From an uncultured Gemmatimonadales bacterium (GTDB taxonomy: Bacteria > Gemmatimonadota > Gemmatimonadetes > Gemmatimonadales > GWC2-71-9), in the NCBI GenBank assembly GCA_963739455.1, contig CAVUAK010000001.1:2016001-2080000 (forward strand): 64,000 bases of DNA, read 5' to 3'. Within the stretch, counting starts at the first letter, position 1, and each line of letters begins with the position of its first letter. The notes beneath the pieces are model-generated. The model saw only the letters and a list, made by a program, of their open reading frames with translations. It did not search any database and was not told the origin of the DNA. Position numbers and translations under genes: made by a program. Below, piece by piece: positions 1 to 64,000 of the stretch.

Positions 1-1
1 C

Positions 2-118
2 AACAACTACAACCTGGGCGGGCACGCAGAACGAGCCAAGGAACTGCTGGAGCAGGCCAATGCCGAGATAACTGCCGCCGCCGATCTGCTCAACGCGAGG
101 CAGTTCCGCGAGAAGTAG
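2..118 (+). CDS. 3' end of a small hypothetical protein (partial)
   Basis: Open frame NNYNLGGHAERAKELLEQANAEI...EK* followed by a hairpin. Confidence 0.6.
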   Translation, partial: NNYNLGGHAERAKELLEQANAEITAAADLLNARQFREK

Positions 119-140
119 CCCAGCCAGGACTCGCACCGCA

Positions 141-180
141 CGGGGGTATCGACCGCAGTTCCGTCGGTACCCCCGCTTTC
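141..180. terminator. Intrinsic terminator-like hairpin between convergent genes
   Basis: cgggggtatcgac...gtcggtacccccg followed by ctttc. Confidence 0.6.
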
Positions 181-188
181 ATTGCCCT

Positions 189-1637
189 TTAGAGTGACTC
201 CAGGAACTTTACGAGGGCGGTTCGCTCCTCCGCGGAAAATCGCTGCACCGCGCGACGCGACCGTTCGGCCTCACCCCCATGCCAGAGCACTGCCTCCATG
301 AGCGAGCGCGCCCTGCCATCGTGCAGGAAGCGGCTGTGCCCATTCACAGTCTGGACCAGGCCCACACCCCAGAGTGGTGGCGTGCGCCATTCGCTACCGG
401 TCGCCTTGAAGTCTGGACGGCCGTCGGCCAGGGCCTTGCCCATGTCGTGGATCAGCAGGTCGGTGAAGGGCTGGATCTGCTGGTTCGACACCTCGGGGAT
501 GCCAGGCATGGTGCCTGTTCGTACCGACGGAAGGTGGCAAGAGGCGCATCCCACGCGGCGGAACAGCGCCTCGCCGGCAATGACCTGCCTGTCATTGAGG
601 TTGCGACGCGCGGGGACACCAAGGGACTGGGTATAGAAGCCCACCGCTGCGACAATCGAATCGGAAACCTCGATCGGGTGGGCAGCGCATTCGGGCCGAT
701 ACTCCTCGCATGACTCGCCCGGGAACAGCGTCGACGTGACGCCCATGTCACCGTTGTATGCCGCTGCGGCCTGCTGGATGAGGTTTGGCGTGTTCGCCTT
801 CCATCCGAACCGGCCGATCGCTCGCGCCTGGCCGGTGACGAGGTCCTCCATGTAGTTGGGGCGGCCCGAGATGCCATCGCTGTTCCGGTCGCTCGGGTCG
901 GCGTTCGACTCGATGGTCGAGGCCGGGATCGCCTCGAGCAACCCGAGCCCGAACACGACCGGGGCCACGCGAGGCGAGAACATCAGCGTGGCAGGCAGCG
1001 CCGCATAGACGCCGGTGAGGGTATAGCGCGGTGACTGGAGCGTGAAGGGCGTGCCGTCGGCGAAGGTGCCGCCCGAGTCCACGTAGGTGATGGATGCGGC
1101 GAGCTCGGGCTGGGAACCAGCCACAGCGCGCATCTGCAGCTGGCTGCCAAAACCGGGCACCGGCGCAGGTGCTTCCGCGCCGCGTGGGTTGCTGCGTCGC
1201 CCCGATCGCATGATGCCTGGCACGCTCGCCCGGAACAGCATGGACGCGAACGCTTCCCCCTGCTCCGGGGGCCTGCCCCTGCCATCAGCGAAATGGCAGG
1301 CCTCGCACGATTCGTTGTCGAACACGGGACCGAGCACGCCGGGCGCGAAGATCTCCTCGAAGCCGAGGTCGCCGACATCGTGCTTCACCAGTGAAGCGGC
1401 ACCGAGGTTGGGAGCGGCGTGGCCGAAAGCCTCGCCCGTGATGTCGAACACGGTGGTGGCGCCGCCGGCGTAGGCGTTCCGGTTGCGGTCGTTGCGGACC
1501 AGGCTCAGTTCATCGTCGGTGATCGGGCCGTCGGCCGCGGCTGGAGTATCTGCCGGCTGTTCGGGGGCGGAGGGGGGCGACTCGCTGCTGCACGAGGCAG
1601 CGGCGAAAAGCACAATGGTCAGGAATGCTCGGGACAT
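189..1637 (-). CDS. Di-heme oxidoreductase (DHOR) family lipoprotein
   Basis: Lipobox-like AASC, two CxxCH motifs (CEACH, CASCH), WRTPPLWG and LHDGRAR motifs; aggagg RBS. Confidence 0.85.
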   Translation of the reverse strand: MSRAFLTIVLFAAASCSSESPPSAPEQPADTPAAADGPITDDELSLVRNDRNRNAYAGGATTVFDITGEAFGHAAPNLGAASLVKHDVGDLGFEEIFAPGVLGPVFDNESCEACHFADGRGRPPEQGEAFASMLFRASVPGIMRSGRRSNPRGAEAPAPVPGFGSQLQMRAVAGSQPELAASITYVDSGGTFADGTPFTLQSPRYTLTGVYAALPATLMFSPRVAPVVFGLGLLEAIPASTIESNADPSDRNSDGISGRPNYMEDLVTGQARAIGRFGWKANTPNLIQQAAAAYNGDMGVTSTLFPGESCEEYRPECAAHPIEVSDSIVAAVGFYTQSLGVPARRNLNDRQVIAGEALFRRVGCASCHLPSVRTGTMPGIPEVSNQQIQPFTDLLIHDMGKALADGRPDFKATGSEWRTPPLWGVGLVQTVNGHSRFLHDGRARSLMEAVLWHGGEAERSRRAVQRFSAEERTALVKFLESL

Positions 1638-1868
1638 GAGCATCCTCCTGTGGTGGGTGCCGCGGCACGCGGCGCCAGTTGTGAAGAGAAGTACGCGGGG
1701 TCGGCAGCGCGGGGGTTCCGTCAGCACCGACGGTCGCACGATGGGCCGCGATGGAGGGTCGCGCTACCCGCAACTTTCTGACAGTGAATGGAAAAAGCCG
1801 GAAGTGTCGAACATGTGCACGCGATCGCGTGCGCCACATCACGCTTGGAGGACTGGCCCCGGAGATTG

Positions 1869-4013
1869 TTACGTTGAGCGCGCTGCTCCTTCGCGCGCGT
1901 GGTCCATCAACAGCCGGTGCGTGCCACGTTCATCGGCTGGATTCGACGGACGGCGCTGCTCGTAGTTGCCGTCCGCCTGCAGTTCCCAGGCCTGACGATT
2001 GTCGTGCCACATCAACTCGAGCAGGTCGCGCACCGTGTTGCGGTGCACGGCGTCGAGAATCGGCGCCGCGGCCTCGATGCGGCGATCGAGGTTGCGTGGC
2101 ATCCAGTCGCCGGACCCGATATAGACCTCTTCCTGTCCGCCGTTGCGGAAGTAGAAGGCCCGGGAGTGCTCGAGGAAGCGCCCGATGATGCTGATGACCC
2201 GGATGTTCTCGCTCACTCCGCGCAAGCCCGGCTTGAGGCAGCAGATGCCGCGCACGATCAGGTCGATCTGTACGCCGGCGCGCGATGCCTCATAGAGGGC
2301 CGCGATGATGTCCGGGTGCACCAGTGCGTTCATCTTCGCGAAGATCCGGCCGCCGCGCCCCGCGCGCTGGTGCTCGATCTCTCGGTGAATCAGCGCCAGG
2401 AACCGGGTCAGCATGTAGCGTGGCGCTACCAGGATCTGCCGGTACTGCGCCGGCTGGCCGAACCCGGTGAGCACGTTGAAGAGGTCCGTCAGGTCGGCAC
2501 CCAGGGCGGGGTTGCACGAGAGGATGCCGAAGTCGGTGTAGAGGCGCGCGGTCTTGGGGTTGTAGTTCCCGGTCCCGATGTGGACATACCGGCGGATCAC
2601 ATCACCCTCACGGCGAACGACCAGCATCACCTTGGCGTGCGTCTTCAGGCCCGCCACGCCATAGCTGACGTGCACGCCCACATCCTCCAGGCGCTGGGCC
2701 CAGATGATGTTGTTCTCCTCGTCGAAGCGCGCCTGCAACTCGATAAGCACCGCGACCTGCTTCCCCCGTTCGGCAGCCTGCTGCAGCAGCTTGGCGATGC
2801 TCGAATCGCCCCCGGTACGGTACAGCGTCAGCTTGATGGCGAGGACGTCGGGGTCTTCGGCTGCCGCCTGGATGAACCGCTCCACGGTGGTGGCGAAGCT
2901 GTCATATGGGTGATGCAGGAGGATGTCACCCTCGCGGATGACCTCGAACATGTTGCGGCCCTGCGCCAGCCTGGCCGGCGTGACCGAGTGAAATGTCGAA
3001 TCCTTGAGCGCCGGGAGGTCGAGCACCGACAGCGACAGGAAGTCGGCGGTGTCGAGCAGGCCGTGCACTTCGTACACATCACTCGCCGTGAGCGGCGGGG
3101 CGATGTCCTGCTGCTCCTCGTTGAACTCGGCCAGCAGCAGCTGCCGGAGGGAGAAGGGCATCGAGGAGTGCACCTCGAGCCGTACCACCTCGGCGAAACG
3201 GCGATTGCTGACCTCCTCCTTGATGAGGCTCAGGAGGTCTTCCGCTTCCTCGCCGTTCTCGATGACGATGTCGGTGTTCCGGGTAATCCGGAACAGGTGC
3301 CAGCTCAGGATCTCGATGCCGGGGAAGAGGTACTCGAGATTGCTCCCCACCACCTGTTCCAGCGGCACGAACGTGTTGGGCTCGAGGCAGGGCACCCAGC
3401 GCGGCAGGATCTTGGGCACCTTCACCCGGGCAAAGCGGTCCTCGCCGTCGCTGCCGCGGAGCACCACGGCCACCGAAAGACTGAGGTTCGAGATGTAGGG
3501 GAAGGGATGACCAGGGTCCACCGCGAGCGGGGTGAGCACGGGGAACACGTTGGCCTGGAAATACCGGTCGATGTGCTCGCGGTTGGCGCGGTCGAGGTCG
3601 CCGAGGTGGCTGATGACCTGCACACCCTGCTCCGCCATCGCAGGGAGGACGTCGCGCATCAGCCCCTGCCGGTGCTGGGCGAGCTGCTCGCGCACCACCA
3701 CCGCGATGCGGGCAAGCTGGTCCTCGGCGGTGAGGCCATCGGGTGTGCGTTCGGTAACCCCGGCGGCAACCTGCCGCTTGAGCCCGGCGACACGCACCTG
3801 GAAGAACTCGTCGAGGTTGCTGCTGTAGATCCCGAGGAACTTGAGCCGTTCCAGCAGCGGGGTCCGCGGGTCGAGCGCCTCGTGGAGCACGCGGCGATTG
3901 AACTCGAGCCAGCTCAGCTCACGATTGACGTAGAGCGACGGATGCCGAACGTCGAGGTCGAGCAGCGTCGGCGCCGGGGCCGGAGTCGTCGAAGCTGGCT
4001 GTACCGTGGTCAT
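1869..4013 (-). CDS. ppk1: Polyphosphate kinase 1
   Basis: NRELSWLEFN, NLDEFF, LHHPYDSF, LKTHAK, GRFLEHSR, DWMPRNLDRR. Confidence 0.97.
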   Translation of the reverse strand: MTTVQPASTTPAPAPTLLDLDVRHPSLYVNRELSWLEFNRRVLHEALDPRTPLLERLKFLGIYSSNLDEFFQVRVAGLKRQVAAGVTERTPDGLTAEDQLARIAVVVREQLAQHRQGLMRDVLPAMAEQGVQVISHLGDLDRANREHIDRYFQANVFPVLTPLAVDPGHPFPYISNLSLSVAVVLRGSDGEDRFARVKVPKILPRWVPCLEPNTFVPLEQVVGSNLEYLFPGIEILSWHLFRITRNTDIVIENGEEAEDLLSLIKEEVSNRRFAEVVRLEVHSSMPFSLRQLLLAEFNEEQQDIAPPLTASDVYEVHGLLDTADFLSLSVLDLPALKDSTFHSVTPARLAQGRNMFEVIREGDILLHHPYDSFATTVERFIQAAAEDPDVLAIKLTLYRTGGDSSIAKLLQQAAERGKQVAVLIELQARFDEENNIIWAQRLEDVGVHVSYGVAGLKTHAKVMLVVRREGDVIRRYVHIGTGNYNPKTARLYTDFGILSCNPALGADLTDLFNVLTGFGQPAQYRQILVAPRYMLTRFLALIHREIEHQRAGRGGRIFAKMNALVHPDIIAALYEASRAGVQIDLIVRGICCLKPGLRGVSENIRVISIIGRFLEHSRAFYFRNGGQEEVYIGSGDWMPRNLDRRIEAAAPILDAVHRNTVRDLLELMWHDNRQAWELQADGNYEQRRPSNPADERGTHRLLMDHAREGAARST

Positions 4014-4044
4014 GATGCGTCAATCCTGCCGGGTGCCTGTCCTG

Positions 4045-4407
4045 TCAGTCGCCATCCGGAATGAGCAGCGACAGGGCCGTGCTGATGACGCCGATGAAGA
4101 TGCCGCCGAGCACTGCCCACCAGAAGCCGTCGACCGCGAAGTGGAACCCCATCTTCTGCGAAACGTATGCCGTGAACAGTAACAGGGCCCCATTCACCAC
4201 CAGGGCAAACAGCCCCAGCGTCAGCAGGACAAGGGGGCAGGTCAGCACCATCAGGAGCGGCTTGAGAAAGGCGTTCAGTACACCGAACACCAGGGCGATC
4301 CCGCCCAGCTGCACCAGGGTGCCCTCGAAATGCAGGCCGGGGAGCAGCTTGACCGCAGCGAAAATGGCTACGGCATTGATCAGCAGGCGGATTATGAAGG
4401 CCATCAT
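4045..4407 (-). CDS. 4-TMS 'phage holin family' (YvlD-like) membrane protein, chromosomal
   Basis: Four hydrophobic segments, LNAFLKPLL..LTCP..LLTLGLF. Confidence 0.8.
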   Translation of the reverse strand: MMAFIIRLLINAVAIFAAVKLLPGLHFEGTLVQLGGIALVFGVLNAFLKPLLMVLTCPLVLLTLGLFALVVNGALLLFTAYVSQKMGFHFAVDGFWWAVLGGIFIGVISTALSLLIPDGD

Positions 4408-4431
4408 CAGCAGCTCCAGAGGGGGAGGTAT

Positions 4432-5496
4432 CTAGGCAATGACGCCGCCACCCAGCACGCGGTCGGTGTCGTCATACAGTACGCCCGACTGTCCAGGCGT
4501 GATGGCGCGAACGGCGGTCTCGAGCACCAGTGAAACACGGCCTTCCTCGGTCGAGACCACCGTTCCCGGAACGGCGGGCGCGCGATACCGCAACTGCACG
4601 CGACAGGCATCTCCGGGCGCCAACGGTGCGGCGAGCCAGTTGATCTCGTCGAGTGTCACCCGGTGGCCTTCGAGGTCCTCGATTGACCCGATGACCACCT
4701 CGCGCGCCTCGGGTCGGATCGCCACGACGTACCGTGCCTCGCTGAAACCTCCCGGCAGTCGCTTCCGCTGGCCGATCGTGAAACGGGCAAAGCCATCATG
4801 CTCACCGACCACCTCGCCCGTCGTGGTCACGAGCGGGCCGGGCGTCAGTGCCGGGGCGTCCGCCGGGAGGTGCTGCTCGAGGACGCCGACATAGTCATCG
4901 TCGGGAACGAAGCAGATCTCGACCGACTCGGGCTTGTCGGCGGTGGCAAGGCCGAGGCGGCGCGCGTAGGCGCGCGTCTCGCTCTTGGAGAGTTCGCCCA
5001 CGGGTGTCAGCATGCGCGCCACGACAGCCTGGTCAATGCCCCAGAGGAAGTAGCTCTGGTCCTTCGTGCGATCGCGACCACGGTACAGCGCGCCGTCGCG
5101 GGCGATGGCATAGTGGCCGGTCGCGATGGCGTCGCACTGGAGCTCCTGCGCATGTGCCAGCAGGTCGCGGAACTTGGTGAACGAGTTGCATCGCACACAC
5201 GGAATCGGGGTGCGGCCCCGACTGTACTCACTCACGAAGTTCTGGATCACGTGCAGCGAGAAACGGTCCTCGAGGTTCAGCACATAGTGCGGAATGCCGA
5301 GCCGGTGCGCGACGTCGCGCGCGTCATTGATCGAGTCGAGCGAGCAGCAGGGTCGGTCGGGAACCGAGTCCCCGTAACAGAAGAGCTTCATCGTGGCGCC
5401 CACGACGTCATAGCCCTGCTCGACCAGGCGCGCCGCTGCCACCGACGAGTCGACCCCGCCGGACATGGCGACGAGCACCCGACCGGCGCTATGCAC
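4432..5496 (-). CDS. mnmA: tRNA 2-thiouridylase
   Basis: [35 protein letters not shown]. Confidence 0.96.
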
Positions 5497-6664
5497 GACC
5501 GAGCGCTCCGGCCAGCTTGCGCGCGCGGGCGACCACCTTGGGGAACGCCGCCGCAACGCGCTCCACGTCCGTCATCGTGCTTTCATGACCGAACGAGAAG
5601 CGGAGCTGGCCCAGGGCCAGGTCGCGTGGCACACCCATGGCGGAGAGCACGTGCGATGGCTCCACCGCGCCGGTGGAACATGCCGAGCCACCCGATGCGG
5701 CAACGCCCTGCATGTCGAGGTGCATGAGCAGGGTCTCGCTGTCGGCGCCGGCCACGGCGATGGTCAGGATGTGGGGCGCCCGGCTGCCGGCGGCACCGAC
5801 GGCAACGAGGTCGGGGACATCGCGAAGCAACAGCGTCTCGAGCTGGTCGCGCAACGCCGCCAGGCGGGGCGCTTCGGCGGCCTGCTCCGCGGCCGCGAGG
5901 CGGGCCGCACAGCCGAGGGCGACCGCGCCGGCGACATTCTCAGTGCCTGGGCGGATGCCATACTGCTGGCCTCCGCCGTGAATGATCGACTCCACCAGCC
6001 CGCGATCCCGGATGATCAGCGCACCAATGCCCTTGGGCGCGCCGAGCTTGTGCCCCGAGAGGGTCAGCAGGGCGACGGGGAGTTGCCGGAGGTCGACCGC
6101 GATCTTCCCGAACGCCTGTACGCCGTCGGTGTGCAGTGGCACGCCCGCGACACTACATCGTGCCGCAATATCCGTCATCGGCTGGACGGTGCCGACTTCG
6201 TTGTTGACCCACATGACCGACACCACGGCTGGCCTGCGCGCGAAGGCTGCCTCGAGCGCCTCGAGCTGCAGTGATCCGTCCGGGTGGACCGGGAGGATGA
6301 TTTCCTCCCCGCCCAGTGTGGCCACCGTGTGCGCCGCAGCCAGGATCGCCTTGTGCTCGATGGCTGAGACGGCCACGCATCGCGGCCGGCCGCGCGCGCT
6401 CGCCGCGAACGCTGCACCGATGATGGCGAGGTTGTCTGCTTCCGTTCCGCCGGAGGTAAAGACCACCTGCGTTGGTTCGCAGCCGACCGCCTCGGCGATT
6501 TCGCGCCGGGCCTGCTCGAGTCCGGCCCTCGCGGCGCGGCCGTATCGGTGCGAACTCGACGGATTGCCGAAGACATCGTCGAAGTAGGGACGCATCGCGT
6601 CGCGCACTTCGGCGCGAACGGGCGTAGTGGCAGCGTGGTCGAGGTAGGTCAGGGCCGGGTCCAT
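5489..6664 (-). CDS. iscS: Cysteine desulfurase (IscS/NifS)
   Basis: [32 protein letters not shown]; coupled to mnmA. Confidence 0.92.
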
Positions 6665-6719
6665 AAGGCCTGAAATATACACGACTTACGGGAGGGGCGA
6701 GTGGGCTGCAGATTGGGCC

Positions 6720-8525
6720 ATGCCTTCAGGGCCGCACCAGATACCCGATGACACCTTCCTGGCGCTGCAGCAGGCGCTCGCGGGCAGGTATTCCCTGGAA
6801 TCGGAGCTGGGCCATGGGGCAATGGGCATCGTGTTCCGCGCCCGGGAGGTGCGCCTCGATCGCCCCGTCGCCATCAAGCTGCTGCGGCCCGATCTGGCCA
6901 GCCGGAGTGACGTCCGCGAGAACTTCATGCGGGAGGCCCGCACCGCAGCGGGGCTCGACCACCCGAACATCGTGCCGATCTACCTCGCGGATGAAGTCGA
7001 GGGCCTCAGCTTCTTCGTCATGGCGTGCGTGGACGGCGAAACCCTGGCCAGACAGGTGGAGCGGAAGGGGCCCATGGCTCCCGGCGAGGCGGCGAGGCTG
7101 CTCCGGTCCATTTCCTGGGCGCTGGCATATGCCCACGCGCGCGGGGTGGTGCATCGAGACATCAAGCCCGAGAACATTCTCATTGACCGCGAAAGTCGCC
7201 GGCCGTTAGTGGCGGATTTTGGCATCGCAAAGGTGAACCGTCATCCGGGCAGCGCACAGGCAGGACAGGTTGTTGGCACGCCCGAGTTCATGAGCCCTGA
7301 ACAGTGTGCTGGGGATGAGGTCGACGGCCGCAGTGATCTCTACTCACTCGGGATCCTCGGTTACTACGTCCTGAGCGGTGTAGTCCCGTTCTCAGGGCCG
7401 GACATCCGTTCGATCCTGACCCGTCACATTGCGACTGATCCTCGCCCGCTGCGCGAACTCCGGACCGACCTGCCCCTCCATCTCGCCAGCACAATTGGCA
7501 GTTGCCTCGCAAAGGATCGCGAGAAGCGGTTTGCCACCGCGGAGGCCCTGTCGCAGGCGCTCGAGGAGTCGATGGACAGGCCGCGACTGGTACCGCTCCC
7601 CATACGCACCTATTTGCGTCGTTTCCGGCGACCGCAGTGGGAAATGCTGCTGCTGGCGAGCGTGGCTTGTGCCGCAGCCTTCGGCATGGGACAGATCCTG
7701 TTGCGCGGCCGCGGTGGGCTCACGACTGAGACGCTCGTCGCGGGCGCCGCGCTGGGGCTCGCGTGGCTCGCGTTCGCCGAGTTCCGGGAGACGCGCGCTC
7801 TGGTGCGCGCCGGGTACGGTCATGCTGACCTGATGCGGGCCCTGCGATCGGAGCGGGAGGCGGTGCGGCGTGAGCTCTGGGCCTCGAGCGACGATCCCCA
7901 GCCTGACCCGGCGCGTGTCCGGATGATGCGCGCCGTGTTCATCGGGGGAGCACTGGTGACACTCGCCTCACTCGCGGGGGCGGTCTTCCTGCAGCCTGGC
8001 CTGCCGATGCGCGAAGCGGTGAGCCGCATGCCCCTGCGCGTCGCCCTTCCGCTGACGGTGGCAGTCATCATTACGCTGGCCGGCGGCGCGCGACTCATCC
8101 TCGCGCGGGCCACCCTGTTTGGCGACGTGACCATTCGGATGTGGGACAGCCGGTTCATGCGCGGCGCGTTCGCGCTGGCGGGCATCGGCGTCGAGCGTCC
8201 CGAGGAATCGCGCAGCGACCGCCCCACCGAGGTGGCGGTGGGGTCGGCGGTCATGGCCCTGCTGGATTCGCTGCAGCCGACGATGGCGTCGGAATTGGGG
8301 GAGATTGGTGACTTGAGCCAGCGCCTGGAGGAGTTGGCGCGTGGGATTCGCGCGGAGATGCTCGTCCAGCCGTCACCCCGGCTCGATGATCAGTTGAGCG
8401 TGGCGGTGTCAGTGCTGGAGGAGTTCCGTATCGGGCTGCTGCGGTTGCGTGGGCCGACGTCCGACCGGGAAGGGCTTGACCGTGCCATTGCCCGGGCGCG
8501 AGCGCTGGTCGAGGTCAAGGGCTAG
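6720..8525 (+). CDS. Hanks-type Ser/Thr kinase with C-terminal membrane region
   Basis: LGHGAMG, VAIK, HRDIKPEN, DFG, GTPEFMSPE. Confidence 0.93.
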   Translation: MPSGPHQIPDDTFLALQQALAGRYSLESELGHGAMGIVFRAREVRLDRPVAIKLLRPDLASRSDVRENFMREARTAAGLDHPNIVPIYLADEVEGLSFFVMACVDGETLARQVERKGPMAPGEAARLLRSISWALAYAHARGVVHRDIKPENILIDRESRRPLVADFGIAKVNRHPGSAQAGQVVGTPEFMSPEQCAGDEVDGRSDLYSLGILGYYVLSGVVPFSGPDIRSILTRHIATDPRPLRELRTDLPLHLASTIGSCLAKDREKRFATAEALSQALEESMDRPRLVPLPIRTYLRRFRRPQWEMLLLASVACAAAFGMGQILLRGRGGLTTETLVAGAALGLAWLAFAEFRETRALVRAGYGHADLMRALRSEREAVRRELWASSDDPQPDPARVRMMRAVFIGGALVTLASLAGAVFLQPGLPMREAVSRMPLRVALPLTVAVIITLAGGARLILARATLFGDVTIRMWDSRFMRGAFALAGIGVERPEESRSDRPTEVAVGSAVMALLDSLQPTMASELGEIGDLSQRLEELARGIRAEMLVQPSPRLDDQLSVAVSVLEEFRIGLLRLRGPTSDREGLDRAIARARALVEVKG

Positions 8526-8534
8526 ACCACGGGG

Positions 8535-9251
8535 CTACATGCTCTGAACGCCAAGCCTGGTCACGTCGTCCACTACAAGTGTCTCGTGCGTATAGAAGGG
8601 CTCCCCATAGCGCGTGCGAATGAGCGATCCATAATGCGCATTCTGGACCTCGATCAGCGAATAGAGGTCCTGCCCGGTCGGGAAAATTTCCCCCGCCGCC
8701 TTCGCGCCGTCGAACTGGCTCCCGTAGCAGCGGATGGCCTTCATCTTCCGCTCGAACTGGTCGGTGATGTCGACAACGAATGTCGGCTTGAGTGGGTCCT
8801 CCCGGTAGGCCAGCGAATACAGCAGCTTGTGCGGCCGGTGCGGCGCACCTTCGGCCGGAAACCGGGAGAGGCCGGCGAGAAAGGCTGCGTCCCGGCCGAG
8901 TTCGGAGGCCACGCGGTGATCGGGATGACGGCCGACGGGGAAGGGAAGGATGACGACACGCGGCGCAAAGTGGCGGATATGGCCCGCCACGACGCGCCGC
9001 GTCTCTTCAGTATTGAACAAGCCGGCATCGGGCAGGCCGGCGTTCCTCCGCTCGGCCACTCCAAGTACCGCAGCCGCCTGCTCCGCCTCTGCCGCACGGA
9101 GCGCGGCGCTGCCCCGCGTCCCGCTCTCACCAGCCGTCAGGTCCAGGATGCCGGTGCGATGACCCTGGTCGACCGCCCGGAGCAGGGTGCCGGCACAGGT
9201 GAGCTCGACATCATCCCTGTGTGCGGCGATCGCCAGGATATCTACGGTCAT
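8535..9251 (-). CDS. bshB1: Bacillithiol biosynthesis deacetylase (PIG-L family)
   Basis: AHRDDVEL, LTAGESGTRG, RHPDH. Confidence 0.85.
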   Translation of the reverse strand: MTVDILAIAAHRDDVELTCAGTLLRAVDQGHRTGILDLTAGESGTRGSAALRAAEAEQAAAVLGVAERRNAGLPDAGLFNTEETRRVVAGHIRHFAPRVVILPFPVGRHPDHRVASELGRDAAFLAGLSRFPAEGAPHRPHKLLYSLAYREDPLKPTFVVDITDQFERKMKAIRCYGSQFDGAKAAGEIFPTGQDLYSLIEVQNAHYGSLIRTRYGEPFYTHETLVVDDVTRLGVQSM

Positions 9252-9278
9252 CGTTCAGGTCATCTCCAGGAAGCAGGC

Positions 9279-10193
9279 TTATGCCGGCTGGGGCAGGGGA
9301 CGGCGCCGACGACGCAGCGTCCACCATGCACCGGTCACGATCAATCCCACCGGAATCACGACGCCAGACCAGCCGATCGCAAGGGTCACCAGTCCGAGGA
9401 ATCGTCCCCACGCCTGCCGCACCGCATCGACCAGCGGCGACTGGCCGGTCTGCTCCAGCACCGGCACCGGCTCATGCACCGACAGCGTCAAGCGGCTGGT
9501 TGCCGCCCTCGACTGGAGGTAGCGCAGCCGTCCCTCGTAGCGCTCGATCTCCTCGCGAACACGGGCCAGCTCCCGCTCCACCGCGAGGATATCCTGCAGC
9601 TTCCCGGGGCGATGTGCGAGCACGTCGATGAGGCGATCCTCGAGCCGGTGCGCGTTGGTGACCCGCGCGGCGATGTCGGTGTACTGCTCCCCCACGTCCT
9701 CGGTGGAGACCTGGACCGTTTCCAGCTTGCCGAGTCCATTGAGGCCGGATACCGCAGCGTCGAACCGCTCGTTCGGGATGCGCAACTCGATCGAGGCCGA
9801 GCGGAGGCGTTCGTCGCCGGCCTGGATGCTCGTGTTGGCCACGAAGCCGCCCATCTGCGCGGCGAGTGCCCTGACCTGATCGACGGCCGGGTTGAGCGAA
9901 CGCACCTCGATGCTGGCATTTCCGGTGCGAATCAGCATCGCCTCCACCGGCAGCGCAGCGACGGATGTTCCTGGAAGCGCGAATCCGGATCCGCCATCTC
10001 CTTCTGCCGCGAAGTCCCTCCGATCGAGCGTGCCGGCAACAACCTGGGCCGTCTCCATGCCTGGTGCGTCAGCGCTCGCCTGGGCTTTGGCGGCCTCCTC
10101 ACGACGGACCTCATTCATCGCGGTATTCTGGCCCATGTGGCACGCGGTGACCATGAGCACCGCAAGGGATGGAACGAGCACTGAGTGACGCAT
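9279..10193 (-). CDS. DUF4349 family lipoprotein
   Basis: Lipobox VTAC, LIRTG...LRIP...EDVGEQYTD, coiled coil, C-terminal TM. Confidence 0.8.
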   Translation of the reverse strand: MRHSVLVPSLAVLMVTACHMGQNTAMNEVRREEAAKAQASADAPGMETAQVVAGTLDRRDFAAEGDGGSGFALPGTSVAALPVEAMLIRTGNASIEVRSLNPAVDQVRALAAQMGGFVANTSIQAGDERLRSASIELRIPNERFDAAVSGLNGLGKLETVQVSTEDVGEQYTDIAARVTNAHRLEDRLIDVLAHRPGKLQDILAVERELARVREEIERYEGRLRYLQSRAATSRLTLSVHEPVPVLEQTGQSPLVDAVRQAWGRFLGLVTLAIGWSGVVIPVGLIVTGAWWTLRRRRRPLPQPA

Positions 10194-10270
10194 ATCCACC
10201 TTCGGTTCGGGTCGGGCAGGAGATGCAGCGGGCCTGGAACCGTGCACAGCGCACAGGATTGCAGTGCCCG

Positions 10271-11512
10271 CTACTCGTGCCGCAGTGCCTCGACCGGGTC
10301 CATCCGCGCCGCGCGGTTGGCCGGAACGAGCCCGAACACGAGTCCGATGCCGATGCTGACAGCCGAAGCCACTACCGCACTCCACAGCGGTACATCGGAG
10401 GTGAATCCAAACGCCTTCTTCACCACTTCCCCAAACAGCAGGCCCGCCATCACGCCGATCAGCCCGCCGAAGAAGGTCAGCGTCGCCGCCTCGACGAGGA
10501 ACTGCCAGAGGATTTCACGACGGGTGGCCCCCAGCGCCTTGCGGAGCCCGATTTCGCGCGTGCGGTCGGTGACGGACACCATCATGATGGCCATGACCCC
10601 GATCCCTCCGACCAGCAGGGCCACGCTCGACAGCGCGACCATGGCGACGAAGAAGTAGGTCGTGAAGTTCCCCACGACGCTCAGGATCTGGTCCTGCGTA
10701 ATGAGGTCGAAGGTGTTCGGCATGCCGGGCCTGAGGCTCCTGACCCGGCGGATTGCCACCGTCACGGCATCCTGCGCCTCGGTGACACCGGTCGAGAGCC
10801 GGGGCTTCACGGCAATGAAGAGGCTGTTGGTCTCGTCATAGCGATAGTTTCGCCGCACGGTCTGGAACGGCAGGACCGCGCCGTATTCCTGGCCCGGCGG
10901 CATGAAGATGTTGGATGCATTCTGGAAGATGCCGATGACGCGCATCGCCTTCGACCCGATGCGAATGGTGGCCCCGATGGGGTTCATCTGGCCAAACAGG
11001 CGGTGCGCCACCTCCTCCTCGATCAGGGTGACGTCATCGCCGTCCAGCTCGGCACGGGTGAAGAAGCGCCCCTTGAGGAGGGTGCCGCCCTGGATCTCGA
11101 GGTAGTGCTCGTCCGCACCGAACACGCTGAGGGACTGCGTGTTCACGCCCTGGTACTCGATGCGCTGGAAGATCTGCACCCACAGACCGGCATACGAAAT
11201 CTCCGGGAGCTGTGCCACGGCGGTGGCGTCGGCCTCATTGACCGGGGGGCGGATGCGCACCTCATAGGGAAGGCGGTCGGGATTGAGGGGCACCTGCGAG
11301 AAGAACCGCACCACGTAGAAGGTGGTGGGACCGGCTACCTCGACCGCATTGAAGATCTGCGTTCGTATGCCCTGTACCATCGAGGCAATCGTCATCACGG
11401 TGGCTACACCGATCACGACGCCCAGTATGGTGAGCGCGGAGCGCAGCTTGTTGGCCCGCATCGTGTCGAGGGCGATGACCATCCCCTCGACGACATTCGG
11501 GATCTGCGCCAC
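10271..11512 (-). CDS. MacB/FtsX-type ABC permease
   Basis: NKLRSALTILG, VGGIGVMAIMMVSVTDRTREIG, DPVEALRHE. Confidence 0.92.
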   Translation of the reverse strand: MAQIPNVVEGMVIALDTMRANKLRSALTILGVVIGVATVMTIASMVQGIRTQIFNAVEVAGPTTFYVVRFFSQVPLNPDRLPYEVRIRPPVNEADATAVAQLPEISYAGLWVQIFQRIEYQGVNTQSLSVFGADEHYLEIQGGTLLKGRFFTRAELDGDDVTLIEEEVAHRLFGQMNPIGATIRIGSKAMRVIGIFQNASNIFMPPGQEYGAVLPFQTVRRNYRYDETNSLFIAVKPRLSTGVTEAQDAVTVAIRRVRSLRPGMPNTFDLITQDQILSVVGNFTTYFFVAMVALSSVALLVGGIGVMAIMMVSVTDRTREIGLRKALGATRREILWQFLVEAATLTFFGGLIGVMAGLLFGEVVKKAFGFTSDVPLWSAVVASAVSIGIGLVFGLVPANRAARMDPVEALRHE

Positions 11513-11516
11513 GCTC

Positions 11517-12761
11517 CTATTCCGCCCGGAGCGCGGTGATGGGATCGAGCCGCGCGGCGCGGGCCGCCGGATACACCCCGAAGATGATGCCCGTGGCCGC
11601 GCCCAGCGCCAGCGCCACACCGACCGACCAGAGCGTCACGCGCGCGGGCAGCGGCGTCAGGTTCGACACGAGATAGCTGAAGCCCCAGCCCGCCAGCACG
11701 CCCAGCACACCGCCGAGAAAGGACAGCGTCACGGTCTCCACCAGGAATTGCCGGTGAATGTCGCCGCGGGTTGCCCCGAGCGACTTCCGGAGCCCGATCT
11801 CATAGGTGCGCTCGTTGACCGACATCAGCATGATGTTCATGATGACGATGCCACCCACGACAATGCCTATGCAGACGACCCCGGGAATCATCCGGAAGAG
11901 CACGCGCGTGAGGGTCTTCCAGAACGCCACGAGCGCGTCGGCCTTGTCCACGGTGAAATCGTTCTCTTCCAGTGGCCTGAGCCGATGCGCCACCCGCATC
12001 GCCTCCTCGGCGCGGAGCATCGCGTCATCGATCTCGGCGGCGTCGCGCATCTTCACCGACACCACCGTGGTCTTGCGCCGGCCGTAGATGGACTCGAAGG
12101 TGCTGAGGGGCATGAGCAGGAAACCGTCAAACGACTGGCCCAGCACCCGGCCCTTCTGGGCGATCACTCCCTTCACCAGCAGCTCGCGACCCGCCACCCG
12201 CACCTTGCGGCCTACCGCCTGTGCTGGCTGGTCGAACAGCTTGCTGGCCACTTCCCAACCCAGCACCACGACAGGCCGGCGCTCGGTGACGTCCGGGTCG
12301 GACAGCGGATCCCCCGCGGCGAAGCTGTAGTCCTGGACCAGCTGGTAGGGAGGCGTGACGCCAAAGATCAGCACCGTGCCCACCGTCTTGTTCCGGTAGC
12401 TGACATCGTTGATCGGCGTGGGCCATCCCGATTGCAGGGACACCGCCTCTGCATCGGGAATGGCGTCCTGGACGGTCTCCGCGTCCCTCACGGTGATGAT
12501 CGGGCGGCGGCTGATCTTCTTCACCATCTCGTCGTCCAGCAGTCCCACTGTGATCGGCGTGCGGCGCACCTGGAAGGCATTGGTGCCGATCATCGCGCCG
12601 GTGAGGTTCTCCTTGACGTAGGCGTTCATGCCCTGGATCACCGCCACCACCACCACGAGGAAGGCAACGGAGACGATGATCCCGAGCAGCGTGAAGAAGG
12701 AGCGCAGCTTGGCCGACCAGATGGAGTCGAAGGCGATGCGGAGAGATTCAAGGAAGGACAT
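11517..12761 (-). CDS. MacB/FtsX-type ABC permease
   Basis: [41 protein letters not shown]. Confidence 0.92.
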   Translation of the reverse strand: MSFLESLRIAFDSIWSAKLRSFFTLLGIIVSVAFLVVVVAVIQGMNAYVKENLTGAMIGTNAFQVRRTPITVGLLDDEMVKKISRRPIITVRDAETVQDAIPDAEAVSLQSGWPTPINDVSYRNKTVGTVLIFGVTPPYQLVQDYSFAAGDPLSDPDVTERRPVVVLGWEVASKLFDQPAQAVGRKVRVAGRELLVKGVIAQKGRVLGQSFDGFLLMPLSTFESIYGRRKTTVVSVKMRDAAEIDDAMLRAEEAMRVAHRLRPLEENDFTVDKADALVAFWKTLTRVLFRMIPGVVCIGIVVGGIVIMNIMLMSVNERTYEIGLRKSLGATRGDIHRQFLVETVTLSFLGGVLGVLAGWGFSYLVSNLTPLPARVTLWSVGVALALGAATGIIFGVYPAARAARLDPITALRAE

Positions 12762-12790
12762 TGACCGCAAGCTAAGCGACGGGTCCGGCA

Positions 12791-12857
12791 AGGGGTGAGG
12801 GGGAAGGACAAAGGGGTGAAGGGGAGATCATTCTCCTCCTCACCCCTCACTCCTCAC
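12791..12857. repeat. Intergenic palindrome built of aggggtg / cacccct heptamers
   Basis: aggggtgagg...aggggtgaagggg versus ctcctcacccctcactcctcac. Confidence 0.6.
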
Positions 12858-12866
12858 TGAAGTTCC

Positions 12867-14111
12867 CTACTCGAAACGCAGGGCCTCGACCGGGTCGAGG
12901 CGCGCCGCGCGGAACGCCGGGTAGAGACCAAAGAGCACCCCGGTAACCACGGAAGCAAGCAGGGAGACCACAACCGACCAGAGTGGAACGCTCGCCGGAA
13001 TGCTTGAAATCGACCGGATCAGGACCGCGATCAGGGAGCCCAGCGCCAGTCCGATGGCCCCACCGACCAGGGTCAGCGTCGCCGCCTCCACCAGGAACTG
13101 GAACATGATTTCCCGCTTGGTGGCGCCCAGCGCCTTGCGCACGCCGATCTCGCGGGTGCGTTCGGTCACCGAGATCATCATGATTGCCACCACGCCCACG
13201 CCGCCCACCATGAGCCCGACGCCCGACAGCGCCACCATGACGGCGAAGAAGCCGGCGGTGATGTTGTTGAACGAATCGAGGATCTTGTCCTGCGACAGCA
13301 CCGCAAAATTGTTCTCCTGCATCGGCTTGAGACCGCGCTTGGCGCGGAGGGCGGAGATTACTTCCTCCTGTGCCTCCTGGCTCGTGGCGCTGGCGGTCGG
13401 GAGCACCGAGAAATCCATCCACCCCTTCCAGTAGTCCGCCACCTTCACGAACGTCGTATGCGGCATTGCCATGCGCACTTCGTCGCCCCCCCCGAAGAGC
13501 GAGGACGCCTCCACGTGCACGCCGACGACGTCGAATGGCTGGCCGAATACCTTGATGCGCTTGCCGATCGGGTTCACGCCACGGGGGAACAGGCTCTCAG
13601 CCAGCTTGTCGTTGATCACGGCCACATGTGCGCCCGCCGCATACTCGGCCGCCGTGAAGTTCCGCCCCTGCACGATCTCGCCACCGGTTACCAATACCCA
13701 GCTGGCTCCCAGCCCGGCGATCTGGACTCCCTTCAGGTCGACGTCCTGATAGCTGACGGGACCATTGCTGTTCTCGCTCACGGCAACGTCCTGGACGGTC
13801 GGCAGCTGGCGCACCAGTTCCGCGTCCTCCACCGTGATCCACGGGTTCTTCCGCCACGGCGACAATTCATCCGACCCGTCGCTGATATTGAGCCCGCCCT
13901 GGAAGAATCGCTGCACGAAGAAGGTCTTCGGGCCGGCCGATTCCAGCATGGTGCTGACGCTGCGGTTGATGCCCGTAATCGCCGATGCCATCGCAATGAC
14001 GACCATGACGCCGATGGCGACCCCAAGAATGGTGAGGCCGGCCCGCACCTTGTTGGAGCGAACGGAATCCAGCGCAATGCCGACCCCCTCGGCCAGACGC
14101 TCGAGCTTCAT
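12867..14111 (-). CDS. MacB/FtsX-type ABC permease
   Basis: [30 protein letters not shown]. Confidence 0.92.
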
Positions 14112-14118
14112 CGCCGCC

Positions 14119-15359
14119 TCACTCGGCCCGGAGGGCCACGATCGGGTCCAGCTTGGCCGCCCGGTTGGCCGGGTAGATCCCGGCCACCATGCCGACCACC
14201 ACCCCCACGACAACACCGAGCACGATGGACCACGGTGCAACGGCAGCGGGGAGTGGTGTCACCGCACGAACGACGAAGGCGAGGCCGATGCCAAGGGCGA
14301 TGCCCATCGCCGCGCCCACGGTGGACAACGTCGCCGACTCCACGACGAACTGCGCCAGCACATCCCGGCGGCGTGCGCCGAGGGCCTTCCGGATGCCGAT
14401 CTCGCGGGTGCGCTCGGACACGGACATCAGCATGATGTTCATGATGACGATGCCGCCCACGATCAGGGAGATCGATACGAGCAGCGGCAGGGCCGTGATG
14501 AGGATCTTGGAGATCTTGGTCCAGCCCTCCAGCGCGGCCTCGGAGGTCTGCAAGAAGAAATTGTTGTCCTGCCCAGGCTTGAGGTGCCGGCGGGTACGCA
14601 TGGCCGACTCGACCTCGCCCATGGCCAGGCTCATGGTGCCCGGTCCGCTCGCCTGGATGATGAGATGATCCAGCACATTGATCGGGCAGATGAACCGGCG
14701 CGCCGGGGCGGTGAAGGGCATGATGACGAACTTGTCCAGCGACAGCCCGAACAGCGTGCCCTGGCGCTCCACCACGCCGATGACGCGGTAGGGCAGGCCG
14801 AACATCGTCACTTCCTTGCCGATCGGGTCCACGCCCTTGAACAGCTTCTCCGCCAGCTCGCTGCCAATGACCAGGACGGGCAGGCCCAGCTGCATTTCCT
14901 GCGCGGCAAAGGGTCGTCCGGACGTGAGCACGTAGTTCTTGATGTCGAAGTAGGTCGGCTCGGTGCCCACCAGTTCGATGTCCTTGGCGGCGCGCCCGTC
15001 GTAGTTCACCGTTACACGGTCGGAACAGAAGTTCGCGTACACCACCGGCGTCCTGACATGCGCCTTGATATAGGCGGCATCCTCGTAGCTGATGCGCGGC
15101 CGGCGGGACCACTCACGCCACATGTCGTCGGTGACGTTGCCGCTGGTGAAGTTCGGGCGCTGGCGCAGCTGGAAGGTGTTCAGGCCAATGAGGGAATTGG
15201 CAAACTTGTCTTCCATGTAGTTGTTCATGCCCGTGACGATCGACACGACGGCAATGAGGAAGGTGACGCCGATCAGCACGCCGATGAGCGAGAAGAAGCT
15301 CTTGAGCTTCTGCGCGCGGATCGTCTTGAGCGCCAGGCGCACCGCTTCAAGCCATGGCA

Positions 15360-15360
<1 letters not shown>
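14119..15360 (-). CDS. MacB/FtsX-type ABC permease
   Basis: [30 protein letters not shown]. Confidence 0.92.
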
Positions 15361-16057
<697 letters not shown>

Positions 16058-16061
<4 letters not shown>

Positions 16062-17405
16062 GAGCGCTTCGCCTCCTTCTTCATGTCCGGCGCCTTCGCC
16101 TCCTTGACCTTCGCTCCGTCCTTCAGGTCGCGGATGGCCTGGTAGGTGCCGGCCACGATCACCTCGTCGGGGCGCAGACCATCGAGCACCTCGAAGAACT
16201 CGTCGCCGGCGATGCCGACCTTGACCGGGCGGAACGTGGCGATGCCGTCGCGCACCACGAACACGCCCTCACGCTCCTTCTTGGGCCCGCTGCCCTTGCG
16301 CGCTGTCGGTGCCGGCGCCCGCCGGGGCAGGGCTCGCCGCGGCGGTCTTCGTCATCCCGCCCTTCTCGGAGTCGGCCTTCCCTTCGTTGGGCACCGATTC
16401 ATGCTCGCGCACGGTCAGGGCGATGATCGGGATCGCCAGCACGTTGCTGCGCGTATCGGTCACGATGCGCGCCGTGCTGCTGAGGTCCGGGCGCACGTCC
16501 CGCGGCGGCGCCGAGAGCGTGATCTCCACGTCGAAGTCGACCGCGCGATCGTTGCTGCCACCCTGGCCCGAGCTCATGCCCGCGACCAGCTTGGCGCTGT
16601 TGCTGATCTTGCTGACACGGCCCACGAAAGTGGTGTCCGCAAAGGCATCGATCGTGACCTGCACGGAGTCGCCCAGGCTGACGCGAACCACGTCCGTCTC
16701 ATCCACCTGCACCTTGGCGATGATCGTCGACATGTCGGCGATCGTCATCAGGAGGGCCGTCTCCTTGGAGAAGGTGCCGGGGACGGCCACTTCGCCCTCT
16801 TCCACGGCGAGCCGCGTGACCCGGCCGGAGATCGGTGCGAAGAGGCGGGTGCGCGCCAGGTTGTCCTGCGCCTCCTTGAGGCCGGCGCGTGCCTGGGCCA
16901 CCTGGGCCTGGTTCGTCTCATAGATCGCGACGCCGACATCGTAGGCCTGCTGCGCCTGCTCGACCGACTCGGTGGAGATCAGGTTCGGGTTCGTCTTCTG
17001 GAGTTCACGAGTGCGGTCGAGCTGCCGAAGCGCCTGGTCGCGGTTGGCCTGCGACTGGATCAGCGACGCCTGACTCGATGCGAGCAGCGCCTGTCCGCGG
17101 TTGACGGCGCCCTCGAACTGCGCCGGGTCGATCTGGATGAGGAACTGGCCCTTGGTGACCAGGTCGCCTTCCTTGACCGCGATCTTGAGGATGCGACCGG
17201 TGACGTCGGCGCTGACGTCCACCTTCGTCTCGGCCTCGATCTTGCCGCTGGCCGTGACGGCGGCGACCAGGTCCTTGCGGCCCACTGGCTCCATCCGCAC
17301 TTCGGTCGCCTTGTTCTTCTCCTGCTGCTTCTTGAAGAAGACGCCACCCGCGCCGAGCGCGGCCAGGACCGCCACCGCGATGCCGAACTTCATGCCACGT
17401 GACAT
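16058..17405 (-). CDS. Efflux periplasmic adaptor (MacA-like), one apparent frameshift near 16270-16330
   Basis: [29 protein letters not shown]; the C-terminal FVVRDG...VKVG segment is in another frame. Confidence 0.85.
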
Positions 17406-17407
17406 GC

Positions 17408-18762
17408 TCAATTCCTTGCGTTGGTGTAGTCCCGGCCGATCGCCGCATACAGCGCGACGAGTGCCCGGTGATTGTCGTAGATCGCGTTGATGTAGGCGGC
17501 GTCGGCTCGCGTGACCGCGTTGAGCGCGTCCGAGAGCTCGAGCACGGTGCCGCTGCCGAGCCGATAGCGCTCGTTCGCCAGGTTGAGCTGCTCCGCCGCG
17601 GCGGTGCGACTCCGGTTCTGGACTTCCATGGTCTTGTAGGTCGTTTCCACCGCGAGCAGGCGGCTGGTCACGTCCGCGCGGATCTGCAGGTCGATGGCCC
17701 GCAGCCGCTCGGTGGCGTCCAGCTGGTCTGCCCGCGCCCGCTGCACCGATGCCTGACGACTGAAGCCCTGAAAAATCGGGAGCGAGAGGCCGACGCGCGC
17801 CTGCAGCGGATTTCCGGTGAAGTCGAACGGGAACGTATTGACCGTGTCGGTGGAGAACTGGTTCGTAAACCAGACCTTGCCGAGGGAGCCGGACAGTGTC
17901 GGAAAGAAGGCTGACTTTGCCGACTTGAGGGCTGCCTCGGAGGCGGCCAGGCGGGCCTCCAACGCCTTGATGCGCGGCTGATTGTCGCGCGCCTCGGCCA
18001 ACAGCGTCTGGAGGTCGAAGTTCGGCGTCTGGCACCGGGAACGAGTCGCTCAGGGCCACTTCCTGCACCGGCGCCGGCGGCTCGACGCCCATGCGGCGGT
18101 AGAGCTCGATCTTGGCGTCCGTCTCGGCCTGCAGCAGACCGGAGCAGGTCGACCTCCGACCCGTTGAAGGTCACTTCGGCCTGCCGCACATCGTACATCG
18201 ACGCCTGTCCCACCTTGTTCCGCGCGGTCGTAAGCACGAGGAACGCACTGTTGCGCCGCAACTGCTGCCGGGCCACCTCGCTGGTCGCCGCCGCCTGCAG
18301 GCCGTTCAGGTACTGGGTCACGACGTCGGCGTCCACCGCGATGAGCGACGATGCGATATCAGCCTGTGTGGCACGCTCGTTCGCGCTGGCCTGGCCGACT
18401 CCAAAAAATGTCGCGCCGCTCAGGTTATAGGTCGCTTCGACCGCAACGTTGGACCCGATGGACGACGGTTGCTGCAGCTGACCAGGGCCGATGACCTGCT
18501 GGCCGGCACCCGTGTAGCCAATCCCGGCGCTGGCGCCGAGGAACGGCACGAACGCTCCCTTGGCCGCCTTGACGTTTGCCTTGGCCGGCTTCAGCTGGTT
18601 CTGGGCTATCCGGTAGTCCGGATTGTTGTGCCGCGCCTGGGCCACCGCGTCGCGCAGCGCGAGCGTCGTGGTGGTCTTCGGCTTGGCGATCATCGTCGTA
18701 TCCTGCGCCGCCAACGGCGAGGCGGCGAGGGCAGCCATGGCAATTAGATGCCACCGGGACAT
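17408..18762 (-). CDS. TolC-family outer membrane protein, frameshifted near 18000-18140
   Basis: Signal peptide, LRDAVAQARHNNP, AKSAFFP, LSLPIFQG, ERYRLGSGT, split over frames. Confidence 0.82.
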
Positions 18763-18925
18763 GTCTGTTCCTTCCGTTCGATTGCTTCGAAGTGCTGCAG
18801 ATGGGGCCACTTACGGCGGCACCATCAAGTTGGTTTCAATGTGAGACGACCGCGAGAAACGAAAAGTCCGTACATCCGGGTTACCGGATGTACGGACAAC
18901 AACTTAGGAGGTTTCGCCGGAAAGG

Positions 18926-19579
18926 CTACGAAGGCAGCCTTGTCACGATCATCCCGGACTGGGGAAGGTCCATCCGGTCGACCCGCCCCTGCGCGTCCAG
19001 CTGCATGCGACCGTTGAGGTCGCCGGTGAGTTCGACGACCGCACCGCGCGTGCCTCCCTCGACGCGGCGCACCGTGATGTTCGAGCGCTTGCCGGTGCGC
19101 GGATAGACCGCAGTGACGCGGGTGCCGCCTGGCGTCGCGAGGTCGGCGATCAGCAGCAGCAGCGCCTGCAGTTGCTCGTCGAGCAGGATCACGCCAGGCC
19201 CGCCGGGGATCTCCTTGCCGCCGCGCGAGCCCTGGTCGCTGCTCACCGTGATGAAGATCCGGTTACCGCGCTGCGCGGCGCGAATCGTCTCGATGGCGCT
19301 TCCGCGGCGCACTTCCAGCTGCAGCTGGTCCAGCGTGCCGTCACTGCCACGCACGAGCGACCCGCGGAGGTTCTCCTGGGTCGCCGGAAACTTGCCCTCA
19401 AAGTCGAGCCGCATGCCGGTGGCGCCCGCGCTCGTGCTGTTGCGCAGCACGACGTGCTCGGTGCCTATGTCCTTGCCGTGCTGCTGCACGGAGTAGGTGG
19501 CGTCAAAGACGACCTGCGCCGCGAGCGAGGACGGTATGCTAAGTGCTGCGGCTGCAAGCAGGTGGCGCATGTTCATCAA
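18926..19579 (-). CDS. Hypothetical exported protein
   Basis: Signal peptide (SLAAQ), beta-rich, host-like codon usage. Confidence 0.7.
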   Translation of the reverse strand: MMNMRHLLAAAALSIPSSLAAQVVFDATYSVQQHGKDIGTEHVVLRNSTSAGATGMRLDFEGKFPATQENLRGSLVRGSDGTLDQLQLEVRRGSAIETIRAAQRGNRIFITVSSDQGSRGGKEIPGGPGVILLDEQLQALLLLIADLATPGGTRVTAVYPRTGKRSNITVRRVEGGTRGAVVELTGDLNGRMQLDAQGRVDRMDLPQSGMIVTRLPS

Positions 19580-20256
19580 ACCTCCGTATGAGCCGCGTCC
19601 ACGAGGAGCAGAATCTGTTCCAGAACGGCGTCATACAGTTCGCCGGCGCGTTCAGCGGTCGCGGCGCGGGCACCGCGAAGAAATGCGTCGGTACTGGCCC
19701 CCGGAGCGGACGACGATGGATCGCCGTTCACGAGGTCGGGCGCAATGTGCAGCAGCAGGGAGGTGGCGAGTTCGCCGGTGTGCTCCGAAGTGCTCGATGA
19801 GCTGAGGCGTGATCCGAGGTCGAAACCGAGCACGTCGATGGTGGTCAGCTGGGCGCTCTCGGTGCGCACAGTGCTGAGGGCCTCGAACTGGGCATCGTTG
19901 CCGACCGCGGTGAGCACGATGAAGCGGCGTATCCCTGCACCGTCCTCCCACGAGTCGATAAGTTCGTTCATGACCCGGTGGAGCGTCTTGCGCCGGAGCC
20001 CGACACCGCCGTTGTGCGAGCACTGGACCGGATAGACGCTGTACTCGAGCACCGGCGCGCACGCCAGCCGCCGAGCCGCGCAAAGATCATCGGCAAGGCG
20101 CTCGACAATGATGGAGTCGGAGCCAAGTGGGAGGTGTGACGCCGTGGCGGCGATGCCGCCGACGGGCACCACGATCGTTGGCTGCTCACGCAGCATCGCG
20201 CGCGCCTTGTCGGGCGTGAGGTCCTTCAACCGCCAGGGTCGTCCTTGATCGGTCAT
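19576..20256 (-). CDS. Creatininase family protein (divergent)
   Basis: IVVPVGG...HLPLGSDS, EHTGELATSLLLHIAPDLV. Confidence 0.75.
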   Translation of the reverse strand: MTDQGRPWRLKDLTPDKARAMLREQPTIVVPVGGIAATASHLPLGSDSIIVERLADDLCAARRLACAPVLEYSVYPVQCSHNGGVGLRRKTLHRVMNELIDSWEDGAGIRRFIVLTAVGNDAQFEALSTVRTESAQLTTIDVLGFDLGSRLSSSSTSEHTGELATSLLLHIAPDLVNGDPSSSAPGASTDAFLRGARAATAERAGELYDAVLEQILLLVDAAHTEV

Positions 20257-23200
20257 CCAGTTCGCTGGTGGAGGTTTGCCCTCGGCGCCACGGTGCTGTG
20301 TGGCACCGAGTGGCTTCATGCCTTCGAGCGGCCCTGGGCCTGGGCCGCAGCCATCGCTGCGCTCGGCACGATGGTCCTGCTGCTTCCCGCTGGCAAGCTG
20401 GCCGCGCCGGGCGCTGATGGTCTCGCTGGCGCTCGTCACCCTCGTCATTCCACTGACACAACGCAGCCTCGACCGCATCGACCTGGGCTGGGAGGGTGAC
20501 CGTGGCGAGCGCGAGGCGCTGGTGAAGGCAGCCGGTGACCGCCTCGGCGGTGACCTCCGCTCCGCCCTGCAGCTGACCCAGCGCCTGGCCGACCTCGGCG
20601 CCGCCGCCGCCGAACGTGATCGCGATGCGGCCTTCCGGATCCTCGCGCGGGCGACAGCCTCAGAGCAACTCGAGTCCGGGATCGCGATCCTCGAGGCCGA
20701 CGGCACCCCGTGGGCCTGGGCAGGCAGTCACCGGCTTCCGCCACGCGCGGCCGGCGACTCGATCGCGTCAGCGAGCAGCCAATACTACGTGACGCTCGAG
20801 AGTCGCCGCCACTCCGGCCGCGACAGGGTCACGGTGGCCAACGTGCTCGTGTGGGCGCATCCGGCGGTGCCGGACCGCGCCGGAAGCCTGGCCGAGCGGT
20901 TCCGCGCCAGCACTGATGTGGCACTCGCCGTCTACCCGACCGACAGCGCGCCGGACAACACTGATGTGTTCGACTATTGCGAGCCAACCACGGCCGGCCG
21001 CCGGTGCCTCTTCAGCGCGCAGCCGCTTGCCACCGGTGCAGGCAGACGCCCGCGCACTCGAGGTGTCGCGAGGGGGCCGGGTGGCGGCGATCGGACTGCT
21101 GCTCGTGCTGGCACTTGGCCTGGTTGTCGAGGTCGGCTCCGCCGGCCGCTGGATGCTGGCGGTGCTCACGGCATGGCTCCTGGTTCGCGCGCCGGTGGGT
21201 TCGCTGCTTGGTGCCGGTGACCTCTTTTCGCCGGCGTCGTACCGGTTCAATCCCCTTGTCCCGCTCACCAACTCGGCAGGCACACTCGGGCTCGTGGGCG
21301 CGCTGTTCACCATGGGTGCGGTATGGCTGTGGCGTCGCCGCCTCCCGCGCCGATGGTGGAGCATGCTCATCGGCGCTCGGGCTGTTCCTCGGCATTCCGT
21401 TTGGCGTGAGCGCACTGAGCCGCGGCATCACGCCGCCGCCGGATGGGACGCCACTCGACCTGTGGCTCACCTGGCAGCTGGCCCTCTTCCTCGCGATCAC
21501 CGGACCGATGGTACTCGCCTCGGCGCTCCTCCGTGGCGATGCGGAGCCGCGCCGCGCCGGCTGGTGGTCATGGCTCGGCGTGGCCGCGGCGATTTCCGCC
21601 GCCGTCGCCGGCCTGTACCTCTGGCAGCCGTCGTCGGAATGGCCCTGGTGGTTCCCACTGCTGTGGACGCCGGTGCTGCTGGTCGCGAGCGTGCCCCTGC
21701 CGTCCGGCCAGGCGGTCGTCAGCATGGCGCTGGCGGCGGGGAGCCTCTCGTCGCTGTTCACGTGGCAGGCGGATCACCTGGGTCGCATGCAGCAGGCGGA
21801 GCGCGAGGTCTCGCGACTGGGGACCGAGGAGGATCCGGTCGCGCCGGCACTGCTACAGCTCTTCGCCAAGGCCGCACGAGAAGCGCCGCCGCCGGCAACG
21901 GCCACCGAGCTGTATGCGCTGTGGCGCACGTCGGTGCTTGCCGACCAGGGATATCCTGCGCGGCTCGCGCTCTGGACGCAGGATGCTGGCTGGGGCGCGG
22001 AGCTGGCGCTCGACTCGCTCGAGGTGGGACGACCGACGCTTGATTCGCTGCTGGCTGCGATACCGCGACCCGACTCGGTCGTCCGGATGGTGGCGCCTCC
22101 GGGGATGCACTACCTGCTCGCGACCACGCTCTCGAATGGAGCGGTGCTCGTCACCGTCATCGGCCCCGAGACGCAGCTCATCGTGCCCAGCCGTCTCGGG
22201 CGCCTGCTCGAGCCGACGGTGCACCGACCACCTTCCTACGTGCTCGCGCTGTCGCCGCCGATGGCGCAGTCCATCCCCACGGATGCACTGCGCTGGGAAC
22301 GCGAGGGATGGGTCCTGCGCGCCTCCCGCACGCTCGCGGTGGCCGATACGCGCCGCGAGGTATACGTGCAGATGGCGCTTCGCGGGCCGGTGCCGCTGCT
22401 GGTGCGCGGCGCCCTGCTGCTGCTGGTCAACATCGTGGTGCTGGTGCTGATCTGGTTGATGGCCGACTACTGCAGCGCGGCGACCAGTCCAGCGTTGGAT
22501 CGTGGCGCGCGGCGGCGCGCTCCTTCCGGGTGCGCCTCGCCGTGACGCTGGCGCTCTTCTTCCTGGTGCCGGCGGTCGGCTTCTCGGTGTGGGGTATCCG
22601 GCACTTCGCGCTGGATACGGCGCGCGTCACCGACGCGCTCATCAGCGGGACGCTGCGCGATGCGCTCCGCAGTTCCGGGGTGCTGGCCACGCGCGACTCG
22701 GCGTATGGCGCGCACCAGCTCGAGGCGCTCGGCCAGCGCATGGACGCCGACTTCGGGCTCTATGGCGGCGGGCGCCTCACCTCGACGAGCGCGCGGATCC
22801 TGCAGGACCTCGGCGTGCTGGGCGAGCTGATGAATCCGGACGCCTTCCGGCAACTGGCCTTCGGCGGCCAGCTCGAGGTGACCCGGATTGGTCCGCTCCC
22901 GACGCTTTCCGAGCGAGTGGGCTATCGGCTGCTGCTGCCGGGATCGCCGTCGCATCTCGGTGTGCTGGCCACGCCGCGCCGGCTGGGCGAACTCTCCACC
23001 GACTCGCAGTGGGACATCGCGCTGGGCGTGCTGCTGGTGCTGCTGCTCGGGCTCGCGGCGGCACTGCAGGGCGCGCAGTCTGCCGCGCGCGCACTCTCGC
23101 GTCCGGTGGCCGACCTGCGCCGCGCCGCGCTCGCACTTGGGGAAGGGAAGCCGGCGCCACCCCAGGAACGCAGTCCGCCGAGCGAGTTCGAGCCGGTCTT

Positions 23201-24244
23201 CGGCGCCTTCAACCGGATGGCGGCCGACGTGCGCGCGAGCCGCGAGGCGCTGGAGGCGGCGCGGCGGCGCACCGAGACGGTGCTGGCCACCGTGGCCACC
23301 GGGGTGATCGCCGTTGATGCCGGGGGACGGGTGCTGCTGGCAAACCGCCAGGCTGAGCAGCTTCTCGGCGTACCGCTGGCGGAGGGCGTGCGGCTGCGTG
23401 GCTACGTGAGCGAGGAGTGGATGCCGCTCGTGTCGGGGGTCGAGGAGGTGCTGGCGGGTCGGGAATCGGCGGAGGGACCGACGGAGCACGCCGTTGGCGG
23501 GTCGCCGCGTGAGCGCGCAGCACGCGCGGCTGGCCGGTCCACTCGGCGGCGTGGTGGTGGCGCTGACTGACGTCACCGACATGTCGTACGCCGCGCGCGT
23601 GCTCGCCTGGGGCGAAATGGCGCGGCAGGTGGCGCACGAGATCAAGAACCCGCTCACGCCGATGCGGCTTGGCATGCAGCACCTGCAGCGTGCCTGGCAG
23701 GACCGGCGCGGCGACTACGATCGCATCCTCACGGAAACGTCCGACCGCATGCTGGGGGAGATCGACCGGCTCGATCGCATCGCGCGGGCCTTCAGCCGCT
23801 TCGCCGCACCGAGGCGGTGCCGACGATCCGGTGGAGGCGATCGACATGGTCGCGGTGGCCCGCGAGGTGGTGCAGCTCTACGCCCTGTCGGATGCGGGGG
23901 CGCGGGTGGAGCTGAGCGCCCCGGCGGCGCTCGCCGGACGGGCGCGGCCGGACGAACTCAAGGAAGTGCTGGTGAACCTGCTGGAGAACGCGCGCAATGC
24001 CGGCGCGGCGAAGGTGCAGGTGTCGATCGAGGCGGGGCGTATCACGGTGACGGATGACGGATCCGGCATCCCCGCCGACGCGTTGCCGCGGGTGTTCGAG
24101 CCGCACTTTTCCACCAACACCAGCGGGTCCGGCCTCGGGTTGTCGATCGTGAAACGGCTGGTGGAAAGTTGGGGTGGTGCGGTCGCGATCAGCAGCGTGG
24201 TGAGGCGGGGCACGACCGTCACGATCCGGTACCTCCCCGCCTGA
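20245..24244 (+). CDS. Large membrane sensor histidine kinase (NtrY-like; HAMP-PAS-HisKA-HATPase), several frameshifts
   Basis: AWGEMARQVAHEIKNPLTPM, NLLENA, DDGSGI, GSGLGL across consecutive ORFs. Confidence 0.85.
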
Positions 24245-24327
24245 TCGCGCCAGGCGGATCGTGGCGTTTGGTACCGACGGGAGTGCTTGCGGTGTGGCGG
24301 CGCGAGGGGCGACCGCTACACTGGCAG

Positions 24328-24992
24328 ATGCTTGCCCGCGTCTGCTCCGCCGCCGTGCTCGGCATCGACGCCTACCTGGTAGACGTCGAGATCGACATCA
24401 GTAGCGGGATGCCCACCTTCAATACGGTGGGACTGCCCCAGGGAGCGGTCAAGGAAGGCAAGGAGCGGGTCGCGGCGGCGCTGGCCAACGCGGGATACGC
24501 CCTCCCGCTCCGGCGCATCACGGTCAACCTGGCCCCGGCCGACGTGCCGAAGCAGGGATCCGCGTTCGACCTGCCGATCGCGCTGGGCGTACTGATCGCC
24601 AGCGAGCAGGTGCCTGCGTCGCTCTCGGATGCCCATGGCCGACGGACCGTCGTAGCGGGCGAACTGGGCCTCGAGGGCGACCTTCGTCCGGTTCGCGGGG
24701 CGTTGCCCATCGCCCTCGCTGCGCGTGCCGCGGGCGCTGCGGCACTCATCGTCCCACTGGCCAACGTGCCCGAGGCGGCTGTGGTCGCCGGGATCTCGGT
24801 CCTTGGCGCTGGCTCGCTCGCCGAGGTCTGCAGGCACCTCACCGGTGAGTCTCTCCTCTCAGCGGCCGCGGTGGATCCGGCGCGATACCTCGCGGCGGCC
24901 ATTCGCGATGACGCTGACTTTGCGGACGTGCGTGGGCAGGCGGGGGCAAAGCGAGCACTGGAGGTGGCGGCCGCCGGCGCACACAACATCCT
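24328..24992 (+). pseudogene. comM: comM/YifB Mg-chelatase-like ATPase, 5' part interrupted by an insertion
   Basis: VGLPQGAVKE, RITVNLAPA, FDLPIALG, GELGLEG, DVRGQ..AKRALEVAAAGAHNIL, then breaks. Confidence 0.95.
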
Positions 24993-25000
24993 AATATTTT

Positions 25001-25020
25001 CACCTTGAGGACCTAAGGAC
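25001..25020 (+). repeat. attL-side inverted repeat arm CACCTTGAGGACCTAAGGAC
   Basis: 18/20 match to the reverse complement of 40935-40954. Confidence 0.9.
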
Positions 25021-25052
25021 CGCTGGGTAGGTTCAACTCAAGGAGACAGCCA

Positions 25053-26714
25053 ATGAGCCCCACGAAGTCGAAGAACGAGCCCTCGGACAACAAACCCCGC
25101 GCCTTCAGTTACCTGCGCTTCTCATCCCCAGAGCAGTCAAAGGGAGATAGCTACCGGCGTCAGACCGAAGCGGCGGAGGCGTACGCAACCGCTCACGGGC
25201 TCACTATCGACAAGCGGAGCTATCGAGATCTCGGCATCTCGGCCTTCCGTGGGAAGAACGTGGAAGAGGGGGCCCTAGGGGAATTCCTCGAAGCGGTACG
25301 CCTTGGGATCATTCCGAAGGGCTCTATCCTGCTCGTTGAAAACCTTGACCGCATCTCTCGGCAGACTGCCCGCAAGGCATTCATGACGCTCAATGGCATC
25401 ATCGAGGCGGGCGTGGAGGTTGTCACGCTTTCCGATGGACGCCGGTACAGTCAGAGCACGCTGGATGAGGGCATGGTTGAGCTTCTCGCATCCATCCTGC
25501 TCTTCTCCCGCGCCAATGAGGAGAGCCTCACGAAGGCTCGCCGGATCTCTGCCGCGTGGTCGAACAAGCGGATGAAGGCACGTGTGCACGGCACGCCGAT
25601 GACGAAGCGCGTTCCGGCGTGGATGGAGCTGAAGGATGGGAAGTACCGCCTGATCCCGGAGCGGGCGAAGATTGTGAAGGACATCTTCACGCGCTGTCTC
25701 AAGGGCGAGGGACAGGCCCTCATTGCTCAGGAGTACAACAGGGCCAAGCTCCCAGCCTTCGGCAAGGCGAGCTACTGGCACAAGAGCTACATCCTCAAGG
25801 TTCTGGACAACCCCGCCGCCTACGGGACACTCGTTCCCCATATGATGAAGGACGGCAAGCGGGTCCCAGAAGGGCAACCGCTGAAGGGGTTCTATCCAGC
25901 CGCTGTGGATGAGGAACTCTTCCGCCGCACACAGGACGTGCGCCGTGCGCGGGGCTCGCGAAGGACCTCGCAAAGGCCCTTGAGGAATCTCCTTGGGGGC
26001 CTCGCCAAGTGCCCGAAGTGCGAATCCGCCATGACCATCGTAAACAAGGGAAAAGACGGAGGAGCAATCCGGCTCGTCTGCGTAAGAGCGAAGGCTTCGG
26101 CAGGCTGTCAGTATGTCACTGTAGTCTATGACGCTGTAGAGGCGGGGCTCATCACAGGACTGCACAACTCGGCGGTACCAGTCGCAGAAGGTGGCTGGGA
26201 TAGCTACGGCGTGAGCGGGCTTGAGTCGGACCTTGCTCTCGCGGAGACCAGCCTCGAAGTGGTAGACGCCAGCATCGAGAAGTTCATGCAAGCCATTGAG
26301 CAGGCGGGCTCCTCTGCGGCCATCACCGGGAAGATCCGCAGGCTGGAGGCTGAGAAGGAGGAACTTCTTGAAAAGCAGCGCACGCTGTGGGCTCAAATCG
26401 AGGAGGCGCGGCACCCTCTGACGGAGAAGAAGATGTCAGAGCTTCAAAAAGCCATTACAAAGGAGCCGCTGGATAGGAAGCTCATCAACTCACTCCTTCA
26501 TCAGATCTTCACGGAGGTCATCGTGGACTACGAGAAGGGCGCGCTTCGGCTGAAGTGGGCACACGACGGCTACACCGAGGTCGGATACTCTGCCGGATTC
26601 TATGGGTTCGAAGAGATGGTGGAAGTCGAGGCCAACACCTTTGTCACCAAGGCGGAGGCAAAGCGGATGATGCCGGTCTCGAAGAAGGATATTCGGAAGA
26701 AGAAGACCGCCTGA
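25053..26714 (+). CDS. Large serine recombinase (resolvase + recombinase + zinc ribbon + coiled coil)
   Basis: YLRFSSPEQ catalytic motif, VENLDRISR, YPAAVDEELF, CPKC...C...C; aaggag RBS. Confidence 0.95.
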   Translation: MSPTKSKNEPSDNKPRAFSYLRFSSPEQSKGDSYRRQTEAAEAYATAHGLTIDKRSYRDLGISAFRGKNVEEGALGEFLEAVRLGIIPKGSILLVENLDRISRQTARKAFMTLNGIIEAGVEVVTLSDGRRYSQSTLDEGMVELLASILLFSRANEESLTKARRISAAWSNKRMKARVHGTPMTKRVPAWMELKDGKYRLIPERAKIVKDIFTRCLKGEGQALIAQEYNRAKLPAFGKASYWHKSYILKVLDNPAAYGTLVPHMMKDGKRVPEGQPLKGFYPAAVDEELFRRTQDVRRARGSRRTSQRPLRNLLGGLAKCPKCESAMTIVNKGKDGGAIRLVCVRAKASAGCQYVTVVYDAVEAGLITGLHNSAVPVAEGGWDSYGVSGLESDLALAETSLEVVDASIEKFMQAIEQAGSSAAITGKIRRLEAEKEELLEKQRTLWAQIEEARHPLTEKKMSELQKAITKEPLDRKLINSLLHQIFTEVIVDYEKGALRLKWAHDGYTEVGYSAGFYGFEEMVEVEANTFVTKAEAKRMMPVSKKDIRKKKTA

Positions 26715-26741
26715 AGCGCAACTCCAGCAATATCCATGACG

Positions 26742-26765
26742 AGGCCCCCGCGCAGGGGGCTTTCC
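26742..26765 (+). terminator. Hairpin after the recombinase gene
   Basis: gccccc-gcgca-gggggc followed by ttt. Confidence 0.5.
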
Positions 26766-26796
26766 CATATTGCCTACCAACACCTCCCCGGAGCCT

Positions 26797-27477
26797 ATGC
26801 CTACCAAGAAGCCAGTGAAGAAAACCAAAGAGCAGCAATGGGCCGCTACGGTTGCCCGCTCGAAGCACGACATGAAGGCGAGCCGGGTCTACTGGAGCAA
26901 CTACATCGCAACCTTTCGAGGCACCCACGCTGAGGACATCAACCCACGCTCACGCACCCCCATCCCCCCACTTCGGACCTGCCCCCTCCCAGACCGTGAG
27001 GGAGCCCCGTCACACATCCTGCGAAACGAGGCGGGCGTTCCTGTCCTGCGGCTCGTGGTGGATGATGACCGGTGGTCCTTCTGCATGAGCGAGGAGGCAT
27101 TCCAACGGTTGCAGGCGGAGGGTCGGAAGTCCAAGCCCGAGGTGGCTGCTCAGAGTGACCGTGAGTGGGCTACTCTCGAAGCCCTCCCCTACACACCCCA
27201 TCGCCAGCCGGGAGAGTTCGAGCCTAGCCTCGCCCTTGATCCGGCCGCACGACAGGAACGGCTGGACCTTGAGAGCGAACGGCTGCGGAGGCTGAGGGCT
27301 TATCACGAGCGCAGAGTATTTGATCCAGAGCGCCAGCGGGGACAGGCGGCGGCAAATCGGCGGCAGGATGCCCGCTTCGAGGCGTACAGAGCCGCAAGGA
27401 ACATCCGAAACGAGGCTCTTGGGCTCCCGCTAGAGGAAAATCCTATGGATTGCGGAACGCACACTTCACCTGCTTAG
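26797..27477 (+). CDS. Hypothetical protein (element)
   Basis: ggag RBS, MPTKKPVKK start, long open frame. Confidence 0.65.
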   Translation: MPTKKPVKKTKEQQWAATVARSKHDMKASRVYWSNYIATFRGTHAEDINPRSRTPIPPLRTCPLPDREGAPSHILRNEAGVPVLRLVVDDDRWSFCMSEEAFQRLQAEGRKSKPEVAAQSDREWATLEALPYTPHRQPGEFEPSLALDPAARQERLDLESERLRRLRAYHERRVFDPERQRGQAAANRRQDARFEAYRAARNIRNEALGLPLEENPMDCGTHTSPA

Positions 27478-27849
27478 GGCGTAGCTAGTGGTAAAGTTGC
27501 GCTCTTCAGTCCAATATTTCTGATGCAACTTGCCATCTCTCATGTCGATGGATACGACCCCCGCCAGAGGAGGCCCATAGGCGCAACTCCAGTTACGCTC
27601 ATCAAACACATCACAATTCGTAAACGTCTCCGTATCCCGCCCAAGGTCGCCCTCTCGGTCGCTGGCGTCCAAGACCCAAAGGACTTCCTTCTTCTCCTGA
27701 TCGAGCTTGTAGCGAACGACAAAAACGGTGGGGCTTTTCCTGTCAACGGCTGGCTCTTTCCGGGTCCAAGTATAGCGGCGTTCGACCATGCCGCAGCCAG
27801 ACGAGGCGAGCGCAAGTGCACCCAGCACCGCCCATCTAGCATGAATCAT
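27466..27849 (-). CDS. Hypothetical lipoprotein
   Basis: MIHARWAVLGALALASSGC lipobox-like signal. Confidence 0.65.
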   Translation of the reverse strand: MIHARWAVLGALALASSGCGMVERRYTWTRKEPAVDRKSPTVFVVRYKLDQEKKEVLWVLDASDREGDLGRDTETFTNCDVFDERNWSCAYGPPLAGVVSIDMRDGKLHQKYWTEERNFTTSYALSR

Positions 27850-28011
27850 CAAGCTGGATATCTGCTGTCTCATTCGAAAGCTCCTTGGCATACGCGAAGA
27901 GTGTGCGGTCTCGGCCGGGAACTGGCAAGGCGGCTAGGCCGATCGCCCCATGTACCTAGACAGAAGCGGTACCGCGAGCGACCCTTCGCACTACCCCTTA
28001 CGGATTCCAAC

Positions 28012-28473
28012 GTGAAAGTCTATCGGCTTCTCCTGCTCGCCTTGGCCGTGCTTCCACAGCTTGCAAACGCACAGCAAGATACGGCGCTCGCAAGGATGGA
28101 TTCGGCTAATGCCGTCCTTCAAGCCCGCCTCATCAAGGGCCGCGAGTGTACGAGTGAGGTGATGCCGGAGAGAGGACCAGTGACCAACTGCGATTTCATC
28201 TTGCCGGGGGCAATGCACCTCACGGCGGGGTCAGTCGGCACCGATAACCCCTCGGTCGTGGTGAACTGGACGGAGCGAGCCTACCGGTTCTACATCACTC
28301 AGCAAGACGGAGGCATGTGGGTGACGGTCTGGTACTCGGATGACCAACGTCCACCGGGAAACTGGAAGCATGGGGAGGCGTGCATCAACGTGAAGACGGC
28401 GCTAGTCTACCCAATCTCATGCGTGTGGGTCGTCATTGGGAATGCGAAGGGAAAGCCGAAGATCGGGAAGTGA
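28012..28473 (+). CDS. Hypothetical exported protein
   Basis: GTG start, KVYRLLLLALAVLPQLANA signal peptide, four Cys. Confidence 0.65.
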   Translation: MKVYRLLLLALAVLPQLANAQQDTALARMDSANAVLQARLIKGRECTSEVMPERGPVTNCDFILPGAMHLTAGSVGTDNPSVVVNWTERAYRFYITQQDGGMWVTVWYSDDQRPPGNWKHGEACINVKTALVYPISCVWVVIGNAKGKPKIGK

Positions 28474-28553
28474 GATTTCTCCGGGGAATCTTGCGCTCGT
28501 GGGGTCGAAACGGGAGAATCGAGAAGGGCAATGGCGTCCTCTAGGAGGAACTG

Positions 28554-29192
28554 GTGGTAAGGTACACAGTGGCTCTATTGGTCGGACTCGCCCCGTTCTG
28601 CTGCGTCCCTGTTTGGGCGCAGATGACTCCTACCCCAAGCTCTTCCCAAAGTGCAGAGCCACAAAAGGCAGACCCCAATGCGCCGCTTCCTAAAGTAGGG
28701 GAGCCCACAGGGGACGCCATTCCTTTCTTCAAGGTTGATTACAACCAGTTCACCGACAGTACCACCCTCAAGGGACCGAGGTTGGATAAGGTGTCCTTCT
28801 ATGCGCGCATGGAGGCGAGCTTCCTCGGTCAGAAGTTGCCAGAGACTTTTCAGACTGTGTTGCGCTTCGAGTACAAGGACATCGGGAATGCGAGAGCGAT
28901 TCCGCTAGGAGCGGAGCTGTCACCCTTCAAGACGGGTGGGACGGTCTACCTCCTCTTTGATGGCGGTGCGGCTCGTGCTGCGCTCCCCATTGTAGCGACG
29001 AGGTTTGAGGCAGCAGCGACAACGCCAGTCTACAAAGGCTGGGCGGTGGTCTCGGATTCAGTTTTGCGGTTGATGAGCGCGTCAAAGAAGATTGAAGCGC
29101 AGTTCTTCGCTAGCCCAATGGGCAAGTGGACACTCCCGAACGACTCGCCGGGAGCGGCTCAGGTCCTCCTCCGACTGCTTGAGACCAAGTGA
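28554..29192 (+). CDS. Hypothetical exported protein
   Basis: ggagga RBS, signal peptide ending VWA-Q. Confidence 0.65.
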   Translation: MVRYTVALLVGLAPFCCVPVWAQMTPTPSSSQSAEPQKADPNAPLPKVGEPTGDAIPFFKVDYNQFTDSTTLKGPRLDKVSFYARMEASFLGQKLPETFQTVLRFEYKDIGNARAIPLGAELSPFKTGGTVYLLFDGGAARAALPIVATRFEAAATTPVYKGWAVVSDSVLRLMSASKKIEAQFFASPMGKWTLPNDSPGAAQVLLRLLETK

Positions 29193-30130
29193 CAATTTTT
29201 TCATCGCGACTTCCAAAGTCCGTGATGCGCGACGGGCGCTCTGCTAGGCTCAAGAAGCTCTTAAGTGGTGAGGAAACTCAGCACGTCGAGTTCAAGAAAT
29301 CGGTTGGGTTAGTCGAATCAGCAGATTTTGTGCAGTTTGCAAATTCTTCTGATGGCGGCGAAATCCTCGTCGGTGTGGAGGAGGTTAAAGACGGCAATGG
29401 TCGAAGAATGCCCACGGTGGTTGGCTGCCTCACCACTGACGCGAACAAACGAAGTCTGCTGGACAAAGCGGGTTCATGTTCGCCTCCAGTAGACATCACG
29501 GTCCACGTGGAGAAGGTCGAGGGCAAGCAATTCTATCGGGTGGTGATCCCGAGTGGACTGCACAAGCCCTATTGCACAGCAAGTGGGACTTACGTTATCC
29601 GAAACGACGGCGAGAGGAAGGCTTTGCTCCCCGCACAGCTACTGAATCTTTTTCTTGAATCGCAGGGGACTACGTTCGTGGAACGCTTTAAGGAAGCTTC
29701 GAGGGGAATTGATGAGGCTCTGAAGGAGATGCGTAGTCGTATTGAGGAAGCAGGCAGTGCGACGGAGGAGCAGCTCAACCTCATCTCACGGGTTGCTGAG
29801 CACGCGAGTGAGACATCCGATGAAGCTATGAGCAATGCCGCTGATGCCGTCGCTGCAATTGAAGATGTCTCTGCTCAAGTCGATGCCGCTCACAATGACC
29901 TTCTTGAGAGTGTCCACAGCGCGAACCGGAGGCTGAAGAAGGTTCTCAAGCATCAAGGGATCTCAGATCCGGATGAGGATGACGCTGAGTATTGGCGGAA
30001 GTTTGCGGAGAAGCAGGAAGCGAAGGAGAGAGAGGCGGCGGCACTTCTCGGGCAAGCCGCCAGCCAAGAGAAGTCAAAGGGTTCCAGACCTTTGCGGTCG
30101 CGAAAGAACGCTTCGCGTAAGCGCAGTTAG
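29189..30130 (+). CDS. Schlafen/AlbA_2-domain protein with C-terminal coiled coil
   Basis: ETQHVEFKK, FANSSDGGEILVGVEE, IPSGLHKPYCT..G.YVIR. Confidence 0.85.
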   Translation: MTIFSSRLPKSVMRDGRSARLKKLLSGEETQHVEFKKSVGLVESADFVQFANSSDGGEILVGVEEVKDGNGRRMPTVVGCLTTDANKRSLLDKAGSCSPPVDITVHVEKVEGKQFYRVVIPSGLHKPYCTASGTYVIRNDGERKALLPAQLLNLFLESQGTTFVERFKEASRGIDEALKEMRSRIEEAGSATEEQLNLISRVAEHASETSDEAMSNAADAVAAIEDVSAQVDAAHNDLLESVHSANRRLKKVLKHQGISDPDEDDAEYWRKFAEKQEAKEREAAALLGQAASQEKSKGSRPLRSRKNASRKRS

Positions 30131-30220
30131 GTGAGAATCGACATAGACCGGGCTGCTAGGAGTTGAGTGGTTTTCTGAGTACCTTGTGTTGGTAGGTATC
30201 CACCCCCTTCAAGGAGGCCC

Positions 30221-30532
30221 ATGACTACCCCCAGTGACCCCCCAAGTACCCCGCCACTCCCCTCAGCAGGCTCCCGCCCCGAAGACAAACCCCTCTCCTA
30301 TTGGCTCGACCTCGTAGCCTCCTGTATTCCTAGCAAAGATCCCAATGATGGTCCAACCGATTTCACTGGACGAATCCCGAAGACCGTGGAAGAGCGGGCG
30401 TACATCGGACATCTGGCGCGAGGCGGGACGTTGAGCTTCGAGATCTTTTCGAGGTGGTCAACGGAAGTGATGGATCAGGTCTTCATAGAAACGCTACAGG
30501 AGTTTCGGGAGGAGCGGGGGGCGAAAGCTTAG
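30221..30532 (+). CDS. Hypothetical protein
   Basis: aaggagg RBS before ATG. Confidence 0.6.
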   Translation: MTTPSDPPSTPPLPSAGSRPEDKPLSYWLDLVASCIPSKDPNDGPTDFTGRIPKTVEERAYIGHLARGGTLSFEIFSRWSTEVMDQVFIETLQEFREERGAKA

Positions 30533-31116
30533 ACCTCGCCGCGAGTCTTCTTGAGACGCCGCATGGCTTGTTGAATCGCCGTCGAGACATATTCGGGCTG
30601 GCGCTGTATCTGATGCCCGGAGAAGCGCAGGAGCGTGTACCCCTTCGCCTGTAGCGCATTCCCCACTCGATAGTCCTTCTCGCGCTGTGGTACCGTCGAG
30701 TGAAAGTCATGGCCGTCGCAGTAGATGGCGAGTGGCAGGGTCAGATGGAGCAAGTCAGGGTAGGTGTCTCCCGGTTCACACTCGCCCGCAATGCTCAAAT
30801 ACGGGATAATGAGTGCGCGGCCCCGCCTGAACTCCGACATGATTCCGCACCGAACAAGCAGCCGATCCATATCAAGCTCGATCTCCGACTCAACCATTAT
30901 CAGAGAAGCTGCTCTCTCCATGAGGACCGGCAGGATGTCGCGGAAGGAGAGCGCCTTCGAAGCTCGTGGGACCTTCCATGCGAGGAGGTCACTGAAGCGG
31001 TTGCAGAGGTCGGCAAGCAGCCGCTCTTCCCCCAAGGTGAGAGCTACCGCCGCGAGACGCGCGAGGGCGTTGTCGGTGGTCGGCTGGGGCTTCGGTGAAG
31101 GAGCAACTGAGGTCAC
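30529..31116 (-). CDS. DUF559/Vsr-like endonuclease-domain protein
   Basis: YPDL...AIYCDGHDFH...REKD....LQAKGYTLLRFSGHQI. Confidence 0.8.
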   Translation of the reverse strand: MTSVAPSPKPQPTTDNALARLAAVALTLGEERLLADLCNRFSDLLAWKVPRASKALSFRDILPVLMERAASLIMVESEIELDMDRLLVRCGIMSEFRRGRALIIPYLSIAGECEPGDTYPDLLHLTLPLAIYCDGHDFHSTVPQREKDYRVGNALQAKGYTLLRFSGHQIQRQPEYVSTAIQQAMRRLKKTRGEV

Positions 31117-31805
31117 TTCTTGGCCCGTCGTGATTTCGGGGTTGGGGCCTTCCGTCGCGAGGGTTGCGTTTCGGCGCGGACTGTTTGCATGCCAAACTCA
31201 CTGTCCGATTGTGCTGAAACGTCCATTGTTAGGCCGGACGCCAATGCGGCATGAAAGAGGCCGTGTTGCTGAATGTCTATCTCGAAGAGATCCACCGCAT
31301 CATAGAGGGCGTGCGCGTCGAGAGACGAAAGCTCACGCAGCTTAGGAACGAGGGTGGCGGCAACCTTTGCTGGCTCAACTCGTGATGGGAAGGCCCGATG
31401 TTCGGGCTTCGCAATCTTGACCCATTCGTCGACAACGGCCCAGAGAAAGCGGGGGATTCTCTTGCGCTCAGAAGCGATCGCTTCTACGAGCAGAAAGGCC
31501 TCCTCACGAGTCAGGCGGAGTCCAAGCACGGTCTCGCGAGCGGTAGCGTAGTACCTCTCAAGATCTCGCCGCACTATTGCCGCAAGTGATTCGTCCGGCC
31601 AGCGCCGACGGCGAGCCACTTCCAAAGCCAGTTGTTCCCCGAGCCTCAATGAGATCGGGGGATTCCCAATATCAACGGTGTTGACGCCAACAGAGATGGT
31701 GAACCCGGACATGGGCTCACCGTCCTTCACGAACGGCCCCTGCGGACCGAAGGGTATCGGTTCGCCGATAAGGCCGGGAGGAGTCGTGGGCGGGTTGTCA
31801 GTCAC
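31113..31805 (-). CDS. Probable ribbon-helix-helix regulator
   Basis: ISLRLGEQLA...SLAAIVRRDLERYY; GTG start inferred from the upstream promoter. Confidence 0.55.
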   Translation of the reverse strand: MTDNPPTTPPGLIGEPIPFGPQGPFVKDGEPMSGFTISVGVNTVDIGNPPISLRLGEQLALEVARRRRWPDESLAAIVRRDLERYYATARETVLGLRLTREEAFLLVEAIASERKRIPRFLWAVVDEWVKIAKPEHRAFPSRVEPAKVAATLVPKLRELSSLDAHALYDAVDLFEIDIQQHGLFHAALASGLTMDVSAQSDSEFGMQTVRAETQPSRRKAPTPKSRRAKK

Positions 31806-31830
31806 ACAGGAGGTCCAGTTAAGGTTCCCG

Positions 31831-31866
31831 AAGATACAGGTGTATACAAATGTCGTCAAGTGTATT
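31831..31866 (-). promoter_or_regulatory. Sigma70 promoter TTGACG-N17-TATCTT with overlapping ATACAC repeats
   Basis: -35 at 31854-31859, -10 at 31831-31836. Confidence 0.7.
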
Positions 31867-32641
31867 GGAAGGAGGAAGGCTCTGAACCGACCTGAGGCTG
31901 AGATTTTGTTGCGGGCACAGGAGCGCCTTGTTCTCCCCCTCAAGTGTGGTAGTAATCCCCCCTAGGGGGCCTTGTCAGGGGACCCACCAAATCGGGGCCG
32001 GGCACCCTCCTTAGCCCACCATCTCACCCACTGCCGGGCCCTCTTACATCCGCTCGGTCTTCACTGACATACGGTTAGCCCTGTGTGACCCGCTGATACC
32101 CAATCAGCTATCAGGGTCAGGGGAACCCAACAGGATGCTCGTGGGGTCTGAGCCTGTCTGTGCGGGGCACCAGAAGGGCCTTTGAAGGGGCCTTCGGAGG
32201 AGCCTTGGCGGGCTCAGTAGGCTCGATGCGCGCCTAGCTGGGGTTCTTGATAGGGAACCTGCTGAGGACCCCTTGCGGGAATCTTCAGGAAAACGGGCTG
32301 AAATCCCCGAAAAACGGTCATTTTCTCGCGATTTCGGGCCGAAATAAGGCATTTTGGGGGTGTCGAAGGGCATTCGGAGGGGCGGTGTCTAGGGACCCCT
32401 AGAAATGGATCAGAGCCCGGCTAGGAACCCACTGAAGTCACTGTCACGCGCTCAAGTGGGTCCTGTAGAGCCACTGTGCAGACACAGCGAGCGAGATGAG
32501 TGCTTCTATTTCGAGCGAGGTTGACTCAGGACGAACGATCTCTGGCCTAGTTGAGCCGAGTGAGCGTTGAGGATAGATCGTGGCTCAGACTGGCGTAGGC
32601 TGGCTAGTGGAAGAGGCATCAATCGGGGCAGGCATCTTGCT

Positions 32642-32911
32642 ATGTCCGAAGGCATGAAAGTGATGAAGCGCCCGAAGAAGAGGCCGGTCCTCTACCACGG
32701 AAAACCGTGTCACCGCTGCGGAGGCACCCGCCGGTTCAAGAGCAACCGAAGCTGCACAGTCTGCACGCGGAAGGCTGCGGCGGAAGATGCCAAGCTCTAC
32801 CATGTCAGGAAGTTCAACCGCAGGGCGGCTTGGGTGCGGTCGCACAAGGAATTAATGGATCGTCTGGAAGCCCTCTCGAAGACCCTGCCCAGCTACGCGG
32901 ATCTGGAGTAG
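32642..32911 (+). CDS. Small C4 zinc-finger protein
   Basis: YHGKPCHRCGGTRRFKSNRSCTVC; exact start uncertain. Confidence 0.7.
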   Translation: MSEGMKVMKRPKKRPVLYHGKPCHRCGGTRRFKSNRSCTVCTRKAAAEDAKLYHVRKFNRRAAWVRSHKELMDRLEALSKTLPSYADLE

Positions 32912-33281
32912 TAGCACCCTAGTGACTTCATGTAAGGAAATGCGAGTGCGAGTGTAGCATTTAAAGCATTTAATTGCTGCATGTTAGAACACATTGTGTT
33001 GCTCATTATCTGCACAAATGCTCCCTGTAGTGCATAAGGAACTCTCAAAAATCGTCCGATTTGTAACGAAGGGCGCGCCCCGAGGCGCCTTTTTCCCACC
33101 TCGACAGGGCCGGTAGTAGCCCCAGATCCTTGATGTAAGAAATTGCGAGGGCAATGATACAGCGCAAGATGTTTATTAGCTTAATCTTACGGTCAGTCTA
33201 TGTAGTGGAAAATCTGCACAAATGCCACCTGTTTTGCACAAGAGACCGCGAAAAGGTCCGACCGTAGTGCTATGGCGCTAC
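32908..33281. repeat. Degenerate ~205-bp tandem repeat (2 units), possibly structured ncRNA or origin
   Basis: GTAGTAGC at 32908 and 33113; ATGTAAG.AA.TGCGAG; ATCTGCACAAATGC at 33008 and 33212; GTCCGA at 33054 and 33256. Confidence 0.8.
33069..33094 (+). terminator. Terminator-like hairpin ending repeat unit 1
   Basis: aagggcgc-gccccgag-gcgccttttt. Confidence 0.5.
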
Positions 33282-33871
33282 CCGCAGTCAGGAACTCTTG
33301 AGCCTTCGGTTCTCCTTTGGATGAATACCTCCGACCGTAGTGAGGAAGAGACGCGGTTTGATCTCAACGACTTACGGAAACGTGAAGGGCACGCCAAGGC
33401 ATTCCGCCTAAGCGTCTGTGCTGCGTTGGGGTTGCTGCACTCGTGGTGTCAGGAGTGTATAGCACGACTCATCTGTGCAACCATCCAGCGGCCTGAGAAA
33501 CCCGAAGGGAATCGCCCACCCAATCACAACGACTTAGCCAAGCTGGTTGATCCCTCGTCGGAAATTGCCCTAGCTCCAAGACGTGTCATGCTTTACGAAG
33601 CTCTGCCGGACAGTTTGTGAAGAATGAACAAATAGCTTAGGAACCTTCGGAGGCTCGCCGGGCCCTCCCTTTTATAACCGTTCCCACACTACCGGACTGC
33701 AAGAAGTTGCCGACTGGCTGACGCTATAGTGGGCTCTCTGGGTGGTGATAGGCTCCTTCTTCAGTAATCCCCTCAGATACCTCTGAAGGTTCTTGGAGGT
33801 AGTTGGTAGCTCCAGTTCCCCACCAAGTTCCTCAACCAATCCCCTGCAAAGGACCCTGCCATAGGCCCGCC

Positions 33872-35311
33872 ATGACTTCGCTTTTCCTCGACTACCGGTC
33901 CGCTCTCGTGGATCGGGTGCCCCACCTCAGCCTCGAACGCTTGACTGAGATTGGAGGGCAACGGGGACGCCTTCACGCTCAGGCTCGACAGGACGGATTG
34001 ATACGCCTCCTCCTGAGCAACTATGAAGGCACCCGACGAAGTTGGAACTCCGGTACCGACTACCGCGATTCCTGTTTCCCCAAGAAGACCCTTCAGAAGT
34101 ACCTCAAGACCTCCGGCAGTTCCCATCATCAGAAGTTCCTCACGCCACTCTTCGCATTTCATCAGGGGCAACGCGGGTACTCCGCCTCTGCTGGGATGGG
34201 TAAGAGCTATCGCATGCTTCCCCACATCCGCGCTGTGTTGGACGATCTCTACCAAGGCTTTGCTCCGGTTCGGCTGATCGGAAGAGATGGGGAGGAAGTC
34301 TTCCTCAAGGACCTCGCCGGGTTCCCCTTCACACCCACCTGCATGCTGCCCGGCTGCGTCCCGCTCGATGCCGTGGCGCTCCATCGGCGGATTGCGGAGG
34401 TGGAAAGCTGGCAGACAGACACCATTGGGCGACTTGCGAAGGCTGAGATCCTTCAGCGTCTCCGAGTCCTACGGAAGTGGGCTGTATCTGCGGGTGGAAT
34501 TCCGAACGGCTACAGCATGACCTCAACGGGACGAGCTGGTCCCTCAACAGAAGGAGGCCCTCACCTCATCGGCATGTCCCCCGAGGTGCGAACGCTGGTG
34601 TTTGCGGAGACGGATCTCGTGGACTTCGACTTGAAGGCGTCCTTCTGGACCTGTCTCCAGTCCGTGGCGGCACACCTCACGATCAAGACACCCGCTATCT
34701 CAGACTACATCAGCCACCGAGACCAGTTCTTCCTCCCCCGATGGGCGAAACTGCTCAACATGGACGCGGCGGTCTTCAAGCCCGTCGCTACCTCGTGGCT
34801 CCTCGGCGCGCAGATCTCACCCTTCGCAAAGGCCATCAGGGACCTCAACGGGAACCCCTTCACGATCTCCGCAACGCTCCGTAGCGATGACCTCACCGTG
34901 CGTCTACAGAAGCGGATCAGGGCGGAAGCGGCGAAGGTCTTGAACAAGTACGCGGCAGGGCTCCCGAAGGGGACCTCTGGAGGCGTCTTGAATGCAGTCG
35001 GAGCGGAGTTCTTGGGGGACGCTGAGGAAGAGGGTGGGCTCCACTGCCACCTACTCACCGGCTTGGAGCAGTTCGCCATGCGCTCCATAGTCTCGCACAT
35101 CCCCACCCCTACCGCCGTGATCTTCGATGGTGTCATAGCTCCAGCGTTCCCGGTGGAGCATCTCGAAGACGTTGTAAGGATTCAGTCAGAGAAAACCCTC
35201 GGGTTCCCCCTCCGAGTTCGTATCAAGGCATCTCCGTTTGCCGAGCAGTTCGAACGGATGCGCTCTACGCTTCGCTCCTCACTCCCAGCGCGTGAGACAG
35301 CAGCAGCATAG
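33872..35311 (+). CDS. Divergent family-A DNA polymerase-like protein without exonuclease domains
   Basis: Ordered motifs TSTGR, HLIGMS..VR..F, LVDFDLKAS (A), FK....WLLG (B), LTGLE, IFDGV (C). Confidence 0.75.
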   Translation: MTSLFLDYRSALVDRVPHLSLERLTEIGGQRGRLHAQARQDGLIRLLLSNYEGTRRSWNSGTDYRDSCFPKKTLQKYLKTSGSSHHQKFLTPLFAFHQGQRGYSASAGMGKSYRMLPHIRAVLDDLYQGFAPVRLIGRDGEEVFLKDLAGFPFTPTCMLPGCVPLDAVALHRRIAEVESWQTDTIGRLAKAEILQRLRVLRKWAVSAGGIPNGYSMTSTGRAGPSTEGGPHLIGMSPEVRTLVFAETDLVDFDLKASFWTCLQSVAAHLTIKTPAISDYISHRDQFFLPRWAKLLNMDAAVFKPVATSWLLGAQISPFAKAIRDLNGNPFTISATLRSDDLTVRLQKRIRAEAAKVLNKYAAGLPKGTSGGVLNAVGAEFLGDAEEEGGLHCHLLTGLEQFAMRSIVSHIPTPTAVIFDGVIAPAFPVEHLEDVVRIQSEKTLGFPLRVRIKASPFAEQFERMRSTLRSSLPARETAAA

Positions 35312-35385
35312 CTGGCCCACTACACCCGACGCGGACCTTACATCCGCAGCACTTCACCCCACATCATCAACCTCTCAATAGGACT

Positions 35386-35589
35386 ATGCCCACCACGAAC
35401 AGTCTCCAGACCCGCCGCCGTCCCGCCTCGAACGCTCGCTATGCCTCCATCGGCTTCATGCGTGAAGATCTCGAACGCTTCGAACGCCTCCGCAACATGC
35501 TGACTAGGCAGTGGAATACCAGTGTTCCCCCGAGCCGCTCCGAGGTGGTCACGCTCGCTCTCGAAGCCCTCGAAGAGAAGCTCAAGTAG
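35386..35589 (+). CDS. Small RHH/CopG-like DNA-binding protein
   Basis: SIGF..EDLERFERL...SRSEVVTLALEAL; agga RBS. Confidence 0.65.
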   Translation: MPTTNSLQTRRRPASNARYASIGFMREDLERFERLRNMLTRQWNTSVPPSRSEVVTLALEALEEKLK

Positions 35590-35687
35590 TTCACTCCGCA
35601 GTTTCCTCAAGCAGTACCCCACCCCGCTCCACCGTCGCCCCTCCTTGCCGCGCCCTGCGGCTTCATCGCGACAGAAAAACCGCAGTC

Positions 35688-36143
35688 ATGTCTACTACGA
35701 CCTCCAACGTCCGGCCTCTCACGGTCACCTACGAGGGCTGTCCCTGCCGCAACTGTGGCACGACGACGAAGTACCGCTCGAACCGCATGTGTGTCGTCTG
35801 CACGGCTCGTCGCAACAGGACCGAACCACTGCGCGCCGCAAAGTTGGAATGGACCGAAAACAATCCCGACCGCTACGCGGCACTCGCGGGCAAGCACAAC
35901 GCCTCGCGCCGGTATCCGGGCTGTGTCGCCCCTGACTTCGACCTTGAGGCTACGGTCCCATTCTACCAGCTAGCCCGAGAACTCACGCGCACGACGGGTC
36001 TTCGCTTCGAGTGTGACCACATCATCCCACTGTGCGAAGGCGCAATCCACGATTGGACCAACCTTCAGGTGCTTCGCGTTGACGAGCACCAGCGGAAGAC
36101 CGCGACAGAACACCCACGCTCACGCAAGGAAAGTGCAGCATGA
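35688..36143 (+). CDS. HNH endonuclease with N-terminal C4 zinc finger
   Basis: CRNC...SNRMCVVC; ECDHIIPL..G..HDWTNLQVL...H.RK. Confidence 0.88.
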   Translation: MSTTTSNVRPLTVTYEGCPCRNCGTTTKYRSNRMCVVCTARRNRTEPLRAAKLEWTENNPDRYAALAGKHNASRRYPGCVAPDFDLEATVPFYQLARELTRTTGLRFECDHIIPLCEGAIHDWTNLQVLRVDEHQRKTATEHPRSRKESAA

Positions 36144-36268
36144 AGAACCCCAAGAAAACCCCACGCGGTACCCCACGAGCCTACTGGAGCCTTGACCGGA
36201 TTGTGGCGAAGGTCATGCACGGCTTCGTGGATCATGGCAAGTACGCCTACCTCGAAAACCCGAAATGA
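36140..36268 (+). CDS. 42-aa hypothetical protein (not in ORF track)
   Basis: aagga RBS; ATGA overlaps with the genes on both sides; MKNPKKTPRG...LENPK. Confidence 0.55.
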   Translation: MKNPKKTPRGTPRAYWSLDRIVAKVMHGFVDHGKYAYLENPK

Positions 36269-36411
36269 ACTTCTCGCACCATGCAGACTACCCGCGTCCG
36301 ATCATCGGTAAGCGATGCGGGAAGTGTCGAGGCTGCTTCTGGGAGGTCACTACCACCGGACGGTCGTGCATTGTCTGCACCCGGAAAGCATCCCGTGCTA
36401 TCGAGCGATGA
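36265..36411 (+). CDS. 48-aa C4 zinc-finger protein (not in ORF track)
   Basis: ATGA overlap; GKRCGKC...GRSCIVCTRKA resembles the 32642 protein (RSCTVCTRKA). Confidence 0.65.
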   Translation: MNFSHHADYPRPIIGKRCGKCRGCFWEVTTTGRSCIVCTRKASRAIER

Positions 36412-36592
36412 TGCTTCGATCTGTTGCCCACGCTGCAAGCGACTGGTTCGCTACATCGGGAGTAATGGCATGTGCGGCGCGTGCTGGCAAGCGACGGTAC
36501 CTGTAGAGGTCTCCGAGGAAGAGCATGACGCTATCCAACATGCAGCCGACCAAGAGGCTGCTCGACACAATGGAGTGAGACAGACCAAATGA
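36281..36592 (+). CDS. Zinc-finger ORF; start uncertain, may be the frameshifted continuation of 36265
   Basis: CPRCKRLVRYIGSNGMCGAC. Confidence 0.45.
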   Translation: MQTTRVRSSVSDAGSVEAASGRSLPPDGRALSAPGKHPVLSSDDASICCPRCKRLVRYIGSNGMCGACWQATVPVEVSEEEHDAIQHAADQEAARHNGVRQTK

Positions 36593-36870
36593 CCAAGATG
36601 TTCTTCAGTGGCTATAGCGAGAAAGAGCATACCTGCTCGCGCTGCGGAGTTCACGGCAGCTTCGGCCAACATGGGCTCTGCTTTAGGTGTTCACTCCCAT
36701 CATCCCCCCACAACATCAACGAGAATGACGACATCAGAACCCGATTCCGTAGGTATCGCTCCGACTAGGGGCGTACTGTCTGACAAGTCCCCTTCCGTAA
36801 CCCTCTCGGCGGCGCTTGTGCTCCTTCAGGCCGTCCGCATCGACACAAAGCTGTCGCATCTCTTCAAGCC

Positions 36871-37695
36871 ATGAACATCAGTGATCTCCTGAGAACGCCG
36901 TCGAAGCCGCGTACTCGCGGAGTCCGACAGTGCTCCATTCCGGGCTGCACCAACCTCGGGAAGCGAAACGTCTACTCTCCCCTCTGTGGTAAGCACATTC
37001 GGCGGAAGGAACTGAACGGGCACCCGGAGCAGGTAACTGCGAGGCTCAAGGATGCAAAGCCCTACATCGACACTGTGAAGAGGCTACTGCGAAGGCTCCC
37101 CCACGAGAACCGCATCAAGCTTGAGGGCGCGATGCATCGTAAGTGGCTCAATTACCGAGACTGGCTACATGACGTGGAGTCAGGGCTAGAGCCGAGCTAT
37201 GCCACCCGGCGCTGTGAGCGGGCCGCAACTGAGCTTCTCCGCGTCTTCGATAAGTGCGACCCTGTGACCGGCTTCACTCTTCTCGCCGCCGTCTTCCTTT
37301 GGGACGCAAGCGAGCCGGGGCGGTTTAAAGCGCCTTACGGGTTGGAGTACTCGCTAGTCAACCTGTTCACTCATCTCGGCCCAAAGCACTCGGCCCGCAC
37401 AGTCTGCCGTCGTAATGGCGTTGTCGAGACCCGGACCGAGTACCGAGTTGCTCCCAAGAGTGTGCGCCTTCACATGGCGGATTGGCTCACCGCGTTTGCG
37501 ACTCCCTTTGCGGCACGGATGCTTGCCCTGTCGCGCTCTGAGTCGGAGGTGAAGAGGCAAGAGCAGGAGCTTCTTCTCACGCTCTTCTCGCCCGTCAAAG
37601 CTGAACTGGACGCACGGAAAGCTCTTGTAGAGGAGCGCCTGCACATTGCCCGAGAGATCCGCGCTGAAGAATTGAGCCAGACCACAGCGGGTTGA
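36871..37695 (+). CDS. Hypothetical protein with N-terminal CxxxxC...CxxH zinc finger
   Basis: CSIPGC...LCGKH..R...NGHP, a phage-type finger. Confidence 0.7.
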   Translation: MNISDLLRTPSKPRTRGVRQCSIPGCTNLGKRNVYSPLCGKHIRRKELNGHPEQVTARLKDAKPYIDTVKRLLRRLPHENRIKLEGAMHRKWLNYRDWLHDVESGLEPSYATRRCERAATELLRVFDKCDPVTGFTLLAAVFLWDASEPGRFKAPYGLEYSLVNLFTHLGPKHSARTVCRRNGVVETRTEYRVAPKSVRLHMADWLTAFATPFAARMLALSRSESEVKRQEQELLLTLFSPVKAELDARKALVEERLHIAREIRAEELSQTTAG

Positions 37696-37912
37696 AGCGG
37701 CCCCCCGTGCAGGGGACAAGCCAATGCGACAACTCAGTGTGGGCAGGAGGAAGAGAGTCGAAGCCGCAACATGGCAACGCCCTGCGGGGACCCATGAGGC
37801 GCCAACCGAGGCTCTCCCCTCCGCTGGTTTTCATTGTTGTACCTCATCGAACCTCCGAATCACTCGGAGATCATTCATTCAACCGCCGCAGTACACAAAG
37901 GAATCAATTCCA

Positions 37913-38224
37913 ATGATCGACCACACCGAACGCCGCACCGCTATGTACGGGAATGCAACCACGCACTCCGTGGTTGAGATGATGCAGAATCCGCTTTATG
38001 AAACGAGCGCGACTTACCGCGCAGAGGTTGCTGCAAAGATCGCTGCCGAGGATGCGGCACAGTCCACCATGCCGGGAACTGAGATCGTACCAGAGGTGAC
38101 CGAAGGTCTGCGGCCCTTTGCCGATCAGTTCGAACTGAACGCGGCGATGCAGTCCGAGCGATACCGCCGGAGCCCCGAGTACCGGGCGAACGTGGCGGCA
38201 CGGCTCTCCATCTCCAACGTCTAA
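37913..38224 (+). CDS. Mini protein with two T7-like capsid-scaffold C-terminal motifs
   Basis: aaagga RBS; EMMQNPLYETSATYRAEVAAKI and FADQFELNAAMQSERYRRSPEYRANVAARLSISNV. Confidence 0.75.
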   Translation: MIDHTERRTAMYGNATTHSVVEMMQNPLYETSATYRAEVAAKIAAEDAAQSTMPGTEIVPEVTEGLRPFADQFELNAAMQSERYRRSPEYRANVAARLSISNV

Positions 38225-38492
38225 CCCAACGCCGGTAGGCAGAGAGGTGGTGAAGACTTATTCCTAACATCAGCAAGAGCGGGGCGGTCGTTCCAATGCC
38301 CCAGCCGGTAGATGCCACGCCGTACAAGCAGACCTCTGAGGTCCTTGGCGTCCGAAGCACCAAGTAGTCCCTCGCCTCCCGGAGCAATCCGGGGGGTTCG
38401 GTCCCATGCCTTCCTAGGCAGCGACCTGTTTGACGATTCGTTGATCCCCTCCACCCACTTTCCTCCATACACTTCCTCAACCGGACCTCACC

Positions 38493-38753
38493 ATGACCCC
38501 TCAACTGCATATCGCGCTCATCAGTCGCGATTGGGCCGTACGCAGCATGATGCTCCGACGGATTCCCGTTGAGGACCTCCGGGAGGGACTAGGAGCAGTG
38601 CTTCCAGATGAAATATTGTTCAGCCTACAAGACGAATTGCGGAGACGAGGAGAACGTTGGGAGGTTCCATTGACGCTCGCGGACGATCCGTCCGTTCCGG
38701 CGCACAAGGTACCGTATCCGCACCCTGAGCCAAACCGAGGCATTCGCCGATAG
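38493..38753 (+). CDS. Hypothetical protein
   Basis: 86-aa ORF ending just before the convergent gene. Confidence 0.45.
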   Translation: MTPQLHIALISRDWAVRSMMLRRIPVEDLREGLGAVLPDEILFSLQDELRRRGERWEVPLTLADDPSVPAHKVPYPHPEPNRGIRR

Positions 38754-38758
38754 AACTG

Positions 38759-40852
38759 CTACTCCTTTGCGCGGCTGCGACTCGGAGAGGCGCGCTTTAT
38801 GGTGTTCACCTTCTTTGCCGACTTCACGCTCGGTGCCTTCTGAACAGTCTTAGCCTTCGGTGCCTTCGTCGCCGGATTTGCTGCGGGTGCGATGGTCTGT
38901 GGCAGATACTTGTCATGTTCCCTTTTTAGGAACTCGATCCCTGACGCCTTTGTCGCGCTAAGTTCGAGCTTTTCCTTGAAAAACTCTAAGCGCGCTCGCG
39001 CATCGTTGATGACATCTGCCCAAGTCTTCACATAGACCTTACCGCGACCGTCATAAAGCAGTGTCGGATAGGTCTGTGCCTCAACTTCAACATGCAAGGC
39101 TGAGGACAATGCCCAGAATTCCCAAGTGGTTTCAGCTTTGGGAAATGCAGGCGATGACATGAGGGCCTGCGCGTAACGCATTACCTGCGTTGTTGCATTT
39201 AGGTCGATCTTCTCGCTTGGCCGCTTCAGTTCGACAACCAAGTGATGGCGCTTCGGCGAGGAATTGAGCTTGAGGATCTTCGAAAACATGAGATCAAGAG
39301 TCAAGTTCATGTTTGGGTTTACGGAGCCGTCAAGCGCCAAGATGTCAATGTCGTCGCGCTTACCGCACTCTTGACGCACAACCGTGTCCAGCTTTTGGTC
39401 GTCAGCCGTGATGTTCAGTTCCTCGCCAAAGAGCCACGTATGCGCGGCGACGATGCGATGAAGCTGCGTGCGCTCCTTCACAACGTTTTTGTACTCTGTG
39501 CCGTAGGCGAGGGCGTGTAGGCCCTCTAGGAAGTCAAGGCGATCGGCTACGAGTGAGGAAGCGGAAATGATTGCCGACAGCGAGCTTCGGCTCAACAGCT
39601 TGCTCAGCTCCTCCTGTTTTGCCGGAGAAAGCCCAAGCACTTCAATGAGGATGTGTTGCAGGTCCTCAGAGCCCGATTCAATCGCACTACGGAGAAGCCG
39701 AAAAGTGAGCTTCTTTGACGCGTCATCGGCAGCAGCAATGGCCGGGGAGGCATCAACAACGTTGATCGCCAAGATGTCAAAAACCCGGCGTTCCGCTTCC
39801 TCAATGATTGTAACGGGCGCATTCTCAAACGGATAGACTTTATCAGCCTTCCACTCTTCGACGATGGAGAGTCGCTTTTCTTGCTTTAGGTTGGTCACAT
39901 AGTCCCGGACAGACTGCCGCGCCGCATTGGCCAAAGCCGTAACGTCGTCGTTCAGGTCGTCGAGGATCAGGGTACCGCTTGTCGCCGCTTCTGAAATCGC
40001 TGGCGAAGACAAATGAGCGGTGAGGTTTAGAGAGCCAGTTCCAACGTCGAGGGTGACGTGATGCAGCGTGTTGCCTGCGCTGTCGCAAAGGTAGAGATAC
40101 TTCTGGATCGCCGCGTCAGAATTCCACTCGATAATGTCCAGCGTGCCGTGAATGTCCTTCTTGTCGTTTACGGAGGCAACAACCTGAACTGTCGAACTCC
40201 GTGCTATGAGGGCATTGGCGTCGAGCTGTTCACCCGCAATCGTGATAACCGTATCTGGGTACTTGCGAAGGAAGAGCGCGAATGTACGAGCGAGGACGGC
40301 GCGGCTCTCCGCAGAGTGCAAGTCCGGGAGATTCTTGTTCATACCGGTAACTGTGACTTCGGTGCCGGTGTCTGTCCGATCATTCTCGGGGACTGCGTCC
40401 GAGATTTCGAAAGAGACGGTGCTAGTGCCCAACTTGCCGCGTAGGGTGACGGTCTCTAAGCCCTTTGCACCGTCGAAGGTTGATTTCCATTCGACATTTG
40501 GGCCAAGTGCGAATGCGCGAAGACGTCCCTGACCGCGCCTGCCATGCACGATGCGACCCTTGCCCGTAACAGTCGCATTTCTCTTTTTCGAACCCCCTAG
40601 CAAGCTGAACCCCTCCGCAGCCTCAAGGGCAGACATTCCGGTCCCATTATCCGCTACTACAATGCTCTCTGTGCCTGTCAGAAGCGTCTGTGTTACGCTG
40701 ACACTTACAGCCGTTGCATCAGCGTCAAGACTGTTCCAGATAAGTTCTGAGAGCGCAGCAAGTGGATTTCCACGCGTAAGGCTGTGGAGATGGTCGCCCG
40801 CGAGTGCCACCGGCAGCGGATGCATCTTGGGAGCGGGGAGCGTGGTGGCCAT
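38759..40852 (-). CDS. GHKL (HATPase_c) ATPase fused to a C-terminal PD-(D/E)xK-like nuclease
   Basis: ELIWNSLDADA, DNGTGM, GRRGQGR; C-terminal LDL...VVELKRP...QVMRYA; ggag RBS. Confidence 0.85.
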   Translation of the reverse strand: MATTLPAPKMHPLPVALAGDHLHSLTRGNPLAALSELIWNSLDADATAVSVSVTQTLLTGTESIVVADNGTGMSALEAAEGFSLLGGSKKRNATVTGKGRIVHGRRGQGRLRAFALGPNVEWKSTFDGAKGLETVTLRGKLGTSTVSFEISDAVPENDRTDTGTEVTVTGMNKNLPDLHSAESRAVLARTFALFLRKYPDTVITIAGEQLDANALIARSSTVQVVASVNDKKDIHGTLDIIEWNSDAAIQKYLYLCDSAGNTLHHVTLDVGTGSLNLTAHLSSPAISEAATSGTLILDDLNDDVTALANAARQSVRDYVTNLKQEKRLSIVEEWKADKVYPFENAPVTIIEEAERRVFDILAINVVDASPAIAAADDASKKLTFRLLRSAIESGSEDLQHILIEVLGLSPAKQEELSKLLSRSSLSAIISASSLVADRLDFLEGLHALAYGTEYKNVVKERTQLHRIVAAHTWLFGEELNITADDQKLDTVVRQECGKRDDIDILALDGSVNPNMNLTLDLMFSKILKLNSSPKRHHLVVELKRPSEKIDLNATTQVMRYAQALMSSPAFPKAETTWEFWALSSALHVEVEAQTYPTLLYDGRGKVYVKTWADVINDARARLEFFKEKLELSATKASGIEFLKREHDKYLPQTIAPAANPATKAPKAKTVQKAPSVKSAKKVNTIKRASPSRSRAKE

Positions 40853-40934
40853 CGGATGACTCCAGAGAGAAGGCAGCAGCCACCCCAAACTAACCCGAAC
40901 AGTGGCCGAAGATAGGGTGGCGGAGTTGGTGCTT

Positions 40935-40954
40935 GTCCTTAGGTCCCCAAGATG
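40935..40954 (-). repeat. attR-side inverted repeat arm
   Basis: GTCCTTAGGTCCCCAAGATG, inverse of 25001-25020 with 2 mismatches. Confidence 0.9.
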
Positions 40955-41863
40955 CTGTTGATCGGCCCTCCCGGGTCGGGCAAGACCATGCTCGCGCGCC
41001 GCCTGCCCGGCATCCTCCCGGCGATGTCGCTGGACGAAGCGCTCGAGACCACGAAGGTGCACAGTGTTGCCGGCCTGCTCGGCGCGGGCCGCGCGCTCTG
41101 CACCACCAGGCCATTCCGCGCGCCTCACCACACCATCAGCGACGCTGGTCTCGTGGGTGGCGGCACGCCCCCGCGCCCCGGAGAAGTGAGCCTGGCGCAC
41201 GGTGGCGTGCTCTTCCTCGATGAGCTCCCGGAGTTCAGGTCGAGCGTGCTCGAAGTGCTGCGCCAGCCGCTGGAGGATGGCACCGTCACCTTGAGCCGCG
41301 CGGCGATGAGCCTCACATATCCTGCGCGCATCATGCTGGCGGCAGCGATGAATCCATGCCCGTGTGGCTACGCCGGCGATCCGGCGCACGCCTGTCTCTG
41401 TCCTCCGCAGGCGGTGCAGCGCTACCGTGGCCGTGTGTCGGGTCCACTGCTTGACCGCATCGACATTCACCTCGAGGTGCCCGCCATTCCCTACCGGGAC
41501 CTGACCGGGAGCCAGCCGGCCGAGCCGAGCCGCAGCATCGCGGAGCGGGTCGAGAACGCGCGCGTCTCGCCCAGCGCGAACGGTTCGCGGCCATTCCCGG
41601 CATGCATGCCAATGCGCACATGGGTGCCAGGGAAGTGCGTCGCTTCTGCGCACTCAACTCCGGAGTCGGAGGCGATCCTGCGATCCGCGATCACCCGGCT
41701 GGGCCTGTCGGCCCGCGCGTACCATCGCGTGCTCAAGATCGCGCGGACCATCGCCGACCTCGCGGGCGCCGATGCGCTCGCCGTCGCCCATGTCGCGGAG
41801 GCGATCCAGTACCGGAGCCTCGACCGGAGCCAGCCGGCGCTTGCGCCGGCGGGAGGGCGCTGA
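40952..41863 (+). pseudogene. comM: comM/YifB 3' part (AAA+ domain), with compensating frameshifts near 41570-41660
   Basis: [72 protein letters not shown]. Confidence 0.95.
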
Positions 41864-41939
41864 ACCAGCGGCTCCGAAGCCCGCCCCTCCCGCCACACCG
41901 CCGGACTCGCTTTCTTCCGTCATCCCAAGCCCACATCCC

Positions 41940-43242
41940 ATGAACCTGCGCGCGTATGTCGTGGCAACAGGCGCCCTTCTCGTCCTGGGCCCTCGAGTCG
42001 CTCATTCCCAGAACATCGTCACGGCGGCCCCGCCCGCCGGCGATGTCGCGCAGGCCTTCAAGCGGCTGGCGCCCGCGGTGGTGCGCATCGAGGTGCGGGA
42101 GACCGGCGCGGTGGCGCTGAGCAGTGTCGGGTCCGGCTTCTTCGCCGCTCCCTCGGGCCGGATCATCACCAACTATCACGTGATCTCGCGACTGGTGAAC
42201 GAGCCCGAGCGTCATCGGGGCCGCGCCACCTGGGGCAGCGATACGGTCGACATCCAGGTGCTGGCGGTCGATGTGGTGCACGACCTCGCCGTCCTCGATG
42301 CCCCGGACGCGCACGCTGCCGCCATGCTGACGCCGGTCACCGCCACCTGCTGAAGGGTGATCGCGTTCTCGCGATGGGCCACCCACGCGACCTCGGCCTG
42401 AGCATCGTCGAGGGCACCTACAACGGGCAGGTCGAGCATGTGCTGACGCCGCGGTTGCACTTCACCGGACCGCTCAATCCCGGCATGAGCGGCGGGCCGG
42501 CGGTGACGCCCGACGGGGCGCTGGTGGGCGTCAACGTGGCGACGATGGGTGAGGAACTCGCGTTCCTGGTGCCGGCGGAGTTCGTGACCCGGTTGCTGGA
42601 CCGGCTTCCGGCAACGGTCCCGGCGGCCGAGGAGCTTGCGGCGGGACATGGCCACGCGGCTCGGACAGATGGGCATGGATGCACTCGACGCCCTGTTCGT
42701 CCCCGGCGCGCCAACGGTGCAGCTCGGCCCGTATCTCGCCCCAACCGAACCGTCCGCCGCATTTCAGTGCTGGGGTGATGCACGCGAGCCCAAGGATGCC
42801 GCATACCGGGTCGTGGTGCACCGATGCAGCACCGACGAATCGGTGTTCCTCTCCGAGGACCTGAGCGCCGGCCTGGTCTATTTCTCCCACCAGCTCCTGG
42901 ATGGCGCCGCGCTGAGTCGCCTTCGACTGCTCACCGCGAGCGAGCAGGCCTTCAACGACAAGCTCACGTTCGATGGCACCGCGCGAGAGACCACCCGCTT
43001 CCGCTGCACCACCGGGAACGTGCGCACGGCCACGATGACCTTCCGCGCGGAGGTGTGTGCCCGGCGACTCAAGAGCCTGTACGGGCTCTATGAGGCGGTG
43101 ATGCGGGCCACGCCCCTCGGCGCGACCGCGCAGAGCCTGGTCACCACGCTCACGATGTCCGGCGTGCGCTTCGACCTCATCCAGCGCACGGTCGCACGGT
43201 ACCTCGCATCGATCACGCTCGTCACCGGAGGTCGCGGAATGA
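41940..43242 (+). CDS. Exported trypsin-like serine protease, frameshifted
   Basis: GSGF, ITNYHV, HDLAVL, LNPGMSGGP split across frames. Confidence 0.8.
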
Positions 43243-44221
43243 GCTGGATCGAGGTGGTTGACGCGAGCGGCCGGGTCGTTGCGCGCCGGGCGGCTGAAGG
43301 CGTGCCGTGCACCGTCGGGAGTGCGCTGGACAACACCCTGCTCATCGAGGGCCCCGAGGTGGCGCCCTACCACGCTCGCATCGACCGGGAGGCGGACGGT
43401 CGCCTCACGGTGACGGTGCTGGGACAGTCGTCCGGCCTGCAGCGCCCGGGCGCCCCTGAACGCGCGATGTCCCTCGCGCTGACGCCTTCGGCGCCGGTCG
43501 CGGTTGGGGGTGCGTCATCCGGCTCGTGGATGACGCGACTCGCGACCTGCCGGTGGGAGTCATCGGGCCCGAGCCGCGCTGGCGGGAGTTCGTATCGCGC
43601 CGGCCGGTCCAGTGGGGCGCCGCCGCGCTCCTCGCGATCAGCGGTGCGGCGATCGGCTACTTCACGATGCCGGGGTCGGAGCGGGCGCTGAATGCGTTCG
43701 CGGTTGCGGTCGCCCTGGTCCTGGCCGAGTGCGCCTGGGTGGGTCTGTGGGCACTCACCGGCCGTATCCGCCATGGCCGCGCCCGGTTTGGCGAGCACTT
43801 CGTCGTGGCCACCTTCATCGCAATTGTCGGGCTGGGCGGTTGCCGAGCTGGAGTCCTGGCAGCAGTTCCTGCTGCCGGGCGCCAGCGCCGCGGCAACAGT
43901 GCTGCTCGCGCTTACCGCGGTGGTGTGGGCGCTCGCGATCTTCCTGCACCTGCGCGTGCATGAACCAGGCGCACTGGCAGAAGCACGTGCGCATTGCGGC
44001 GGGCTTCGGTGTCGCGCTTGTTCGCCATGGTGCTTGCCGTGCGGGACTATCAGGGCCCGTGGAGCAGCGACATCGAATTCTCTGCGGTCCTCAAGCCCAT
44101 CACGCGGGTGTGGGCGTCGAGCCCGGATCAGTTCGGCGAATCACTGACGAAATTGCAGGGGCAGCTCGACAACGATGGCGCGGAGCCTGTGGCGACGGTC
44201 GCCGCGGACAGCTCCGAGTAG
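43239..44221 (+). CDS. FHA-domain membrane protein, frameshifted
   Basis: MSWIEVV...TVGSALDNTLLI..PEVAPYHARI followed by TM segments. Confidence 0.65.
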
Positions 44222-44230
44222 CGACCGCAG

Positions 44231-45949
44231 CTACCAGCCGGCGGCACCCCCGGCCACCCTCGGGTCGGGCACTCCCTCGAGTCCCTGCGGCGTCACCCGG
44301 ATGGCATTCACCGTTCCCATGAACTCCGGTTCCTTCCACAGCTCGTAGCCCATCGCCTTCAGCTCGGCGCGCACCTGCGGGCTCAGGCCCGCTGGTTCCC
44401 ACCCCACGACATCGGGCAGGCCATTGTGGTGGACGCGCGGCGCGGCAACGGCCTGTGCCAGCGTCATCTGCTGGTCCACCACGTTCGATGATCACCTCGA
44501 ACACCGAGGAGATGATCGTGGCACCGCCGGGCGAGCCGAGGACGATCGACAACTGACCGTCGCGATCGAGCACGATGGTCGGTGTCATGGAGGAGAGCAT
44601 GCGCTTTCCCGGCTCGATGCTGTTGGCCAGGCCCTCCTGCCGGATACCCATCGCGTTCACCACTCCTGGCTGCGTGGTGAAGTCGTCCATCTCGTTGTTG
44701 AGCAGGAATCCGGCCCCAGCCACCACGAATCCGGAGCCGAATCCGGTGTTGATCGTCGTGGTGATGGCGGCCGCGTTGCCGGCACTGTCCACCACCGAGA
44801 AGTGGGTCGTGTGCTGCCCCTCGGCGAGCGCCGAGCCCTGGAGCGGCGTGGCGCGATCGGCCGCGATGCTGCTGCGCTGCGTGGTGGCGTAGGTCTTCGA
44901 CGTCAGCTCGGCCAGCGGCATGTTCACGAAGGCCGGGTCGCCGAGCAGGCTGTTCCGGTCGAGGAAGGCGCGTCGCAGTGCCTCGACCTGGAGGTGTACC
45001 AGCGCCGCGGTGCCCGATGCGGGGAGGTCATATCCCTCCAGGATGTTGAGGGCCTGAATGAGCGTGGCGCCACCGCCCGACACCGGCGGCATGGTGATGA
45101 CCCGCCATCCCCGATAGGTGGTCTCGAGCGGCGTCCGCCAGAGTGCCTGGTAGCGCGCGAGGTCCTCGCGCGTGATGAGGCCGCCGCCCAGCCTGGACCT
45201 GCTTCGCGATGAGGTCCGCGAAGCTGCCGCGATAGAAAACGTCAGCGCCGCTGTCCGCGATGAGCCCGAGCGTGTGCGCAAGGTCTGCCTGGTACAGCGT
45301 GTCGCCGGTGCGCCAGGCGCGTCCGTCGCCGCGGACGAAGATCGCCGTTGAAGAAGGGAACGGAGCAAAGCTGCTCCGCACTCCCGGCGAGCCATTCCGC
45401 GCGCAGGCTGTCGAGTACGTGAGCCTTCGCGAGTGCCACCGCCGGAAGGACCACCTCGCGCCAGGGAAGGGCGCCGAAGCGCTGGTGCATGGCCCAGAGC
45501 CCCGCCACCGATCCGGGCACCCCACCGGCACGGGCGCCCACGATCGACGCGTTGGTGACGTTGCCTGCGGAATCCACGTACATGTTGCGCGACGCCGCGC
45601 CCGGTGCGGCCTCGCGGAAGTCGAGGGCGAACACCTGCCCGTCGTGCTGGCGATACACGAGGAAGCCACCGCCGCCAATGTTGCCGGCGGCAGGATTCAC
45701 GACTGCCTGCGCGAAGGCAAGCGCCACGATGGCGTCGATCGCATTGCCGCCGCGTCGAAGAATCTCTGCCCCGACGTCGCTCGACGCTGGATTGTCGGAC
45801 ACGGCCATCACGTGCGGTTCGACAAGGGGCGGTGCCACATCGGCGAAGCGCCAGCGTTCGGCAGGCGCGTCCGCGCCGCCGCAACCGGCAGCCAACACGA
45901 CAATGAGGGCAGGCCCGGCCAACCGAACCAAGGCGGCAACACGGTCCAT
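44231..45949 (-). CDS. ggt: Gamma-glutamyltransferase, frameshifted
   Basis: GGNAIDA, NIGGGGF, DFREAAP, TTHFSVVD, LLNNEMDDF, RMLSSMTP, GSPGG. Confidence 0.92.
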
Positions 45950-45977
45950 GTGAATTCTCGTCAGGAGGAATTGCAGT

Positions 45978-46980
45978 TCAGTGTGCCGCGCGGCGCAGGC
46001 GATCGTGCACGGCGCTCCACTGGGGCGTGACCGGCGGCATTTCCACCAGGATACGATCGCATCCCGCCGCATCGAGCTGGTGCAGTGCGGCATAGAGCCC
46101 GCGCGCGTAGCCATCGGCCTCCGCGGGAAGGCGCACGACGTAACTGCCCGCCGGCAAGCGTACGTCGGAGTACACCACCGCGCCAAGGGAGATCCGGCCC
46201 AGTTCCTCCGCGGCCTGCGGCTCCGAGAGCGCCGCCAGGTCCGCGCTGCCGAGCAACTGCATGATCGCGCGCGGAGCGTAGTGCCGGTCCACCTGCCCGG
46301 GCGACAATCGCGGCGCTTCCCCGCTCGGTTCCACAATGTCACGCTCCACCGGCCCAACAACCTCCTCGAGGCTTGCGATGGAGATCATGCCGGGCCTGAG
46401 GAGCCGCGGCATCGGCCCGGTAAGATCCACGACAGTCGATTCGATCCCCACATTGGCGGAGCCGCCGTCGAGCAGCATGTCGATTCGGTCGCCCAATGCC
46501 TGTGCCACGTGCTCAGCGGACGTGGGGGACAACTGCGTATACCGATTGGCGCTCGGCGCTGCGACCGGAAGGTCCGCTGCCCGGATCAGCGCGAGGGCGA
46601 CCGGATGGGCCGGCACCCGAATCCCGACTGCGTCGAGGCCAGCCGTCACGATGTCGGGAACGACGGTGGCTTTCGGCACCACCAGGGTCAGTGGACCAGG
46701 CCAGAAGCGTTCAGCCAGGCGCGTGGCATGCGCGGGCCAGTGGCGAGCGAGCTGCTCGCGCATGCTCGATGCTCGCGACATGGACGATGATCGGGTTGAA
46801 GGCAGGACGCCCCTTCGCCTCGTAGATGCGACGGACGGCTGCGGGGTCGAGCGCGTCCGCGCCCAGGCCATAGACCGTTTCGGTGGGAAAGGCCACGAGG
46901 CCGCCGGCGCGGAGCACCGCTGCGGCGGCGGCGATCGCGTCGGGGTCGGGTGACAGGGGATCGACGCTCAGGCGTCGCAT
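45978..46980 (-). CDS. tsaC: Threonylcarbamoyl-AMP synthase (Sua5 type), frameshifted
   Basis: VAFPTETVYGLGA, KGRPAFNP, FWPGPLT, AAPSAN, GIESTVVD, SPG...HYAP. Confidence 0.92.
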
Positions 46981-47003
46981 GGGCCGCTACGCTGGAATGG
47001 ACT

Positions 47004-47436
47004 TCAATCGTCGGGCGGGCGACGCCGCTCGCGCTTGGTGTCGCCCCGCCGCTTCTTGCTGTCGAGCCGCCGCTCCTTGGAGGCCTTGGTCGGCCGCGTG
47101 GCCCGGCGTGCCTTGGGCACGGCGAGCGCGCGACCCACGATACCGGCCAGGCGCTCGAGCGCGTCCTCGCGGTTCCGCAACTGGCTGCGGTGGTCGGACG
47201 CCACGACACGGAGGTCGCCGTCGCCATCGAGCCGGCTGGCGAGGCGCAGCAGCAGGCGGCGCGCGTTGCGCCTCGGTGAGTACTGGCGATGACGTGACAT
47301 TCCACACCGCCTCGATGCGGGTGGAACTGCGGTTCACGTGCTGGCCACCTGGCCCGCTGGAGGGCGTGGCCCGCAGGACGATCTCGGCAAGCGGGATCGA
47401 CAGTGCCGGCGTCACGGCAAGGGCTCGTTCGGGCAT
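47004..47436 (-). CDS. arfB: Alternative ribosome rescue factor ArfB, frameshifted
   Basis: SSGPGGQHVN; RSQLRNRE, RRATRPTKASKERRLDSKK. Confidence 0.88.
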
Positions 47437-47528
47437 GCTCGATGCTAGCGGCCGCGCCGGGGAGATGCAAAGGCTGGCGCAACGCCCGGTCGGCTTCCGT
47501 TGCCCGCACCACACGTTACGTTACTCGC

Positions 47529-48892
<1,364 letters not shown>

Positions 48893-48896
<4 letters not shown>

Positions 48897-49327
48897 CTGG
48901 ACCTCGCGACTGGGACAAGGACCTCGCAGCCGTCGACAAGGCGATCGAGAGCTGGAAGGCGACGACCCCGGGCACGAGTCCGTCCGCTGCCAAGCCCACG
49001 CCGGTTGTCGTCGCGAAGGCAGCGGAGCCGCGGAAGGGCGCCATGTCCACCTGGCTGCGCGTGGCGCTGGTGCTCGCCTTCGCCATCGCCGTGCCCTTCT
49101 GGCCCTACCCGCGCGAGTGCGGGATCAACCTCTTCCTGTACATGGGCGTGATCTCCCTGCTGGTCATCGCCGGGGCGTGGGGTGCCGGCTCCAGCTGGGG
49201 ACGCCGACTCGGCAATGCCCACGTGCTCTCACTCCTCACCGTCGTCTGGGGTCTGGCCCTCCTCGCCGCCGAGGTCCTGCCGCGGATCGGCTATGCGGCG
49301 CATCAGGCGCGATGGATGTGCCCCTGA
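48893..49327 (+). CDS. Hypothetical membrane protein
   Basis: ATGA overlap with the upstream gene, three TM segments. Confidence 0.75.
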
Positions 49328-49328
49328 A

Positions 49329-49389
49329 AGGCAGCAAGCGACAGGCGGCAGGCAATGACTCCTGCTGCCTGCCGCTTGCCGCCTGCCGC
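49329..49389. repeat. Intergenic palindrome of aggcggc / gccgcct-like heptamers
   Basis: aggcagcaagcgacaggcggcaggca...tgcctgccgcttgccgcctgcc. Confidence 0.6.
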
Positions 49390-49427
49390 ACTCCTTCAAT
49401 TGTCCTTCACATCATCTATCCAGCATA

Positions 49428-50923
49428 ATGGCCAAGAACTTCAAGAACTTCATCGCCGGCAAGTGGGTTGCACCGACCACCGGCGAATATTTCGAGAACC
49501 GGAACCCCGCCGATACCCGTGACCTGATCGGGCGCTTTCCCGACTCCGGGGCGGCGGACATTGAGGCCGCGGTCGCATCCGCCGAGCGAGGCTTCAAGCT
49601 CTGGTCGCGGACTCCCGCACCGGCGCGCGGCGATGTGCTCCGCCGGGTGGGTGATCTCCTGGTGGCGCGCAAGGAAGAAGTTGCGGACGCGATGACCCGG
49701 GAAATGGGCAAGGTGCTCGCGGAGACGCGGGGCGACGTGCAGGAGGGAATCGACACCGCCTTCTATGCCGCCACCGAGGGCCGCCGGCTGTTCGGGCACA
49801 CGGTGCCGAGCGAGCTCCCCAGCAAGTGGGCGATGAGCTATCGTCGGCCGATCGGCGATATGCGGGCTCATTACGCCGTTCAACTTCCCGCTGGCGATCC
49901 CCACGTGGAAGGCGTTCCCGGCGTTACTGTGCGGCAACTCGGTGATCATCAAGCCGTCGGAGGATGTGCCGCACACCGTCACGCTGCTGGTCGAGATCCT
50001 CCTCGAGGCGGGGTTGCCGCCAGAGGTGATCCAGCTGGTGCATGGCCGCGGTGAGACGGTGGGCAAGGCGCTGGTGGAGCATCCGGCAGTCGGTGTCATC
50101 TCGTTCACCGGCTCCACGGAAACCGGCTCCTCCATTGGCCAGACCTGTGGCCGCATGCACAAGCGGCTGTCGCTCGAGATGGGCGGCAAGAACGCAATGA
50201 TCGTCATGGATGACGCCAACCTCGACCTGGCGCTCGAGGGCGTGCTCTGGGGAGCGTTCGGCACGACGGGGCAGCGCTGCACCGCGACCAGCCGCCTGCT
50301 GCTGCACCGGAAGATTCACGATCGCTTCGTGCGCCGCCTGGCCGATGCCGCGGGCAAGCTGCGGCTTGGCGATGGACGGAAGGCCGGCACCGATGTGGGT
50401 CCGCTGATCCACGAGGAGTCGCGCAAGAAGGTGGAGCGCTACGTGGAGATCGGGCGGGATCAGGGCGCGGAACTTGTTACGGGTGGCAAGCGGCCCGCTG
50501 GCGCGAAGTATGCGCGTGGGTACTTCTACCAGCCGACCATCTTTGCAGGCGTGAAAGCGGGAAGCCGGCTCGAGCAGGAGGAGATCTTCGGGCCCGTGCT
50601 GAGCGTGGTGCGCTTCAACACGTTCGACGAAGCGATGCGCATCAACAACGGGGTGCAAGTACGGCCTGTCGAGCAGCCTCTACACCCAGGACGTCAACCT
50701 GGCCTACCGGGCCATGGTCGAGCTCGACAACGGCATCACGTACGTGAACGCTCCGACGATCGGTGCCGAGGCGCACATGCCGTTCGGCGGGGTGAAGCAG
50801 ACCGGGAACGGTCATCGCGAAGGTGGCTGGGAAGTGTACGAGTTCTATTCCGAAACGAAGGTTTGCTACGTCGACTACTCGGGTCGCCTGCAACGCGCCC
50901 AGATCGACAACTACGACACCTGA
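49428..50923 (+). CDS. Aldehyde dehydrogenase, two frameshifts
   Basis: [34 protein letters not shown]. Confidence 0.92.
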
Positions 50924-51012
50924 AATTCACGCCCGTGCCCGTTGCGCTGCCGGAGAGGCACGGGTAAGGTTCGATCGCAACGCTGTTCGTTGTCCCAACG
51001 AGGGTGAGCCGT

Positions 51013-51884
51013 ATGCGCCCCATGCAGGTCCGATCCGGCAAGCGTGCTTCTTCTTCCGCAGATGAGGGTTCGCTCGACCTCTACCTGAGGGAGATCAGCC
51101 GGTACCCGCTGATTCCGCAGGCGGAAGAGGTCCGGCTGGCCCAGGGCATCCGCGTCGGCGACCCCGAGTGCCTCGACAAGCTGGTGCGCAGCAATTTGCG
51201 CTTCGTCGTCTCCGTCGCGAAGAAGTACCAGAATCAGGGCGTTTCGCTTTCCGACCTGATCAACGAGGGCAACCTCGGCCTCATCCGCGCGGCCCACAAG
51301 TTCGACGAGACGAAGGGCATCAAGTTCATCTCCTACGCCGTGTGGTGGATCCGGCAGGCGATCCTCCAGGCACTGGCGGAGCAGAGCCGCATCGTGCGCG
51401 TGCCGCTCAATCGCGCCGGCACGCTGCACCGCATCGGCAAGCGCTCCTCGGCACTGCTGCAGGAACTGGGGCGCGAGCCGACGCCGACCGAGATCGCCGA
51501 GGGAATGGACATCACCATCGAGGAAGTGCGAAGACGATGAGGATTTCGCAGACGCACCTGTCGCTCGATGCGCCGATGACGCCGGGTGAAGACAACCGCC
51601 TCCTCGACTACCTGCCCGACACCCAGAATTCCGGTTCCGACAGCGAGACCTTCGAGAAGGCGCTCACCGAGTCGATCGAGGAGGCGCTGTCGACGCTCAA
51701 GGAGCGCGAGACGAAGATCCTTCGCCTCTATTTCGGGCTGGATGGACCGGAGCCGATGACGCTGGAGGAGATCGGCAGCCTGCTCGGCATCACCCGGGAG
51801 CGGGTGCGGCAGATCAAGGAGAAGGCGCTGAGCCGCCTGCGCCACGTGAGCCGCGCGCGCGCCCTGGAGACGTTCCTAGGCTGA
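51013..51884 (+). CDS. RpoD/SigA-family sigma factor, frameshift near 51530
   Basis: [60 protein letters not shown]. Confidence 0.93.
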
Positions 51885-52907
51885 GCGCAGTACCCTCCCG
51901 ACTTGCTCCCACTCAATCAGGAATGCATCGTGACCGTACGGGGATGAAATTTCCTCGTACCTGGCGTTGACGCCCGCCGCTTCATAGGCGCCTACCCATC
52001 CCCGCACTTCGCCGGAGTAGTACAGGATGTCGGTGTCGATCCCGACGCCCACCACCTCGCCAACGCGCTCCCGGGTGCGTGCCCCCGCGCCTGCGAGGTC
52101 GCCGAGGTCGTGCGCATCCATGGCGCCCATGAGCGCCACATAGCTCCGGGCGTCGAAACGCTCCACCAGCTTCTCACCCTGGCGCCGCAGGTAGTGCTCC
52201 ACGTCGTACTGCGCGCGATCACGGGTCGAGCCACGGCCGAAACGCTCATCGAACTCGATAGCTGAGCGATAGGTGATCATGGCAATGGCGCGCGCCGCCG
52301 CGAGCCCGTCCGCCGGCCCGGCACCAGCGGCGAAGTGCCCGCCCTGCCAGCGCCTGTCAGCCTCGATTGCCATGCGCTGCGCCGTGTTCCAGGCAATGGA
52401 CTGCGCGCTGGTGACAGCGGGCGCGGCGAACACCACGAGACGGTCGACCGCCACGGGCGACAGGGTGCCGAACGCGAGCGCCACCATTCCCCCGAGTGAC
52501 CCACCGGTTACCAGCGAGAGCCGGTCGACGCCGAGGTGTTCCAGCAGGGGGATATGGGCACGCGCCATGTCCTCCGGAGTCAGCGCGGGAAATGGCGTTC
52601 CGTTGGTGTCCGCGGGCCCAATCGATCCGTAGCAGCTGCCGGGAAGGTTCGCCGCGATGATGGCGTGACGAGTGGTGTCGAGCGGGGCGCCCGGGCCCAG
52701 CAACGGCCCCCACCAGGCATCGACGTCGGGACTGCCCGTGAGGGCGTGGAATACCAGGATCCAGCCATTGCGCGCGGCGGCCGCCGTGTCGCCGAAGACA
52801 CGGTAGCCGAGCCACGCGTCGCGCAGCACCTCGCCTCGCGAGGTGCGGAAATCTCCCAGCGAGAGCCGTTCACTCAGGGCGGTGAGCGGCTGGCCGGGGT
52901 CGGTCAC
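51876..52907 (-). CDS. metX: Homoserine O-acetyltransferase family
   Basis: HALTG, WWGPLLGPG, GGSLGGM, YGHDAFLIE. Confidence 0.9.
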   Translation of the reverse strand: MTDPGQPLTALSERLSLGDFRTSRGEVLRDAWLGYRVFGDTAAAARNGWILVFHALTGSPDVDAWWGPLLGPGAPLDTTRHAIIAANLPGSCYGSIGPADTNGTPFPALTPEDMARAHIPLLEHLGVDRLSLVTGGSLGGMVALAFGTLSPVAVDRLVVFAAPAVTSAQSIAWNTAQRMAIEADRRWQGGHFAAGAGPADGLAAARAIAMITYRSAIEFDERFGRGSTRDRAQYDVEHYLRRQGEKLVERFDARSYVALMGAMDAHDLGDLAGAGARTRERVGEVVGVGIDTDILYYSGEVRGWVGAYEAAGVNARYEEISSPYGHDAFLIEWEQVGRVLRSA

Positions 52908-52926
52908 GGCGTACACTCGCTGCGCA

Positions 52927-53442
52927 TCACGCGACGGTGGCGGCGTCCGGGACTGACACCTCGGTGACCCGCCCATTGTGCACGTCATACACAAAGCCGC
53001 GGATCGAGACGCCCTCGAGCAGCAACGGCGACTCACGCAGGAACAGCACGTCGTCGACCACGCTCTGCTCGAGGTCGGGGAACGGCTGGAAGTCGATGGC
53101 AGAGGCATCGGCGCCCAGTTCGGCGCGCACCTTTGCCTGCAGCTGCTCGTTGGTGAACGTGAGCATGCCGCACTCCGTGTGATGGATCACGACGATCTCG
53201 CGGGTGCCGAGCAGCTGCTGGGAGATGACCAGCGAGCGAAGGGCGTCACGAGCGAGCCCCCCGGCATTGCGGATGACGTGCGCGTCGCCTTCTTCCAGGC
53301 CGAGTGCCCTGGACGGGATGAGCCGCGCATCCATGCAGGTGACGATCGCGACCTTTCGCGCTGGCGGCAGCGCCAAGTCGCCCTTGGTGAAGCCGGCCGC
53401 GTAGCGGGCGTTCGCGGCAACGAGTTCTTCGGTGACGGGCAT
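52927..53442 (-). CDS. Beta-carbonic anhydrase (clade D-like)
   Basis: CMDARL, GDAHVIRNAGG, HHTECGM. Confidence 0.92.
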   Translation of the reverse strand: MPVTEELVAANARYAAGFTKGDLALPPARKVAIVTCMDARLIPSRALGLEEGDAHVIRNAGGLARDALRSLVISQQLLGTREIVVIHHTECGMLTFTNEQLQAKVRAELGADASAIDFQPFPDLEQSVVDDVLFLRESPLLLEGVSIRGFVYDVHNGRVTEVSVPDAATVA

Positions 53443-53451
53443 GTGAGCCTC

Positions 53452-54850
<1,399 letters not shown>

Positions 54851-54872
54851 CGGGATGTCTGGAAGCGGCGAC

Positions 54873-54971
54873 CTAGGGTCGGCGGCTCTCCATCGCATGC
54901 GCCATGACGTCCGTCCACTCGTTCATCGAGCGACAGGTACACATCTGGTGGCACATGCAAATTCGCTTCAT
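54873..54971 (-). CDS. Met/Cys-rich leader peptide MKRICMCHQMCTCRSMNEWTDVMAHAMESRRP
   Basis: 32 codons with 6 Met and 4 Cys, lying between promoter and terminator. Confidence 0.8.
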   Translation of the reverse strand: MKRICMCHQMCTCRSMNEWTDVMAHAMESRRP

Positions 54972-54976
54972 GACCC

Positions 54977-55006
54977 ACGCTACCAGCGGACCGGGGGGTC
55001 TGTCAA
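54977..55006 (-). promoter_or_regulatory. Sigma70 promoter TTGACA-N18-TAGCGT (extended -10), probably leaderless
   Basis: -35 at 55001-55006, -10 at 54977-54982, 5 nt before the leader ATG. Confidence 0.7.
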
Positions 55007-55007
55007 T

Positions 55008-55065
55008 GGCGGGGAGGGCGGGGAAGCCGGGGAGGTGCATCCCCGGCCTCCCCGCCCTCCCCGCC
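55008..55065. repeat. Intergenic palindrome of 9-mers (ggcggggag x3 and inverse x3)
   Basis: ggcggggagggcggggaagccgggga...tccccggcctccccgccctccccgcc. Confidence 0.7.
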
Positions 55066-55101
55066 TTCGTTAGACTTACGCATCACTCTCAAACCAGACC
55101 A

Positions 55102-55605
55102 ATGGCTGCTACCAGTTCCTTCGACATCTCGACCGGCGCCGACCTCCAGGAAGTGGACAATGCCGTCAACCAGACGGTGAAGGAGATCACCCAGCGATAT
55201 GACTTCAAGGGCACCAAGTGCACGGTCGACTTCGATCGCGAGAAGGCCGAGATCCGGCTGGCGGCCGACGACCAGTTCCGGATGGACGCCCTGGTGGACG
55301 TGCTGCAGACCAAGATGATCAAGCGCGGTGTCCCGGTGAAGAACCTCACGGTGGGCGATGTCGTGGCCGGCAGTGGTGAATCGGTGCGACGGACCGTGAC
55401 CCTGACCCAGGCCATTGCCACTGACATTGCCAAGAAGATCACCAAGGCCATCAAGGAGCAGGGGTTCAAGAAGGTCCAGTCGAGCATCCAGGGCGATGAG
55501 GTTCGGGTCTCGAGCCCGTCGCGCGATGAGCTCCAGCTGGTAATGGCGTTCCTGCGGGGCGAGGACTTCGGGATCGAGCTCAAGTTTGGCAATTACCGCG
55601 GCTAA
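55102..55605 (+). CDS. yajQ: YajQ family nucleotide-binding protein
   Basis: SFDIS...QEVDNAVNQ..KEI.QRYDFKG, IQGDEVRV, FGNYR. Confidence 0.93.
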   Translation: MAATSSFDISTGADLQEVDNAVNQTVKEITQRYDFKGTKCTVDFDREKAEIRLAADDQFRMDALVDVLQTKMIKRGVPVKNLTVGDVVAGSGESVRRTVTLTQAIATDIAKKITKAIKEQGFKKVQSSIQGDEVRVSSPSRDELQLVMAFLRGEDFGIELKFGNYRG

Positions 55606-56851
55606 GCGGCGGGTGCTCGTCGCGTCGCTGCTGCTCGCGGCCGCGGCGTGCATTCGTAGTGAAGTGTCGGTGCCGACCGCCCCGGCAGCGGACGGCAGCA
55701 CGGGGGCCGAGCCTTCGCTCCGGCTTGGTCTCGTAACGGGGGCTGCGTCGCTCGAGATCGGCGGCTCGGCCGGGATTACCGTCACCGGGGCCGACCGGGC
55801 CCTGGTGGCGCGACTGGCGCCGGGCATCATCGCGAAGGCGACACCGAAGCCTGGCAAGGTGCTCCTGAGCGGCGCTGGCCCCGGCTCCCGGGCAGAAGCG
55901 GCGACCCTGGTGTTGCGCGCGGAGCCCGGCGGGCTCGTACGAGTGAATGGGCGCGACTACCGGGGCGACGTCGTGCTTCTTCGCGACAACACCGGCCTGA
56001 CGGCGATCAACCGTGTGGGCATCGAGGACTATCTCGCCGGCGTGGTGAGCGCGGAGTCGGGCATCAAGGATCCGGCCGACGTCGAGGCGCTGCGCGCGCA
56101 GACAATTGTTGCCCGCACCTATGCGCTCAGGAATGTCGGCCGGCGTGAGGCCCTCGGGTTCGATCTCTACGCCAGCGTCGAGGACCAGGTCTATGGCGGC
56201 GTGGGCGCGGAGACGGCGCTGGGCCGTGAGGCGGTGGCGTTTACCAGGGGCCAGGTGGTCACCTATCAGGGCGAGCTGATCGACGCGTTCTATTCCTCCA
56301 CCTGCGGCGGGCGCACCTCGATCGGCACCGAGATTTTCAAGGGAGCCAACCGGCCCTACCTCCGTTCCATCGACGATGCACCGAGGGGTGGGCCGGCGTA
56401 CTGCAGCATCTCCCCGCGCTTCACGTGGCGTGAGGAGTGGAGTGGGGACGTGCTGCGGGCCACGCTGCGGAAGACCTTGCCGGTGGTGGCGCAGGTGCCC
56501 GGAGCCGAGGCGGAGGGGCTGCGGAGCCTCTCAGTGCATGGCCGTACTGTGTCGGGGCGGGTGGAGACACTCGACATCGTGCTGAAGCAGCGCACCGTAT
56601 CCGTGGCGGGCCCGCAGGTACGGCAGGTCCTCCGCCTGCCCGACGGCCAGCTCCTGAGGAGTGCGCTGTTCACGATGAACACGCAGACGAAGGGCGGGAA
56701 GGTGCATGGCATCGTCCTTGATGGCCATGGTTCGGGCCACGGAGTCGGGCTGTGCCAGTGGGGAGCCATCGGCCGGGCCCGTGCGGGGCAGAAGGCGTCG
56801 GAGATCATCACCGCGTATTACGCAGGAACCACGATCGTCCGGCGCTACTGA
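55586..56851 (+). CDS. SpoIID/LytB-domain lipoprotein
   Basis: YRG, EDYLAGVV.AE, ALRAQTIVARTYA, GHGVGLCQWGA. Confidence 0.9.
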   Translation: MAITAAKRRVLVASLLLAAAACIRSEVSVPTAPAADGSTGAEPSLRLGLVTGAASLEIGGSAGITVTGADRALVARLAPGIIAKATPKPGKVLLSGAGPGSRAEAATLVLRAEPGGLVRVNGRDYRGDVVLLRDNTGLTAINRVGIEDYLAGVVSAESGIKDPADVEALRAQTIVARTYALRNVGRREALGFDLYASVEDQVYGGVGAETALGREAVAFTRGQVVTYQGELIDAFYSSTCGGRTSIGTEIFKGANRPYLRSIDDAPRGGPAYCSISPRFTWREEWSGDVLRATLRKTLPVVAQVPGAEAEGLRSLSVHGRTVSGRVETLDIVLKQRTVSVAGPQVRQVLRLPDGQLLRSALFTMNTQTKGGKVHGIVLDGHGSGHGVGLCQWGAIGRARAGQKASEIITAYYAGTTIVRRY

Positions 56852-56881
56852 GCGCCGGACGAGACAGCAGGGGGTGAGGTC

Positions 56882-57893
56882 ATGAGCGATCCGCTTCGGC
56901 TCGCGATCATTGGCGCAGGCGCGGTGACACAGGTGGCACACCTGCCGGTGCTCAAGCGCACCAAGGGCGTGGAGGTGGTGGCACTCGCCGATCCCGGACC
57001 GTCCCAAGGCGCGGGCCCTGGCCGACCGGTTCGGCATTCCGGATGCGTTCGAGGGCATCGAACAGGTTCTCGACTACGAATCACTCGATGCGCTGGTGAT
57101 CTGCTCCCCGACCCACCTGCACGAGGGCCACATCCTCGCGGCCCTCGCCGCCAACCTGCACGTCTTCTGCGAGCGGCCACTGGCCATGAACGCGGCGTCC
57201 GCTACCCGGATCGTCAAGGCGGCCGAGAAGAAGAACAAGGTGGTCATGGTCGACATGAACCACCGTTACCGCCCGGACGCGCAACTGGTTCGCAGCTTTG
57301 TGCAGAGCGGCGAGCTCGGACAGGTCGACAGCGTTCGCGGCAGCTGGCACGTCTTCCGGCCGAGCCGGCAGCAGGCGCCCTGGCGCCAGCGACGCGACCA
57401 GTCGGGCGGCGGTGCCCTCCTGGATCTTGGCCTCGCGATGTTCGACCTGGGCCTGTGGCTCGCGGGCAACCCGACGCCGGTCCGTGTCAGCGCCACCTGG
57501 GAGAAGCCGTCCCGCGACCGCGGGGTGGAGCGCTCCGGCTCCGCGTTCGTCGTCTGCGAGAATGGCGCCTCCATCTTCTTCGACGTCACCTGGCATCACC
57601 TGGGCGAAGGCGAGCGCTTCGGCATGGGCCTGCGCGCGGAGCGTGGTGCCGCCTCGATCAATCCGCTCACGGTGTGGAAGGAACTGCATGGGGTGGCGAC
57701 GGATGTGTCACCCACGACATCGACCAGCCGGGAGAACGCGTGGCTCTCGTCGCACCGTGCCGAATGGGCCCACTTCCTTGCCGTTGTGGCGGGACGCGCG
57801 AAGGGAACCAACCTGGGCGAGCACGTCACGCTGCATCGCGTCATGGACGCGATCTACAAGTCGGCGGAAGACGGTCGCGACGTGGCGCTGTGA
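56882..57893 (+). CDS. Gfo/Idh/MocA oxidoreductase, frameshift near 57000
   Basis: AIIGAG, SPTHLH, HVFCERPLA, SGGGALLDLG. Confidence 0.88.
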
Positions 57894-59137
57894 GACTTCG
57901 ATGGGCCGGTGGGCTGTTGCTGCACCTCGCGCTCGCAGGGCAGGCGTCTCCGCAGGAAATTGTGCCCTCGTCGGTACCTGCCGCGGACACCGGGAGCGCG
58001 CTCGCGGCGAGTGTCCTTACCCTCGGGCGTGATGCCGAGGTGTGGGAGCTGTGGGGCCACAACACCATCGTGCTCGCCGATCGCGATGGGCGAACGAGCC
58101 GGTCCTACAACTGGGGACTCTTCGACTTCCGGCAGGAGAACTTCATCCTGCGATTTGCGCGCGGCCAGATGTGGTACTCGATGGGCGCGCATCCCACCAA
58201 TCGCGAGCTGGCCTACTACGCGTCACGCGACCGGACGATGGTGCTCCAGGACCTCGCGCTGACGCCGGCCCAGGCCGCAGCGCTGCAGGCCTTCCTCGAG
58301 TGGAATGACACGCCGGCCAACCGCGGCTACTTCTACAACTACTACCTCGACAACTGCTCTACCCGCGTCCGCGATGCGGTCGATCGCGCGGTGGGAGGGC
58401 AACTCAAGCCGCAGTTCGACACGCTGCCGTCGGGGCACACCTGGCGCTGGGAGACGCGGCGCATCCTCGGCTGGAACCTGCCGCTTTACGTAGTGATCAA
58501 CCTGGCGCTCGGCCAGCCGGTCGACAGGGACATGACGGCGTGGCAGGCGATGTTCCTCCCGCGCCGCGTGATGGAGTATTTCCGGACTGCCCACGTGACC
58601 TCTGCCTCCGGCCAGATACCATTGGTGCGCCGGGAGCAGGAACTGAATCGGAGTTCGCACTTCGTCGACCCCGAGGCACCCAGGGCAACCTGGATTCCGC
58701 TGCTCATGGCCGGTGTGCTGGGAGGCACGCTGTTCCTGCGGCTGGGAATGGCGGCGCGCCAGTCCATCAGGGCCCGTCGCTGGTTTGCGGTACTGGGGTG
58801 TACGTGGTCGTTCGGCGCGGGATTGCTGGGGTCCCTCCTGCTCGCCCTCTGGTTCCTGACGGATCATGTGACGTCCCGGAACAACGAGAACGTCCTGCTG
58901 CTCACCCCCCTTTCACTGCTGCTGGTGGTGCTGCTACCGCGCGCGCTGAAGGGAAGTGCCGGTGCGCTGCGCGCGGCGCGCAGGGTGGCCTCGGTGGTGG
59001 CCGGGCTGGCGCTGCTGGCGCTCCTGATCAAGGTCCTGCCGTGGTTCCGGCAGTACAACCTCGAGTTGATCGCGCTCATCCTGCCGGTGCACGCCGGGCT
59101 TCTGCGGGGACTCACGCGAGCCACCGAACCGGCCTGA
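57890..59137 (+). CDS. DUF4105 / Lnb-like membrane protein
   Basis: WGHN, YNWGLFDF, YFYNYYLDNCSTRVRD, MFLP, C-terminal TMs. Confidence 0.8.
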   Translation: MRLRWAGGLLLHLALAGQASPQEIVPSSVPAADTGSALAASVLTLGRDAEVWELWGHNTIVLADRDGRTSRSYNWGLFDFRQENFILRFARGQMWYSMGAHPTNRELAYYASRDRTMVLQDLALTPAQAAALQAFLEWNDTPANRGYFYNYYLDNCSTRVRDAVDRAVGGQLKPQFDTLPSGHTWRWETRRILGWNLPLYVVINLALGQPVDRDMTAWQAMFLPRRVMEYFRTAHVTSASGQIPLVRREQELNRSSHFVDPEAPRATWIPLLMAGVLGGTLFLRLGMAARQSIRARRWFAVLGCTWSFGAGLLGSLLLALWFLTDHVTSRNNENVLLLTPLSLLLVVLLPRALKGSAGALRAARRVASVVAGLALLALLIKVLPWFRQYNLELIALILPVHAGLLRGLTRATEPA

Positions 59138-59155
59138 CGCTTGTCACGGTAGTCA

Positions 59156-59821
59156 TCATTTCACGCGGGCCAGTGCGTCCTTCGCCTCGGGAAAGTCAGG
59201 CGCGCTCTGCAGGGCGCGCTCGTAGAGGCTGGCGGCTTTGGCCTTGTTCCCTGCATCCTCGGCCTGCAACCCGAGACTGAAGGCAATCACTGCGGCACCC
59301 GGTACGACCGCGGCACTCACGGGGGCTGGCGGAAGCTTCAACTCCTGCAGGATCCGCTGGGCGATCGTCTGGGTGATCAGGTAGATCTGGTCGCGGTCCT
59401 GCATCTTGGGGTCCTCGTTGGAAAACCCCTTGATGATCGCGCCGGTCTGCGCGTCCACGACGCGCGCGTTCAGCCGGAACTTCCCATAATAGTCGACGAA
59501 GTTGCCCATGATCACGTACCGGGCGCCGACCAGCTTCCCGATCTTCGCTGCCGTCGCGGCATCGATGCGATTCTTGCCGAGCTCCTGGCTGGAGATCGCG
59601 CCCGCGGTGGTGCTCCGTGGCGTGGCACTGCCGCCGGGACTCTGGCCCAGCTCGCTGGCGAGTATCTGCGCGATACCACCGCCCAGTGCGCTGAGGCTCT
59701 CCTGGTCCAGCCCGAAGGACTGCTGGCTCTCGAAGGGTACCACGGCAAAGCTGGACTGCTGGGCCGCCAGCGCGACGGGGCCGAGCGCAAGCGCGAGCAG
59801 GGCGAACGGCAGTCGTGTCAT
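59156..59821 (-). CDS. CsgG/FlgO-like exported protein with C-terminal TPR
   Basis: AAKIGKLVGARYVIMG, LNARVVDAQTG, YERALQSAPDF. Confidence 0.75.
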   Translation of the reverse strand: MTRLPFALLALALGPVALAAQQSSFAVVPFESQQSFGLDQESLSALGGGIAQILASELGQSPGGSATPRSTTAGAISSQELGKNRIDAATAAKIGKLVGARYVIMGNFVDYYGKFRLNARVVDAQTGAIIKGFSNEDPKMQDRDQIYLITQTIAQRILQELKLPPAPVSAAVVPGAAVIAFSLGLQAEDAGNKAKAASLYERALQSAPDFPEAKDALARVK

Positions 59822-59833
59822 GGTGACCCGGTG

Positions 59834-60685
59834 CTAGAGATGGAGGACAAGTCCGTCGCGCGCGGAAAGGACTTCGAGTCCCGGCGCGCGCTGAGCGGCG
59901 TGATCCCGGGCTGATGCGAGCATCGCGTCCACGGCATCGTCAGTACGGCCTGGATCGTGATGGAAGAGCACGAGCCGCGCCGCACCGGCCTCAGCGGCGA
60001 GGTCGACCGCCTCGGTGGCGGTGGAATGCCCCCAGCCGCGACGCTTCGGCAGCTCGCTGTCGAGGTACATCGTGTCATGCACGATGGTCCGGGCACCCGA
60101 CAGCCAGGCCCCGAGCTGGTCGCGCCAGGAGGTGGAGAAATGGTGTCCCGGGCCAAGCTCGTTGTCGGTGACATACGCGAAGGCGCCCATGCCGGGACGC
60201 TCCATCCGGTACCCGAAGGTCACGCCAGGATGATTCAGCCGAAAGGGCCGTACGGCATACCCTGGCAGGTCGAACGGCTCTGCTGCCGTCTCACGCACCC
60301 GTGGCGGCTCCGCGAACTGGGCGAAAGGGACGGGGAACACATCCGCCTCCATCTGGCGCTCGAGTACTGAGGCGAGTGATGAATGTTCGGGGCGCGGGCC
60401 CACGATGGTGAGTGAAGTTCCCTGGTGCCAGAGCGGGGTGAAGAACGGCAACCCCTGGATGTGGTCCCAGTGCGTGTGGGTAATGAGCAACTGCCCACCT
60501 GTCAGGGGCCGGTTGCCGATCGACGCACCAAGGGCGCGAATGCCGGTGCCAGCATCAAGAATCGTGAGGGGCGCTCCCTCCGCCTCGAGCGCGAGGCACG
60601 GCGTGCTGCCGCCGGTGCGTACCGTGGCGGGGCCGGACACCGGGATGCTTCCCCGGGTGCCCCAGAAGGTGAGGGTGACGGTCAC
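59834..60685 (-). CDS. MBL-fold metallo-hydrolase
   Basis: WGTRGSIP, LDAGTG, THTHWDHIQG, WGHS, FHHDP. Confidence 0.92.
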   Translation of the reverse strand: MTVTLTFWGTRGSIPVSGPATVRTGGSTPCLALEAEGAPLTILDAGTGIRALGASIGNRPLTGGQLLITHTHWDHIQGLPFFTPLWHQGTSLTIVGPRPEHSSLASVLERQMEADVFPVPFAQFAEPPRVRETAAEPFDLPGYAVRPFRLNHPGVTFGYRMERPGMGAFAYVTDNELGPGHHFSTSWRDQLGAWLSGARTIVHDTMYLDSELPKRRGWGHSTATEAVDLAAEAGAARLVLFHHDPGRTDDAVDAMLASARDHAAQRAPGLEVLSARDGLVLHL

Positions 60686-60695
60686 GGCGCCGCCG

Positions 60696-61373
60696 CTAGA
60701 CCCGGCGCGCCGCTTGGGCGAGCGTCGCGCGGTCGCGCAGCAGGATTTCCTTCCGGCTCACGTCGATGACTTCATGCTCGACGAGGTTGCGCAGGGTGCG
60801 CGAGACGGTTTCGCGGCTCGCGCCGATCATCTGGGCAATGGTGTGATGCGTCAGGCGTCGGGTGATGCGGTCGCCGCCCTCCTCTGCCGCCATGGTCAGC
60901 AGCAGGCTCGCGACCCGGCCGTTGACGTCCAGGAGTACCAGGCGCCCGATCTGCTCGTCGGCGCGACGGAGGCGCCGCGAGAGTTCGCGCAGGAGCGCCA
61001 CGCTGACCCCGGGTGAGGTACGCAACTGCGCCTGGAAGTCCTCGCGCCGGAGGGCGAGCAGCCGGCTGTCCTCCATGGCGATGACGTGGGCAGACCGCGG
61101 CTCGTCGTCGAGCACGCTCATCTCGCCGAAGAAATCACCGCCCCGGAGCACCGACAGGATGACCTCGCGACCGTCCTCGGCGACCAGCACCACCTTGACC
61201 TGGCCATCCGCCACCACATAGAGGGCGTCGCCCGGGTCGTCGCGGAACACGATGACGGCGCCCTTCGGGTAGCGGCGCTCGCGGACCAGGCCGGCGAACG
61301 CCGCCAGGTCGGATTCGGCCAGGCCGCTGAACAGCGGGACGCGGCGCAGGATGTGGATGGCAGGAAGGTTCAC
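60696..61373 (-). CDS. Crp/Fnr regulator
   Basis: FFGEMS...PRSA, IAQMIGASRETVSR. Confidence 0.93.
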   Translation of the reverse strand: MNLPAIHILRRVPLFSGLAESDLAAFAGLVRERRYPKGAVIVFRDDPGDALYVVADGQVKVVLVAEDGREVILSVLRGGDFFGEMSVLDDEPRSAHVIAMEDSRLLALRREDFQAQLRTSPGVSVALLRELSRRLRRADEQIGRLVLLDVNGRVASLLLTMAAEEGGDRITRRLTHHTIAQMIGASRETVSRTLRNLVEHEVIDVSRKEILLRDRATLAQAARRV

Positions 61374-61567
61374 AGCGGGGTCCGGAGAATGGTCATGGAG
61401 GTTACCTGAGGTTGGAGGAGCAAGTCAAAGGGTTCGCCATGCCTGGCTTGCTCTCGGAGTCTTAGCTCGTTATACTCCAAGGCTTTACAAAACCACGCCC
61501 CACTCAAAATGGCGCCCGGTGATTACACCCGGTGCCTTGCAGGGGCCGCAGTCCAAGGAGAAGTCCC

Positions 61568-61813
61568 ATGAAGTCCGATCTGCATCCGATGTACAACACG
61601 CTCACCGTCATCTGTGCGTGCGGCAACTCCTTCGAAACGCGTTCGACGTCCTCGTCGATCCATGTCGAAGTGTGCTCCCAGTGCCACCCGTACTACACGG
61701 GCAAGCAGCGTCTTCTGGATACCGCCGGGCGAGTGGATCGCTTCCGCCGGAAGTACAACAAGCCGGCCGAGAAGGCTGCCGAACAGCCGGCCGACGCGGT
61801 CGCCAAGGTCTGA
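61568..61813 (+). CDS. rpmE: 50S ribosomal protein L31
   Basis: [27 protein letters not shown]. Confidence 0.96.
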
Positions 61814-61816
61814 TTC

Positions 61817-62875
61817 ATGGACGCACGACTCCGCGCCGCGCTCGCGCGGGCCGCGGAAGTCGCGCGTGAGTTGTCCGGTCCGGAGGTCGGCAGGGATACG
61901 GCGCGCCTCCAGGAACTGGGAAGGGAACACTCGAGACTCGAGCCGGTCGTGCGCACGCACGACCGGCTTGTGCGTCTTCAGGAGGAGCTCGCGCAAGCGC
62001 GTGAAATGGCATCGGAGCCCGACGCCGAGCTGGCCGCCATGGCACGCGCGGACGTGGACGACCTCGAGCCCAAGGTGGCGAAGCTGGAGGCGGAGATCGC
62101 CGAGCTGCTGGTACCGCGCGATCCCCTCGACGACCGTGATGCCATCCTGGAAATCCGCGCCGGCACCGGCGGTGATGAGGCGGGCATCTTTGCCGGCGAC
62201 CTGGTGCGGCTGTACCGGCGCTTCGCCGAGCGGCGGCGTCTTACGGTCGACCCGATCTCCGTCAGTGAAGGTGGCATGGGCGGGGTGAAGGAAGCGATCC
62301 TCGCCATCCGCGGACCCGATGCCTTCGGCCTGCTGCGCCGCGAGTCGGGTGTGCACCGGGTGCAGCGCGTGCCGGCGACGGAGACACAGGGCCGCATCCA
62401 CACCTCCGCGGCCACGGTGGCGGTGCTGCCCGAAGCCGAAGAGATCGACGTGCAGATCAACCCGCAGGACCTGCGGATCGACGTCTTCCGGTCGTCCGGC
62501 CCCGGGGGGCAGAGCGTGAACACCACCGACAGCGCGGTGCGCATCACGCACCTGCCCTCCGGCCTCGTCGTATCGCAGCAGGACCAGAAGTCCCAGTTGC
62601 AGAACAAGCTCAAGGCGATGGAAGTGCTGCGTGCCCGGCTGCTCGATCGCAAGATTGCGGAGCAGGAGGCTGCTCGGTCATCGGAGCGCAAGGCGATGGT
62701 CGGCACCGGCGACCGGTCGGCCAAGATCCGCACCTACAACTTTCCCCAGAGCCGCGTCACCGATCATCGCATCAACCTGTCGGTGCACAACCTGCCCGAT
62801 GTCATGGACGGGAAGATTGACGAGTTGATCGAGGCGCTTCGCCTGGCGAGCCGGGAGGAGCAGGGACGTGACTGA
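61817..62875 (+). CDS. prfA: Peptide chain release factor 1
   Basis: [31 protein letters not shown]. Confidence 0.97.
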
Positions 62876-63722
62876 GGCCGAGGTACTGCTGGGCGACCTC
62901 GTCGCCGATGCCGGCCGAATCCTCTCGGCGGGACGCATTCCCGAGGCGCGGCGGGAGGCACTGCGCCTCTGGTCCGACCTGGTGGAGGCGTCGCCCGCCG
63001 ATGCGATCCTTGGCCGGCGCACCCCGGTGTCGGCCGAGCAGGTTGCCGCGTTCCTGACCGCCGTCGAGCGACGGGCAGGCGGCGAGCCGCTGGCCTATGT
63101 TTCCGGCTGGGCGGGGTTCCGTCGCCTCACCCTGCAGGTGGACCGGCGCGTGCTCATTCCACGGCCGGAGACCGAGGGGCTGGTGGACCTGGTGCTGTCA
63201 CGCGGGCCGCGGGGTACCGTGGCGGACGCCTGTACTGGCAGCGGGTGCATCGCGCTGGGCCTGGCTGACGAGGGTCACTACGATCGCGTACTGGGCGTGG
63301 ACCTGAGCAGGGAGGCGCTCGCACTGGCGGCGAGCAACGTGCGCCGCAGCGGCCTGGCGGTGACGATGGTGCAGGGCGACCTCACGTCCCCCCTGGCCAC
63401 GGCATCGATCGACGTGCTCGTGGCGAACCCGCCGTACATCGCGGCCGCCGAGTATGCGGCACTCGACGCATCGGTGCGCGACTGGGAGCCGGCGATGGCG
63501 CTCGAGAGCGGTGCCGATGGCCTCGACGCGACGCGACGGCTGCTGGACGATGGCCGGCGCGTGGTATCGCCCGGCGGACTGATTGCGCTCGAAATCGATG
63601 CATCGCGCGCGGACGCGACGGCCCTGGTAGCCCGCGCGCATGGCTGGCAGCATGTCATGATCCACCACGACCTATTTGGCCGCGAGCGCTACCTGCTCGC
63701 GCAGAGGAGCGAGATCCCGTGA
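62868..63722 (+). CDS. prmC: Release factor Gln methyltransferase
   Basis: [21 protein letters not shown]. Confidence 0.95.
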
Positions 63723-64000
63723 TTTCGGACAAGGCGCAGGAACTGGGACGTCTCATCGGCCAGTCGAGCGAGTACCAGGCGCTCCGGCGCTCGGAGCAGG
63801 ACCTCCGCGGCGACGTGGAGACCCAGCAGAAGCTGGATCGTATCTCGACCCTGGCGAAGCAGGTGGACGCCGTCATTGCGCAGGGGCAGATGCCCGACGA
63901 GGCCACGACGCTCGACTACGAGACGGCCGTCCGCGACCTCGAGACGAGCAGCATCGGGCAACGCTACGTCTCCGCGCGCGCCAATTTCGAGAAGCTCATG
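63719..64000 (+). CDS. YlbF-family regulator (partial)
   Basis: GTGA overlap; [21 protein letters not shown]. Confidence 0.7.
   Translation, partial: MISDKAQELGRLIGQSSEYQALRRSEQDLRGDVETQQKLDRISTLAKQVDAVIAQGQMPDEATTLDYETAVRDLETSSIGQRYVSARANFEKLM

Follow-up and report, generated by a model that had tools for sequence, protein, structure and literature searches.

Two T7-type scaffold tails in one small protein of a Gemmatimonadales genomic island: a candidate decoy for phage capsid assembly

A 16-kb island integrated in the genome of an uncultured Gemmatimonadales bacterium encodes a 103-aa protein, here called P0001, which by its sequence appears to consist of two covalently joined copies of the C-terminal tail of the T7-type capsid scaffold (gp9 family), standing on their own. 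We think it probable that P0001 binds coat protein in competition with the scaffold. The full reading, in which a satellite thereby pirates the capsids of T7-like phages, we hold more tentatively, at a probability of roughly 0.35. The window analyzed is the whole 64,000-nucleotide stretch of DNA that contains the island, and all coordinates refer to it (Table 1).

An earlier note on this DNA had described a 103-aa reading frame with an internal duplication and a good ribosome-binding site. The frame does translate to 103 aa plus stop and contains both peptides quoted in that note; the candidate AGGA, lying 10 nt before the ATG, is plausible as a ribosome-binding site. The start codon is backed by a relative, P0002, which aligns from its own first residue. 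The duplication is recoverable by direct comparison: aligned locally, residues 1-52 and 53-103 score at best 49 (BLOSUM62), which only one of 5000 shuffles attains.

The note had further predicted that a profile search would return two matches to the scaffold C-terminus, and this is what we obtained, with two matches for the whole protein and one for each half alone. Whole P0001 hits the Pfam PF05396 (Phage_T7_Capsid) in two stretches with 41.9 bits, above the curated cut-off of 27.1, and hits PHROG 1052 (phrog_1052), again in two stretches, with E 1.9e-14. Residues 52-103 alone match PF05396 positions 154-185 of 188 (27.8 bits, E 3.8e-6) and phrog_1052 positions 257-293 of 293 (E 2.5e-8); residues 1-45 alone match PF05396 at positions 156-186 of 188 with E 0.0041, which falls short of the cut-off, and phrog_1052 at positions 260-290 of 293 with E 3.9e-5. 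Altogether P0001 covers approximately positions 142-186 of 188 in the Pfam profile and 255-293 of 293 in the PHROG profile, each twice. The profiles are not covered upstream of the tail, so that the scaffold body is absent, in keeping with a length of 103 aa where scaffolds have 206-307 aa. The note's statement that scaffolds are about three times longer is accurate for T7 gp9 (307 aa), and the other scaffolds inspected have 206-289 aa.

Table 1. Features of the island, its comM junctions and the P0001 gene, in window coordinates.
Feature	Coordinates	Strand	Basis
Integrated island, about 15.96 kb	24990..40951	.	GC 0.54-0.61 vs flanks 0.65-0.73; comM junctions
5' part of split comM (Mg-chelatase-like)	24169..25008	+	Pfam ChlI E 1.5e-43; Mg_chelatase positions 1-29
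3' part of split comM	40952..41863	+	Pfam Mg_chelatase positions 25-205, E 1.3e-81
Left arm, 12-nt terminal inverted repeat at junction	25009..25020	.	reverse complement of 40935-40946
Right arm, 12-nt terminal inverted repeat	40935..40946	.	junction sequence
Large serine recombinase (integrase)	25053..26714	+	Pfam Resolvase, Recombinase, Zn_ribbon_recom; phrog_95 integrase E 1e-78
479-aa protein, unnamed family	33872..35311	+	two metagenomic homologues, conserved motifs in alignment
HNH endonuclease, N-terminal zinc ribbon	35511..36143	+	Pfam HNH E 3.5e-4; phrog_1035 E 4.7e-11; phrog_333
274-aa gene directly upstream of P0001, N-terminal Cys-rich motif	36871..37695	+	homologue in L030
AGGA, candidate ribosome-binding site	37899..37902	+	10 nt upstream of ATG, read from sequence
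103-aa ORF P0001	37913..38224, stop codon included	+	two scaffold-tail units + linker
Tail unit 1, residues 17-45, degenerate copy	37961..38047	+	tail HMM 18.5 bits, i-E 6e-7
Linker, residues 46-68 (about 22), Pro/Glu/Thr-rich, partly predicted disordered	38048..38116	+	
Tail unit 2, residues 69-103, canonical copy, very C-terminus	38117..38221	+	tail HMM 37.8 bits, i-E 5.9e-13
704-aa GHKL-ATPase protein, island right end	38759..40873	-	Pfam HATPase_c_3 E 2.3e-16; phrog_6203 E 8.7e-74

The two tails differ in quality. Over P0001 residues 69-102, tail 2 is 41% identical to residues 273-306 of T7 gp9; by column counts against canonical tails, tail 2 is without D and P. Tail 1 has N and L at two columns where all 81 canonical tails have D and R, and may be a weak binder or a non-binder. 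An AF2 model of P0001 (pLDDT 71.7) has two helix-turn-helix-like units at residues 15-51 (helices 15-24, 27-31 and 33-51) and 72-100, with pLDDT about 87-92 in tail unit 2 and below 50 at residues 52-62.

The arrangement is not confined to this island. An exhaustive protein search yielded six short metagenomic relatives of P0001, all passing PF05396, with two tails (P0002, P0005, P0007 and P0009), three (P0006) or one (P0008); the multi-tailed ones are short stand-alone proteins. P0002 is collinear with P0001 end to end at 49% identity. Between these two proteins, tail 2 scores 111 against tail 2 and tail 1 scores 60 against tail 1, whereas the within-protein tail pairs score 49 and 46, which argues that both heads have been kept since before P0001 and P0002 diverged. 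Within most relatives the tails resemble their own siblings most, which would fit a repeated origin of such mini-proteins with two or three heads. The motif AM-x-S-[EP]-R-Y-R is common to the tails of P0001, P0002, P0008 and a 105-aa protein encoded at the T7-like locus L030. In P0009 and the L030 protein 50-55 more residues follow the tail, so the tail need not end the protein. P0002 and P0007 are encoded on contigs of 14.6 kb and 17.7 kb, respectively (ENA and Logan assemblies). The giant proteins P0003 and P0004, which also emerged from the exhaustive search, gave no tail HMM match and were discarded as spurious.

A word-index protein search found only P0001 itself at near length and nothing at longer length, a PF05396 match was absent from 400 further genomes in the phylum, the species-genome collection held no relative of P0001, P0002 or P0008, and IMG/VR scans with P0002 and P0008 found none. 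A weak match to P0001 in relative genome G042 (E 0.005) fell inside a 970-aa frame and was taken as chance.

Among the findings that would count against it, the earlier note had named homologs confined to complete head operons of phages. We fetched 152 T7-like loci that were head-region or tail-bearing. Our tail HMM matched 153 ORFs in these loci, each with exactly one tail, so doubling is not a scaffold trait; P0001 with its two tails departs from the pattern of one tail per protein. The note's contrary case is thus absent, with a two-tailed protein in 0 of the 152 loci and multi-tailed relatives standing alone. Scaffold-type proteins account for 151 of the 153 ORFs (206-291 aa where complete, some cut by the contig end), and the remaining two are the protein of L030 and one gp11-like ORF of L081. 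The gp11-like (tail tubular A) matches, downstream of the coat gene, had 33.9 bits in L081 and 17.3 bits in L055-L060 and were judged spurious from the sequences. Among cultured phages, all 23 weak TBLASTN matches fell within Autographivirales capsid-assembly genes, at their 3' ends, and with P0007 as query 25 records were matched at one place each, revealing no two-tailed gene. The gene order in L005 and T7 is portal, scaffold, coat, and P0001's island has neither of these neighbors.

The island itself has the integration apparatus of a satellite: a serine recombinase, a cleanly split comM and a 12-nt repeat. We scanned all 59 island ORFs of at least 75 aa with PHROGs (15 + 44) and the 20 main ORFs with Pfam. 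These scans found no capsid, portal, terminase or tail genes, the sole head-and-packaging match being P0001, and PHROGs found no lysis genes. The note's statement that the element has no major capsid gene is therefore borne out; a profile built from 35 coat proteins of T7-like type also hit nothing in the whole genome (84% complete). In lacking its own capsid genes the island resembles the elements that encode scaffold mimics of the CpmB/Rcm type. No small terminase or recognizable packaging gene, and hence no TerS-like gene for packaging hijack, was found among the 59 ORFs. A T7-like RNA polymerase was not found in this genome, by a search that matched no control genome either.

The island's 704-aa protein hits PADLOC REase_II (E 1.6e-10) and NCBIfam BbrUII/HgiDII (78.9 bits, below its cut-off), suggesting restriction-enzyme-like cargo. 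Schlafen/AlbA_2 and DUF559 proteins (Pfam) are encoded elsewhere in the island. The 479-aa protein matched nothing in Pfam, PHROG or NCBIfam; motifs read as polymerase-like, together with a weak Atlas lead to DNA_pol_A (0.76), make it a possible replicase, though weakly so. An AF2 model of this protein was unusable (pLDDT 46). The 274-aa protein belongs to no known family in Pfam, PHROG or NCBIfam. Neither of these two proteins had a TBLASTN match in 50,697 phage records, IMG/VR scans that used the 274-aa pair or the 479-aa trio as queries came back empty, and the species-genome collection held no relative of the 479-aa protein. No relative of the island as a whole turned up in 60 close genomes or 400 genomes of the phylum, nor in IMG/VR and the species-genome collection. 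An Rfam scan of 24000-42000 gave no match, and sigma-70 promoter and terminator scans yielded hits at chance level.

We propose the following mechanism. Upon infection by a T7-like phage, each helical tail unit of P0001 would attach to a coat subunit where the scaffold tail usually sits. That the gp9 tail is the coat-binding element is suggested by analogy with P22 and 80alpha and by one sentence in PMC12005531. P0001 would bring no scaffold body, and its heads would be tied by the flexible linker, so that it would compete with the phage's own scaffold and tether coat subunits in pairs, a short and fixed distance apart. Procapsid assembly would be misdirected by these tethered pairs. The outcome that we slightly favor is a small shell of T=4 size that would fit the 16-kb island and exclude the phage genome, much as SaPI1 CpmB dimers do. 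The complete T7-like records among the cultured-phage matches span 37.3-47.7 kb, and scaling these by (4/7)^1.5 = 0.43 suggests that a T=4 shell would hold about 16-21 kb, compared with an island of 15.96 kb.

A bolder extension would make the island a satellite of T7-like (Autographivirales-type) phages, the first of its kind, in a soil phylum that has been little studied, with a two-tail tether that pins coat pairs and converts T=7 to T=4 assembly, and would make multivalent tail mimicry, through multi-tail proteins arisen repeatedly, a general strategy of capsid piracy that evolves easily. Taken as a whole, on the sequences at hand, we regard this extension as unlikely.

The strongest objection to the satellite reading is that P0001 may be an assembly poison only, whose bivalent docking on coat derails T7-like procapsid assembly in the service of defense or superinfection exclusion, the island never being packaged. 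We consider this possible, if less than probable. It accords with the missing packaging gene, which makes packaging by a T7-type terminase hard to explain; with the defense-like GHKL protein that adjoins P0001 and the further Schlafen/AlbA_2 and DUF559 genes; with a linker that is flexible and has no folded spacer; and with the one-tailed L030 relative, whose setting among small genes by a T7-type RNA polymerase resembles that of a phage-borne competition gene. Against it, PADLOC gave no match for P0001, and one tail would be enough to inhibit by competition, yet proteins with two or three tails recur and both tails are kept. The inferred match of the island's size to a T=4 shell and the presence of its own integrase and a clean, apparently excisable junction also speak against it.

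Locus L030, the sole context of a relative that we examined, bears on a second objection. Its T7-type RNA polymerase (PF00940, E 2.3e-89) is followed about 0.75 kb downstream by the single-tailed gene, and further on by a homologue (L030:4775-5515) of the island's 274-aa gene, with 24% BLASTP identity over 239 aa (E 4e-14). One might argue from this triad, and from the shared tail motif, that the tail protein and the 274-aa gene form an early or middle module of a T7-like lineage, tuning the phage's own assembly or excluding rivals, and that the island is a decayed or mosaic relative. We find this improbable. The island has no RNA polymerase, structural or lysis genes, and so no phage for the module to serve; the island and L030 have only two genes in common, the 274-aa gene among them; and no two-tailed gene turned up in the cultured phages (P0007 query) or the 152 fetched loci. 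The island and L030 show no common promoter motif (six shared 13-mers vs about three expected). L030 is not clearly a satellite and its tail gene fits a phage as well as a satellite; because of this and the neighboring RNA polymerase, we give pure interference, or a weapon of one phage against another, about the same odds as the shrinking of capsids.

Fold searches with the P0001 model gave no match at E<=0.001 in BFVD or, by Foldseek, in the PDB. Most of the top BFVD rows (E 0.011-0.3) were capsid assembly proteins of T7-like phages, and two were short viral proteins without a name; we take these rows as a weak echo of the sequence match. A wide VIA-align search with the model peaked at Z 4.8 on generic helix-loop-helix hairpins, and a PDB sequence search with P0001 returned only apolipoprotein noise (E 0.17). 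Complex prediction of P0001 with two chains of a stand-in T7-like coat (L005) gave scores of 0.18 and 0.19 where the mark is 0.32, which speak neither for nor against binding; the prediction was control-free, used a 35-row coat alignment, and took its coat from L005 rather than from the cognate phage.

A third objection is that the tail is a targeting tag, or has a partner other than coat, docking on the portal, a protease or the inner capsid surface, either to load procapsids or to titrate a non-coat factor. In PMC7196576, T7 capsid density assigned to scaffold helices is described as touching the portal, and the tail of P0009 and of the L030 protein, followed as it is by 50-55 residues, does without a free C-terminus. 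P0001, however, is two tails and a linker with no cargo, and in solved systems the scaffold C-terminus contacts coat, according to the accounts in PMC5644958 and PMC12005531; we therefore rate such a role as highly improbable. That P0001 is a non-functional remnant, a scaffold-gene fragment of a decayed T7-like prophage duplicated by chance, is hardly credible despite its degenerate tail 1, given an intact ORF with an RBS-like site, orthologous tails in the collinear P0002, the same architecture in five further short proteins, and no other T7-like gene remnants in the island.

If our preferred reading of P0001 as a satellite's scaffold-tail mimic is right, it extends the principle of scaffold-end mimicry seen in SaPI CpmB and Rcm. 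To our knowledge, copying of the coat-binding end of a helper's scaffold has been experimentally established only for these staphylococcal islands. The literature that we searched, at the level of titles and abstracts, describes no satellite or assembly decoy aimed at T7-like phages. Scaffold-tail mimicry would then reach T7-type podophages and a distant phylum, tandem duplication could replace dimerization as the source of two coat-docking heads, and a 103-aa, easily testable tool would be available to probe or block T7-type capsid assembly. It also suggests a search signature, at least two PF05396 tail matches in a protein under about 180 aa, for finding satellites or anti-assembly genes in metagenomes.

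Among known systems, P0001 shares sequence with T7 gp9 and the other Autographivirales scaffolds, whose tail is homologous to those of P0001 and, like tail 2, ends at the C-terminus; they differ in having 206-307 aa, a long body, one tail, and a gene between portal and coat. The homology of P0001 is to this scaffold-tail family at large; mimicry of the CpmB/Rcm type would call for homology to the scaffold of the element's own helper. The P22 scaffold, whose C-terminal helix-turn-helix is described as docking on the inner coat surface (PMC12005531), offers a similar helical hairpin, each P0001 unit being predicted helix-turn-helix-like, although the P22 domain has no detectable sequence or fold match to P0001. 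P4 Sid and PLE TcaP, the analogies drawn in the earlier note, are satellite proteins that force helper coat into small capsids, but by their descriptions (PMC7552001, PMC10945586) they are external scaffolds with their own folds and not copies of an internal scaffold tail. SaPIpT1028 Rcm is, by the account in PMC12409344, a satellite protein similar to the helper scaffold that attaches to the major capsid protein and changes the size of the capsid; these properties were shown experimentally for Rcm, where the case for P0001 is made from its sequence. Rcm mimics a multi-helical scaffold topology rather than carrying a duplicated tail, and concerns a different phage family.

A close functional parallel would be SaPI1 CpmB, whose C-terminus is described as copying that of the 80alpha scaffold gp46 at the same coat site, with CpmB dimers straddling capsomers (PMC5644958). 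Both CpmB and, as far as its sequence tells, P0001 are small helical satellite-type proteins whose coat-contacting end copies a scaffold C-terminus, and both present a two-headed unit within an element of ~15-16 kb, set in the SaPI1 case against a T=7 phage of ~40 kb (PMC5644958). Pfam at E<=10 gave P0001 only PF05396, and the CpmB end is an RIIK helix-and-hook where that of P0001 is a PF05396 tail. CpmB works with CpmA, whereas no partner has been identified for P0001, and CpmB's helpers are siphoviruses of Firmicutes, whereas P0001 bears a T7-type tail in Gemmatimonadota. Beside the folded CpmB dimer domain, a flexible linker makes a poor ruler. Finally, the heads of CpmB are paired non-covalently through dimerization of a folded N-terminal domain, whereas P0001 joins two tails in one chain by a flexible linker and has no other domain.

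P0001 is the 103-aa protein that the earlier note had read as an internal duplication imitating the C-terminus of a T7-type scaffold twice over, and both parts of that reading held up. Its ATG lies 10 nt 3' of an AGGA, and we favor this start (37913) over an upstream ATG at 37724 because the alignment with P0002, the closest relative, begins at residue 1. Residues 1-52 align with residues 53-103 at a local score of 49, equalled by 1 of 5000 shuffles. The profile search that had been proposed, with two C-terminal matches expected, returned two stretches for the whole protein, both with PF05396 (Phage_T7_Capsid, the T7 gp9 scaffold family; 41.9 bits, cut-off 27.1 bits) and with PHROG 1052 'head assembly' (E 1.9e-14). 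Scanned one at a time against the Pfam and PHROG profiles, the two halves align with just the final ~30 profile positions: residues 52-103 match PF05396 154-185 (27.8 bits) and phrog_1052 257-293 (E 2.5e-8), and residues 1-45 match PF05396 156-186 of 188 (E 0.0041, alone under the cut-off) and phrog_1052 260-290 of 293 (E 3.9e-5). T7 gp9 is 307 aa long, and its residues 273-306 are 41% identical to residues 69-102 of P0001. A tblastn search of 50,697 phage records gave 23 weak matches, every one of which fell on a capsid-assembly gene of Autographivirales, at its 3' end.

From IMG/VR and JGI metagenomes we took 152 loci with T7-type tails (22 + 24 + 80 + 26), and 81 distinct tails among them served to build a tail HMM of 38 positions. 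Run over the 152 loci, this HMM matched 153 ORFs with one tail apiece; none of the 153 was two-tailed, and every 'second domain' from a relaxed run had an i-E-value of at least 210. Scaffold-type ORFs account for 151 (complete ones 206-291 aa, some truncated by contig ends), and one is a complete 105-aa protein of the metagenome contig L030, with a lone tail near its N-terminus. The last is a gp11-like (tail-tubular-A-like) ORF directly 3' of the coat gene in locus L081 (2928-3578; 33.9 bits), which we judged a spurious match, like its counterpart in locus L055 (12008-12607, the same ORF in L057-L060; 17.3 bits); the matched segment reads ETARRFI.LRAARIFQERT.

The canonical tail core is A-M-x-D-P-R-Y, with A, D and R invariant in 81 of 81 tails, a set partly chosen by a motif filter. 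In the second P0001 tail D and P are replaced by S and E, and in the first D is replaced by N and R by L. P0001, P0002, P0008 and the L030 protein have the variant AM-x-S-[EP]-R-Y-R in common, a hint of a particular phage lineage outside the sampled loci. The AF2 model of P0001 (8-row alignment; mean pLDDT 71.7) has two helix-turn-helix-like units, with helices at 15-24/27-31/33-51 and 72-80/82-86/88-100 and low confidence at residues 1-15 and 52-62.

Searched exhaustively with phmmer (E<=0.001), 1.84 billion representatives yielded nine matches including P0001 itself; two giant proteins were rejected for want of a tail-HMM match, and the remaining six are short metagenomic singletons. Two tails each are found in P0002 (111 aa, 49% identical to P0001), P0005 (158 aa), P0007 (125 aa) and P0009 (145 aa), three in P0006 (174 aa) and one in P0008 (74 aa). 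Across the multi-tail family the motifs are spaced 55-66 residues apart, except in P0005 (83), with linkers of 22-50 residues rich in Pro, Ala, Ser and Glu. Between P0001 and P0002 the second tails score 111 and the first tails 60, against 49 and 46 for tail 1 versus tail 2 inside each protein; because like-position tails outscore within-protein tails, both heads have been kept since before the two proteins split. In P0005, P0006 and P0007 the best or near-best match of a tail is often a sibling tail of the same protein, which suggests separate duplications or homogenization.

The P0001 gene lies in an island of low GC (0.54-0.61, flanks 0.65-0.73) that splits a comM/Mg-chelatase-like gene, whose 5' part stops at 25008 and whose 3' part restarts at 40952. 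We place the island at ~24990..40951 (15.96 kb) because the comM breakpoints and a 12-nt inverted repeat lie there; excision would restore the comM frame around H-N-(I/M)-L-L-I-G-P-P-G.

Features of the island that splits comM (window coordinates)
Feature	Position	Strand	Remark
Terminal inverted repeat, 12 nt	25009-25020 / 40935-40946		
Large serine recombinase	25053..26714		left end of island
Schlafen/AlbA_2 DNA-binding protein	29189-30130	-	left half
DUF559/MTES_1575 endonuclease-like protein	30529-31116	-	left half
Small zinc-ribbon proteins, several			in island
CxxC...CxxC motifs in small proteins/N-terminal domains	32567-32911, 35511-36143, 36265-36768, 36871-37695		
HNH endonuclease			in island
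Repeated 31-nt motif	33008-33038 / 33212-33242		
Repeated 20-nt motif	33250-33269 / 33323-33342		
479-aa protein, unnamed family	33872-35311		
Direct repeat, 25 nt	35234-35258 / 38114-38138		22/25 identical
274-aa gene	36871..37695	+	directly upstream of P0001 gene
P0001 gene	37913..38224	+	
86-aa ORF			in island
GHKL-ATPase protein, 704 aa	38759-40873	-	phrog_6203 over full length, E 8.7e-74

The GHKL-ATPase protein resembles restriction enzymes of the BbrUII/HgiDII type (N-terminal part matched, below cut-off) and is probably defense cargo at the island edge; a 964-aa version in the automatic ORF list is an artefact that runs across the junction into comM antisense. The Schlafen/AlbA_2 and DUF559/MTES_1575 domain types are frequent in defense islands. 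Two of the zinc-ribbon proteins have phrog_15231 and phrog_23777 in common, and the zinc-ribbon run is a paralogous module repeated along the right half. The 31-nt and 20-nt repeats, in and beside a 310-bp intergenic gap 5' of a 132-aa gene, may serve the island as operator or origin repeats. For the 479-aa protein (AF2 pLDDT 46) Pfam, PHROG and NCBIfam gave no match and just two metagenomic homologues were found (28-30% identity); its conserved motifs GGIPNTY, DYD..SAH, K..A.S.LNG and YDGVIAP bear a faint likeness to a very divergent polymerase palm. The 25-nt repeat joins the 3' end of its gene (PFAEQFE) with the start of the second P0001 tail (PFADQFE), and may have arisen by chance or reflect past recombination.

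We propose that, when a T7-like phage infects, P0001 would occupy the scaffold sites of two of its coat subunits, because the protein looks like a minimal covalent two-headed mimic of the CpmB/Rcm type; sites so occupied would derail phage assembly or redirect it. Redirection for the island's benefit is our leading reading, at a probability of about 0.35. It draws support from the island's size, since (4/7)^1.5 = 0.43, applied to the 37.3-47.7 kb T7-like genomes in the phage-record searches, predicts 16-21 kb. P0001 may instead be an assembly poison that interferes without piracy, which we rate as nearly as likely. Among 59 island ORFs of at least 75 aa we found no head, tail or packaging gene besides P0001, which bears out the earlier claim of an element lacking a major capsid gene; this absence of packaging genes, the linker modeled as floppy and the defense-like cargo adjoining the gene all argue against piracy and for plain interference.

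Contig L030 (1-6076) opens within a T7-type RNA polymerase gene (PF00940, E 2.3e-89), followed by a run of small genes that includes the 105-aa protein, whose tail, in its N-terminal part, is 58% identical to the second P0001 tail. Further on, a 246-aa protein is a homologue of the 274-aa gene product (24% identity over 239 aa, E 4e-14). L030 and the island have no other genes in common, so that these two lie near each other in otherwise different elements, and L030, with its tail gene among small genes, indicates that such a gene exists outside any head operon. Through its polymerase L030 is tied to T7-like phages and links the island to that phage group, and the tail gene may act for or against a phage; that P0001 is an accessory gene of a phage's own we consider unlikely.

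The host genome, 84% complete, holds no second PF05396 match and no T7-like coat. No single-subunit RNA polymerase was detected in it either, a weak negative, as the same search found none in control genomes. Sixty related genomes gave no P0001 homologue except one chance-like match, and none of 400 other sampled genomes of the phylum had either PF05396 or the 274-aa gene. Fold searches with the P0001 model gave no informative match. We think it improbable that the tail engages another binding partner. With its frame uninterrupted (103 codons plus stop), P0001 is very unlikely to be a dead remnant.

In P22, 80alpha and SPP1 the scaffold C-terminus is the coat-docking element, and for T7 procapsids density consistent with such a C-terminal domain has been reported, according to PMC12005531. 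As described in PMC5644958, SaPI1 CpmB copies the C-terminal helix-and-hook of the 80alpha scaffold and occupies the same coat site, its dimer straddling capsomers so that T=4 shells are forced; a similar mode of action is ascribed to SaPIpT1028 Rcm in PMC12409344. The titles and abstracts from our literature search described no satellite or assembly decoy directed against T7-like phages. The scaffold-mimic principle is already known from staphylococcal satellites; new here are the tandem two-headed design, the putative T7-type target and the host phylum. Compared with CpmB and Rcm, P0001 looks like a minimal covalent version of that principle, two heads and one linker alone.
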